Source of the DNA: an uncultured Chlamydiales bacterium
GTDB lineage: Bacteria > Chlamydiota > Chlamydiia > Chlamydiales > Rhabdochlamydiaceae
Direction of reading: 5' to 3'
Assembly (NCBI GenBank): GCA_963700985.1
Contig: OY969554.1
Span: forward strand, 96,001 to 160,000
Length of the DNA: 64,000 nucleotides
In this document: piece by piece, positions 1-64,000 of the stretch
Position numbering within the stretch: position 1 is the first letter of the stretch
Layout: each line of letters starts with the position of its first letter
Notes under the pieces: model-generated
Told to the model about the DNA's origin: nothing
The model's database searches: none
What the model saw: only the letters and a program-made list of their open reading frames with translations
Position numbers and translations under genes: made by a program

Positions 1-1293
1 ACGGCCATCGAGTATATTCAGAATTTCCGCTTTGACGAGAGCGATCTGGCCTATTTAGAAAGTCTGAAAGGCAAAGGCAGCGAACCTCTTTTTGAAAAGG
101 GCTTTCTCGATTATTTGAAGAACTTTTCCTTCACCTGTGATCTCGATGCGATGCCTGAGGGGACGCCGGTTTTTCCTTATGAGCCTATGCTACGTGTGCA
201 GGGGCCGATCATTCAAGCGCAGCTTTTAGAAAGCGCGCTGCTCAACATCATCAACTTTCAGTCGCTGATTGCTACCAAGGCGGCGCGCATTTGCTGGGCG
301 GCACGGCCAGATCCCGTGGTTGAGTTTGGCTTGCGCCGGGCTCAAGGCATCGATGGAGCGCTTTCGGCAAGTCGTGCGGCGTTTATTGGAGGATGCGAAT
401 CTACCTCGAGTGTGCTGGCTGGCAAGCTCTATGATATTCCCGTACGCGGCACGCACGCGCATAGCTGGGTAATGGCATTTGAAGATGAAGAAGAGTCTTT
501 TAAAGCTTTTGCTCATGCACTTCCGCATAGCTGTGTGTTTCTCGTCGATACTTATGACAGCCTGAAGGGCGCAAAAAATGCGATCAAAGTTGCCAAGAAG
601 TTGGGCAAAAGCATGGATATGCTTGGGGTGCGCCTCGATTCGGGCGATCTTACACATCTCAGTATTCAGATTCGCAAGCTGCTGGATGATGCGGGCTTTG
701 TAAATGCAAAAATCATGGCGAGTAATGAGCTAGATGAGCATCTAATCAGCGATCTTAAGCATCAAGGTGCGAAGATCTCTATCTGGGGTGTGGGCACAAA
801 TTTAGTCACTGGAAAAGATCAGCCCGCATTAGACGGCGTCTATAAGCTTTCTGCGCTTCAAGATCAAAATGGCAATTGGCAATATAAGGTTAAGATCTCA
901 GAGCAGATCGCAAAGGTGACTGATCCAGGCATCTTGCAAGTGCGTCGTTATTTTGATGCGCAAGGATATTTAGCTGATATGCTTTATGATTTGCCCACTT
1001 TGCCAAATGATCCGCACATTCTGATTGATCCAACAGATCCAACGCATACAAAGAAGATGCTGCCTGGCGCGCAATTTAAAGATCTTCTCGTGCCGATCTT
1101 GCGCGGGGGCAAGTGCATTTATAATTTTCCCACTTTGAAAGAGACGCAGCGTTATGCGCACGCGGAATTGGATCGCTTGCATCCAGCTATGCGTCGCTTT
1201 TTGAATCCGCAACCCTATTTTGTGGGAATGGAAAAATCCTTGTATAATTTGAAAGTCCGCATGATTGAAGAGATTAAGGAGCGCCGCACTTGA
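1..1293 (+). CDS. pncB: Nicotinate phosphoribosyltransferase (5' end outside window)
   Basis: Frame is open from base 1 (TAIEYIQNFRF...). Motifs EFGLRRAQG, GTHAHSWV (phospho-His), LVDTYD, GVRLDSGD and GVGTNLVT. Overlaps pncA by 4 bp. Confidence 0.95.
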   Translation, partial: TAIEYIQNFRFDESDLAYLESLKGKGSEPLFEKGFLDYLKNFSFTCDLDAMPEGTPVFPYEPMLRVQGPIIQAQLLESALLNIINFQSLIATKAARICWAARPDPVVEFGLRRAQGIDGALSASRAAFIGGCESTSSVLAGKLYDIPVRGTHAHSWVMAFEDEEESFKAFAHALPHSCVFLVDTYDSLKGAKNAIKVAKKLGKSMDMLGVRLDSGDLTHLSIQIRKLLDDAGFVNAKIMASNELDEHLISDLKHQGAKISIWGVGTNLVTGKDQPALDGVYKLSALQDQNGNWQYKVKISEQIAKVTDPGILQVRRYFDAQGYLADMLYDLPTLPNDPHILIDPTDPTHTKKMLPGAQFKDLLVPILRGGKCIYNFPTLKETQRYAHAELDRLHPAMRRFLNPQPYFVGMEKSLYNLKVRMIEEIKERRT

Positions 1294-1904
1294 AAACTTT
1301 ACTGCTTGTCGATTTGCAAAATGATTTCATGCCAGGTGGTCCGCTCGGCGTGCCAGAAGCTGATAAGATCATTCCGCTGATCAACAATGTCTTGCCTAAG
1401 TTTTCGCTCGTCGTGGCGACTCAAGATTGGCACCCCGCTGATCACGCGAGTTTTGCATCAAATCATCCGGGTAAGAAGCCCGGTGATCTTGTTGAGGTGC
1501 AAGGAATCGAGCAGATTCTCTGGCCGACACATTGCGTGCGCAGCACTAAAGGGGCTGAACTCGTGGCTGGTTTACGCAAAGAGATGATTGCAAATATTTT
1601 TTACAAAGGCACAGACAAGTCAATCGATAGTTATAGCGCATTTTTTGACAATGCGCGCCGTAAGTCCACAGGGCTTTTTGACTATCTAAAATCCAACGGT
1701 GTTAAAGAGATTTATATCTGCGGGGTGGCCACAGATTACTGTGTGCTCTACACCACCATCGATGCACTCGACCTAGGACTTTCCGTGTTTGTGATCTCAG
1801 ATGCTTGCCGCGGGATCGATCTTTATCCAGGCGATTGTGAGTCTGCCTTTGCCAGCATGGTCCAAAAAGGCGCCAAGCTCATCCCTTCCACCGCCCTTAT
1901 CTAA
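1290..1904 (+). CDS. pncA: Nicotinamidase/pyrazinamidase
   Basis: VDLQNDF, QDWHP, WPTHCV, KG...DSYSAF and GVATDYCV isochorismatase-family motifs. TTG start overlaps the pncB stop. Confidence 0.95.
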   Translation: MKTLLLVDLQNDFMPGGPLGVPEADKIIPLINNVLPKFSLVVATQDWHPADHASFASNHPGKKPGDLVEVQGIEQILWPTHCVRSTKGAELVAGLRKEMIANIFYKGTDKSIDSYSAFFDNARRKSTGLFDYLKSNGVKEIYICGVATDYCVLYTTIDALDLGLSVFVISDACRGIDLYPGDCESAFASMVQKGAKLIPSTALI

Positions 1905-2030
1905 AGACAAACGAGCTTTTTGGCATTTTTTTTCGCCCAGACTCTTTTAATCCTTTCATTTTTTTTCGCATCTATTTTCAATATATAGCATAAAACAAGA
2001 ACAGATCTCTTTTAGGGGGAATCAAAGGAC

Positions 2031-3263
2031 GTGAGTCAAGCGAGTCAGGGCGAAATTTCAGTCAAAAGGCAGGGGATTTCTCAAGTTATCTCTGGCACCT
2101 TGATGATCGCGGGTACCGCCATCGGTGCTGGGATGCTTGGAATTCCTCTGCTCACAGCTCAAGCTGGCTTCTGGCCCTCTCTTGTCATCACAGGCATCGT
2201 ATGGCTTTTCATGCTCTGCACCGGCCTACTCTTTTTAGAAGTTACTTTATGGATGCCGGCAGGCTCTAATATCCTTTCCATGGCCCAGCGCTTTCTCGGC
2301 ACGAAGGGAAAATTCGCCGCCGGCGGGATGTTCATCTTCCTCTACTACTGTTTAATGATAGCCTATTTCGCGGCTGGCGCCCCGCTAGTCAGTGGCTTTA
2401 TCAACGCCACTTTTGGCCTGCACCTCAGTGGAATAACGAGCTACGCATTTTTCGGTCTGGTCTTTGGGGCCATCGTCGCACTTGGCGCCAAAGCTATCGA
2501 TCGCGTCAATATATTCCTTACCATCGCCATGGTCGTCGACTACTTCATCATGGTGGTGATGGGCTGCTCAGAAGTGGATATGGGTAATTTCCAGTTTAGC
2601 AAGTGGTCGGCAGTTGCCTTCTCCATCCCCGTTCTTTTCAGTGCCTTTGGCTATCACAACATCATCCCATCTCTGTGCAACTATTTGAACCGCGAACGCA
2701 AGACGCTAAAGCTCTCGATCGTTTTAGGTACCTCGGTGCCTTTCTTGATCTACGTGGCATGGCAGTGGCTGATTATCGGCGCTGTCCCACAAGGGGCGAT
2801 TGAGCAAGCGCATATGGAGGGCCAGCCTGCCACGCAAGCGCTGAACGCTCTTGCGGGCGGCTCATCGATCTATCTCGTCGGTCAATACTTCGCCTTTTTC
2901 GCCATCATTACGTCGATGCTGGGGGTGGCTTTCTCGTTGGTAGATTTTCTTGGAGATGGATTGAAGATCGACAGCCAGAAGAAACCGCACCGTTACTTCT
3001 TAGTCTTCCTCACCTTTTTCCCACCTTTTCTGTGTGTGCTCTTTGATCCGACCGTCTTCGATCGCGCGTTAGGCATTGCTGGGGGATTTGGTGAAGCTTT
3101 CTTGAACGGACTTCTGCCAGTCACACTCGTATGGCTCGGACGCTATGCAATGAAGCTGCCTTCAGATTACGCGTTGCCAGGTGGCAAGCTCACGCTCGTC
3201 TTGCTTCTCTTGGTCTCTCTTTTTGTGGTTGGACTTGAGCTTTTCTGGGTATTCTTCCATTAG
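2031..3263 (+). CDS. tyrP: Aromatic amino acid permease (TyrP/Mtr family)
   Basis: N-terminal GTAIGAGMLGIP and FGYHNIIPSL motifs; many hydrophobic helices. Confidence 0.85.
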   Translation: MSQASQGEISVKRQGISQVISGTLMIAGTAIGAGMLGIPLLTAQAGFWPSLVITGIVWLFMLCTGLLFLEVTLWMPAGSNILSMAQRFLGTKGKFAAGGMFIFLYYCLMIAYFAAGAPLVSGFINATFGLHLSGITSYAFFGLVFGAIVALGAKAIDRVNIFLTIAMVVDYFIMVVMGCSEVDMGNFQFSKWSAVAFSIPVLFSAFGYHNIIPSLCNYLNRERKTLKLSIVLGTSVPFLIYVAWQWLIIGAVPQGAIEQAHMEGQPATQALNALAGGSSIYLVGQYFAFFAIITSMLGVAFSLVDFLGDGLKIDSQKKPHRYFLVFLTFFPPFLCVLFDPTVFDRALGIAGGFGEAFLNGLLPVTLVWLGRYAMKLPSDYALPGGKLTLVLLLLVSLFVVGLELFWVFFH

Positions 3264-3412
3264 ACCTCTTGCGTAATTCCATTTGCCCGCTAAAACCACC
3301 CTTTTTCCTCTGGTTTTTATCGCATCTCCTCATCGACCCAATTTGGGGTCGCCTCGTCAATGCGATTGGGATCAGTTCAGCCGCGATCGGGCTCTCCTTC
3401 AGTACACCGCTC

Positions 3413-4372
3413 TCAAGTTTCTGTGGAAGGGAAATCAACGCCAGAGACCTTGACGACGGCCTGCCACGCGGCTTCCTGGTTGGCGCGATCGTGAAAGTGT
3501 GGGTGACGCATTGCCTCAATTGGGCCTGTGAGCTTCTTCGGCGCCGAGGCGAAGAATTGGCCCGAGACGTCGGTTCCGAATGCCGATGCCTGGAGGTATC
3601 GACGAGCCGCGGTCTCCGGTGTCTGGGACATGCCGGGAATGAGCTTCACCAATGGAATCATCAGCCACTTCATGACCAGGCTAACGTTTCGCACCGCCTT
3701 GGTGTCGGGCGCGCTGCCGGGTGAGACGGCGTACACGGCCATGCCGTAAGGTAGCCGGCGCGCCAACGCCGCCGCCCACCAAGCAATGATGAGCTTCGCG
3801 TCGGCATACGCTCGGTTGGGCTCGTACTTCACGTTCGGCCCACTGCGCACCAGGGCTTCAATAGCGGCGGTTCGGTCACCCTGGTGGTATTTAGCCGCAA
3901 AAGACGCCACGTCGGTGTAGCTGAACATAGGGACGTCTCCACGGGCGGGTTCAGCGCCGGCGATAACAATCCGCGCATTGGGGCTCAATAAGTTGGCGCG
4001 GAGCAATCCGACAGTCAGTTGATGATGGCCGATGAGCGGGGCCTGAGCCTCCTCAATACCCGCCGCAGTGAGGACGCGCTTCTTACCTCCCACCATCCCT
4101 GCATTGAGCAGCAGGAAATCGATCGGCCGACCCCACTTGACCAGCTCAGCGAGGGCGGACTGGACGCTGGTCGGTGTGTTCAGATCCAGCTCCAGCGGCG
4201 TGAAGACCTGGGTCTTAGTTTCAGCCGCGAGCTGAGCGGCTGTTTCCTGGACCCGGGCCAAGCTGCGGCCGGTGACGATGACCTGGCAGCAGCCCTCGGC
4301 GGCGAGCATGCTGGCTGCCGCATAACCAAGCCCAGAGGTGGTGCCGGTAACGAGTGCGATCGAATGTTTCAT
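3413..4372 (-). CDS. Short-chain dehydrogenase/reductase
   Basis: LVTGTTSGLG, LNAG and YADAK (YxxxK). Start moved to ATG 4372, which follows an AAGGAG SD. GC-rich relative to flanks. Confidence 0.88.
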   Translation of the reverse strand: MKHSIALVTGTTSGLGYAAASMLAAEGCCQVIVTGRSLARVQETAAQLAAETKTQVFTPLELDLNTPTSVQSALAELVKWGRPIDFLLLNAGMVGGKKRVLTAAGIEEAQAPLIGHHQLTVGLLRANLLSPNARIVIAGAEPARGDVPMFSYTDVASFAAKYHQGDRTAAIEALVRSGPNVKYEPNRAYADAKLIIAWWAAALARRLPYGMAVYAVSPGSAPDTKAVRNVSLVMKWLMIPLVKLIPGMSQTPETAARRYLQASAFGTDVSGQFFASAPKKLTGPIEAMRHPHFHDRANQEAAWQAVVKVSGVDFPSTET

Positions 4373-4488
4373 GGGCGTCTCCTTAGTGAAGGCTGAAGGC
4401 CGAGTCGTGAGGCCCCACGAGGCCAAAGCCGGCTTGTTAATTTCGAACAATTCAGTTATATATTTGGTCGATGAAAATTTTCAAGGAG

Positions 4489-4510
4489 TTTTGAACTAAA
4501 TGTTTCAAAA
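4489..4510. promoter_or_regulatory. Putative TetR operator, TTTTGAA-N8-TTCAAAA
   Basis: Inverted repeat overlapping the TetR start codon at the end of the divergent SDR/TetR intergenic region. Confidence 0.45.
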
Positions 4511-5132
4511 TGCCGATAGGCCGCGTGGACGGCCGCGCAGCTTTGATGAGAGGGACGCGCTGGAAAAGGCGACCCAGGTATTCTGGTCGAAAGGCTACGA
4601 CGGAGTGACGATCGACGATCTCGTCGCCGGGATGGGCGTGGGACGGCCGAGCCTGTATTCCATCTTCGGCGACAAACGGACGTTATTCTTGCGCGTCCTC
4701 AAGGATTATGAGGAGAAGAAAGGCGCTCTCGCCGCGAAGGCGCTGCTGTCGCCGCAGACGCTTCGCAACTCGCTCGCCCGCTTCCTGAGATACGCCGTCA
4801 AAAGTGCGACCGAGGAAGGGTCTGCCCCGGGATGTCTCGTATTATGCATCGCGCCGCTTGTGGACGACGCTGAGGTCCGGAAATTCCTGCAGAACACCGC
4901 CGCTGCCGCCGTGACGATGGTGGAAGGTCGTTTCCGGGATGGGGTCACCGCTGGAGAAATCCCGTCCGACTTTCCTGTGGCCGTTCGCGCAAGCCAGCTG
5001 ATTGATGTTGCTCGCGGCCTTACCATGCGTGCGCGGATAGGCACGCCGCGCAAGACGCTTCTCAAAGATGCCGAGGAAGCGGCCGACTTGGTGCTCTTGT
5101 CGCGACGTGGAAATGCGGCGCCAGAACGTTGA
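4500..5132 (+). CDS. TetR/AcrR family transcriptional regulator
   Basis: RGRPRSFD...FWSKGYDGVTIDDLVAGMGVGRPSLYSIFGDKRTLF helix-turn-helix; divergent from the SDR. Confidence 0.95.
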   Translation: MFQNADRPRGRPRSFDERDALEKATQVFWSKGYDGVTIDDLVAGMGVGRPSLYSIFGDKRTLFLRVLKDYEEKKGALAAKALLSPQTLRNSLARFLRYAVKSATEEGSAPGCLVLCIAPLVDDAEVRKFLQNTAAAAVTMVEGRFRDGVTAGEIPSDFPVAVRASQLIDVARGLTMRARIGTPRKTLLKDAEEAADLVLLSRRGNAAPER

Positions 5133-5328
5133 TGCCGGATGCGTGAAGGTTGCAGCGTAGAACGCAGGAACACCGTGTGGGCAGAATGCGTTCCTGGAAT
5201 CGGTTTTTTTTGAGTTCCGGAATTAATTGCATCAGCTTTACTCTTTTTGTGAGAAGGACTTGTGCTTGGCGGAGTTAAATAATCTAATCCTAAAGAGAGT
5301 GGAGAGCTTACTACGCTTTTGGTGGTCA

Positions 5329-6225
5329 TTAAAGCGAGGCTTCTTCGTTGATAGAGCTGCAATCTTTGTAGGTAATGCTGAGATTAGGCATCTTTTCTAG
5401 AAGTTTTGTTCCAACCTTAGAGCCAACTTGGCAGTTAGTAAAGCTCAAGTGTTTTAAATTTGTATCAGATGGCAAAGAGTCGAGATAGCGCATTTGTAGT
5501 GGGGCTTTTTTGCCCTCTGCAAAGTTAATACCTATCTGGCAAACTTCCAAAGAGCTCAGGAAAGGCAGTTCGATTAAAAGCCCGCAAATATCTAATTTTG
5601 CGCCGACAGCACCTTCGATAACTAGCGAATCTAGGGCCGGATAATTTTCCGCGATTTCATGTGCATGGGTACGATCTAAAACGCCTATTACAACAAATCT
5701 CAGCTTAGTGACATCTTCCGAAGCGATGCGTGGGAAGCAGAAATTACCGTTACGAAAGCGATGAGCAGGCGGAAAGGGGAGCGCGAGCTCACGAATTTTC
5801 AGCGTCTTTGCAAGGAGTGCATCGGAGAGCATCTCCAAACAAGTAATCGGCAATTTGCCCAATGACACATATTTTAAATTTAAAATGGGCAGACAGGCCA
5901 TGACATTTAGTGCAATTGTGCGATCTTTAACTGGATGAAGCTCGCGATCAAAATAAAAAGTGCTCAAAAATGGATAGATCAAACGACAGCCACGCAAATA
6001 GGCTGCGACAATATCCTTAGAGCTTAGATTGTCTTTTCCTAAGCGCATGATGAGCTCCGAGCAGGTTAAACTGCTTCTTGCATCATTCCAGGCATTACAT
6101 ACTTGTGCAGCTTGGCCAGCCTCTTCTCCTGGAGTTAAAAAGGAGCTGATGAGAGCAGTTATACCATCTATTTGGAGAGGATGTTCAGCTGCGGAGGAGG
6201 TCCATGTGATTGCAGTATTAGTCAT
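5329..6225 (-). CDS. F-box-like / LRR-like hypothetical protein (candidate effector)
   Basis: N-terminal ISSFL...AQVCNAW F-box-like pattern and LxxLxL repeats. Paralogous to 11202..12359. Confidence 0.6.
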   Translation of the reverse strand: MTNTAITWTSSAAEHPLQIDGITALISSFLTPGEEAGQAAQVCNAWNDARSSLTCSELIMRLGKDNLSSKDIVAAYLRGCRLIYPFLSTFYFDRELHPVKDRTIALNVMACLPILNLKYVSLGKLPITCLEMLSDALLAKTLKIRELALPFPPAHRFRNGNFCFPRIASEDVTKLRFVVIGVLDRTHAHEIAENYPALDSLVIEGAVGAKLDICGLLIELPFLSSLEVCQIGINFAEGKKAPLQMRYLDSLPSDTNLKHLSFTNCQVGSKVGTKLLEKMPNLSITYKDCSSINEEASL

Positions 6226-6509
6226 AAAATTTCCACTTTAGACATTAAATATTAGAATACAGTGTAGTTTTAGTCAACTAAAGTATTTAAAAATGCGGAA
6301 TCTTTTTTGACTAAAATTAATTGTGATAATAAATAAAGAATTGATTGATAAGAAAGAGACTAGAGATGAAGGAGGTTCTCATAGAAGTAAATGCTCGTGC
6401 AAGAAAGGGTAGAAGTATATTTTGTCTGGCATAAAAAATTTTAATACAAAAAAAAAACGGCTATGGCATACGGTGAGTTTGTAGAGTATTTTTTTAAACA
6501 GGAGGGTAT

Positions 6510-6788
6510 GTGAAAAAAAATGTACTGAAGTTGGCGTTGACTGGATTGGCACTTGGCGCTATGGCCTGCGGTTGCAGTAAATCAAACGACAAAGGTTCAT
6601 CTTGCAATGGCAAGACAGACTGCAATGGAAAGCAAAAGCAGAAGCAAGAGAGTGGTTGTTCGAGTAAGCCTGGTTGCAAAGGAAAGAGTGGTTGCACGGG
6701 CAAAACTGATTGTAATGGTTCTTCTGGTTGCAAAGGAACAAATGGTTGCACAGGTAGAACAGATTGCACTGGCAAAAGCGGTAAATAG
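6510..6788 (+). CDS. Cys-rich repeat RiPP precursor with signal peptide (probable MNIO substrate)
   Basis: AGGAGG SD then GTG. Basic/hydrophobic leader ending in ACGC. Cys at 32, 38, 50, 56, 62, 68, 74, 80 and 86. Directly upstream of DUF692. Confidence 0.85.
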   Translation: MKKNVLKLALTGLALGAMACGCSKSNDKGSSCNGKTDCNGKQKQKQESGCSSKPGCKGKSGCTGKTDCNGSSGCKGTNGCTGRTDCTGKSGK

Positions 6789-6804
6789 TCGTTTCGACTA
6801 GCGG

Positions 6805-7638
6805 ATGGCCATGATAAAAAAAGCACCTAATTTAGGAATAGGAATCGGGCTTAGGCCTGTTCATTTCCAGGAGATTTTTGACTCATGGCCTCCGATTGAT
6901 TGGTTCGAAATTATCAGTGAAAATTTCATGGCTGGCGGAATGCCTCTCAGAAATTTAGAAAAGATTTTAGAGCGTTATCCAGTTGTAATGCACGGAGTAA
7001 CTCTCGCCATCGGTAGTGCCGCCCCTTTGGACTGGGAATACCTTAAAAAACTAAAAGAACTTGCCATAAAAACAAAAACCCCATGGCTTTCGGATCACCT
7101 TTGCTGGGGTCAATTGCCTGGGATGCGCTTTCACGACCTTCTTCCACTACCTCGCACAAAAGAAGTGGCCAATTATGTCGCAGAGAGAGCTCGAATTATC
7201 CAAGATTATTTGGAGATCCCATTTGCACTCGAAAATCTCTCTTCTTATGCTAATTTCAAAGATGATGAAATGACCGAATGGGAATTTTATGCAGAGGTTG
7301 TGGAAAAAGCAGACATTTCGATGATGCTCGACGTGAATAATATTTATGTTTCTTCTCGCAATGAAGGTTTTGATCCGAAGGAATATTATTCTAATCTACC
7401 CTTGAACCGAGTCATTCAGATCCATCTCGCTGGACATGCGGATCATGGGAGATATATCATCGATACGCATGACCATCCCGTCTGCGATGCAGTATGGGAA
7501 ATATATCGACAAGTTTATCAGCGAACGGAAGGTGTTTCAACTCTTCTAGAATGGGATGATCGATTTATTCCATTTGAAGAAACTTGGAAAGAGGCACTGA
7601 AGGCAAAAGAGTTCCAGAAAGAAATTATCCATGCATAA
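6805..7638 (+). CDS. DUF692 family multinuclear non-heme iron oxidative enzyme (MNIO)
   Basis: GIGLRPVH, EIISENF, HGV, SDHLCW, DLLPLP, LENLS, LDVNNIY, IHLAGH, IDTH and LLEWD metal-ligand motifs. Confidence 0.95.
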   Translation: MAMIKKAPNLGIGIGLRPVHFQEIFDSWPPIDWFEIISENFMAGGMPLRNLEKILERYPVVMHGVTLAIGSAAPLDWEYLKKLKELAIKTKTPWLSDHLCWGQLPGMRFHDLLPLPRTKEVANYVAERARIIQDYLEIPFALENLSSYANFKDDEMTEWEFYAEVVEKADISMMLDVNNIYVSSRNEGFDPKEYYSNLPLNRVIQIHLAGHADHGRYIIDTHDHPVCDAVWEIYRQVYQRTEGVSTLLEWDDRFIPFEETWKEALKAKEFQKEIIHA

Positions 7639-8494
7639 AATCCCTTCATCTCTTGAGACGCTGCAACACTGGTTTGCTAGCTTAATCACCTCTCCTATTT
7701 TACAAAGCGATGCAGATCAAATTCCTCTTTTCTCCTCAGATCTGATTGAGGAGATTCGTCAGAAGGTCGCATTCAGTCACACGATGAGAAGTGAAGAGAG
7801 GATGGGCATTTATCAACAGCAATACTGGTGGCGTCTCATCAGTGTGATACAAGATTTGTTTCCCAGTCTTGTCGCACTTTTAGATTATGAAGAGTTTAAT
7901 CGCCTAATTGCCGAACCCTACTTGGCAAGCCATATTCCACATGATTGGTTCATCTCTAACATTGGGGCTGATCTTCCAGGATGGCTCAAGACAGTCCATA
8001 AGGACGTATCATTCAGCGCACTTGCAGAAGTCGATCTAGCTTTTGAGCAATTGATTTTTACTGAGATCTTGCCCAACATCGATCTTTCTAAGTGTGAAAA
8101 TGAAACCCTCTACTTACAGCCTTTCGTACTGCTTTTTGAATTGGATGCTGATTTATTTACTTTTAGAAAACAGCTTCTCCAAAAAGAAAAGCCTTCTGTA
8201 GCAAAGTTGGAAAAATGGAGAAAAAAAAAGCATCAAGTTCTCTATCGTTTGCACGAGCAAAATTATTATGAGGAAATTCACCCTCTCTTTTTTGAACTGC
8301 TACTTCGATTGCAAAAAGGTGCCAAATTAAGTGAGCTGATCTCTTTGCTCGAGAAATTCGATGATATATCTTCTATATTTCAAATGATGGCTTCCAGAGG
8401 CTGGCTTACTCTTTCTTGTCCCAAAGCCAGTGATCGATCGAAGCAGATCCTGGTCCAAACACAAAGACGATCAAGGAAGCAAACAGGAAGCTGA
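7631..8494 (+). CDS. DUF2063-like MNIO partner protein
   Basis: LQHWFA...RMGIYQQQYWWRL...FPSL...LAEVDLA pattern. Overlaps the DUF692 stop by 8 bp, in the usual operon position. Confidence 0.8.
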   Translation: MHKIPSSLETLQHWFASLITSPILQSDADQIPLFSSDLIEEIRQKVAFSHTMRSEERMGIYQQQYWWRLISVIQDLFPSLVALLDYEEFNRLIAEPYLASHIPHDWFISNIGADLPGWLKTVHKDVSFSALAEVDLAFEQLIFTEILPNIDLSKCENETLYLQPFVLLFELDADLFTFRKQLLQKEKPSVAKLEKWRKKKHQVLYRLHEQNYYEEIHPLFFELLLRLQKGAKLSELISLLEKFDDISSIFQMMASRGWLTLSCPKASDRSKQILVQTQRRSRKQTGS

Positions 8495-8858
8495 AAGGAT
8501 CGGTATGAATGAAGCGTTGAGGATCGGATAGAATTTGTCTGAGAGCCTCTTGCTCAGAGGTGAGGATAGCAACGATCATTGTAAAGATCAAAGGGATGGT
8601 GATCAGTCTAGAAGCTAAACCCAGCAGTAGGCATGTGCCACACACTGTTTCGATAAGTGCAGTAAGCGTTGCAGAAAAAAATGGAAAAGGAATTCCTAGC
8701 GATTGAAAAAAGACAGTAACGTTCGACAAATGCCCAAGTTTTCCCAGACCAGTGATTAAAAAAGCCCCTCCCCAAAAGAGACGAATGGCTAATAAAAGAG
8801 GCGATTTTAGAGAATTCCCGAGTGAAGTTAACGCAGTGTAAAATTTATTCAAGTACAT
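8406..8858 (-). CDS. DoxX family membrane protein
   Basis: LAIRL..G..F...GLGKL, FQSLGIPFP, E..CG..LLLGL.SR and GPGSASID. Confidence 0.92.
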   Translation of the reverse strand: MYLNKFYTALTSLGNSLKSPLLLAIRLFWGGAFLITGLGKLGHLSNVTVFFQSLGIPFPFFSATLTALIETVCGTCLLLGLASRLITIPLIFTMIVAILTSEQEALRQILSDPQRFIHTDPFSFLFASLIVFVFGPGSASIDHWLWDKKE

Positions 8859-8908
8859 ATTTTTTTACATATCACAGCTTCTTTTATTTTCACAATAGCA
8901 TTTTTCAA

Positions 8909-11104
8909 TTATTTGGCAGTATAGATGAAGGTGCCATTCCATGAGGCTGGGGGCGGATTTTGCAAAAATTGGACACAGCGTGTATGTAAGGAGCGGCTTG
9001 GCAGGTCATGAAGCTGATCTTTGAGTAAATTCATAGCCTCGGTAAAAAGACGTTTGCGATAGGCGTGAAGAGCTTGTTCATACTTAGAGATGATTGTAGT
9101 CATTTCCAATTTTTCTCCCTTCTTGCCTATCAGTTCATACACTTTGATCTCTTCAGTCTCCCCCTTGAGTGTGACAAAGTCTAAGAGGCGGAAAATAAAG
9201 TCCTCTTGCGCTGATTTATAGATGCTTTCACTCACGAGAATAGAGGAACCGTAATACTTATTGAGGCTTTCTAGACGGGAAGCGACGTTGACTCCATTAC
9301 CTAAAGCAGTGAAGTTGAGTCGATCCGGCGCACCGAAGTACCCTACCATCACGCGATCTTTATGTAGACCAAAGCGCGTTTCAAAACGGGGCAGCCCCTG
9401 CCACTCAGGGGATGCGAATAATTCCTGGAGTGCTGTTGTACAATCGAGTGTAGCTTGGCAAGCGATTTGAGCATGATTCGTTAGCGGAGTCGGGGTATTC
9501 CACAGAGCCATAATCCCATCGCCGATGTATTTGTCTATGATACCGTGCCTACGGTTTTGGATGACTTGTGTCATGACCTTGAGATACCCCCCAAGTGCAG
9601 TGGCAAGTTCGTTGACAGGAAGCTTTTCGGCAAGAGAAGTGAAATTCTGGATATCTGTGAAGAGTATGGAGATCTCCTGGACTTCTCCGCCAAGAACAGG
9701 GTCTTTCTGCGACTGGAAAAGTTGTTTCACTAATTCTATGGGGACATACTTGCTCATGGCCCGCATCGCAGTCTTTGCGAGCTCAAGATCTGAGAGGATG
9801 GTGTAGACATCTTTGAAAATGGAGCGAGGCTGAGACGCTTTGAAGTCAAAATTGTGCATCTTCAACGTTTCATCGATGATCTTTTGTTGTTCCCTTTTAA
9901 GAGAGCGCTGCACAATGAATCCACCGAGGCAGATAAAGCAGATGATGCCGCCTGTAATGAGGAGAAGGTGTTTTTGCGTCTCTTGAAGGGTACCGACGTA
10001 GTAAGACTGGGGAACGACGATGCCTAGGATCCAGTCCTGAGAGTTCTCAATCTCTCTATAAGTAAGAAGATAGGTTTTATGCTGGTAGTCGAATTGTCCG
10101 GATTGCAAAGGATCAGCTTCAGAGACTAAGTTAAGAGCGGGATTTTTTAAGGCTATCTGTACTTGCTCGGGGGCATTTGTCGAAGAGAAACGGAGATTGC
10201 CTTCAATCGGACGGAGAATATCTTTATCACTTAGACGCGTGATGAGTTCCCCAGAACTATCCGCAATAAAAATAAGGTGAGGGTCTTTCGGATCATTAGG
10301 AATGAGTTTGAAGTGGCTAATCTGTTCAATCTGCCTGTAAAAGAGGCCGACTCGCAACACACCCAGGAAGTTGCCTTTGGAATCTGTGACTGCGCGTTGC
10401 ACGCTCACTTCCACCCTTCGCAGTGTTTCGGGCAGGTCCTTGTCAATTTGAGACCAGTGTAGATCGCTCCAGAGGCTTTTACCGTTATACTGCTTATTTG
10501 CCGGAGTAATGAAGGTCGAGTATGTAGTAGGATCGGCAGCTGATTTCGTTGGCCCTTGGATAAAAGGAATGCCAAATAGATCGTTTCGCGCCGAACGCGA
10601 CCGCTGCTCTGAGAGCCACTGACCATCTTTCTGATAAATAGAGAGTGTGTCTATGGGGGCAGAATCTTGGCTTGATCCTCTAAAAAGACTCAGCTCTCCT
10701 CGTCCTGTGGGGGCGAGGAGGATATTGCCATCAGCATCATATCCGATTTTTTCTCCGTAAGTAAGGGAGACCTCTGAGAGGTTGTCGTTCTTAAGCATCG
10801 CCGTAAAGAGGAAGGTTTCAAGTGAGATAGGATCTTTGGGATTAAAGACTTCGTGGTTTATCTCCGACTGGAAACCATCTTCGACTTCCTGCAATTGGTT
10901 AAGATAGAGCGTGACTTTTTCTGCAAATTCACGGCTTGCAGCAGCACGCAGGTGATCGGAAGCCTGGATCACAGAGGCTTGTGAAGCATGAAGAAACAGA
11001 TAAAAGAGAAGGCCGAGCAGGACAACAAGCCCAATAAGACTGATGCCAAAGAGATAAGCGAGCGTTATCCGGATTTTTTTATATTCAAACATCTCTTGTA
11101 ACAT
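8909..11104 (-). CDS. Membrane-anchored class III adenylate/guanylate cyclase with Cache-like extracytoplasmic sensor
   Basis: Two TM segments flank a roughly 330-aa domain. ILFTDIQNFT, DKYIGDGIMA and VNVASRLE motifs. Lys/Thr specificity residues favour ATP. Confidence 0.9.
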   Translation of the reverse strand: MLQEMFEYKKIRITLAYLFGISLIGLVVLLGLLFYLFLHASQASVIQASDHLRAAASREFAEKVTLYLNQLQEVEDGFQSEINHEVFNPKDPISLETFLFTAMLKNDNLSEVSLTYGEKIGYDADGNILLAPTGRGELSLFRGSSQDSAPIDTLSIYQKDGQWLSEQRSRSARNDLFGIPFIQGPTKSAADPTTYSTFITPANKQYNGKSLWSDLHWSQIDKDLPETLRRVEVSVQRAVTDSKGNFLGVLRVGLFYRQIEQISHFKLIPNDPKDPHLIFIADSSGELITRLSDKDILRPIEGNLRFSSTNAPEQVQIALKNPALNLVSEADPLQSGQFDYQHKTYLLTYREIENSQDWILGIVVPQSYYVGTLQETQKHLLLITGGIICFICLGGFIVQRSLKREQQKIIDETLKMHNFDFKASQPRSIFKDVYTILSDLELAKTAMRAMSKYVPIELVKQLFQSQKDPVLGGEVQEISILFTDIQNFTSLAEKLPVNELATALGGYLKVMTQVIQNRRHGIIDKYIGDGIMALWNTPTPLTNHAQIACQATLDCTTALQELFASPEWQGLPRFETRFGLHKDRVMVGYFGAPDRLNFTALGNGVNVASRLESLNKYYGSSILVSESIYKSAQEDFIFRLLDFVTLKGETEEIKVYELIGKKGEKLEMTTIISKYEQALHAYRKRLFTEAMNLLKDQLHDLPSRSLHTRCVQFLQNPPPASWNGTFIYTAK

Positions 11105-11201
11105 ATAATTAATAATAAGTTTCCTGCCAAGAGATGAAGCAGTTAGCTGAGTTTTTACAGCTTCTCAAATCCTTAAAAGTGCCTAGCTTGAGAGCAGTCT
11201 C

Positions 11202-12359
11202 TTAGAAGGTGAATGCTCCGCGGAATGTGCAGGATTCATTTCCGAATATCTTGATGTGTGGATGCCTGTATTTCCAGGGGTGGATAGTTGACAAATCAAT
11301 CAAACAACAACCCTCAAAACGCACTTCTTTCAATGATCGATGAGGAGCGATTGAGCGCACATATTCCACTTGTTTCAGGGTTAACTCAGCAGGCGTCATT
11401 TCAGGTGTTTTCCAAGGCTGAAATAAAATTGAATCGTAAAAAGCTCCAAATTTAAATCCTAGCACATCGATGGAGAGACCAGAATGTGACTCTTTGAAAC
11501 GCAGATATTTTAGCCTGGGCATTTCTAGCAGAGCTTTGAAGTCCACAAGCGGATATACCATGGTTCCGCCAAATGGTGAATACGTAGAGGAGCGTTCTTT
11601 TACCAGCGTAAGGTTTGTGAGATTGGGGAAATCAGTTGAGAGTTTTGTTACGTATGCTGCACTGAGCGTATCTCTCAAAGAAAATGTCAGCGTTTTTACG
11701 CTGGGTGTAGCAATGCCCGGTGAATTGAAAATGTGGAGGCTTGAACCACTATAAATTGGCAGATTTTTAAATGGGGGCAATGGAAGTGTTAGGTCGGTGA
11801 TCTTCAAGGTTGTTGCAGCAAATGCTTCTGAGAGAGCTTGTAAGGTTTCAGGATGCAGCGTTCCCTCGAAGGATAGGGTCGTAAGATTCAATATAGGTAA
11901 AGCGCGCATCAAATTTTCTGAAATCATAGAAAAAGGATAGATCGGAGGGGTAGCTGAAAAATGGAATGCTCGAAGCCTAGGATTAAGTTGGTAGTAGAGC
12001 TGAACTCGATCTATGATTCTTTGTGGGGTAATGTCACCTTCCTGGCTCCTAAGACACTCAATGACTTCGACGTTGGACAGGGAACGACGCATTTTAGACC
12101 AGAGTTTAGATACTCCGAAGGCGAGGAGAGTGCTCTTAGGGTCTAAATATTCAAAAACATGTGCAATTAAATCAGAAGTGACGAGGAAATCCCTAGGGAC
12201 TGTTGGCGTGCTTGCGGAGCGCGCAATTGGATTATTTCTGCTTTTCTTTGAATAAGGATCTTTATCTATTGAGGCTGCAGATCCTGAGCCAGAACCGCCA
12301 GAGATGTCGAGTGTAGAACCCGTATATACGAAAGGCGATGAACTGATTGGCGCTGCCAT
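11202..12359 (-). CDS. F-box-like / LRR-like hypothetical protein (candidate effector)
   Basis: Ser/Gly-rich N-terminus, LIAHVFEYLD...VSKLW F-box pattern, and FPNLTNLTL / MPRLKYLRF repeats. Confidence 0.65.
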   Translation of the reverse strand: MAAPISSSPFVYTGSTLDISGGSGSGSAASIDKDPYSKKSRNNPIARSASTPTVPRDFLVTSDLIAHVFEYLDPKSTLLAFGVSKLWSKMRRSLSNVEVIECLRSQEGDITPQRIIDRVQLYYQLNPRLRAFHFSATPPIYPFSMISENLMRALPILNLTTLSFEGTLHPETLQALSEAFAATTLKITDLTLPLPPFKNLPIYSGSSLHIFNSPGIATPSVKTLTFSLRDTLSAAYVTKLSTDFPNLTNLTLVKERSSTYSPFGGTMVYPLVDFKALLEMPRLKYLRFKESHSGLSIDVLGFKFGAFYDSILFQPWKTPEMTPAELTLKQVEYVRSIAPHRSLKEVRFEGCCLIDLSTIHPWKYRHPHIKIFGNESCTFRGAFTF

Positions 12360-12452
12360 AAAAACTCCTTATTTCTGGAGGATTATAGCGAGTTTTATAG
12401 ATAACTTAAATGAGTAAACTAAAATATATTAATGGTAATTATTTAAGTTAAT

Positions 12453-12749
12453 CTAGCTGCGTAAATAGGCATTAAGAGAGACCTGCTCAACGGCATTGTC
12501 GGGAGACATGCCTTGAGCTTTAAAGTATTGCAATGCAGCATCTTTTTGCGCCGGTGAGAAACGGTTGAAACGTTTGCGGTGATAGTCGCTGAGCATAGGC
12601 ATAAAATCGCTTTCTGTAAGTGGTTTCACAGCTTCCTGTCTTTTCACTTCTCCGCCGGCTGGAGTCCAGTGGGGGCGGTGACCTGCAAATGCGGCAGAAG
12701 ATGTAGAGAGCGTTGCGATAAACAGCATGCCAGTGAGAAGAGATTTCAT
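12453..12749 (-). CDS. Small secreted hypothetical protein
   Basis: MKSLLTGMLFIATLSTSSAAFA signal peptide; GAGG upstream of ATG 12749. Confidence 0.65.
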   Translation of the reverse strand: MKSLLTGMLFIATLSTSSAAFAGHRPHWTPAGGEVKRQEAVKPLTESDFMPMLSDYHRKRFNRFSPAQKDAALQYFKAQGMSPDNAVEQVSLNAYLRS

Positions 12750-12905
12750 ATTAGGCCTCAGGGTATTAGCTTGGATGTTAAGATAAGAGGCAGATTTTTG
12801 CAACATACTGAGAGATCGTCCTTATCTGGATGAGAAGTTGGGCTCGTATTTTTGGTACAAGCATGGTAACATAGCTCCTTCTAATCTCCTACAAAAGGAG
12901 GAAAC

Positions 12906-15900
12906 GTGTCTTCACCTTCCACCCCTATCTCTGCGTCGCAACACTTTGCGTTTGAGAGACCAGGTATAGGCCTACCACGAACGCTTTCAATTTCCTCTAT
13001 TCCCGATACATCTGATAAACAGCACGTCGAAACCCAGAATGGCCTCGAACTATCTATGCCCGATGAGGAGTTTGATGGAGTACCCAAGTCACCTCTGAGC
13101 GCGCACGCGGTTTTGGGCATATCAGACATGCCTTCACTTGCCTCTACTTCCAATAGATCTGATACACTGCGTATTAGAATCCGTAACGCAGCCGAGCAGC
13201 GGAACAAAAAGTTGGCAGCCCTTGATGGGTTTGAAAACCCTGATGAGTTTGATGAATTATCTAAGACACCTCCGAGGGCGAGAAATAAAAGATCAGCACT
13301 TTGTGAAATTCTTGATGGACTTACCGCCATTGATCCGTTAGATGGAGGACCCATATTACCTGGGCTCCAGATCCCTCCACATCGAGAGTCTACATATTCC
13401 GCGTCTGACTATGATTTCACGAGGGCTTCCACCCCCCTAATGATGCCTACGAGCCCAAAAATGGCTGATGCGGCAGCTATCGATGAACACGAACGAAATG
13501 TGTTAACCCGATTAGCGAATCAGCAGAGCGAAAAACTGGCAGAGTCAAACTTGCCCACGCCTGAAAGACAAACTCTGCTTGCCATAACCGATGACGTACT
13601 CGAGCTTTCCCCTACACCCCAGATCCCTCTATGCTCAGCGACTGAGTCTCTACGCATCAGGAGTACTATCGAAGCTCGAGCTGCTGTGGCAGCTGTCGAT
13701 GAACAGGGACAAACTGTGCTCCATCGAGCAGCGAAAGAAGGCCAAATAGACACATTAGAGCGGCTTTCGAAAGACGACGTTATTCTTTTAATGTGGAAAG
13801 ACAAGCATGGCAACACACCTCTTCTTTCTGCAGCATTAGAAGGGCAGTGCGTTGCATGCAAAATTTTGCTTGCAGCTGGCTCCTTTCCTACAATGGGAAA
13901 TGCACGCCGCTGGAATGCACTGCATTGTGCTGCATCAAGCAAAAATTCCGAGGTAGTGGAGCTATTTGCAGACAACGCTGCTCTTCGCGAAGAGAAAGAT
14001 ATCGATGGGCGCACACCCCTGATTATAGCAACTTTGTGTGGGCATCACGCCGCGTGCAAAATTTTGCTCGCAGCTGGCGCCGATCCTAAAGCAACAGACC
14101 GGGATGGCCATGATGCGCTGTATTGGGCTAAAGACCAAGGGCGTTGGGCTAAAGACGTAGGATATAAAATAATAGAACAACTACTAACTGCAAAGCTTGA
14201 CGAAGAGGCTGCAAAGTTGCTCGAAATACATGCTGCAAGAGAAAAACTTCTTACTGCAATGCGGAGAGGTGCATCTATGCTACCTCCCCACCTTCAGGTA
14301 GCCATCCCTGCTTCCGAAAAATCTGAAACTCCTGTCTTTCAGGTGCAGAGAGGTGGGCCTCTACCTTGGCCACCTGTAAAAATCCATGAGTGGAGAGATA
14401 AGGATGACAACACGCCTCTTCTTTCTGCAGCATTAGGAGGACAGCAAACCGCGTGTGAAACTTTGCTTGCAGCAGGTGCTGATCTTCAAAAGGTGAACGC
14501 ACGCGGCTGGAATGCTCTGCATTGCGCCGTATCAAGCAAAAATTCCGAGGTAGTGCGGCTATTTGCAGGTAACGTTACTCTTCGTGAAGGGAAAGATATC
14601 GATGGACGTACGCCTCTGATTATAGCAGCTATAGGTGGGCATCACGTCACGTGTAAAATTTTGCTTGAAGCTGGCGCTGATTTTAAAGCAGCAGACCGGA
14701 AGGGCCTAGATGCACTGTATTGGGTTAAATACTATGGGTGTTTGAATCTAGACGAAGGATATAAAATAGCAGAACAACTATTAACTGCGAGGCTTCACAA
14801 AAAGACTACAAGCTTACACGAAGTGAGCAATGCAAAAGAAAAACTCTTCGAGCAGGAACGTGCATCTATGCTAACTCCAGGTCCTGCACCCTTCCCAGCT
14901 TCCAAAAAACCAGAAACCTATATCTTTCAAGAGCAAAGAGTTAGATATCAAGTACCAGGAGATCCAGTACCTTTAAGATCCCATCAGATGGAGGTGCCTT
15001 TTCCTGAATTCTTCCCAGTTCCTCAAAAAGAGGTAGCCGTCGATGAACACGGAAGAAATGCTCTTCACCGAGCGGCGCTAGAAGGGCAAACAGAAACAAT
15101 AAAGCAGCCACCTGCGCAGCTCCATGAGTTACCTAGAGGGCCATTCTACAGTAAGCAGTTCGCTCCAGTTCATCCTGCATCTGTTCCAGCTCCCAAAAAA
15201 CCACACATTCCTTTCTCTCAAGCAGAGTTATTTGAGTCCCAACATTCGCCACCTGTACAGTTCCAGGAGTTACCTGGAGGGCCGAAGATTACAGTCATCA
15301 GGAGTCAGTTTGCTCCAGTCCATCCTGCATCCGTTCCAGCTCCCAAAGAGCCAGAAACTCCTGTTTCTCAAACACAGTGGCTTTATCCACGTCAATCATG
15401 GGTTAGCGACCAACACCAACCTTGGCTACCTGCACAACTCCATGAGTTACCTAGAGTGCATAATGCATCTACGCTCGCTCCTCAAGAAGGGGTACCTGTC
15501 GATGAAAACGGAAGAACAGTTCTTCACGCAGCGGCGATAGATGGGGACACAGGCGTAATAGAGCGGTATTCGCAAAATAAAGCTCTTCTTGAGGTAAGAG
15601 ATATAGAAAATTTTACACCTCTGCTTTGCGCAGCATTTTTGGGGAATTACTCCGCTTGTAAAACCCTGCTTAAAGTTGGTGCCGACCCCTTGGCAATAGG
15701 CGGAAACCGTCTGAATGCACTACATTGTGCTGCATCAAGCGAAAATAGCGAAGTAGTGCGTCTGCTTGTAGGTTATGCAACTCTCCTTGAAGCAAAAGAT
15801 ATTGGTGGGCGTACACCCTTGATTGTGGCGGCTAGATGTGGACGACTAGGTGCATGCAAAATTTTGCTTGAAGCTGGCGCCGATCCAAAAGCAACAGATA

Positions 15901-17390
15901 GAGAGCATCGAGATGCATTGTCCTGGGCTAAACATGAAAAACATATAGAGATAGAAATTCTATTAGCTAGAAAGCTTCGCGAAGCAAAAGATAAAAAAGA
16001 AGACGGATCTTGTTCTGTTCCTAGAGATACGGGACCTGTATTCGTCTTTAAGCCACAAACTCCAGCTGTTCCCGCATCTGCCTCAACTTTCAAAAGACCA
16101 GAAGCTTCTGCTCCTGCAAAAGCAGCACAAGACGCTCAGCTCCATCCTGAGGAGCTACTTAAGATGCAGGCGGCACTACTTAGCCGGATGACAAAAGTCG
16201 AGAGCACCATTGCACCCATTAAAGGTAGAGAAGCATCGCTTGATGGTGTGCTTACCGATCGCGAAATCCGTGAACGCGATCGACAAGAGATTCAGCGCAT
16301 TCTTAGCAATCCTGCGCTCAGCGATTATTATCATGCCTTTCAGATGATTCTCAATCACACTGTGTATGGATGCTTTGTAGCCCATGGCAAAATCATGGGA
16401 GGAGCAAAGACTACCACTGCCACGACAAAACTCGATACTGCTGCAGATATAGCTACCTTGGTTGGCCAAGAAGCCCCCTTTGGGATTTTTGCAAAGGTTC
16501 TCACAAGCGGTTTAACTGGTTACGATACGCTAAAAAAGAAAGAAGCTGTGAACAACGCTGCCGCTTTTTTTATCAATCAGACCAAATGTGACGAAGTGTG
16601 TGAGCTAGTAGCTCTAAAACTAACCATCCCTCAGGCCAGCATAATTTGCACCCTTCCCGCTAGCGTTCACACCGGATTTATGGCTAAAAAGTTCGAACAG
16701 TTGAAACGTTTGAGCAAAACGCTCATAAAAAATGACATCAACACGCCGGGTAAGGAGCTGGCTGAAAAACACGCAGAATGGTTTTTAAAAGGCATCATGA
16801 CTACCAGCATCACCGGCAGAGCCCGACCTGAACGCGTAACAGAATTCGTCGACTTCATTCTGCAGAAAAGAGTAACGCCTTCCCTCAAGCCTGTATCCGC
16901 TCCGGTTCCACCAAGTAAACCAACGGCCTCTGGTACTCCATCTAGTCAGGTAAACGATCTAGATCGCTTGCAAGAAGAGATAAGATCTCTACGAGAAGCT
17001 CAAAAGCTTAGCGAAAAACAGCATGCTCAAGATCTTGCAAAGCTGAAAGAAGAGAGTGAGCGGAGTGAGAGAGCGCGCAAGCGTGAGATGGACCAGCTGA
17101 GAAGAATGCTTCCTCCAGACGAGGATCCCTTCCAATCCGCCGGCAGTGGCGGCGAGCAGGATCAATTGCTGGCTTCGGCAGCTGCAGCACGTCCTGGAAA
17201 ATATGGCCTTCCACAACAGCAAGCTGCACATAGACTTGCTGCGGTGGAAGAGCAGATTGGGCGCTTAACTAAAAATCAAGCTGTCTGGGATGAGGAGCGG
17301 GGAAGCGCTGCTCATCCTTCCAAGGTAGAAAGAAAAATAGCACCGAAAAGCGGCTCAATATTGAGCAGGTTGTTTCACAAAAAGGCTTGA
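12906..17390 (+). CDS. Large ankyrin-repeat protein with Pro-rich linkers and C-terminal coiled coil (candidate effector)
   Basis: Three blocks of G.TPL..A / NALHCAA / LL.AGAD ankyrin repeats. AGGAGG SD before GTG. Confidence 0.9.
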   Translation: MSSPSTPISASQHFAFERPGIGLPRTLSISSIPDTSDKQHVETQNGLELSMPDEEFDGVPKSPLSAHAVLGISDMPSLASTSNRSDTLRIRIRNAAEQRNKKLAALDGFENPDEFDELSKTPPRARNKRSALCEILDGLTAIDPLDGGPILPGLQIPPHRESTYSASDYDFTRASTPLMMPTSPKMADAAAIDEHERNVLTRLANQQSEKLAESNLPTPERQTLLAITDDVLELSPTPQIPLCSATESLRIRSTIEARAAVAAVDEQGQTVLHRAAKEGQIDTLERLSKDDVILLMWKDKHGNTPLLSAALEGQCVACKILLAAGSFPTMGNARRWNALHCAASSKNSEVVELFADNAALREEKDIDGRTPLIIATLCGHHAACKILLAAGADPKATDRDGHDALYWAKDQGRWAKDVGYKIIEQLLTAKLDEEAAKLLEIHAAREKLLTAMRRGASMLPPHLQVAIPASEKSETPVFQVQRGGPLPWPPVKIHEWRDKDDNTPLLSAALGGQQTACETLLAAGADLQKVNARGWNALHCAVSSKNSEVVRLFAGNVTLREGKDIDGRTPLIIAAIGGHHVTCKILLEAGADFKAADRKGLDALYWVKYYGCLNLDEGYKIAEQLLTARLHKKTTSLHEVSNAKEKLFEQERASMLTPGPAPFPASKKPETYIFQEQRVRYQVPGDPVPLRSHQMEVPFPEFFPVPQKEVAVDEHGRNALHRAALEGQTETIKQPPAQLHELPRGPFYSKQFAPVHPASVPAPKKPHIPFSQAELFESQHSPPVQFQELPGGPKITVIRSQFAPVHPASVPAPKEPETPVSQTQWLYPRQSWVSDQHQPWLPAQLHELPRVHNASTLAPQEGVPVDENGRTVLHAAAIDGDTGVIERYSQNKALLEVRDIENFTPLLCAAFLGNYSACKTLLKVGADPLAIGGNRLNALHCAASSENSEVVRLLVGYATLLEAKDIGGRTPLIVAARCGRLGACKILLEAGADPKATDREHRDALSWAKHEKHIEIEILLARKLREAKDKKEDGSCSVPRDTGPVFVFKPQTPAVPASASTFKRPEASAPAKAAQDAQLHPEELLKMQAALLSRMTKVESTIAPIKGREASLDGVLTDREIRERDRQEIQRILSNPALSDYYHAFQMILNHTVYGCFVAHGKIMGGAKTTTATTKLDTAADIATLVGQEAPFGIFAKVLTSGLTGYDTLKKKEAVNNAAAFFINQTKCDEVCELVALKLTIPQASIICTLPASVHTGFMAKKFEQLKRLSKTLIKNDINTPGKELAEKHAEWFLKGIMTTSITGRARPERVTEFVDFILQKRVTPSLKPVSAPVPPSKPTASGTPSSQVNDLDRLQEEIRSLREAQKLSEKQHAQDLAKLKEESERSERARKREMDQLRRMLPPDEDPFQSAGSGGEQDQLLASAAAARPGKYGLPQQQAAHRLAAVEEQIGRLTKNQAVWDEERGSAAHPSKVERKIAPKSGSILSRLFHKKA

Positions 17391-17414
17391 GAAGCTGTGC
17401 TTTAAAAACAGTCT

Positions 17415-18332
17415 CTAAGGGATCCAGCTGCCATCCCAATAATGGATGGCAAAAGATTCATCTTGCGCCCAGGTGTGTTTGATCGCTCCTCCATAGGTGC
17501 CGTTGCGCTCGCACGCTGGCAATGGATAAAAATAGGTGGAGGGCAATGCGACATTTTTATGCGCAGTATCGTCGAGGAAGCTGAAGAAGATGCGCGTGAT
17601 GAGCAAGGGTCCTGTGCGCAGCTGAATCAGATCGCAATCGTCTCGTGGGCCATCGCCAGAAATAGAGTTGATGCACGCCCTGATCATTGGATGACCGGCT
17701 GAGCAGGCGATCAAGGCATTAGACATGCGCGGAGATTGAAAGCGTCGTTCGATGCTTTCCAAACCGATGTAGAAATCGCAGAGTTTATGCAAGGCATCGA
17801 AGGCTCGTAGGCATTCGAAATCTGTATCGACATATAACCCACCAAACTGATTGAGAATTTCATAGCGTAGGATATCAGCTTTTTCACCCCAGTTGACGGC
17901 GCTGTCAAATAGCGCTTGATTTTGCATTTTAAAATTTTTGATGCTCTCATCTGTCCAGAGGCGGTATTCCCAATCAGGGTGGTATAGCTTCCAGCTCGTT
18001 TGGATCGCTTTGTATTTCTCGGGTAGGGGGCTGCCTAGCCAGATCTGGTGGATGATTTTAGGGATGCGGTATGACTCAGATGGAGCTGCTTTTAGAATAT
18101 GTTGCTGGTAGAGTTCTTTAATTTTTTTCCAGCGCGCATCTTTGCGCAATTTTTTGCTGAGAATTTTAGGAATGTGTGAAGGATCGCGTTTAGCCATGCT
18201 CGCTTCGAAAGGAATAAAGCGTTCTTGAGCAAGCCAAGCACTTTTTTTAGAGCTCTGCGAAAAAAAGAAAAAGGAAAATAAGCCGCTGATGCAAAAGAGC
18301 AAAAGCGCAATAGTCAGCGGCTTTCTAATCAT
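17415..18332 (-). CDS. Glycosyltransferase, DXD sugar-binding / GT32-like
   Basis: IPKIIHQIWLG, ADILRYEIL..FGGLYVDTD, TGP and AIHYW motifs; N-terminal membrane anchor. Confidence 0.9.
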   Translation of the reverse strand: MIRKPLTIALLLFCISGLFSFFFFSQSSKKSAWLAQERFIPFEASMAKRDPSHIPKILSKKLRKDARWKKIKELYQQHILKAAPSESYRIPKIIHQIWLGSPLPEKYKAIQTSWKLYHPDWEYRLWTDESIKNFKMQNQALFDSAVNWGEKADILRYEILNQFGGLYVDTDFECLRAFDALHKLCDFYIGLESIERRFQSPRMSNALIACSAGHPMIRACINSISGDGPRDDCDLIQLRTGPLLITRIFFSFLDDTAHKNVALPSTYFYPLPACERNGTYGGAIKHTWAQDESFAIHYWDGSWIP

Positions 18333-18335
18333 GAA

Positions 18336-19133
18336 TTAGTTTTTTTTATCGCTTGAAATAAGACCGCGAATTTCTGCTTGCAAAAGAGCAAAAGCCAGAA
18401 AAGGATCGCGCAGTGCAACGTTCTCGCGTACGCCTTCTTTGTTTACATAGACGAGATAGCCGAGCTGAAAGCCCTTTTTGATCTCATCAAGAGAAAAGGC
18501 TTCAATTCCAGCAATTGCTTCAGAATCCTCAGGAGTCGGCTCTTCTTGTTTGAATACGCGTGCCATAAAAATTGGCGCAATTGTGTTGGTTAGACCAGAG
18601 TCGACGGCTACTTCACCTAACTTAAAAAGTTGATCGATGAGCATGCCAGTTTCTTCTCTAACTTCGCGCTTTGCAGCATCCTCGATATTTTCATTTGGAT
18701 TGGTAGCGCCACGTGGGAGCTCATATTCCCAAGAGCGGGTGGCGTGACGAAAGTTGCGGTTAAGGGCGATTTTGCCATTGGCAAGGATGGGCATTACGGC
18801 CACGCCGGCTGGTCCATTTAATGAACTCTGCCACACAATTCGGCCATAAACGCCTTCTGCACCGCAGGGAAATCTCACTGCATCATTGATCCAGATCCAG
18901 TATTTGTCTTGGGCTACGATGCCCACTTTGCGGCCTGTGCTTTTTTCAAGCGCTTGCATTTTGATTGGATCGAGAAGGATCTCGATGTCACCCTCAGAGG
19001 ATTTACCCATGGGGCCAAGCGTTTTAGGATATTTTTGTAAAAGATTGAGATAGCTTTGTGTGGCTGTTTGACTCTCACTTGCTAGGCAGATGCTTGCTGA
19101 ACCGATCAAAATTGAAATTAAAAGTGCGCGCAT
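18336..19133 (-). CDS. NUDIX hydrolase (ADP-ribose pyrophosphatase-like) with signal peptide
   Basis: ELPRG...EDAAKREVREETG Nudix box; hydrophobic N-terminus. Confidence 0.88.
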   Translation of the reverse strand: MRALLISILIGSASICLASESQTATQSYLNLLQKYPKTLGPMGKSSEGDIEILLDPIKMQALEKSTGRKVGIVAQDKYWIWINDAVRFPCGAEGVYGRIVWQSSLNGPAGVAVMPILANGKIALNRNFRHATRSWEYELPRGATNPNENIEDAAKREVREETGMLIDQLFKLGEVAVDSGLTNTIAPIFMARVFKQEEPTPEDSEAIAGIEAFSLDEIKKGFQLGYLVYVNKEGVRENVALRDPFLAFALLQAEIRGLISSDKKN

Positions 19134-19213
19134 GACTACTCCTGTGATAAATTCGCAACAGATTAACGAAATTCATAATATTTTGTCTAAAAGAGTTGGG
19201 AGATGTAGATTTT

Positions 19214-20440
19214 ATGTCGATTTCCAGTAAAAAACTGCCGCTTTTCTTGGTTCTGCTAGTCGCTTTTATCGACTGGGTAGGGCTTGGTCTTGTCTATCCA
19301 ATGTTTTCGGCGATGCTTTTTCAAGGAGAATGTACTTCTTTATTGCCAAATGCTTCAGCCGCTTTCCGTGGATTTATATTGGGCATTCTCCTAGCAGGAA
19401 TGCCCATTGGGCAGTTTTTCAGCGCCCCAATTTTAGGCGCACTTTCCGATCACAAAGGGCGCAAAAAACTGATTATCTATAGCTTGCTAATCGGTGTGAT
19501 CGGATATTTAGTAGCGTTAATCGGCGTTGTCTATAGCATGATCTGGGTGATCATGCTGTCTCGCTTGATCGTCGGTTTTTCAGCAGGAAATGCTGCAGTG
19601 GTAAGTGCCGCGATTGCCGATTTGAGCACAGCCAAAGACAAGGTTAAGAATTTCGGCCTTTTTAGCATGGCATGCGGCGTGGGATTTACGATTGGACCTT
19701 TTCTAGGTGGGCAGCTCTCGGAGATCATCTTTCTAGGCTGCAATGGCTTTGCGGTGCCTTTTTTATTCGCGGCCCTGGCTACGCTTATAAATATGTTGCT
19801 TGTGCGTTTTTTCTTCAAAGAGACGCTGGCACAGAAGCGTGAAGGTAAGGTGAACTTTACCGTGGGGTTTAGTCAGCTCAAAAAAGCGCTGCACACTAAA
19901 GGCTTACGCCCCCTATTTTTGGCCGTCTTTGTGTTTATTTTTGGCTGGTCATTTTATTACGAATTTATGCCTGTGACATGGATTGCAAACTATGGCATCG
20001 GAACCGCATTGATTGGCATGCTTTATGCTTGGGGATCTGGCTTTTATGCCTTGAGTAGTGGCCTGCTTATCCGTCCTTTTGTTAGTCGTTTCAAGCCTCA
20101 AAAAGTTTTCTTTTTCGCGCTAGTGGGTGGGGGAGTAAGCATTTTGCTTGTTCTATTAAATTTAGGTGTAAATTGGCTCTGGTTTTTTCTTCCTCTGCAG
20201 AATTTTCTACTAGCTTTTCTCTTTCCTACTTCGACATCCATGGTTTCCAATTTGTGCGATGATCATGTTCAAGGTGAGATGCTGGGCGTGCTGCAGTCGG
20301 TGCAATCTTTTGCATTTGTGGTCTGTCCGCTGGTTGCGGGCGTGCTCGTTGGCAAATATACATTCTTGCCAAGTTTAGTGGGTGGCCTATCACTTCTTCT
20401 GGCAGCACTCTTTATGTGGCCTAAGCGGGTAGCTCCATGA
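19214..20440 (+). CDS. MFS drug:H+ antiporter (TetA/DHA1-like)
   Basis: FIDWVGLGLVYP, GALSDHKGRK (motif A) and GFTIGPFLGG (motif C); about 12 TM segments. Confidence 0.9.
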   Translation: MSISSKKLPLFLVLLVAFIDWVGLGLVYPMFSAMLFQGECTSLLPNASAAFRGFILGILLAGMPIGQFFSAPILGALSDHKGRKKLIIYSLLIGVIGYLVALIGVVYSMIWVIMLSRLIVGFSAGNAAVVSAAIADLSTAKDKVKNFGLFSMACGVGFTIGPFLGGQLSEIIFLGCNGFAVPFLFAALATLINMLLVRFFFKETLAQKREGKVNFTVGFSQLKKALHTKGLRPLFLAVFVFIFGWSFYYEFMPVTWIANYGIGTALIGMLYAWGSGFYALSSGLLIRPFVSRFKPQKVFFFALVGGGVSILLVLLNLGVNWLWFFLPLQNFLLAFLFPTSTSMVSNLCDDHVQGEMLGVLQSVQSFAFVVCPLVAGVLVGKYTFLPSLVGGLSLLLAALFMWPKRVAP

Positions 20441-20997
20441 TCGAAAATGAAAATTTCAAAAAAGAGAATTGGAGTGGCTCGCTGCGCACACACCAACATT
20501 TTACACAGGTTGTCTTCGAAAGCTGCGATCTTTCAAATTGTAATTTCAGCCACACACACTTTTCTCAATGTAAATTTATAGGCTGCAATCTAAGTTTAAC
20601 AAAATTTGCTGGCTGTCGCTTGCAAGGGGTTGAATTTAGTGGGTGTAAGCTTGTCGGTGTCGATTTCAGTCGATGCGATGCTCTCTTTCTAGCAATTGGA
20701 TTTGATACGTGTGTGCTGGATATGGCCAATTTTTCGGAACTTAAATTGAAAAACACAACTTTTTCCGGCAGTACGATTCGCGAAGCGCATTTCAGTAATG
20801 CGAACCTTGCCTACGCAGATTTTCGTAAAGCAGATCTAAAAGGCACGCTCTTTCACCACTGCGATTTGCAAAGCACTAACTTTCAAAGCGCAATTAACTA
20901 TTCGATCGATCCCTTAACCAACAAGCTCAAAGGCGCAAAATTCTCGATGCCTGAAGCGAGTGCGCTTCTTTTGCATCTGGGGATAATCCTCGATTAG
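20437..20997 (+). CDS. Pentapeptide repeat protein
   Basis: Tandem five-residue repeats centred on Leu/Phe (CDLSN CNFSH THFSQ...). ATGA overlap with the MFS gene. Confidence 0.92.
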   Translation: MIENENFKKENWSGSLRTHQHFTQVVFESCDLSNCNFSHTHFSQCKFIGCNLSLTKFAGCRLQGVEFSGCKLVGVDFSRCDALFLAIGFDTCVLDMANFSELKLKNTTFSGSTIREAHFSNANLAYADFRKADLKGTLFHHCDLQSTNFQSAINYSIDPLTNKLKGAKFSMPEASALLLHLGIILD

Positions 20998-21078
20998 CCG
21001 ATGGGAGAGTAACAGATCTCACCTCGCGTAATTTCTGACGAGTTGCTAGACTCCAAATTTTAATGAATGGAGGGCAAG

Positions 21079-21624
21079 ATGCGTTTTCTGCGACATTTAT
21101 GGGTTCCGTTAGTTTTGATCTTTTGTGTGAGTGCTCAAGCGCAAGACGAAGATGAGACACCGCCTTGTGAAAGCATCATGTCCTATATCCTCGATAACCT
21201 ACCTGAATCGGGAATCCTCTGTCAGGATAGCGCTGGTTTCGTATACGTAAATTTAGATGATGATTACATCCACACATTGAGCGAGTTCATTTCAGAAGAA
21301 GGCTATGAACTTCCTCCCTATTTTGGTAGGGATGAGCTGCATGGTGCACATATCAGCGTTATCTATTCCAAAGAAGCGAAGGAGTATGGCGTAGGAAAAA
21401 TCAAGGAGGTTGGCGAAACAATTTATTTCAAGCCGCTTGGCTGTAGGATAGTCGCTCCAAAAAACTGGAAAGATGTGGATGAGGTATATGTGATAGCCGT
21501 TCAGGCGCCTGTGTTAAATCGGCTGCGTAAAAAATATGGCTTGCCTAAAGCTGGGCAAGATTTTCACATCACGATCGGCGTGAAGTATCGCCAAGAAGAG
21601 ACTACTTCTCAGAAGCCGTCTTAA
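21079..21624 (+). CDS. Secreted 2H phosphoesterase superfamily protein
   Basis: Two HxS/T motifs (AHISV, FHITI); signal peptide ending AQA. Confidence 0.75.
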   Translation: MRFLRHLWVPLVLIFCVSAQAQDEDETPPCESIMSYILDNLPESGILCQDSAGFVYVNLDDDYIHTLSEFISEEGYELPPYFGRDELHGAHISVIYSKEAKEYGVGKIKEVGETIYFKPLGCRIVAPKNWKDVDEVYVIAVQAPVLNRLRKKYGLPKAGQDFHITIGVKYRQEETTSQKPS

Positions 21625-23359
21625 GATAAGCCTGCATCTTAGCTAGAGGCAGGGTGTTAACCACATCTTGCCTTCTCAGCCAACCTTTACGTGCACAATT
21701 GATTCCGGCGCGTACATATTCGAGCTCTTTGATGCTATGAGCATCCGGATTGATGCAGCACTTGAGTCCTTTTTCTGATGCTTTGTGCCAAAGGCGCCAA
21801 TCCATATCCAGACGCATCGGACTGGCATTAAGTTCGATAATCTTCTGATTGGCAATGCAGGCATCGATCACTTTAGTTGTATTAAGTGCGTAAGGCTCTC
21901 TGCGTAAAAGCAGACGACCTGTCAAGTGGCCTACAATAGTTGTGTAGGGGCTTTCAATCGCTTTGATGAGGCGAGCAGTCATCGTTTTTTCATCCATTTG
22001 AAATGAGCGATGGATTGAGATGATTACGAAATCTAGCTCTTTGAGCACGCGATCTGGGAAATCTAGTTTGCCGTCTGTCAGGATGTCACACTCAAGCCCC
22101 GCAAAGACATAAGTGGAGAACTTCTTAGATTTATTTAGTTTTCGGATACGCTTGATCTGGTCAAAGAGCCTCGCTTCATCCATGCCATTTGCTTGATAGC
22201 TCGATTTAGAATGATCAGAAATGCCGATATATTCCCAATTGAGGTCATGGGCGGCTTTAACCATCTCTTCGAGGGTATTATGCCCATCAGAATCAGTGGT
22301 ATGGCAGTGAAAGGCGCCGCGGATGTCCTTCTCTTCAATTAGTGCGGGCAGCTTGCTTTTTTCGGCAGCCTCGATCTCTCCTCGATCTTCGCGCAGCTCC
22401 GGAGGGATATACTCTAGCCCGAGTACGTTATAGATCTCTTCTTCGCTAGTTAGGGGTTTCTTTGGGAGTTTAAGTGTAGTGGCTTTTTTACGTGCGCCAG
22501 TTAAGGGCTCGAAGCCATACTCACTTAAGCTTAAGCCGCGTGCATTGGCAAGATTGCGGATGTGAATGTTATGTTCTTTAGATCCTGTAAAATAGAGCAA
22601 GGCATAGGCGAACTCCGATTCTGGCACAACTCTTAAGTCAGCCTGGTTGCCTTGCCTCAGGCTAACTGAGGTTTTGGTCGGACCCGTGGAGATAATGGAT
22701 TTCGCCCAAGATTGTTTTGTAAACCAGCGCATGACTTCTGTAGGTTTAGATGAGGCGACTAAAAAATCCAGATCGCCCACGGTCTCGAGTTTTCTTCGCA
22801 AACTGCCCGCGATCTCCACTCTTTTTACCTCTTTGAGATTTGAGAGTTCTTTTAAAATCGGCGCCGCTAGCTGCATGGCATCCCACCACAAAAGCCTTTT
22901 TCCATAGCTTTTTAGTTTAGATATGCCTGCAAGAATTTTTTGCTGTGTCTTTTCACCAAAGCCTTTGAGTTTTGCAACCTTCCCTTCTTTGCATACAGCG
23001 ACTAGGTCTTCTATGGTTTTGATTTTAAATTTCTCATAGAGAATTTTAACTTTTTTCACTCCTAATCCTGGAATTTGCAAGAGATTTAGAAGTGCCGGAG
23101 GGAACGATTTTTTTAATTTTTCGTAGTAGGGGAGCTTGCCTTTCTGCACTAATAGCGCGATCTTTTCAGCAATATGTGCACCAATGCCCGGAAGCTCTTC
23201 AAGGCGCTCTTCTTTGACGAGCGTTTCGATATCTTCTTCAATCGCCTCGATGGCGCGTGCGGCATTGTGATAGGCGCGCACTTTAAAAGGATTTTCACCC
23301 TGCAGAGAAAGCAGAATGCCGATCTCCTCGAGGATCTCCGCTACTTCATGTTTATTCAT
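21602..23359 (-). CDS. polX: DNA polymerase X family with C-terminal PHP exonuclease domain
   Basis: ENPFKVRAY, HhH motifs, AGSLRR, GDLD, DLR and YFTGSKEHN. PHP motifs HCHTTDSDG, SDHS, GHLTGR and DAH. Confidence 0.95.
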   Translation of the reverse strand: MNKHEVAEILEEIGILLSLQGENPFKVRAYHNAARAIEAIEEDIETLVKEERLEELPGIGAHIAEKIALLVQKGKLPYYEKLKKSFPPALLNLLQIPGLGVKKVKILYEKFKIKTIEDLVAVCKEGKVAKLKGFGEKTQQKILAGISKLKSYGKRLLWWDAMQLAAPILKELSNLKEVKRVEIAGSLRRKLETVGDLDFLVASSKPTEVMRWFTKQSWAKSIISTGPTKTSVSLRQGNQADLRVVPESEFAYALLYFTGSKEHNIHIRNLANARGLSLSEYGFEPLTGARKKATTLKLPKKPLTSEEEIYNVLGLEYIPPELREDRGEIEAAEKSKLPALIEEKDIRGAFHCHTTDSDGHNTLEEMVKAAHDLNWEYIGISDHSKSSYQANGMDEARLFDQIKRIRKLNKSKKFSTYVFAGLECDILTDGKLDFPDRVLKELDFVIISIHRSFQMDEKTMTARLIKAIESPYTTIVGHLTGRLLLRREPYALNTTKVIDACIANQKIIELNASPMRLDMDWRLWHKASEKGLKCCINPDAHSIKELEYVRAGINCARKGWLRRQDVVNTLPLAKMQAYLKTASEK

Positions 23360-24043
23360 CTACAAGATCACGCATTGACAGCCAGTTTGAACAGGAGGCG
23401 TTATGTTCATTGAATAGATACGGTATAGGTACCCGAACCTCAACCTCTCTTCTGTGTACTGCATGCCGATCTTTTTGACAATTTTTTCTGCAACGGTATT
23501 GCTCGGGGCTACACAAGCAAAAATTCTGCTGAGAGGCTTTCCCTCAAGAAGGTAACCCGCTCGAAGCGTAGCTTGAGCATAATCTGTTACGAGCATCATG
23601 CACACGTTTGATCCCACGCCCATTCCCCAAAAATCTTTTGCTACGATGCAGTTAAGCTCTGCTTCTCCGGGACGCTCGGAGTGCATTAAGGCGGCGTGGC
23701 AGACAAAATCACCATCCCTTGTGCGGCCAGTTAGGCCGCTGAAAGGGTCTTTATCAAGTAACCAGCGTTTTTGCCAAGTTGCAGCAATCATCCTTTTGAT
23801 GTCGCTTCCGCGCCTAGGTAATCAATCTCCTAGCATCCCCATGCAAGTCGCATTGGCAAGTAGGGCTTTGTAAAATTTGTAAAACTCCGGGGTAGACTCA
23901 GTGGAGGTTAAGGTTAAACTCAAGGTAGATACTTTGATGAATGCCGAAAGCTCATCTTGGCTATTAACGTGGAAAGTGATGTCCGAATGTTGTCCATCAT
24001 AGGTAAAGGAGGACTTGGGTTTAATTGAAGTAACAGCGGACAA
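23360..24043 (-). pseudogene. RimJ/RimL-type GNAT acetyltransferase interrupted by one in-frame TGA (23822-23824)
   Basis: ORFs 23822..24043 and 23360..23791 are in the same frame. The joined product aligns along its length with GNAT 62740..63423. Confidence 0.8.
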
Positions 24044-24099
24044 ATTAACCTCGCAGCTTGGCGAAGTATATTAAGCTTTTCAAATTCATTTTTCCACGT

Positions 24100-25005
24100 C
24101 TAAAAGATCTGTGTTTCTAGCTTGCCAAGGATGTTGTGATAGACAAAATTCATGCGGACATCGAGCGGACTCAATCTGTTTTTGACATCTTGCCAATTGG
24201 TGCCACAATTTGGGAAGGCTCTGGTGTAGGCTTCGACATTGATGTCGTCTGGTCCATAATAGGGGTGGAACATGGAGAATACGGCAGCGCCTCTTCCAAT
24301 CGAGACCATAATGGCAGCGTTTTCCCACTTCTCACACTCATGTTCCCTTTTTTGGTTGCGTAAAAGTTCTGAGTGATTATAGCGAGCCAGCACCGCTACT
24401 TTTTGCTTTGAAGTGGGATCGGGCAAGAAGCTACCCCCTCCGCCCAGAAAGACAGTACATTCCGTTTTGTTGTCATGCACGCGAATCGCATCTGAATAGA
24501 ATCCAATTTTATACTCCTTGCCAGGGTAAGGGCAGAGTGGGCCTTCGGCAATCCCTTCAAACAAAGGGAGTTTACTTGTTTTTATGAGAGTTTGGCGTTT
24601 TGTAGGCTGCTCTTCGCACAAATCCTTATAAATTCTTTTCGAGGCGGCCCAATAGGACGCACCACAGGTAAAATAACCGCGGCCTCCTTGGCCAAAAAAA
24701 TCATAATTGATGAAATCGGATTCTTCGCTTGAAAAAACTTGATCCAGTTTGCTGCTCTCACCGGCAGGAACAACAAACAGCGTTTTCATCGGATCTACTT
24801 TTCTCATAGTGTCGATTAACTGCTCACCAAACACTGCCTCGACCTTCCAGGGTTGTTTTCCATCAGCTAATCTATGGGCGTTTAACTGTTCAAACATCCG
24901 AATTCGTTTCTCGATACCATGGCGATAGGGTCCAAACAGAGGATTAGTGACATGTCCTGCATAGACTTTTACGTGGCTGATCTGTCTAACAAGCGTGCTG
25001 ACCAT
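24100..25005 (-). CDS. Stand-alone BPL_N (biotin-protein ligase N-terminal, GATase-like) domain protein
   Basis: LFVVPAG...GGRGYFTCGASYWAS and GRGAAVFSMFHP resemble BPL_N. Overlaps the end of bioY. Confidence 0.75.
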   Translation of the reverse strand: MVSTLVRQISHVKVYAGHVTNPLFGPYRHGIEKRIRMFEQLNAHRLADGKQPWKVEAVFGEQLIDTMRKVDPMKTLFVVPAGESSKLDQVFSSEESDFINYDFFGQGGRGYFTCGASYWAASKRIYKDLCEEQPTKRQTLIKTSKLPLFEGIAEGPLCPYPGKEYKIGFYSDAIRVHDNKTECTVFLGGGGSFLPDPTSKQKVAVLARYNHSELLRNQKREHECEKWENAAIMVSIGRGAAVFSMFHPYYGPDDINVEAYTRAFPNCGTNWQDVKNRLSPLDVRMNFVYHNILGKLETQIF

Positions 25006-25537
25006 TTTTCCACCTTTTCCACTGATCAACTAGCGCGAAAGCGACTAGGTTTTTCAAAAGATCTGAGGGGATAAATAGAACTACGCCTTGCATCCATGCA
25101 ACCCAGATTCCAAAGAAGGGAATGAGCCAGATAAACCCAAGCGTAAATATAACTGCTTGGCCCACGAGAATGGCTAAAATGGGATGTATTTTCTGCCTAA
25201 GCTTGGCGATGAGATAGGCCGCAATTGGAAAAGCGATTAAATAACCGCCGCACTTGCCAGCTATCCAAAGTGAATTGGAATCCCCGCACAGCACCGGCAA
25301 ACCGATAGTTGCGCATAAAAGATAGCAGAGCGCAGATCCAAAGGCTTGCTTTGGGCTCTGCATAAGCCCAAGCATTATAATTGCCCAGCTTTGCAGGGTG
25401 AAGGGCACCGGATAAAAAGGAATCCTAACGAGCGCGCTTAAAGTGATAAAGGCGCAGCCAATTAAGATCAGGCATGCATATGACACTTGCGTAGCATATA
25501 GTTTTCTTAGAGTGCTTATTCTTTCCATTTTTTTCAT
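24986..25537 (-). CDS. bioY: Biotin transporter BioY
   Basis: IPFYPVPFTLQ, YLL...GLPV, GGYLIAF and FIPSDLLK motifs. Confidence 0.92.
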   Translation of the reverse strand: MKKMERISTLRKLYATQVSYACLILIGCAFITLSALVRIPFYPVPFTLQSWAIIMLGLMQSPKQAFGSALCYLLCATIGLPVLCGDSNSLWIAGKCGGYLIAFPIAAYLIAKLRQKIHPILAILVGQAVIFTLGFIWLIPFFGIWVAWMQGVVLFIPSDLLKNLVAFALVDQWKRWKNGQHAC

Positions 25538-25618
25538 AATTCAGCCTTCCTTCTTCATTCTTTTCCCCGAGAGGCTAACGGATTTTTTCTATTCTAAATA
25601 GTCCTTGAACAGGCTTGT

Positions 25619-25648
25619 TTAAACTATAAAGTAGTTTATACAGTTTAA
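25619..25648. promoter_or_regulatory. Inverted-repeat operator candidate TTAAACT-N16-AGTTTAA
   Basis: Lies between divergent bioY and HTH genes, with an overlapping TAAACTA-N5-TAGTTTA palindrome at 25620-25638. Confidence 0.4.
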
Positions 25649-25737
25649 GATCTGGTTTAAAAACTTAAGGGTTTTGTAGAATAGACATCTAACCTCAGAA
25701 GAGGTGTACCTACACATAGAGGAGTTGCAAATTTTTT

Positions 25738-26526
25738 ATGCTGTCAGTCGTGTGCGGAAGTAAAAACATCCAAAGGATTTTGATTTTCCTCTTTGTGAAT
25801 GGTAGATGCTACGGCGCTCAACTGCACCGATTGCTTAATACCTCGCTGACTCCAATTCAAAAGGCGCTGATCAAGCTAGAAAAGGGCGGTGTCATCATGA
25901 GCTATCTTGAAGGCAAAACGCGCCTTTATCGATTCAATCCCGCTTTTCCTCTCTTAGAGGAGCTCGAAGCACTCTTAAAAAAGGCATTTACGCTACTTCC
26001 TCCACAAGATAAGAAACAGTACAGCTTAGTTGCACAAGAAGGCCGAAGCTCTGGACTTAGTCAAAAAGAGCATCTAGATGTTTTACACACTTTTTGGGAG
26101 ATGCTCAGTAATGTAAACAAACTCAGCTTCAATGCTAAGTCCAAAGAAGAGAGTGGTTGGAACGGAAGGGGGAAAGGCGAAGTTTTAGTGACGAAAGAAG
26201 GCTCCAATGTGCTGCTCTTTCATGAAAAAGGTAGCTGGCACAATAAAAGCCAGCAAGAGATCGACTTTAGCAACACTTTCCGTTGGACACTTGATCGCCA
26301 GGGTGGAATGATCTCTTTGGAACACTTAAGAATGGGTGCTAGCCGGCCTGTCTTTCTCTTTCATCTCGCACCCATTGGACATAGCTCGCTCTCTTCGATC
26401 GACTCGCACCTCTGCGGCGGCGATGTCTATTTTGGGCAGATCTTTCTCGATCTGCGCTGTCTACGCCTCAGCTGGCGTGTAATCGGCCCAAAAAAGAATG
26501 AAGAGATCGACTATTTCTATGCATAG
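25738..26526 (+). CDS. Winged-HTH domain fused to a DUF6314-like beta domain
   Basis: N-terminal ILIFL...IQKALIKLEKGGVI...GKTRLYRFNP wHTH. C-terminal HLCGGDVYFG...WRVIGPKK. Confidence 0.7.
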   Translation: MLSVVCGSKNIQRILIFLFVNGRCYGAQLHRLLNTSLTPIQKALIKLEKGGVIMSYLEGKTRLYRFNPAFPLLEELEALLKKAFTLLPPQDKKQYSLVAQEGRSSGLSQKEHLDVLHTFWEMLSNVNKLSFNAKSKEESGWNGRGKGEVLVTKEGSNVLLFHEKGSWHNKSQQEIDFSNTFRWTLDRQGGMISLEHLRMGASRPVFLFHLAPIGHSSLSSIDSHLCGGDVYFGQIFLDLRCLRLSWRVIGPKKNEEIDYFYA

Positions 26527-28610
26527 AAGAACAGGCTTTCTTTTCTGAGTGTAAGATCCTTAACAAAAAAGTTTGTCCTTTGTGCGTATGACGTAAAATT
26601 CGCGATTTGTCGAAACATACTGCGATAGCTTATTCCAAAAGCGTTCACATGGGAGTCAAATCCATCTTCTTTTGTTGTTTTAAGATATGCGAGCTGCTCA
26701 TCTACTCGTGCCTCAGCAATTTTCCAAATCTCGGTTCGAAATTGTTCATGGCTTGATGAATTTACGCATAAAGAATATAGCACTCCCCAGAAGTTAGGTG
26801 GTGCTTTAAGAAAGCGTTCTTTCAAATTCTGGATCATATCGACTTGGTCACCCTTTATTTTGTAAAGGCGCATTAGCTCAATGTAGCTTTCGGCATATTG
26901 AGGGGTGATTTCAATGGCTTTTTCTAGAGCTTGTTGTGCAAGATCTAGATTGTATTCAATGTAACAAGGATGATTAGCAGAAGGTCGTAGTTTAGTCGGA
27001 TTCATTAAAAATCTTGCATATTCACAGAGCATCTCTCCAGATTTCCTCACGGATTCAATATCGCGAGCGGACTCTAAGATTAGTTGAGAGGCCTTTAGAA
27101 CCTCTTCGAGAGTGTTGCCCGAACAGAGTTGAATGCGTAGCATCCAATACCTGCCTTGATTTCGATATTGAGGTTCAAGCTTTAGGAGTAGCTTTTCTCC
27201 TTCGTCAATGAGGCCCGCATGAATTAAAGCATAAACCTGCTCCATTCTAATATGCCACGCCGGCTTCATTACATTTGCGGCTTCAAGAGTTTGAGCGTGT
27301 TCATCTAGGAGTTTTAGTGCGGGAGAAATATCACCAAAGAGTTGATAAATCCCGGCTATTAGAATGATAAGATCATGTCTGTGTTTTGGGTTTATTTTCT
27401 TGTTTTGGAGAAGTTCATCAAAAATCTTCTTCATTTCAGGCAGTTTTGCTCCAAATTGCCAGAGAAGAATAGTTTTTTGGAGAGATACTCTCCATGGGCT
27501 CTGGTGATTTTTGGGGATCCTTCGTTCTGCTAATTCCATTGTTTGAAGGGCTTCATCCCTTTCGTCAAGGTCTGCATAATATTGAGCTTGGTGTAACAAC
27601 CAGCGCCATTGGCAATCCGGAAGAAGATCCCTAGCTGTTTTAATGAAATACGAGGGTGAGGGTCGTAGCGTTCCCATTAGTTGAAATAGATGCAATTGCA
27701 GATGGCGAAAGCGACTTCTAGTTGGATAGTATTCGATACAACGATCAAGTTTTTCAAGGGCAGCACCATATTCGCCTTTGCCAATTTCGGCAAAGACTGC
27801 ATTTTGATAGGATGCTTCTAGCAGGAACGAAGGTGTATAGGGTTTAGTGGAAGCCTTTGGGGGATTTAACGTCAAACAGTAGGGAGATGCATCGATACCA
27901 GGATCAACATCCGGTCTTGAGTCAACATCAGAGATAGAAACAGAAGAAGGCGCTGCAACATCCAAAGAACTAGCTAGTGCTGCTGCTGGATGAATTGGAG
28001 TAAATGCCGCAGGGGAACTTAAAGGCAATGATGTATGAGCCGTCGCCCTTGCCGCTAGAGGACGCACTGGAGCTACAAAAGCTGAAGGCGCAGCAGCTGA
28101 GACAGAAGCGCCTGCAGAACTTGTCGAATGTTGCGCTGCAGAATGTGACCCAGAATGCGCCCATGGGTATTGCGCAGCAGAAACTCTTGATGGTGCACCA
28201 GCCCCAGACCCGAAGTAGAAATTTTGTACCACAGTTACTGTTTTTGGAGTGAAAGAAGAAGCGCTAGGACTTAGCGTTGAAAAGCGCGGAACTTTGCGCT
28301 CATATCTGTCAGCCTTATGTTCTTCGCTTCTAGAACTGTGTGAAAAACTGGGTGAGGGAGTGCTATTACTTGTGTTACTAGCGCTGCTAAAAGAAACCGC
28401 GGCACGTAGAGCTTGTCTTACAACTGGAGAGATGCTGGCTGCAGGTTCTACAGCTGGCGAACTCGAATGACTTGGGGTGCTAGTAGGGGTGGCATCAAAA
28501 ATAAGCGGGGATGCGCATGGGTGGCGTTCAAAAGGCGATAGCGGTGCAGTCGCATTTTCGACGATTACAGGAGCGCACGGGCTGCGATTAAAAGAGAGAG
28601 GTGTTGACAT
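26517..28610 (-). CDS. TPR/HAT-repeat protein with long Ser/Pro/Ala low-complexity N-terminus (candidate effector)
   Basis: About 250 aa of S/P/A-rich sequence followed by helical repeats such as AQQALEKAIEITPQYAESY. Start set at MSTPLS. Confidence 0.7.
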   Translation of the reverse strand: MSTPLSFNRSPCAPVIVENATAPLSPFERHPCASPLIFDATPTSTPSHSSSPAVEPAASISPVVRQALRAAVSFSSASNTSNSTPSPSFSHSSRSEEHKADRYERKVPRFSTLSPSASSFTPKTVTVVQNFYFGSGAGAPSRVSAAQYPWAHSGSHSAAQHSTSSAGASVSAAAPSAFVAPVRPLAARATAHTSLPLSSPAAFTPIHPAAALASSLDVAAPSSVSISDVDSRPDVDPGIDASPYCLTLNPPKASTKPYTPSFLLEASYQNAVFAEIGKGEYGAALEKLDRCIEYYPTRSRFRHLQLHLFQLMGTLRPSPSYFIKTARDLLPDCQWRWLLHQAQYYADLDERDEALQTMELAERRIPKNHQSPWRVSLQKTILLWQFGAKLPEMKKIFDELLQNKKINPKHRHDLIILIAGIYQLFGDISPALKLLDEHAQTLEAANVMKPAWHIRMEQVYALIHAGLIDEGEKLLLKLEPQYRNQGRYWMLRIQLCSGNTLEEVLKASQLILESARDIESVRKSGEMLCEYARFLMNPTKLRPSANHPCYIEYNLDLAQQALEKAIEITPQYAESYIELMRLYKIKGDQVDMIQNLKERFLKAPPNFWGVLYSLCVNSSSHEQFRTEIWKIAEARVDEQLAYLKTTKEDGFDSHVNAFGISYRSMFRQIANFTSYAQRTNFFVKDLTLRKESLFFYA

Positions 28611-28809
28611 ATTAATATCTCCGGATTTCTTTTTTGTTAATTTTGTGTCGCATATTTTATTATTAATAATAGATAGTATCAAATATTAAAATAATAATCA
28701 GATGCGATTTTATTATTTATTCGCATGTTTAATTTAAGGTATTTTTTTGCAAACTATTGCTTTAAAAACTGAGACATAGGATAAAAAAATTGATTACCGG
28801 AGAATAAAA

Positions 28810-47738: not shown

Positions 47739-49724
47739 ATGTTTGGAAGATTAACCCTTCAAGCCTTCGAACAAGATTTGATAGAGCATATTGCAGGATT
47801 TTCGATGTTCCTGGCCGCAGCGGTTGTGATCGGTCTTTTATTTTATTTCAAGCGCTGGAAGTGGCTCTGGACAGAATGGCTCACAACCCTGGATCCGAAA
47901 AGAATCGGCACGATGTACATTCTGGTTGTCTTTACCATGCTATTTAAGGGGCTGGTAGATGCGATGTTGATGCGTGGACAGCAGATTGTTTCTGTAGGCG
48001 AGTCATATGGTTATTTATCCTCCTCACATTTTCAACAGATCTTCACGGCTCATGGCACAACCATGATCTTTTTTGTGGGCATGGGGGTGGTGTTTGGCAT
48101 GATGAATTTAATTATACCCTTGCAAATTGGCGCGCGCGACGTAGCTTTTCCTTTTCTAAATTCACTTGGCTTCTGGCTATTTGCTGTCGGATCGGTTCTG
48201 GTAAACTTGTCGCTAGTTATCGGTAAGTTTTCAGGTGCAGGTTGGCTTGCCTATCCACCACTTTCGGGACTGGATTATAATCCTGGAATGGGGATCGATT
48301 ATTGGATATGGACGTTGCAGATTGCTGGAGTGGGGAGCTTAATTTCAGGCGTTAATTTTATCGTCACAATCTTCAAGATGCGCTGTCCCGGCATGACGCT
48401 CATGAGAATGCCTATATTTGTTTGGGCATCTTTAGGCACGCTTGTTCTAATCATTTTTGCCTTTCCAATCTTAACAGCAACGCTCGCCATGCTCTCACTC
48501 GATCGCCTCATGGGCATGCACTTTTTTACTCCAGATTTTGGTGGCAATCCAATGATGTTCATCAACCTCATTTGGGCATGGGGGCATCCCGAAGTATACA
48601 TTCTCGTTCTGCCTGCATTTGGAATTTTTTCTGAAGTGGTCTCAACGTTCTCTCAAAAGCGCTTGTTTGGTTATGTCTCAATGGTATGGGCACTTGGCGG
48701 GATAACAGTTCTCTCGTTTATCGTATGGCTGCACCATTTCTTTACCATGGGAGCCGGTGCTAACGTAAATGCATTTTTCGGCATCATGACTATGTTCATT
48801 GCCATTCCCACAGGTGTGAAAGTTTTTAACTGGTTATTTACCATGTATCGAGGCCGAGTTCACTTTACTACGCCCATGCTCTGGTTTTTAGGCTTTATCA
48901 TTACCTTTACGGTTGGGGGCATGGCGGGTGTTTTAATGTCAGTGCCTGCTGCAGACTTTCAAGTGCACAATAGTCTGTTTCTAATCGCACACTTCCATTC
49001 TGTGATCCTAACAGGAGTGATGTTTGGTTTCTTTGCGGGTTTCACGTACTGGTTCCCAAAGATCGTTGGTTTTAAATTGAATGAGAAATTGGGCGTGTAT
49101 GCCTGGTGGTGTTGGGTTGTTGGATTTTTATTAGCCTTTATGCCGCTTTATATACTTGGTTTAATGGGTGCCACCAGACGACTTGATCACTATGAAGCAG
49201 AGACAGGCTGGCAGCCCTTATTTATCGTGGCTGGTGTGGGTGTTTTGCTTATCACTCTAGGCGTAGTTTTTCAGGTTTTACAAATCATTGTCAGCATTAA
49301 AGAACGCAAAGCGAACAAAGATGTCTCTGGAGATCCCTGGAATGGCAGAACATTGGAATGGTCTACGGCATCACCTCCTCCTATTTATAATTTTGCAGTA
49401 ACTCCCGAGGTGCATTCACGCGATTCTTTTTGGGTAGCAAAGCAAGAGGGAAAAGAGCGGTCGAGAAGTTTTAAATATGAAGCGATTCATATGCCTAAGA
49501 ACAGCCCAATGGGGATGATTGTCGCAGGCTTTTCTTTCCTGCTTGGTTTTGGAATCATCTGGCTGATCTGGTGGCTTGTCATCGCCAGTTTTGCAAGCAT
49601 AATCGTTTGTCTGATCATCCGTTTATCGAGCGATGATACCGATTATTACATTACAGCTGAAGAAGTGGCAAAAACAGAAGCAGAAACTTCAAATAGAGGA
49701 CCAAGTCCATGGCCGAATCAATAA
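47739..49724 (+). CDS. cyoB: Cytochrome bo3 ubiquinol oxidase subunit I
   Basis: FTAHG, WGHPEVY, VWLHHFF and AHFH heme-copper ligands. Confidence 0.98.
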
Positions 49725-50323
49725 TGCAGAGCCAAGGCGATACCGCTCACCACGACGTGCATCAAGAAGTTTACTCCAGAACTATTTTTGGGTTTTGGGT
49801 CTATCTGATGACCGACTGTGTTCTGTTTGCAACGCTTTTTGCGACCTATGCAGTGCTGCATAATGGCACGTTTGGGGGGCCAACCTCTCAAGATCTATTT
49901 GAGTTGCCTTTTGCGTTGCAAGAGACGCTTGTGCTTCTCGTCAGTAGCTTCACCTCAGGCCTCGTTGGTCTTGCGGCACAACGCAATGACACTAAAAAAG
50001 TTCTTCTATGGATGGGTGTTACATTTCTGCTAGGCGCGACCTTTGTGGGCATGGAACTCAATGAATTCCATAAATTCGTCGTCGAAGGTAATAGTTGGCA
50101 GCGAAGTGCCTTTTTATCCGCATTTTTCACGCTGGTTGGAACGCACGGAGCGCACATCAGTGCCGGGTTGATCTGGATGATAGTGCTATCTGGGCAGATT
50201 CTATATCGGGGTATGACATTGTCTACACATAGAAGACTCGAGTGCTTTCGCATGTTCTGGCACTTCTTAGATGTGGTTTGGATTTTTATTTTCACAGTCG
50301 TCTATCTCATGGGAGCTAAATAG
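49709..50323 (+). CDS. cyoC: Cytochrome bo3 subunit III
   Basis: [19 protein letters not shown] and FWHFLDVVW. Confidence 0.96.
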
Positions 50324-50324
50324 C

Positions 50325-50699
50325 ATGGAAAATCACTCATCTATGCCCGTTTTGCCGGAAGGAGCCCAACACTCCACGCTTAAGTCTTATCTCATCGGTT
50401 TTGGGCTTTCGCTGATTTTCACACTTGCCGCTTATTTTCTAGTTGCGGATCACCTGCTTACAGGTTGGGCGCTCGGTGCTAGCATCGGCGTGCTTGCCCT
50501 ACTTCAGGCAGCAGTTCAGCTGCTCTATTTTCTCCACTTAGGTAAAGAAGGAAAACCGCATTGGAACACGCTGATTTTTGTTTTTATGTTCATGGTGCTC
50601 TTGATCATTATATTGGGTTCTCTCTGGATCATGCACAACTTAGATTATCGCGTAATGGATACGATGGATATGGACGCATTAATGAAGCGTAATTTGTAG
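50325..50699 (+). CDS. cyoD: Cytochrome bo3 subunit IV
   Basis: SYLIGFGLS, QLLYFLHL and GSLWIM.NL; ATG 1 nt after the cyoC stop. Confidence 0.93.
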   Translation: MENHSSMPVLPEGAQHSTLKSYLIGFGLSLIFTLAAYFLVADHLLTGWALGASIGVLALLQAAVQLLYFLHLGKEGKPHWNTLIFVFMFMVLLIIILGSLWIMHNLDYRVMDTMDMDALMKRNL

Positions 50700-50713
50700 G
50701 GGAATGTATTAGT

Positions 50714-51562
50714 ACGATCAAAAACTATTATAAGTTGACCAAGCCAGGAATCATCTACGGCAATGCCATCACCGCAGCCGGTGGATTCGCGCTCGCTTCC
50801 AAAGGGCATTTCGATTGGAAGCTCTTTCTTGCCACACTTTTAGGTTTATCGTTCATCATCGCATCAGCATGCGTCTTTAATAATTATCTCGATCGATATG
50901 CTGATAAAAAGATGACAAGAACGCAAAGCCGCGCGCTTGTGAAAGGCTTGATCTCAGTTCGAAATGCGCTTATTTTTGCCGTAGTGCTTGGCTTGCTCGG
51001 CACATTCATTTTGGCCCTATTTACAAACCTGCTAACCACATTCATCGCACTCGCAGGCTTCGTAGTTTACGTTTTCTGGTATAGCATCTGGAAATACCGC
51101 ACGCGTCATGGAACCTTGATTGGCAGCATTGCCGGCGCCGTGCCCCCTGTTGTTGGGTATTGCGCTGTGAGCGGCCGCGTGGATGCCTGCGCGCTTATCA
51201 TCTTTGCGATTATCGTCCTGTGGCAAATGCCGCACTTTTATGCGATTGCCATATACCGGATGGGAGACTATGCCGCAGCCTCCATTCCTGTTCTTCCCAT
51301 CGTCAAGGGCATGCATAACACTAAGGTTCACATGCTGCTCTATGTCATTGCCTTTACTCTTGCCGCCCTTATGCTCTTTGTGTTTGGCTACACCGGATAC
51401 GCCTACCTCGCCGTGGCAGCTCTCCTTGGCATCGCCTGGCTCTGGCTCTCCATCAAAGGCTTCAAATGCGCCAATGATAAGATCTGGGCGCGCAAGATGT
51501 TCCGCTTCTCTCTCGTCACCGTCACCCTCCTCTGCGCCATGATCTCCATCGATCTAGCCTGA
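50714..51562 (+). CDS. cyoE: Protoheme IX farnesyltransferase (start uncertain)
   Basis: LTKPGII, NNYLDRYAD..M.RT..R and WQMPHFYAI. Homology extends upstream of TTG 50735 to ACG-ATC-AAA at 50714. Confidence 0.92.
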   Translation, partial: TIKNYYKLTKPGIIYGNAITAAGGFALASKGHFDWKLFLATLLGLSFIIASACVFNNYLDRYADKKMTRTQSRALVKGLISVRNALIFAVVLGLLGTFILALFTNLLTTFIALAGFVVYVFWYSIWKYRTRHGTLIGSIAGAVPPVVGYCAVSGRVDACALIIFAIIVLWQMPHFYAIAIYRMGDYAAASIPVLPIVKGMHNTKVHMLLYVIAFTLAALMLFVFGYTGYAYLAVAALLGIAWLWLSIKGFKCANDKIWARKMFRFSLVTVTLLCAMISIDLA

Positions 51563-51708
51563 TAAAAATATAATTTACAGAAACTCCCAGATGAACTTGA
51601 TGGGTGTATTTATTAAAATTTTGCAGAATGATCTCACGTTATCGCGACAAAAATGACATTCGTGGCTATTTGACATATTTTTAAATGATTGATTATTAGA
51701 TGTTTAAA

Positions 51709-51777
51709 AAATCATCCTGCTCAAAACTAACAAATGTCGATTTTGAGCAGGATGATTTGACGTAAACATCCTGCTCA
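51709..51777. repeat. 18-bp perfect inverted repeat plus a third direct copy upstream of the ATPase pseudogene
   Basis: AAATCATCCTGCTCAAAA-N14-TTTTGAGCAGGATGATTT, then CATCCTGCTCA at 51767-51777. Confidence 0.8.
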
Positions 51778-51793
51778 TTTAAGATAGGCAAAT

Positions 51794-53230
51794 ATGAAAC
51801 CATTTGTCGGAAGAGATAACGAGCTAAAAAGACTGGAAGACCTATCTAAATTAGATCGGGCCTGCTTGCTGTCCTTAAGGGGCGACGTCGGATAGGAAAA
51901 AGTCGCCTTGCTGAAGAGTTCGGAAAGGGTAAAGTGTTCTTGTCTTTTAGTGGGCTGGCCCCAGTTAAAGGGGTAACGGCTCAAGATCAGCGTGATGCAT
52001 TTGCACACCAATTGACGACTTTGTTTCATCTTCCTCCTTTTAGCTTTCTCGGATTGGAGCGATGCTTTTGCGCATCTTTCAAGACATCTTACCGAGAAAC
52101 CCACTGTCATTCTTTTTGATGAAATTTCATGGATGGGTTCGAAAGATCCAACTTTTATCTCCAAATTGAAAGTTTGGTGGGACCTTGTCTTGCAAAATCA
52201 TCCATCTGTTATGCTTATTTTATGTGGCTCTATTTCAACTTGGATCGATAAAAACATTATCAATAGCACAGCATTTTTTGGACGGGTCTCTCTTTATCTA
52301 GAGCTTACAGAATTGTCCATTCCACAATGCAGAGAACTACTGAATCTCCAGGGCTTCAAAGGATCAGATCTCGATTTTTTTAAGATTCTTAGTGTGACTG
52401 GTGGAGTGCCTTGGTATCTAGAGCAGATTCAGACGCATCAAAGTGCTGATGAGAATATTAAACGCCTTTGTTTTGAGAAAAATGGTCTTTTAGTCAATGA
52501 ATTTGATCGGATTTTCAATGATCTTTTCAGCTCAAGAGGAGAGATCTATAAGAAAATTATTACAAGTATTAAGTCAAGGCATGAAGGATCGAGCTAGCTC
52601 TGCAAAAAGCGATGGCTTATTCTCCGAGCGGCACATTCAGTCAGTCATCTTAAGGCTCTTGAAATTTGCGGGTTTATTAGCAAACACCCAGATTGGTCTT
52701 TAAAAACAGGCAAGCCAGGAAAATCGACTTTGTATCGCCTTTCTGATAATTATCTTCGCTTTTACATCCATTATATCGAACCCAACCTGTACAAAAATTG
52801 AACAAGGATCGTTTTTAGAAGTCCCGCTTTCAAGTTTACCTGGATGGGAGCCGATGCTTGGCTTCCAACTCGAAAATCTTCTGCTGAAAAATAGATCGCT
52901 TCTTTATCAGAGCACTTGGAATTCATGCTCAGGATATCGTCATCGATAATCCCTATTTTCAAAAAGCCAGTGGCCGAAAAAAGGGATGTCAAATTGATTA
53001 TCTGATTCAAACACATTCCAATACTCTTTTTGTCTGTGAAGTTAAAATGCGCCGTCGTGAGTTAGGCCTTGAAGTGATCGAAGCGATGAAAACTAAAATC
53101 GCCTCTCTTTCTGTTCCAAAGGGCTATGGGATCTCACCTATTCTATTTCATCTGGGTCCAGTCTCCGATGCTCTATCTAAGCAGTCGTTATTTTTACCGT
53201 ATTGTCGATATCGCAGACCTCTGTGAAGAG
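51794..53230 (+). pseudogene. Frameshifted P-loop ATPase of the archaeal-ATPase/AAA type, with possible C-terminal PD-(D/E)xK-like domain
   Basis: MKPFVGRDNEL, GRRRIGKS (Walker A), ILFDEISW (Walker B), LILCGS, TGGVPWYL, YRLSDNYLRFY and QIDYL...CEVK, spread over several frames. Confidence 0.85.
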
Positions 53231-53241
53231 TGCGTTTTACT

Positions 53242-53622
53242 CTAATTGCTGGAGTAGGCGATGGTGGTCATGAGCGCGTTTTCAGCTTGGCGCGAGTCTA
53301 GCCGCGTGTGTTGAACGACTATGTCGACATCCGATTCGATTAGACTGGCGAAATCGGTGCTTTTAGGAATGGGCTGAGGGTCTTTCAGGTCATTAAATTT
53401 AATGTGCTTGGTTCTTAGTCCTTGAACAACAATTTTATAAGGTCCAACCGGATCTTTGTCTGCGAAGAAGATTGTGATTTGAACATGTGCATCTTGATGG
53501 GATGTATTCAAAATACACACAGTCTCATGGCTTTCGAGTTCTTTGGTTGTGGCATGACCAGAGGGAGGGATATATCCTTCAGCAATTGCCCATCTTTTAC
53601 GGCCGATTGGTTGAATCATCAT
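53242..53622 (-). CDS. Anabaena sensory rhodopsin transducer (ASRT) family protein
   Basis: GRKRWAIAEGYIP, SHETVCILN and VVQHTRLDSRQAENAL. Confidence 0.85.
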   Translation of the reverse strand: MMIQPIGRKRWAIAEGYIPPSGHATTKELESHETVCILNTSHQDAHVQITIFFADKDPVGPYKIVVQGLRTKHIKFNDLKDPQPIPKSTDFASLIESDVDIVVQHTRLDSRQAENALMTTIAYSSN

Positions 53623-54482
53623 TAGCTAGCCTTACGATGTTTTACAGCTGAAGCTTGGATGAAATCGAGCAGCTCTTCGTTGATCTGATCTTTGAGGGTT
53701 GAGCACATGCCATGCGGTGCGCCTTTGATGATTTTTAATTCTGCGCCCTTGATCAATTTTGAAGAGAGCATGGCGGATGCTCGAATTGGCACAATCTGAT
53801 CATCATCACCATGCAAAATTAACGTTGGTATATCGAATTTTTTAAGATCTTTAGTGTGATCTGTTTCAGAGAAAACCTTAATGCAATCATAGGCTCCTTT
53901 GAAATCACACAGCATTCCTTGCATCCAAAATGAATCGCGCAAGCCTTGTGAAACCTTAGATCCTGGTCTATTGGCGCCATAAAATGGGGCGCTGAGATCT
54001 TTGAAGAATTGCGAGCGATCTTTTTGCATGCCAGCACGAATGTCATCAAATGCTTTCATGGGTGTTCCATTTGGATTGGCAGCTGTCTTCAGCATGAGTG
54101 GTGGTATGGCGCTGATTAAAACAGCCTTAGCCACGTTTTTTGTGCCGTGACGGCCGATATAGCGCGCAACTTCTCCACCGCCAGTGGAATGGCCGATGTG
54201 GATGGCGTCCTTCAATTTCAGAGCTTTAACTAGCTTTGCGAGATCATCCGCATAGGTATCCATGTCGTTTCCTTTCCATGTCGAGCTAGAGCGTCCATGT
54301 CCTCTACGATCATGGGCAATGCAGCGGTATCCCTTGTTAGCTAAGAAAAACATTTGATCTTCAAAAGCATCGGCGCTAAGGGGCCATCCATGACTGAAAA
54401 CGATGGGTTGACCTTTGCCCCAATCTTTGTAAAAAAGCTTGATGTCTTGGTTGTTTTCTTTTCCGACAGTGATGTAACCCAT
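53622..54482 (-). CDS. cpo: Non-heme chloroperoxidase / perhydrolase (alpha/beta hydrolase)
   Basis: [44 protein letters not shown] and PHG. Confidence 0.92.
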
Positions 54483-54538
54483 AATGCCTCCTATTCTTTC
54501 TTCAACGAAATAGCAAGAGGAGTCTAAGCTGTCAAGAT

Positions 54539-55252
54539 CTAGTTTGCGGTGAAAACTTCATCTAAGAAGTTATGGATGGCAAGCTGCGCGCGCTTGGCTG
54601 CAACGGGATGGTAAAGGATGCCTGCGGCAGGTTCGTTGGAACCTGGCGTGGCAAAAGCGTGCATCGCTCCGCCAAAAACGTGGGTCTGCCAGTCTACTTT
54701 AGCGCGGTTTAAAGTCTCTTCAAAAGCAAGCAGGTCACTTAGTGGGGTGATAGGGTCGTTATATCCATGCAGAATGAGAATTTTGGCTTTAATAGGTTGG
54801 ACAAGTGAAGGGTGTGGAGGCTCAAAGTGTCCATACACACTAATAGCACCTAATAAATCTACCCCGCTACGGGCAAGGTCAAGTGCGCATATGCTGCCAA
54901 ATCCATAACCTAGCACAGCAATTCGATCTGCATCGACATAGGGGAGTTGGCGTGCTACCTCGAAGGCTTTTAAAACGCGTCTTTGCAGGAGTTTTCGATC
55001 CTCAACGAATGGTTTCTTCAAGGCTGCATTTTCTTCTGCGGATTTTCCTAAAACACCTTTGCCATACATGTCTAGGGCAAATCCGACATATCCCCAATTG
55101 GCAATCTGCCTTGCTTGCTGACAGATGAAATCATCGCGGCCCTTCCAAGCATGACAGAGAATTACGGCCGGCTTTTTTTCGCGAGAGGGATATGCAGCAA
55201 AGGCCTCCAGCTCGGTCTCAAGGTCGCGGTAAGGGACAAAAGCGTTAAACAT
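54539..55252 (-). CDS. Dienelactone hydrolase family protein (nucleophile position is Gly)
   Basis: [23 protein letters not shown] (normally GxCFG), HGYND and HAF. Confidence 0.85.
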
Positions 55253-55258
55253 ACAGCC

Positions 55259-55801
55259 TCAAGAGAGTTTTCGAGCGATCCATTTGCCTGTTTCTTCAAA
55301 CGAAAAATGCACAGGCACACAATTGTCGATCGCCCACGCATGTTCTTCGATGCCCATTAAACAGCAAATTGCCCAGTGCACTCCACCGTGCGCTACAACT
55401 AGCGTTGGGCCCGGCAGTGAAAGAGCATGGTTAAGGCCATTTCGGACTCGATCCATAAATTGACGTGCGGCGCCTTCTTTCGGCAGGGAAGTATACATAC
55501 CCAGATGAGACATCTCATTCCAGATTTGCATAGAGCACTCACCGAGATCATGGATTTCATGATGATCAACGATTAACTTTGAGCTAATAATCTCTTTGGT
55601 CTCTTGCGCACGCTTGAGTGGGCTCGAACAGATCGTTTGAATTGGCAATAAAGAGATCGTAGGCTCGATCAATTTTGCCTGCTTCCTTCCCGTTTCATTC
55701 AAGGGAGTTTCCGAAGGGTGATCTTCCTTGGGATCTTTTAGAGAAATATTGTGATCTGTTTGCCCATGCCGAATGAAGTAAAATTCTTTCTGTAAAATCA
55801 T
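55259..55801 (-). CDS. Histidine phosphatase family protein
   Basis: FIRHGQT, LNETGRKQA, SSPLKRAQET and VAHGG. Confidence 0.92.
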   Translation of the reverse strand: MILQKEFYFIRHGQTDHNISLKDPKEDHPSETPLNETGRKQAKLIEPTISLLPIQTICSSPLKRAQETKEIISSKLIVDHHEIHDLGECSMQIWNEMSHLGMYTSLPKEGAARQFMDRVRNGLNHALSLPGPTLVVAHGGVHWAICCLMGIEEHAWAIDNCVPVHFSFEETGKWIARKLS

Positions 55802-56070
55802 GAGTCCTAACCTGCCTGCTCTAAAGAAGTTCTCAGTTTTCGAGTGCTTCGAGACAGGATAAACAAATCCATCTTTTTTTGAAGAATAAGTTCTCGCCTC
55901 CGAGTCAAATCTGGACAATTATAGACTTCTTTTGCCGTAAGAGTGTTTTATATCTAAATTTATTTTCTTTTATGAAATTAATAACAATTATTAACAGTTT
56001 TGTATTTACAAATTAATTATTAGTTTTCATAATCAAAAATAGAGTGGTGTTTAAAGGAGAGGGTTGAAAA

Positions 56071-56433
56071 ATGATTATGGAAATCATCGTGGGAGCAATA
56101 GCTCTTGCGTTTGTCGTCCTGGTAGTTTTTCTGATCCTAACACTTCAAGATACACGTAAAACGCTGAAGAAGACCGATCGCATCCTTACAGATATTCACA
56201 AGACTTTGGAAGGAATTGCTGAGCCAAGTGCACATTTAATTCATAGCGTTGACAAACTCACTCTAGATATTAAAAAGAAGGCGGAAGGGCTCGATGTTCT
56301 TTTCCATCCACTCTATGCGATGAAGGAAGGAAGCGGACACAAGAAGGGGAGTGACAAACTCTCTGAAATTGTCGAATGTGTTGCAGATGGAATCCGACTG
56401 TTTCAAAAAGTAAAAAAAGAGATAACCAGATAG
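56071..56433 (+). CDS. DUF948/YtxG-like membrane-anchored coiled-coil protein
   Basis: IALAFVVLVVFLI..L....KTL N-terminus; AAGGAG SD. Confidence 0.75.
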   Translation: MIMEIIVGAIALAFVVLVVFLILTLQDTRKTLKKTDRILTDIHKTLEGIAEPSAHLIHSVDKLTLDIKKKAEGLDVLFHPLYAMKEGSGHKKGSDKLSEIVECVADGIRLFQKVKKEITR

Positions 56434-56438
56434 GCCAT

Positions 56439-56729
56439 ATGTCAAATCAAGATAAAGATTCGAAGCTATTTACAGGGCTATTGATTGGCGGAGCGGTAGG
56501 ACTTGGCGCTCTGGTTTTCTTCTTGGCCACCCGAAAAGAGAAAGCGCCGATGAATGCGATTGGAGAAGCGATCCTTCGCGTAGGTGAGATATTAGAGGAT
56601 CATAACATCGACGAACCTGAGACTGTCAGGCGCTTTGAGAAAAAAGTCCATAGCCATGAAAATACCATTGGTGACGTGGTAAATTGGGTTGCAACAGGGA
56701 TTCAACTTTGGAAAAAATTTAAACACTGA
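56439..56729 (+). CDS. Small membrane protein (YtxH-like N-terminal helix)
   Basis: GLLIGGAVGLGAL glycine-zipper helix; co-oriented within the cluster. Confidence 0.65.
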   Translation: MSNQDKDSKLFTGLLIGGAVGLGALVFFLATRKEKAPMNAIGEAILRVGEILEDHNIDEPETVRRFEKKVHSHENTIGDVVNWVATGIQLWKKFKH

Positions 56730-56737
56730 GAGTCAAT

Positions 56738-57151
56738 ATGTTCAAATCTAAACACTCATACGTCGACTTTCTAGAAGGGATATTGATCGGTGGATCTTTA
56801 GGAGCGGCTGCCACATTCATATTCGGCACAGAAAAGGGCAAGAAACTGCAAAAAGAAGTGAGCCAGAAATATAAGAAACTTGAACGCAAAGCAGGCCACT
56901 ATCGCCACAACGTCGAAAAAGCCTTCAAAAGTCCTGCGGCTAAAAAATTACAAAAAGAGATACGTCAGACATACAAGACGCTTAGCCATAAAGCGGATGA
57001 TTACCGCAAAGGCATTGAAAAAGCTCTTAAGAGTCCTGCAGCTAAAAAAGCCAAACGCATCGCTAAGAAAACTGCGCGAAGCCGTGTCGCACGAAAAATT
57101 GTCAGAAAAGTTAAAAGCAAAATCGTGCGTCGAAGAAAAGCTCTCCGATAA
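56738..57151 (+). CDS. YtxH-domain protein with Lys/Arg-rich repeated tail
   Basis: FLEGILIGGSLGAAATFIF...GKKLQ, 34-aa tandem repeat and highly basic C-terminus. Confidence 0.75.
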   Translation: MFKSKHSYVDFLEGILIGGSLGAAATFIFGTEKGKKLQKEVSQKYKKLERKAGHYRHNVEKAFKSPAAKKLQKEIRQTYKTLSHKADDYRKGIEKALKSPAAKKAKRIAKKTARSRVARKIVRKVKSKIVRRRKALR

Positions 57152-57161
57152 AAAAATAGAC

Positions 57162-57629
57162 TTAAGAAGAAGCGCTTTGGGCGAGTATTTGCAGCGCTTT
57201 AAGAATTTTCGATTCTTTTAGATTGACTGTGCCAAAAAACGTTGCGTCTGCACGTTCAACTGCGGGTAAAGCCTTAGCTAAGCTCTTAGTTCCAGCTGCG
57301 GTAAGGATGGGGTGTTTACTTCGTTCATTAGCCATATGCGGCCGTTCGATTAATCCTTTGGATTGTAGGCTGCGCAATACTTGTGAGGTGGTATTGGGGT
57401 CGAGCGCCGCTTGCCTTCCAATCTCCACCTGACTTGCTCTCTTGCCCTCTCTTGTCAGCCAACCGGTGCTGGCCAGCACCACAAACTGCGGATGCGTGAG
57501 GCCCAACGGTTTTAAAACTTCTTCGATGGCTCTACGCCATAAGGTGCTAGCACGCCAGAGCAGAAACCCCGGGCTCTCTTCAGCTGAAGGGTGAACACTG
57601 ATCTCTTTGAAATTAACAGTTCGGCTCAT
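57162..57629 (-). CDS. MarR family transcriptional regulator
   Basis: ESPGFLLWR, LGLTHPQFVVL and TTSQVLRSL..KGLIER. Confidence 0.93.
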   Translation of the reverse strand: MSRTVNFKEISVHPSAEESPGFLLWRASTLWRRAIEEVLKPLGLTHPQFVVLASTGWLTREGKRASQVEIGRQAALDPNTTSQVLRSLQSKGLIERPHMANERSKHPILTAAGTKSLAKALPAVERADATFFGTVNLKESKILKALQILAQSASS

Positions 57630-58045
57630 GGAATAAGAATCTCCATGCTGGATGCTATCAAACGAAAATCGCTTAAAGAGATGGAAAAATGGCCGCGCCG
57701 AAAGGGAAAGCCCCAGCGCTGTTTATTTTGGATGAAGGTAAGCTGATCAATCAAAGGCTCTATGGGAGCTTCCTGAGAGCTCAAAAATGCGATATCGCGG
57801 CGCCAAGGAATAAAGTCTGGGCTCATGATGTGCTGATAAGGTTCTCGGGGCTTTACGCGCCCAATGGCGGTAAACTTGCGGCAAGGCATCTTTTCTCCAA
57901 ACTGCTCAGTAGGGGAGTAATAAACAAGCCAGTCATCCGGCTTCATCAATTTTAATGGCCCAGGCTTTCCATGACAGACTTGGGCAATCCCTTCAGCTAC
58001 GCCTCGTTTAACATGTTCTCGGCTTGCCACTGCTACCCAATACAT
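57626..58045 (-). CDS. EVE domain protein (PUA-like)
   Basis: YWVAVASREHV..GV..G.AQVCHGK, YYSP, FTAIG and PWRR. Confidence 0.9.
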   Translation of the reverse strand: MYWVAVASREHVKRGVAEGIAQVCHGKPGPLKLMKPDDWLVYYSPTEQFGEKMPCRKFTAIGRVKPREPYQHIMSPDFIPWRRDIAFLSSQEAPIEPLIDQLTFIQNKQRWGFPFRRGHFSISLSDFRLIASSMEILIP

Positions 58046-58416
58046 TAATGCTCCTCCTTCAATCGATAGACTCTAATTCGATGTCCGTCGGGATCAAGTG
58101 CTACAAACGTACGGCCAAAATCCATATCGGTTGGTTCTTGCGCCATGGGAATGCCGAGATCTGTCCACTTTTTATACACTAGGTCTACATTTTCATCGCC
58201 AAAGGCAATTTCCGATCCGCCTCCAGTAGCAATTACTGTCGGTTCTGCGGTTTTTCGTGACCAGAGACCAAGCATGACCCCATTCTCAAGTGCGAACATC
58301 ACAAAGGTAGGTGCTTCTTCTAACGGCTTTCGGTTCAAAATCTGGCTATAAAAAGCCCCGCTTTGTAGGGGATCCTCAACGAACAAAAGTACAAAACCTA
58401 AATTTGGCTTGAACAT
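58045..58416 (-). CDS. VOC/glyoxalase family protein
   Basis: LFVED...S..FY, LGLW and PTDMDFGRTFVALDPDGHRIRV. Confidence 0.9.
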   Translation of the reverse strand: MFKPNLGFVLLFVEDPLQSGAFYSQILNRKPLEEAPTFVMFALENGVMLGLWSRKTAEPTVIATGGGSEIAFGDENVDLVYKKWTDLGIPMAQEPTDMDFGRTFVALDPDGHRIRVYRLKEEH

Positions 58417-58451
58417 AAATTCTCCTGGTTCTTCTTATACGCATCAATATA

Positions 58452-58465
58452 ATACGTATACGTAT
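58452..58465. promoter_or_regulatory. Perfect palindrome ATACGTATACGTAT, probable MarR operator
   Basis: 14-bp palindrome about 36 bp upstream of the first gene of the VOC-EVE-MarR operon. Confidence 0.6.
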
Positions 58466-58503
58466 ATAAAAGCAAGCAAGGAATGAAGAGAGTTCTTTTG
58501 AAC

Positions 58504-59526
58504 TTATCCGGCTTTGCGAATTTTATTAGGATTTCCGCCTAGAGCCCTCTTAAGGCCGACGACTTCGCGAATCCCAATGTTTTTCTGAGAGAACAGGATG
58601 TAAGTAGGATGTTCTTGAGGATTGTATTTTCCCCAAAATGCACTCAATCCATCGAGCCTTGCCACGATTCTTGCAATTCTAAATCCGATATGCGCAATCC
58701 ACTTGGATAATCCGTTTAGGCCGATCATTACGCCGAGTTTTTTAGGCGTTACAATCCCCAAACTGACATAGCGACAGCCTTCATTATTTACTGTCTTGAG
58801 TGCCGTGGTAACGAGTAGTTCCGAGGTTCCGTGCGGAGCATTGGGGATCATCATCAGGTGATTTAGATGCCAGCCCTGATGCTTTTGCAGCTCATTTAGA
58901 CAGACGACTCCAACAATCTTTTCATCTTGTTTTGCATAGAACCAGCGCTTGCCCTCCACGTCCTCGAACAAGTGAATATTGGAAATATGCATCTGTGTGC
59001 CGCGTCTTGCGCTTAGCCACTTATCTCCCACGTCTATCATTGCTTGCCTTAAGCTGGGTTCATGTGAGAGATATTCTTGCACAAGCACCTTATCGCGAAT
59101 TGCAGAGCGCACTTTTCTGCGCACTAAACTCCCATGTTTGCCGCTCTCTTTCATGGGATCATGCGTCGGATCTAAAACCAGCGCTTTTCCGAATTCGACC
59201 AGCGTACTGCAGCCATTTTCAATTGCCCAATAGGCAAAGTCCTTACAAACAGAGATATAAATTACATTTTTGCCTTGCTCTTCGATGAAACGATGAAAAG
59301 CTTGAGTTAGAAGGGGGCGATCTGCTTCTGCACAGGTTGGTTCACCAAAGACGATGGCTGAATTAGACTCTAATCGATAGGCGATGAACCCATCGATATT
59401 GGGTAAAAAAAACATTTGCATAGCCGGATCTAAAATTGCATCCGTAGTAGCCCCGGCCCAGCGCCGTACGAGTTTTACTATGCGCAGCCTTTCTTCTTGA
59501 TTAACAGCCTTTTGAGTTTGTTCCAT
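58504..59526 (-). CDS. Stand-alone MprF C-terminal-like (DUF2156) aminoacyl-phosphatidylglycerol synthase domain
   Basis: FIAYR...IVFGEP, APHGTSELL, YVSLG and GL..F..KY.P...PTY; no flippase TM domain. Confidence 0.75.
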   Translation of the reverse strand: MEQTQKAVNQEERLRIVKLVRRWAGATTDAILDPAMQMFFLPNIDGFIAYRLESNSAIVFGEPTCAEADRPLLTQAFHRFIEEQGKNVIYISVCKDFAYWAIENGCSTLVEFGKALVLDPTHDPMKESGKHGSLVRRKVRSAIRDKVLVQEYLSHEPSLRQAMIDVGDKWLSARRGTQMHISNIHLFEDVEGKRWFYAKQDEKIVGVVCLNELQKHQGWHLNHLMMIPNAPHGTSELLVTTALKTVNNEGCRYVSLGIVTPKKLGVMIGLNGLSKWIAHIGFRIARIVARLDGLSAFWGKYNPQEHPTYILFSQKNIGIREVVGLKRALGGNPNKIRKAG

Positions 59527-59636
59527 AAATGACCCCCTTCGATCTTTCTATATTAGAATTCCAGTTATTAATTAAAGAATTTTTTAATAATATTGGATTG
59601 GTTTTTAGTATGAAAGTGGTATATAATAGTTGCATT

Positions 59637-61592
59637 ATGAGCTCATTTATTCACAGATTGGGAAGACAAAGCTATTGCAACGTTTTAAGTTTTTGCGATG
59701 CCGTAGATTTATGCGCACTTACGAAAACTTCGCATTTTGGGAAGTGGAGCGGGGGAATCCTGAAAGCTCAGTGCGTGCTCGCTCAAATAGGCAAGAAGTT
59801 CGCCGCTCTTCTTAATGATGAAACGCATACACTTTTAAAGCAGCATGGTATTTTCAACCCCTTATACCCATCAGACTTTTTTTTGCGCGTAGAACACATA
59901 AGAGCGGTCTGTCTTGAGCTCACGCAAGACCACTTAAGCGATTATGAGAAACAGCTTATTCTACTACACACCCTTAAAATGACTTCACGGCATCCAAATC
60001 CAGAATGCACGCCTTTACATCCTTCCTTAGTAAATGTGCAGAAAAAATTTGAGGGCGCCAACATAGTGCGTATTAAGCCAGTCATTAAGATCGCTGTGCT
60101 TAGAGAGGGGAGTGAACGAATAGCTAAAATCATGGCTCTTCCAGAGCTGCGCACAGGCAAACTTGCCAATATGAGGAAATACAAACCAAGACATCTAAAT
60201 GCAAACTGTGCAGCTTATGAAATGATGCACGCTTTAGGTAGCTCCAGCGTGGCTCCCACCCAGCGTCTGCCAAGCGGTTTGGTGGTGCAGCATTATATTC
60301 ATGATTCGCACACACTCTGCGATGCAATTACATATGATGTGCGCGCAGTTAAACAACTAACGAGTATTAGCGTTATTGAAATAGCTTTACATGCGATTCT
60401 AGGCCTTCTTCGTGGACGCGAAGACGGCCATGATGAGAATATTATTCTCTTTCAAGATAAGCAGAAGAAATACCATCTTTGCGAAGTTGATCAAGAAAAA
60501 GATTTTATTAAGCAAAACATGATCGTCCGTCGCACTGCCGATGAACTGGAAGGTCAATGGGAGCATTTGTTGGGACTCCCACAAGCAGCTTTTCCGCTTC
60601 CTCAATCTGTCCTGAAACTCTTTTGCTGGTCTGGATTGAAAGACAAGTGTGTCACCATTTTTAAGAAGTATGATCTTGGCAATCCCTCTGCTCTCATTGA
60701 AAGATGTGATAAAATTCAAGCGCTTTGCCGCGCTGCCACGGCAGAAAAAACACGCCAGATAACTCCGCGGCAGTTTTATTTCGCTCTATATGGAAGAGAC
60801 TTTCTGTTCGAGAAGTGTGTTAAACTCGGCATGCCCCCTTATCTCTTTTTTTCGAAGGCTGTTCAATGGGCAGATTCTTTAGAGCCGAATTTTGAGCTTG
60901 AAGACTCGAATGAGAATATGCTTGCTTTAGCCGCTTTAGAGCCAGCTGCCAGCTTCCCTTTCTCGATGCTGACAAAATCAAAAGAAGAAAGCCTACCTGG
61001 CGAAAAGCTGACCTCAAGACTCAGCGAAAAGATTTGGGAACAGGACATAGTTAAGTGTTTTGAGATTCCTGAGGGCGCCTTTAATCTAGCCCGTTATAAC
61101 CTGCATCTTGAAAACCACCCTAATGTCACGTGCGCCATGCGCTCATTTCTTCTCTCGGATTGTCTAGAAGGTTTTGCCAAACGCATGGCCAGACAATTCA
61201 GCATAAACTTCCCGATCTGCCCTTTAGAAGTTGTAAGAGATAATAATAAATGCCAGTGGCTTGTCATGCATTCGCATCCTATCTTGAGGAATTTTGCAGA
61301 AGCATTAATAGAGGATGGCGGTCAGTCGAATATCCAAATCATGGAGCTTCCGTTTCAAGATTTTTCCCATCTCAAATGGCTGAAATTTCAGGCAAGTGGT
61401 CCTAAAGAACAAAATCCGCAAGATGTGTTGGATTTTGTCTCTGGCACTACAAAAACAGTCGTAGATTGGCTTGCGGAAACTTGGGAAATGGATGGATCTA
61501 TCTACATTGAAAAACGTGGCGTGCATTTTTTCCTCATGTTCAAGGTTTTTAGCAAAAGCGTGCGCTTTGAAGAAGATTCTGACCCTGCTTAA
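59637..61592 (+). CDS. F-box-like plus PI3/4-kinase-like hypothetical protein
   Basis: VLSFCDAVDLCALTKTS, IAKI, AAYE..HALG...VAPT, VVQHY, DGHDEN and EVDQE. Paralog of 30327..32276. Start set at MSSF by analogy. Confidence 0.6.
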   Translation: MSSFIHRLGRQSYCNVLSFCDAVDLCALTKTSHFGKWSGGILKAQCVLAQIGKKFAALLNDETHTLLKQHGIFNPLYPSDFFLRVEHIRAVCLELTQDHLSDYEKQLILLHTLKMTSRHPNPECTPLHPSLVNVQKKFEGANIVRIKPVIKIAVLREGSERIAKIMALPELRTGKLANMRKYKPRHLNANCAAYEMMHALGSSSVAPTQRLPSGLVVQHYIHDSHTLCDAITYDVRAVKQLTSISVIEIALHAILGLLRGREDGHDENIILFQDKQKKYHLCEVDQEKDFIKQNMIVRRTADELEGQWEHLLGLPQAAFPLPQSVLKLFCWSGLKDKCVTIFKKYDLGNPSALIERCDKIQALCRAATAEKTRQITPRQFYFALYGRDFLFEKCVKLGMPPYLFFSKAVQWADSLEPNFELEDSNENMLALAALEPAASFPFSMLTKSKEESLPGEKLTSRLSEKIWEQDIVKCFEIPEGAFNLARYNLHLENHPNVTCAMRSFLLSDCLEGFAKRMARQFSINFPICPLEVVRDNNKCQWLVMHSHPILRNFAEALIEDGGQSNIQIMELPFQDFSHLKWLKFQASGPKEQNPQDVLDFVSGTTKTVVDWLAETWEMDGSIYIEKRGVHFFLMFKVFSKSVRFEEDSDPA

Positions 61593-61723
61593 TTAACTTA
61601 AAAAAGAAAGCTGCTCGAGATTAGGCTCTTTGTTTCATATTGTTCATCCTCTTAAGCTATGTTTTCTGTTGACGGCGCAAATTCGAAAAACATATAGGCA
61701 AAGAAACAGATCGAGGTAGAAAT

Positions 61724-62668
61724 ATGAAAACTAAACAAGACATGAATTTTTCGAGTTATCCACAAACGCTTTATCACACCAAAAGCATCGATGGAATGGA
61801 CATTTTTTATCGAGAGGCGGGAGAAAAAGATAAGCCTGTAATTCTTCTGCTTCACGGCTTTCCCAGCTCATCTCACATGTTTCGCAATCTTATCCCTAAG
61901 CTCGCCAAAAACTATCACGTTATCGCCCCCGATTATCCTGGCTTTGGACATAGCGCGAATCCAAATCATAAGAAATACGCATACACCTTTGATAATTTTG
62001 CCAATCTCATAGACAAGCTACTGGTTAGCCTTGGAATAGATAAATATGCCATCTATGTGTTTGATTACGGTGCCCCTGTGGGTTTTAGGCTTTTCATTAA
62101 ACATCCAAAACAGATTACAGCGATCATTTCACAAAATGGGAATGCTTACGAAGAAGGATTAGGTAAATTTTGGGATGGTCTGAAATCTTATTGGAAAACA
62201 GCTGCAAATAAAGAACGTGAGGCAATCCGCTGGCTTACCAGCATGAAGGCGACACGTTGGCAGTATGAAAACGGTGTGCGTCCAGCAGACTTGGCAAAGG
62301 TAAGTCCAGATGGCTGGCAACATGATCAAAGCTTGATGGACAGGCCAGATAATAGCGATGTTCAGTTGGATATTTTCTACGATTATCGAAATAACCTGCC
62401 GCTCTATCCTAAATGGCAAGAGGCTTTGCGTAAGTATAAGCCTCCGCTATTAGCTATGTGGGGAAAAAACGATGAAATCTTTATTGCCCCTGGCGCCGAA
62501 GCTTTTCGAAGAGATCTGCCTGATGCAGAAATTCACCTGCTTGATACAGGGCATTTTGCTCTAGAAACCCATGGAAATGAAATCGCCACGCTTATTATCG
62601 ATTTTTTGAATCGTAAAGTTTTAAGTAGCACTTCAAAAGAGACAAAGGGCAAACGAAAAGCCGCCTAA
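61724..62668 (+). CDS. Alpha/beta hydrolase (epoxide hydrolase-like, Asp nucleophile)
   Basis: LLHGFP, APDYPGFG, VFDYGAP, QNGNAY, WGKND and GHFALE. Confidence 0.92.
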   Translation: MKTKQDMNFSSYPQTLYHTKSIDGMDIFYREAGEKDKPVILLLHGFPSSSHMFRNLIPKLAKNYHVIAPDYPGFGHSANPNHKKYAYTFDNFANLIDKLLVSLGIDKYAIYVFDYGAPVGFRLFIKHPKQITAIISQNGNAYEEGLGKFWDGLKSYWKTAANKEREAIRWLTSMKATRWQYENGVRPADLAKVSPDGWQHDQSLMDRPDNSDVQLDIFYDYRNNLPLYPKWQEALRKYKPPLLAMWGKNDEIFIAPGAEAFRRDLPDAEIHLLDTGHFALETHGNEIATLIIDFLNRKVLSSTSKETKGKRKAA

Positions 62669-62739
62669 TTTATATGCAAAAGTCATCTTGACCCTTAAAA
62701 ACTCCTCGGGTAGCTTTTTCGCCTATCCGAGAAGGATTT

Positions 62740-63423
62740 ATGTCTTTAGCTGTTAAATCTGTTTCAAGCGCGCATATCTATTCGGGAAATGCAGAGGTCA
62801 AATTTTTCCCAAACGATGAGAAAGGGCTATCAGTCACGATTGATACAAAGCGACTGCACATCAGATCTATTTTTCCTTCCGAAGAGGAATACGAGCGGCT
62901 ATCTGCTTTATATGGTGATCCAATAGTCATGCAGAAACTTTTAAATGGAGAGACAAGGACGAAAGAGCAGGTATGTAAGCGTACTAATGATGTCTGGAAC
63001 GCTCGTTGGCGAGCAAATGATCCCTATTCTAATTTGCTGGTTTTTGAAAAAGCCACGGGTGCTTTTTTAGGGCTAGTAAGTTTAAGTCATGGAGACTTAC
63101 CAGGCGAGGCAGAGATTAGCTATCTCTTTCATCTTGCATATTGGGGGAGGGGGTTTGGAACCGAGGCTGTCAATGCTGTGTTAAAAGAATATGCTCCAGC
63201 TACCGTTAAAGAAGGGTATACTTTAGAAGGCAAACCCTTAGAAAGAATCGTAGCAACAGCGAGAATAGATAACGAACGATCATTTCAAATTTTAGACAGA
63301 CTCGGAATGCAAATCGTTGATATCAATGAAAAGTACAATGCTCTCAGATATCAATATTCTATCGATCTAAGCGATATGCAAAATCCCAAGCGCAGAAATG
63401 AGAATTGGATGACAATTCTCTAA
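62740..63423 (+). CDS. RimJ/RimL-type GNAT acetyltransferase
   Basis: IDTKRL.IR, EISY....YWGRGFGTEA and DNERS..ILDRLGM. Confidence 0.9.
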   Translation: MSLAVKSVSSAHIYSGNAEVKFFPNDEKGLSVTIDTKRLHIRSIFPSEEEYERLSALYGDPIVMQKLLNGETRTKEQVCKRTNDVWNARWRANDPYSNLLVFEKATGAFLGLVSLSHGDLPGEAEISYLFHLAYWGRGFGTEAVNAVLKEYAPATVKEGYTLEGKPLERIVATARIDNERSFQILDRLGMQIVDINEKYNALRYQYSIDLSDMQNPKRRNENWMTIL

Positions 63424-63471
63424 AGGTCAGCCTATTTATCGCTGCCAATCTAGAGGAAACAGGAGTTTAGA

Positions 63472-63897
63472 ATGCTTGTTAGCTATCAAAATCATGAAGA
63501 AGAAATAGAAGCCATCACCAAGGGTCTATCAGAATTCAATGCTCCCTTTTTTGGTTATAAAAAGTATATCGACTTTGTAGTCAGTTTTAAGGATGAAGAT
63601 CAAAAAGTTTTGGGCGGAGTAGTGGCTTGGATGCGGCCTGGAATCCACTTGCTATGCATAGATACGATCTGGGTGACTGAACATCTAAGAAAGCAGGGCT
63701 ACGGCAAAAAGCTGATGCAGACTGCAGAAGCAGAGGGCATCAAACACGGCTGCACCCATTCTCAATTAGAAACACTCTCATACCAAGCGAGAGGTTTTTA
63801 TGAAAAACTTGGTTATGTCCAAATTGGATTCGTTGAAAAACTCTATGGTCCGCACGACGCTTTCTATATGCGTAAAAGCCTAAAAGTTTTTTCTTAA
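63472..63897 (+). CDS. GNAT N-acetyltransferase
   Basis: IDTIWV.EHLRKQGYGKKLM and QARGFYEKLGY; AGGAG SD. Confidence 0.92.
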   Translation: MLVSYQNHEEEIEAITKGLSEFNAPFFGYKKYIDFVVSFKDEDQKVLGGVVAWMRPGIHLLCIDTIWVTEHLRKQGYGKKLMQTAEAEGIKHGCTHSQLETLSYQARGFYEKLGYVQIGFVEKLYGPHDAFYMRKSLKVFS

Positions 63898-63902
63898 GAA
63901 TC

Positions 63903-64000
63903 TTAGAAGGTTCCTTCTTCTTTGCGTTTTTTAGCTTCTTCTGGGCTAAGAGCTTCTTCTTGTTCGTAGTATTGATAATCTTCTGTATCGCCCCTTTGAT
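63903..64000 (-). CDS. Probable 3' end of a gene entering from outside the window
   Basis: Open frame reading ...QRGDTEDYQYYEQEEALSPEEAKKRKEEGTF*, ending convergent with the GNAT gene. Confidence 0.4.
   Translation of the reverse strand, partial: QRGDTEDYQYYEQEEALSPEEAKKRKEEGTF

Follow-up and report, generated by a model that had tools for sequence, protein, structure and literature searches.

A GTG-initiated gene of 92 codons, located in a 64,000-nucleotide stretch of DNA from an uncultured member of the Rhabdochlamydiaceae (this whole stretch is the window), probably encodes a precursor from which a lipid-anchored bufferin (captophorin) of the BufA2 or 'Cys-Lys' lineage is made. We infer every step of this reading from sequence and hold it at a probability of about 70%; modification of the cysteines of the window peptide, its lipidation and its binding of copper are predicted properties. 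The locus contains the following features, in window coordinates.

6500 to 6506, plus strand: Shine-Dalgarno-like AGGAGGG, read directly from the sequence and ending 3 nt before the GTG start.
6510 to 6788, plus strand: bufA2-like precursor gene, 92 amino acids plus stop, a mechanically called open reading frame with homologues.
6510 to 6572, plus strand: signal peptide, residues 1-21 (MKKNVLKLALTGLALGAMACG), with the lipobox A-C-G before C22; its n-region (KK) and h-region are kept in alignment A2.
6573 to 6575, plus strand: codon for Cys22, proposed as the +1 residue that receives diacylglycerol.
6603 to 6782, plus strand: core array of C-x5 hexapeptide units from C32 to G91, with the proposed MNIO target cysteines.
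6629 to 6647, plus strand: (AAAGCA)3.2 microsatellite encoding KQKQKQ, found by Tandem Repeats Finder within the 12-residue gap between C38 and C50.
6675 to 6728, plus strand: first 18-residue super-unit, CKGKSGCTGKTDCNGSSG, kept in A2 as CKGxxGCTGKxDCTGxxG.
6729 to 6782, plus strand: second 18-residue super-unit, CKGTNGCTGRTDCTGKSG, identical to the first at 13 of 18 amino acids and 38 of 54 nucleotides.
6805 to 7638, plus strand: MNIO (DUF692) maturase of the BufB type, 277 amino acids (NCBIfam NF050167 MNIO_BufB, Pfam PF05114).
7631 to 8494, plus strand: DUF2063 partner (BufC / PME type 1), 287 amino acids (Pfam PF09836, 51.5 bits, cut-off 27.2).
8406 to 8858, minus strand: DoxX-family membrane protein, 150 amino acids, convergent with the DUF2063 gene and overlapping its 3' end by 89 nt.

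The GTG start is backed by homologues beginning with MKKNVLK or a similar sequence. The precursor contains 11 cysteines (positions 20, 22, 32, 38, 50, 56, 62, 68, 74, 80 and 86), as an earlier note on this DNA had counted; nine of them fall on the register 32+6k, position 44 being occupied by a glutamine within KQKQKQ, and the gaps following C22 are 10, 6, 12, 6, 6, 6, 6, 6 and 6 residues. This periodicity is far beyond chance: among 8075 six-frame open reading frames of at least 50 amino acids in the whole 2,067,302-base genome, the precursor alone has three or more consecutive C-x5-C gaps. All seven hexapeptides listed by the earlier note (CNGKTD, CKGKSG, CTGKTD, CNGSSG, CKGTNG, CTGRTD and CTGKSG) were found, as was the 18-residue duplication, which pairs residues 56-73 with residues 74-91; in the DNA of the gene Tandem Repeats Finder reported the KQ microsatellite but no repeat of 18 or 54 nt. 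The register had also been called strict. This describes the nine cysteines that lie on it, but not the N-terminal part of the array, where the gaps of relatives differ: the variable gap is 7 residues in the closest relative (L034), 12 in the window and 12 in L006, and L034 has CKGKEQSC where the window has the KQ-microsatellite stretch. Since these gaps show that the N-terminal register is not strictly kept, residue 44 belongs to a linker of variable length, and no cysteine need have been lost there.

From C22 onwards the chain comprises 71 residues (G15, K13, S11, C10, T7, N5, D4, Q3, E1, P1, R1), and none of the residues after C22 is hydrophobic. AlphaFold2 run on A2 gave a low-confidence model (mean pLDDT 46.6, pTM 0.19) with no secondary structure, because of which the idea of a beta-helix with 18 residues per turn was dropped. 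A promoter and terminator scan returned 9 promoter-like sites (5.7 expected); none stands out as a clear promoter ahead of the precursor gene at 6510, and the terminator-like site at 6846 falls inside the MNIO gene. No RNA sequencing runs are listed with this DNA; there are four soil-metagenome DNA runs, one of them with 0.59 of the sampled words.

The end of the leader, MACGC, had been read as resembling a non-canonical lipobox, and a lipoprotein anchor is plausible on sequence grounds, with the correction that the conserved cysteine is C22 and not C20. The C22 column is invariant in alignments A1 (5 sequences) and A2 (9 sequences), and C20 is not conserved. The lipobox was scored with a PROSITE PS51257-style pattern, used as a regular expression in place of a dedicated predictor. 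This rule was passed by the window precursor at both C20 and C22, by 13 of 13 hexapeptide-type sequences scored, by 2 of 11 classic sequences, by 3 of 4 short forms, and likewise by P0006 and P0007. Lipobox variants in the hexapeptide-type homologues include VGGC, MSSC, ISSC, ISGC and ITSC, mostly without A-x-A before the cysteine. The genome encodes the lipoprotein machinery, all of it above cut-offs: LspA (PF01252, 105.8 bits), Lgt (PF01790, 215 bits) and Lnt (TIGR00546, 257.8 bits). Against the anchor stands the A-M-A directly before C20, which resembles an A-x-A site of signal peptidase I. Lipid anchoring of such a peptide is not new in principle, since lipidated bufferins and oxazolins have already been published; about 16% of Buf2 are described as predicted lipoproteins, among MNIO RiPPs, lipidation has been demonstrated with DybA, and NedA has been expressed to test it.

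The precursor gene lies 16 nt upstream of the MNIO gene, whose product scores 315.9 bits with NF050167 (cut-off 310) and has an E-value of 4e-101 with PF05114. The ATG of the DUF2063 gene overlaps the MNIO stop codon (ATGCATAA), the overlap being 8 nt. The locus combines the components of a bufferin/captophorin cluster: a BufB-type MNIO, a DUF2063 protein, an upstream Cys-rich precursor with a Sec-type signal, and DoxX, which is frequent in such clusters and not required. The genome has one MNIO and one match to the precursor profile, which makes the precursor the sole candidate substrate. Several observations count against the preferred reading. The DUF2063 protein matches NCBIfam HvfC weakly (17.7 bits against a cut-off of 142), and the DoxX protein (PF07681, 59.4 bits, cut-off 23.6) is encoded on the opposite strand and, at 64.7 bits, remains under the cut-off of 80 of the NCBIfam HvfX family. 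In L040 and L041 DoxX shares the strand of the cluster; L034 and L036 have it inverted, as the window does. No copper gene was evident near the cluster in the open reading frames of positions 1-16000, of which six proteins were scanned against family libraries.

Fifteen distinct homologues share the CKGxxG-CTGKxD-CTGxxG units, and all those that could be placed in DNA lie directly upstream of an MNIO and DUF2063 pair. The earlier proposal that the adjacent DUF692/MNIO protein has this peptide as its precursor is supported, because the order precursor-MNIO-DUF2063 recurs in relatives. A profile search of genome contigs found a match directly upstream of MNIO and DUF2063 in 9 of 10 loci, and a search of the phylum found a precursor-like match in this position at 20 of 30 loci (19 of 29 in other genomes); ten of the 30 have no MNIO within the stretch of DNA taken, a point against the preferred reading. 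The hexapeptide clade forms a series with 6 to 9 on-register cysteines, with or without a C-terminal tail. Homologues at 53-62% identity retain the signal peptide, the cysteines and the gene position, four profile representatives have E-values at or below 1e-30, and in A2 the cysteines C56, C62, C68, C74, C80 and C86 with flanking K, G, T and D are invariant in all nine sequences. The C-terminal tail KxKRExAA, which classic precursors share with most of the hexapeptide type, does not occur in the window precursor or in L034, L003 and L004; if it is a recognition element, these tail-less precursors would be poor substrates, which would count against the preferred reading. Of 401 genomes sampled from the phylum, 139 have MNIOs, which are accompanied by at least three styles of precursor. 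As a further point against the preferred reading, no match to the precursor profile was found in any of three congeneric genomes, and one congeneric genome has an MNIO, 67% identical, without a Cys-rich small open reading frame upstream. A pattern match in Pseudoxanthomonas (L043), without MNIO, was spurious.

The earlier note went further and suggested a distinct precursor class, a suggestion that this analysis does not support: by sequence comparison the peptide appears to be a divergent chlamydial offshoot of the BufA2 or 'Cys-Lys' bufferin group, not a separate class. In profile-profile comparison with hhalign, A2 aligned with A3, the alignment of chlamydial classic precursors, over 97 columns that take in the signal peptide, the Cys core and the tail (97.8%, E-value 9.7e-13). 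The BufA2 model NF050166 was matched by 12 of 19 chlamydial precursors at an E-value of 1e-3 or better (best 8e-12), with members of A3 at 8e-12 to 7.6e-5 and weak matches for L004 (0.005), L006 (0.0003) and L008 (0.003). The 60-bit BufA2 cut-off was reached by none of the 19 (best 45.2 bits), and the window precursor has no BufA2 match at an E-value of 0.1 or below in NCBIfam or Pfam. The BufA2 spacing of 6,6,7,6,6, with six or twelve cysteines, is absent from the window precursor and its clade, the classic spacing pattern being present in 89 of 151 profile matches; runs of 4-7 consecutive C-x5-C gaps also occur in proteins above the BufA2 cut-off (P0036, P0086 and P0137).

The maturases point the same way. 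On an MNIO tree rooted on the second chlamydial MNIO family, all nine hexapeptide-type loci form one clade (SH-aLRT 98), which is nested among classic-type loci. MNIOs of the Cys-Lys type are reported to carry Asp, and those of the Lys-Cys type Phe, beside the catalytic Asp (PMC13097082, section 14). Residues 249-252 of the window MNIO are EWDD, against ERDF in 3BWW, with the equivalence of positions taken from a pairwise alignment. Of the hexapeptide-type loci 9 of 9 have Asp at this specificity site, as do 14 of 15 classic ones; in the second chlamydial MNIO family, whose precursors have xGxCG repeats, 6 of 10 loci have Phe there. Among the nine core cysteines only C56 and C74 are followed by Lys, the rest being followed by T, N or S, which counts against the preferred reading.

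The closest described system is Buf2 of Caulobacter vibrioides (BufB2/BufC2), where, as in the window, a Cys-rich precursor with a Sec signal lies upstream of a BufB-type MNIO and a DUF2063 protein. BufA2 and the window precursor have in common CKG units at C-x5-C spacing and an MNIO with Asp after the catalytic Asp, and the profile homology between them runs through chlamydial intermediates. In contrast to BufA2, the window precursor has nine core cysteines instead of six, all spaced by six residues, fails the BufA2 model, and has no helical or folded part and no hydrophobic residue after C22; its clade differs further in the invariant lipobox and its subclade in the loss of the KxKRExAA tail.

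Published work on bufferins describes the conversion of cysteines to thiooxazoles by BufB and BufC. In Caulobacter Buf2 a mass shift of -4.03 Da was located on the central cysteines, the first and last being unmodified. The buf operons are reported to be copper-induced and protective, DoxX is dispensable, and modification does not need the signal peptide. By analogy, the precursor, MNIO and DUF2063 genes of the window would be co-transcribed, as their 16-nt gap and 8-nt overlap suggest. In the cytoplasm the MNIO and its DUF2063/RRE-type partner would oxidise several of the nine core cysteines to 5-thiooxazoles, with a loss of 4 Da each; the outermost cysteines might stay free or disulfide-bonded, as in Caulobacter Buf2. 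The Sec signal peptide would direct export, after which Lgt would add diacylglycerol to Cys22, LspA would cleave before it and Lnt would N-acylate it. The product of 71 residues would be tethered to the membrane in the periplasm, where it would chelate copper and buffer copper stress. As to its origin, a chlamydial BufA2-like precursor may have acquired a lipobox and lost the helical domain at its N-terminus, its cysteine spacing may have been regularised from 6,6,7,6,6 to all 6 and the array lengthened, and the KxKRExAA tail would have been lost in the closest kin of the window precursor.

Oxazolin (HvfA), fontiphorin and gonophorin resemble the window in having a repeat-built, signal-bearing Cys precursor together with MNIO, DUF2063 and DoxX, and on their side many cysteines are reported to be converted, with a role in copper handling; the oxazolin group has been reassigned as 5-thiooxazole, and seven such groups are described for fontiphorin. 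The earlier note was right that the repeats are unlike the EGKC type of oxazolins. EGKCG captophorins have EGKCG 5-mers and 17-residue repeats, and the window precursor has 6-residue units and an 18-residue super-unit. No EGKCG occurs in the 92-residue precursor, the window MNIO has EWDD, not ERDF, and it scores 231.8 bits on the HvfB model PRK05409, under the cut-off of 360. The window shares its logic with the DAG-RiPPs (lipo-DybA, NedA and predicted lipidated bufferins), in which a signal ending in a lipobox leads to anchoring by Lgt, LspA and Lnt. Published DAG-RiPPs are chryseobasin-like or of the EGKCG or CxxxxC type, from Bacteroidota and Pseudomonadota; the texts covered by this analysis contain no chlamydial case and none with CKGxxG-CTGKxD-CTGxxG units. 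The motifs GCTGK and CTGKSDC had no match in two spreadsheets of PMC12452194, one of them covered in part, or in two files of PMC13097082. The literature searched for a tie between bufferins, MNIO or DUF692 and Chlamydiae yielded no more than a taxonomic listing, which stands in the bufferin preprint.

The same precursor and the same MNIO chemistry would also be compatible with cleavage by signal peptidase I, for instance after A-M-A19, and release of a soluble periplasmic peptide, which we regard as unlikely. The A-x-A-like A17-M18-A19 stands directly before C20, Caulobacter bufferins are reported to be soluble, with cleavage at a predicted signal-peptidase site, and a lipobox cysteine is lacking in 9 of 11 classic chlamydial relatives. 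However, every hexapeptide-type homologue keeps the cysteine aligned to C22 amid variable neighbours, and the 13 of 13 passing the lipobox rule, the scarcity of A-x-A before the cysteine and the encoded Lgt, LspA and Lnt favour the anchor. Somewhat less probable still is a modified, anchored peptide with a role other than copper buffering, for instance in binding a soft metal other than copper, in redox or ROS scavenging at the envelope, or within the chlamydial envelope that disulfides cross-link. It would be in keeping with the surroundings of the cluster, in which neither a copper-related gene nor a SigF/NrsF regulator was seen, and with reports that some bufferin fusions point to mercury; against it, all the characterised MNIO-DUF2063 products in the published accounts bind copper and protect against it, and the window MNIO is above the BufB equivalog cut-off.

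That the peptide is an unmodified Cys-rich lipoprotein, metallothionein-like or disulfide-rich, and the MNIO acts on another substrate, seems very improbable. Thiolates on their own can bind soft metals, and the peptide passes no precursor HMM; yet its placement directly upstream of MNIO and DUF2063 is kept across many genomes, it is homologous to BufA2-like precursors, the MNIO has the Cys-Lys specificity Asp, and the genome has no other Cys-periodic open reading frame or precursor-profile match to serve instead. A chance open reading frame or a collagen-like low-complexity stretch is ruled out by conservation, namely of signal peptide, cysteines and gene position in homologues at the identities given above, together with the strong profile matches and the Shine-Dalgarno sequence. 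In its favour were a mirror open reading frame of 110 amino acids on the minus strand (6494-6826), and the absence of the exact peptide from a collection of 15 billion proteins, for which the GTG start may account, as the reference may translate it as V. Collagen-like adhesins (Scl, Lcl; Pfam Collagen) also gave weak matches (E-values 0.003-0.01, 14.7-18.8 bits against cut-offs of 27.2-500) and were rejected as an effect of composition, the period being six residues with Cys and not G-x-y.

The lipid-anchored bufferin thus remains the preferred reading, and it overturns nothing in current understanding. Although bufferins (captophorins) rank with the most widespread RiPPs, the published signatures miss the chlamydial precursors: in the part of the PMC12452194 supplementary table drawn on here, Protochlamydia and Waddlia are listed with DUF692, DUF2063 and DoxX and with no Buf1, Buf2 or EGKCG precursor. 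The window locus and its relatives fill this gap for one clade. The series of precursors in this clade, with 6-9 cysteines and with or without the tail, could be used to probe DUF2063 recognition and the number of cysteines that an MNIO processes, and the lipobox adds a candidate to the recently described lipidated RiPPs. A bolder and doubtful extension is that the bufferin of this clade is a fold-less, lipid-tethered string in which, should the MNIO convert most of the nine cysteines, up to nine thiooxazole copper ligands form a high-capacity copper sponge in the envelope. If true, the ligands would be arrayed in a line on the membrane, which sets the product apart from known bufferins, small, folded and soluble and with two to four modified cysteines, and the loss of the tail in the window's subclade would mean that the DUF2063 partner recognises the repeat itself. 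It would also place such a sponge in an uncultured representative of this phylum from soil, where any link to host cells is speculation.

The Cys-rich precursor gene of the window is part of a cluster with the following features.

6500-6506, + strand: AGGAGGG preceding the precursor ORF, from reading of the sequence
6510-6788, + strand: precursor ORF with GTG start, 92 aa, from ORF reading
6629-6647, + strand: (AAAGCA)3.2, encoding KQKQKQ, the sole repeat reported by Tandem Repeats Finder
Precursor residues 56-73 and 74-91, + strand: 18-aa super-units, identical at 13/18 amino acids and 38/54 nucleotides
6805-7638: MNIO (DUF692 enzyme), 277 aa, starting 16 nt downstream of the precursor; NCBIfam MNIO_BufB, PF05114
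7631-8494: DUF2063 protein, 287 aa, its start overlapping the MNIO stop; PF09836, 51.5 bits
8406-8858, - strand: DoxX protein, 150 aa, convergent; passes Pfam DoxX

The precursor product is MKKNVLKLALTGLALGAMACGCSKSNDKGSSCNGKTDCNGKQKQKQESGCSSKPGCKGKSGCTGKTDCNGSSGCKGTNGCTGRTDCTGKSGK. Its Cys residues occupy positions 20, 22, 32, 38, 50, 56, 62, 68, 74, 80 and 86, and all gaps past C32 are of 6 residues, with a single exception of 12. The Cys register described in the earlier note, every hexapeptide unit it named and its 18-aa duplication were all recovered, and among 8075 six-frame ORFs (at least 50 aa) of the 2,067,302-base genome the precursor alone contains at least three consecutive C-x5-C gaps. 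No 18- or 54-nt DNA repeat was reported in the gene by Tandem Repeats Finder, which, together with the protein and DNA identities of the super-units, indicates an old duplication preserved in the protein sequence. The predicted mature chain, C22-K92, comprises 71 residues of 11 kinds, none of them hydrophobic, and the AlphaFold2 model of the precursor shows no confident structure (pLDDT 46.6). A 110-aa mirror ORF (6494-6826, - strand), in which P, L and Q abound, lies opposite the precursor and is most likely a by-product of periodic composition.

The MNIO passed the 310-bit cut-off of NCBIfam MNIO_BufB with 315.9 bits and matched Pfam PF05114 at E 4e-101; on the HvfB model it reached 231.8 bits, under the cut-off of 360. 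The DoxX protein reached 64.7 bits on the NCBIfam HvfX-family model, under the cut-off of 80; its gene overlaps that of DUF2063 by 89 nt (8406-8494). DoxX is also inverted in L034, the locus of the closest relative, and lies downstream on the same strand in L040 and L041. The genome contains a single MNIO and a single precursor-profile match. A protein with dCache and adenylate/guanylate cyclase domains adjoins the cluster (8909-11104, - strand), and a closely similar cyclase is found directly upstream of a classic-type precursor in L027 (oriented 52-1167), a locus from another family of the phylum; the cyclase could be a conserved neighbour or a regulator. The cluster is flanked by ORFs of 298 aa (5329-6225, - strand), with no Pfam or NCBIfam match, and 385 aa (11202-12359, - strand), both of which, by eye, contain sequences like LPILNL and LxLPxPP.

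Among 5.8 billion proteins, a word-indexed search picked up just four relatives of the precursor (P0001-P0004), and a profile search of 1.84 billion representatives returned 193 matches at E <= 1e-3, of which 9 reached <= 1e-10 and 4 reached <= 1e-30. A profile of five window-type sequences (A1) matched in 43 of 400 genomes of the phylum, with MNIO and DUF2063 genes directly downstream at 20 of the 30 loci returned (19/29 excluding the window's genome). Scanning genome contigs with a sequence pattern yielded 10 loci, nine of which have a window-type precursor followed by MNIO and DUF2063; five of these nine duplicate loci found earlier, and the tenth, from Pseudoxanthomonas, was a spurious match. 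L040 and L041 are identical in sequence to L003 and L004, respectively, and come from genomes placed in the window's own family. Altogether 15 distinct window-type sequences were found: the window's, P0001-P0004, P0006, P0007, L002, L003, L004, L006, L034, L037, L038 and L042.

In the nine-sequence alignment A2, the residues C56, K57, G58, G61, C62, T63, G64, K65, D67, C68, G70 and G73 are invariant, as are C74, K75, G76, G79, C80, T81, G82, D85, C86 and G88 in the second half, thus defining a unit CKGxxG-CTGKxD-CxGxxG present twice over. Repeat number varies among the 13 sequences compared: six Cys follow the anchor Cys in P0004 and L037, seven in L042, eight in seven sequences, and nine in the window, P0001 and L034. 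Ten of the 13 have gaps of 6 residues throughout; the window and L006 each have one gap of 12, and L034 has one of 7 where the window has 12. The register is thus strictly kept in the conserved core but relaxes towards the N-terminal end of the array. L037 contains two precursor-like ORFs in tandem (2673-2960 and 3001-3330), and the upstream one looks like a degenerate paralogue, because it shares the signal peptide and lipobox and has few Cys.

The lipobox suggested in the earlier note is plausible: the invariant column at the end of the signal peptide in A1 and A2 is C22, not C20. Small residues precede the aligned Cys (ACG, VGG, MSS, ISS, ISG, ITS, SSG, VGA, MCG), and a PROSITE PS51257-style lipobox rule was passed by 13/13 hexapeptide-type (window-type) precursors, 2/11 classic ones and 3/4 short forms, and likewise by P0006 and P0007. 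The lipoprotein machinery is present in the genome (LspA, 105.8 bits; Lgt, 215 bits; Lnt, 257.8 bits; each over its cut-off), and C22 is followed by Ser, not Asp. Acylation of the product and its location are predictions, with the caveat that A-M-A ahead of C20 looks like a cleavage site for signal peptidase I.

In the phylum's more distant genomes, whose MNIOs are 66-74% identical, precursors of 135-150 aa lie upstream of the MNIO. Besides a signal peptide and a helical stretch (LNxxGxxLYxSLDxEGKALA), these classic precursors have a set of six Cys at spacing 6,6,7,6,6 that includes two CKG units, and their tail reads DKNxAVK...KR. The NCBIfam BufA2 model (NF050166) matched 12 of 19 chlamydial precursors scanned at E <= 1e-3 (best 8e-12), and none of the 19 reached its 60-bit cut-off (best 45.2). 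The window's precursor had no match at E <= 0.1 to NCBIfam or Pfam precursor models, apart from collagen-like noise. This failure of the family model, the different Cys spacing, the absence of the folded part, and the loss of the tail in the window, L034, L003 and L004 count against simply filing the precursor as BufA2. Comparison of A2 with the profile of classic precursors (A3) gave 97.8% probability (E 9.7e-13, 97 columns). The two signal peptides, the CKG units, and the KxKRExAA and classic tails are matched to each other, and Cys I-VI of the classic type align with C50-C80 of the window's precursor, the central linker being one residue shorter (7 to 6). Among 151 proteins (the 150 matches listed plus P0004), the classic Cys pattern was found in 89 and at least five consecutive 6-residue gaps in 18, and three run-bearing proteins passed the BufA2 cut-off (P0036, 79.6 bits; P0086, 74.4; P0137, 65.2). 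Long C-x5-C runs are thus not peculiar to the window's clade. Among the proteins of the profile search, P0026 carries a lipobox and eight Cys spaced at a 6-residue register (CAGKxA units), together with a thioredoxin-like domain (TIGR01068, E 2.8e-13) at its C-terminus, and P0011 has a 10-Cys hexapeptide array followed by a helical BufA2-like C-terminal part.

The MNIO tree was built from 44 loci, leaving out duplicates and loci without an MNIO match above 200 aa; it is a quick tree with a second chlamydial MNIO family (35-39% identical) as the root, and its outgroup branch is long (3.5). All nine hexapeptide-type loci group in one clade (SH-aLRT 98), which also takes in two short forms and one further locus and itself lies within the classic-type loci. 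Together with the A2-A3 homology and the runs in BufA2-passing proteins, this speaks against the distinct precursor class put forward earlier; judged by these comparisons, the window's precursor is an offshoot of BufA2. Cys-Lys MNIOs, the BufA2 kind, have Asp adjoining the catalytic Asp, where Lys-Cys (EGKCG) enzymes have Phe (PMC13097082). The window's enzyme reads EWDD at this site, whereas the Lys-Cys-type structure 3BWW has ERDF; Asp occurs in 9/9 hexapeptide-type and 14/15 classic loci, and Phe in 6/10 loci of the second family, whose precursors have xGxCG repeats. In that family (L048-L058), with ERDF at the site, the upstream precursors are built from G-x-C-G units; the six Cys of the L055 precursor (oriented 1163-1504) keep strictly to a 9-residue register (gaps 9,9,9,9,9), and the L052 precursor repeats NCSGKKSNG units.

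The distribution is patchy: 139 of the phylum's 401 sampled genomes encode an MNIO, as do 16 of 89 in the window's family. Of three congeners, one encodes an MNIO, which is of another kind (L044; just 67% identical, EWDT at the specificity site); it is preceded by a 341-aa ORF, and no small ORF (at least 35 aa, at least 3 Cys) occurs in the 1 kb upstream, so that congeners have a different type of cluster or none.

BufB and BufC are reported to convert Cys to thiooxazoles; in Buf2 the central Cys lose 4.03 Da and the first and last stay unmodified, copper induces the buf operons, which are protective, DoxX can be dispensed with, and modification proceeds without the signal peptide (PMC11626156). 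[quoted passage not shown] PMC12452194 predicts about 16% of Buf2 to be lipoproteins and counts hundreds of unclassified small Cys-bearing ORFs ahead of MNIO genes; its genome table gives Protochlamydia amoebophila and Waddlia chondrophila DUF692, DUF2063 and DoxX without Buf1, Buf2 or EGKCG precursor. PMC13056109 shows lipidation of MNIO RiPPs via the lipoprotein pathway and predicts lipidated forms of bufferins, oxazolins and a CxxxxC group. For the window's product we infer thiooxazole chemistry, the number of modified Cys and a role with copper.

The precursor, whose gene context, homology and lipobox conservation are observed, is most likely a lipid-anchored, repeat-regularised BufA2-type bufferin. 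Each concept behind this reading is already in print: the action of MNIO plus DUF2063 on Cys-rich precursors exported by Sec, and also Cys-Lys units, lipidation and arrays of repeats. What is added here is a chlamydial clade missed by current signatures, in which the lipobox is invariant, the core lacks a fold, and repeat number and tail vary naturally.
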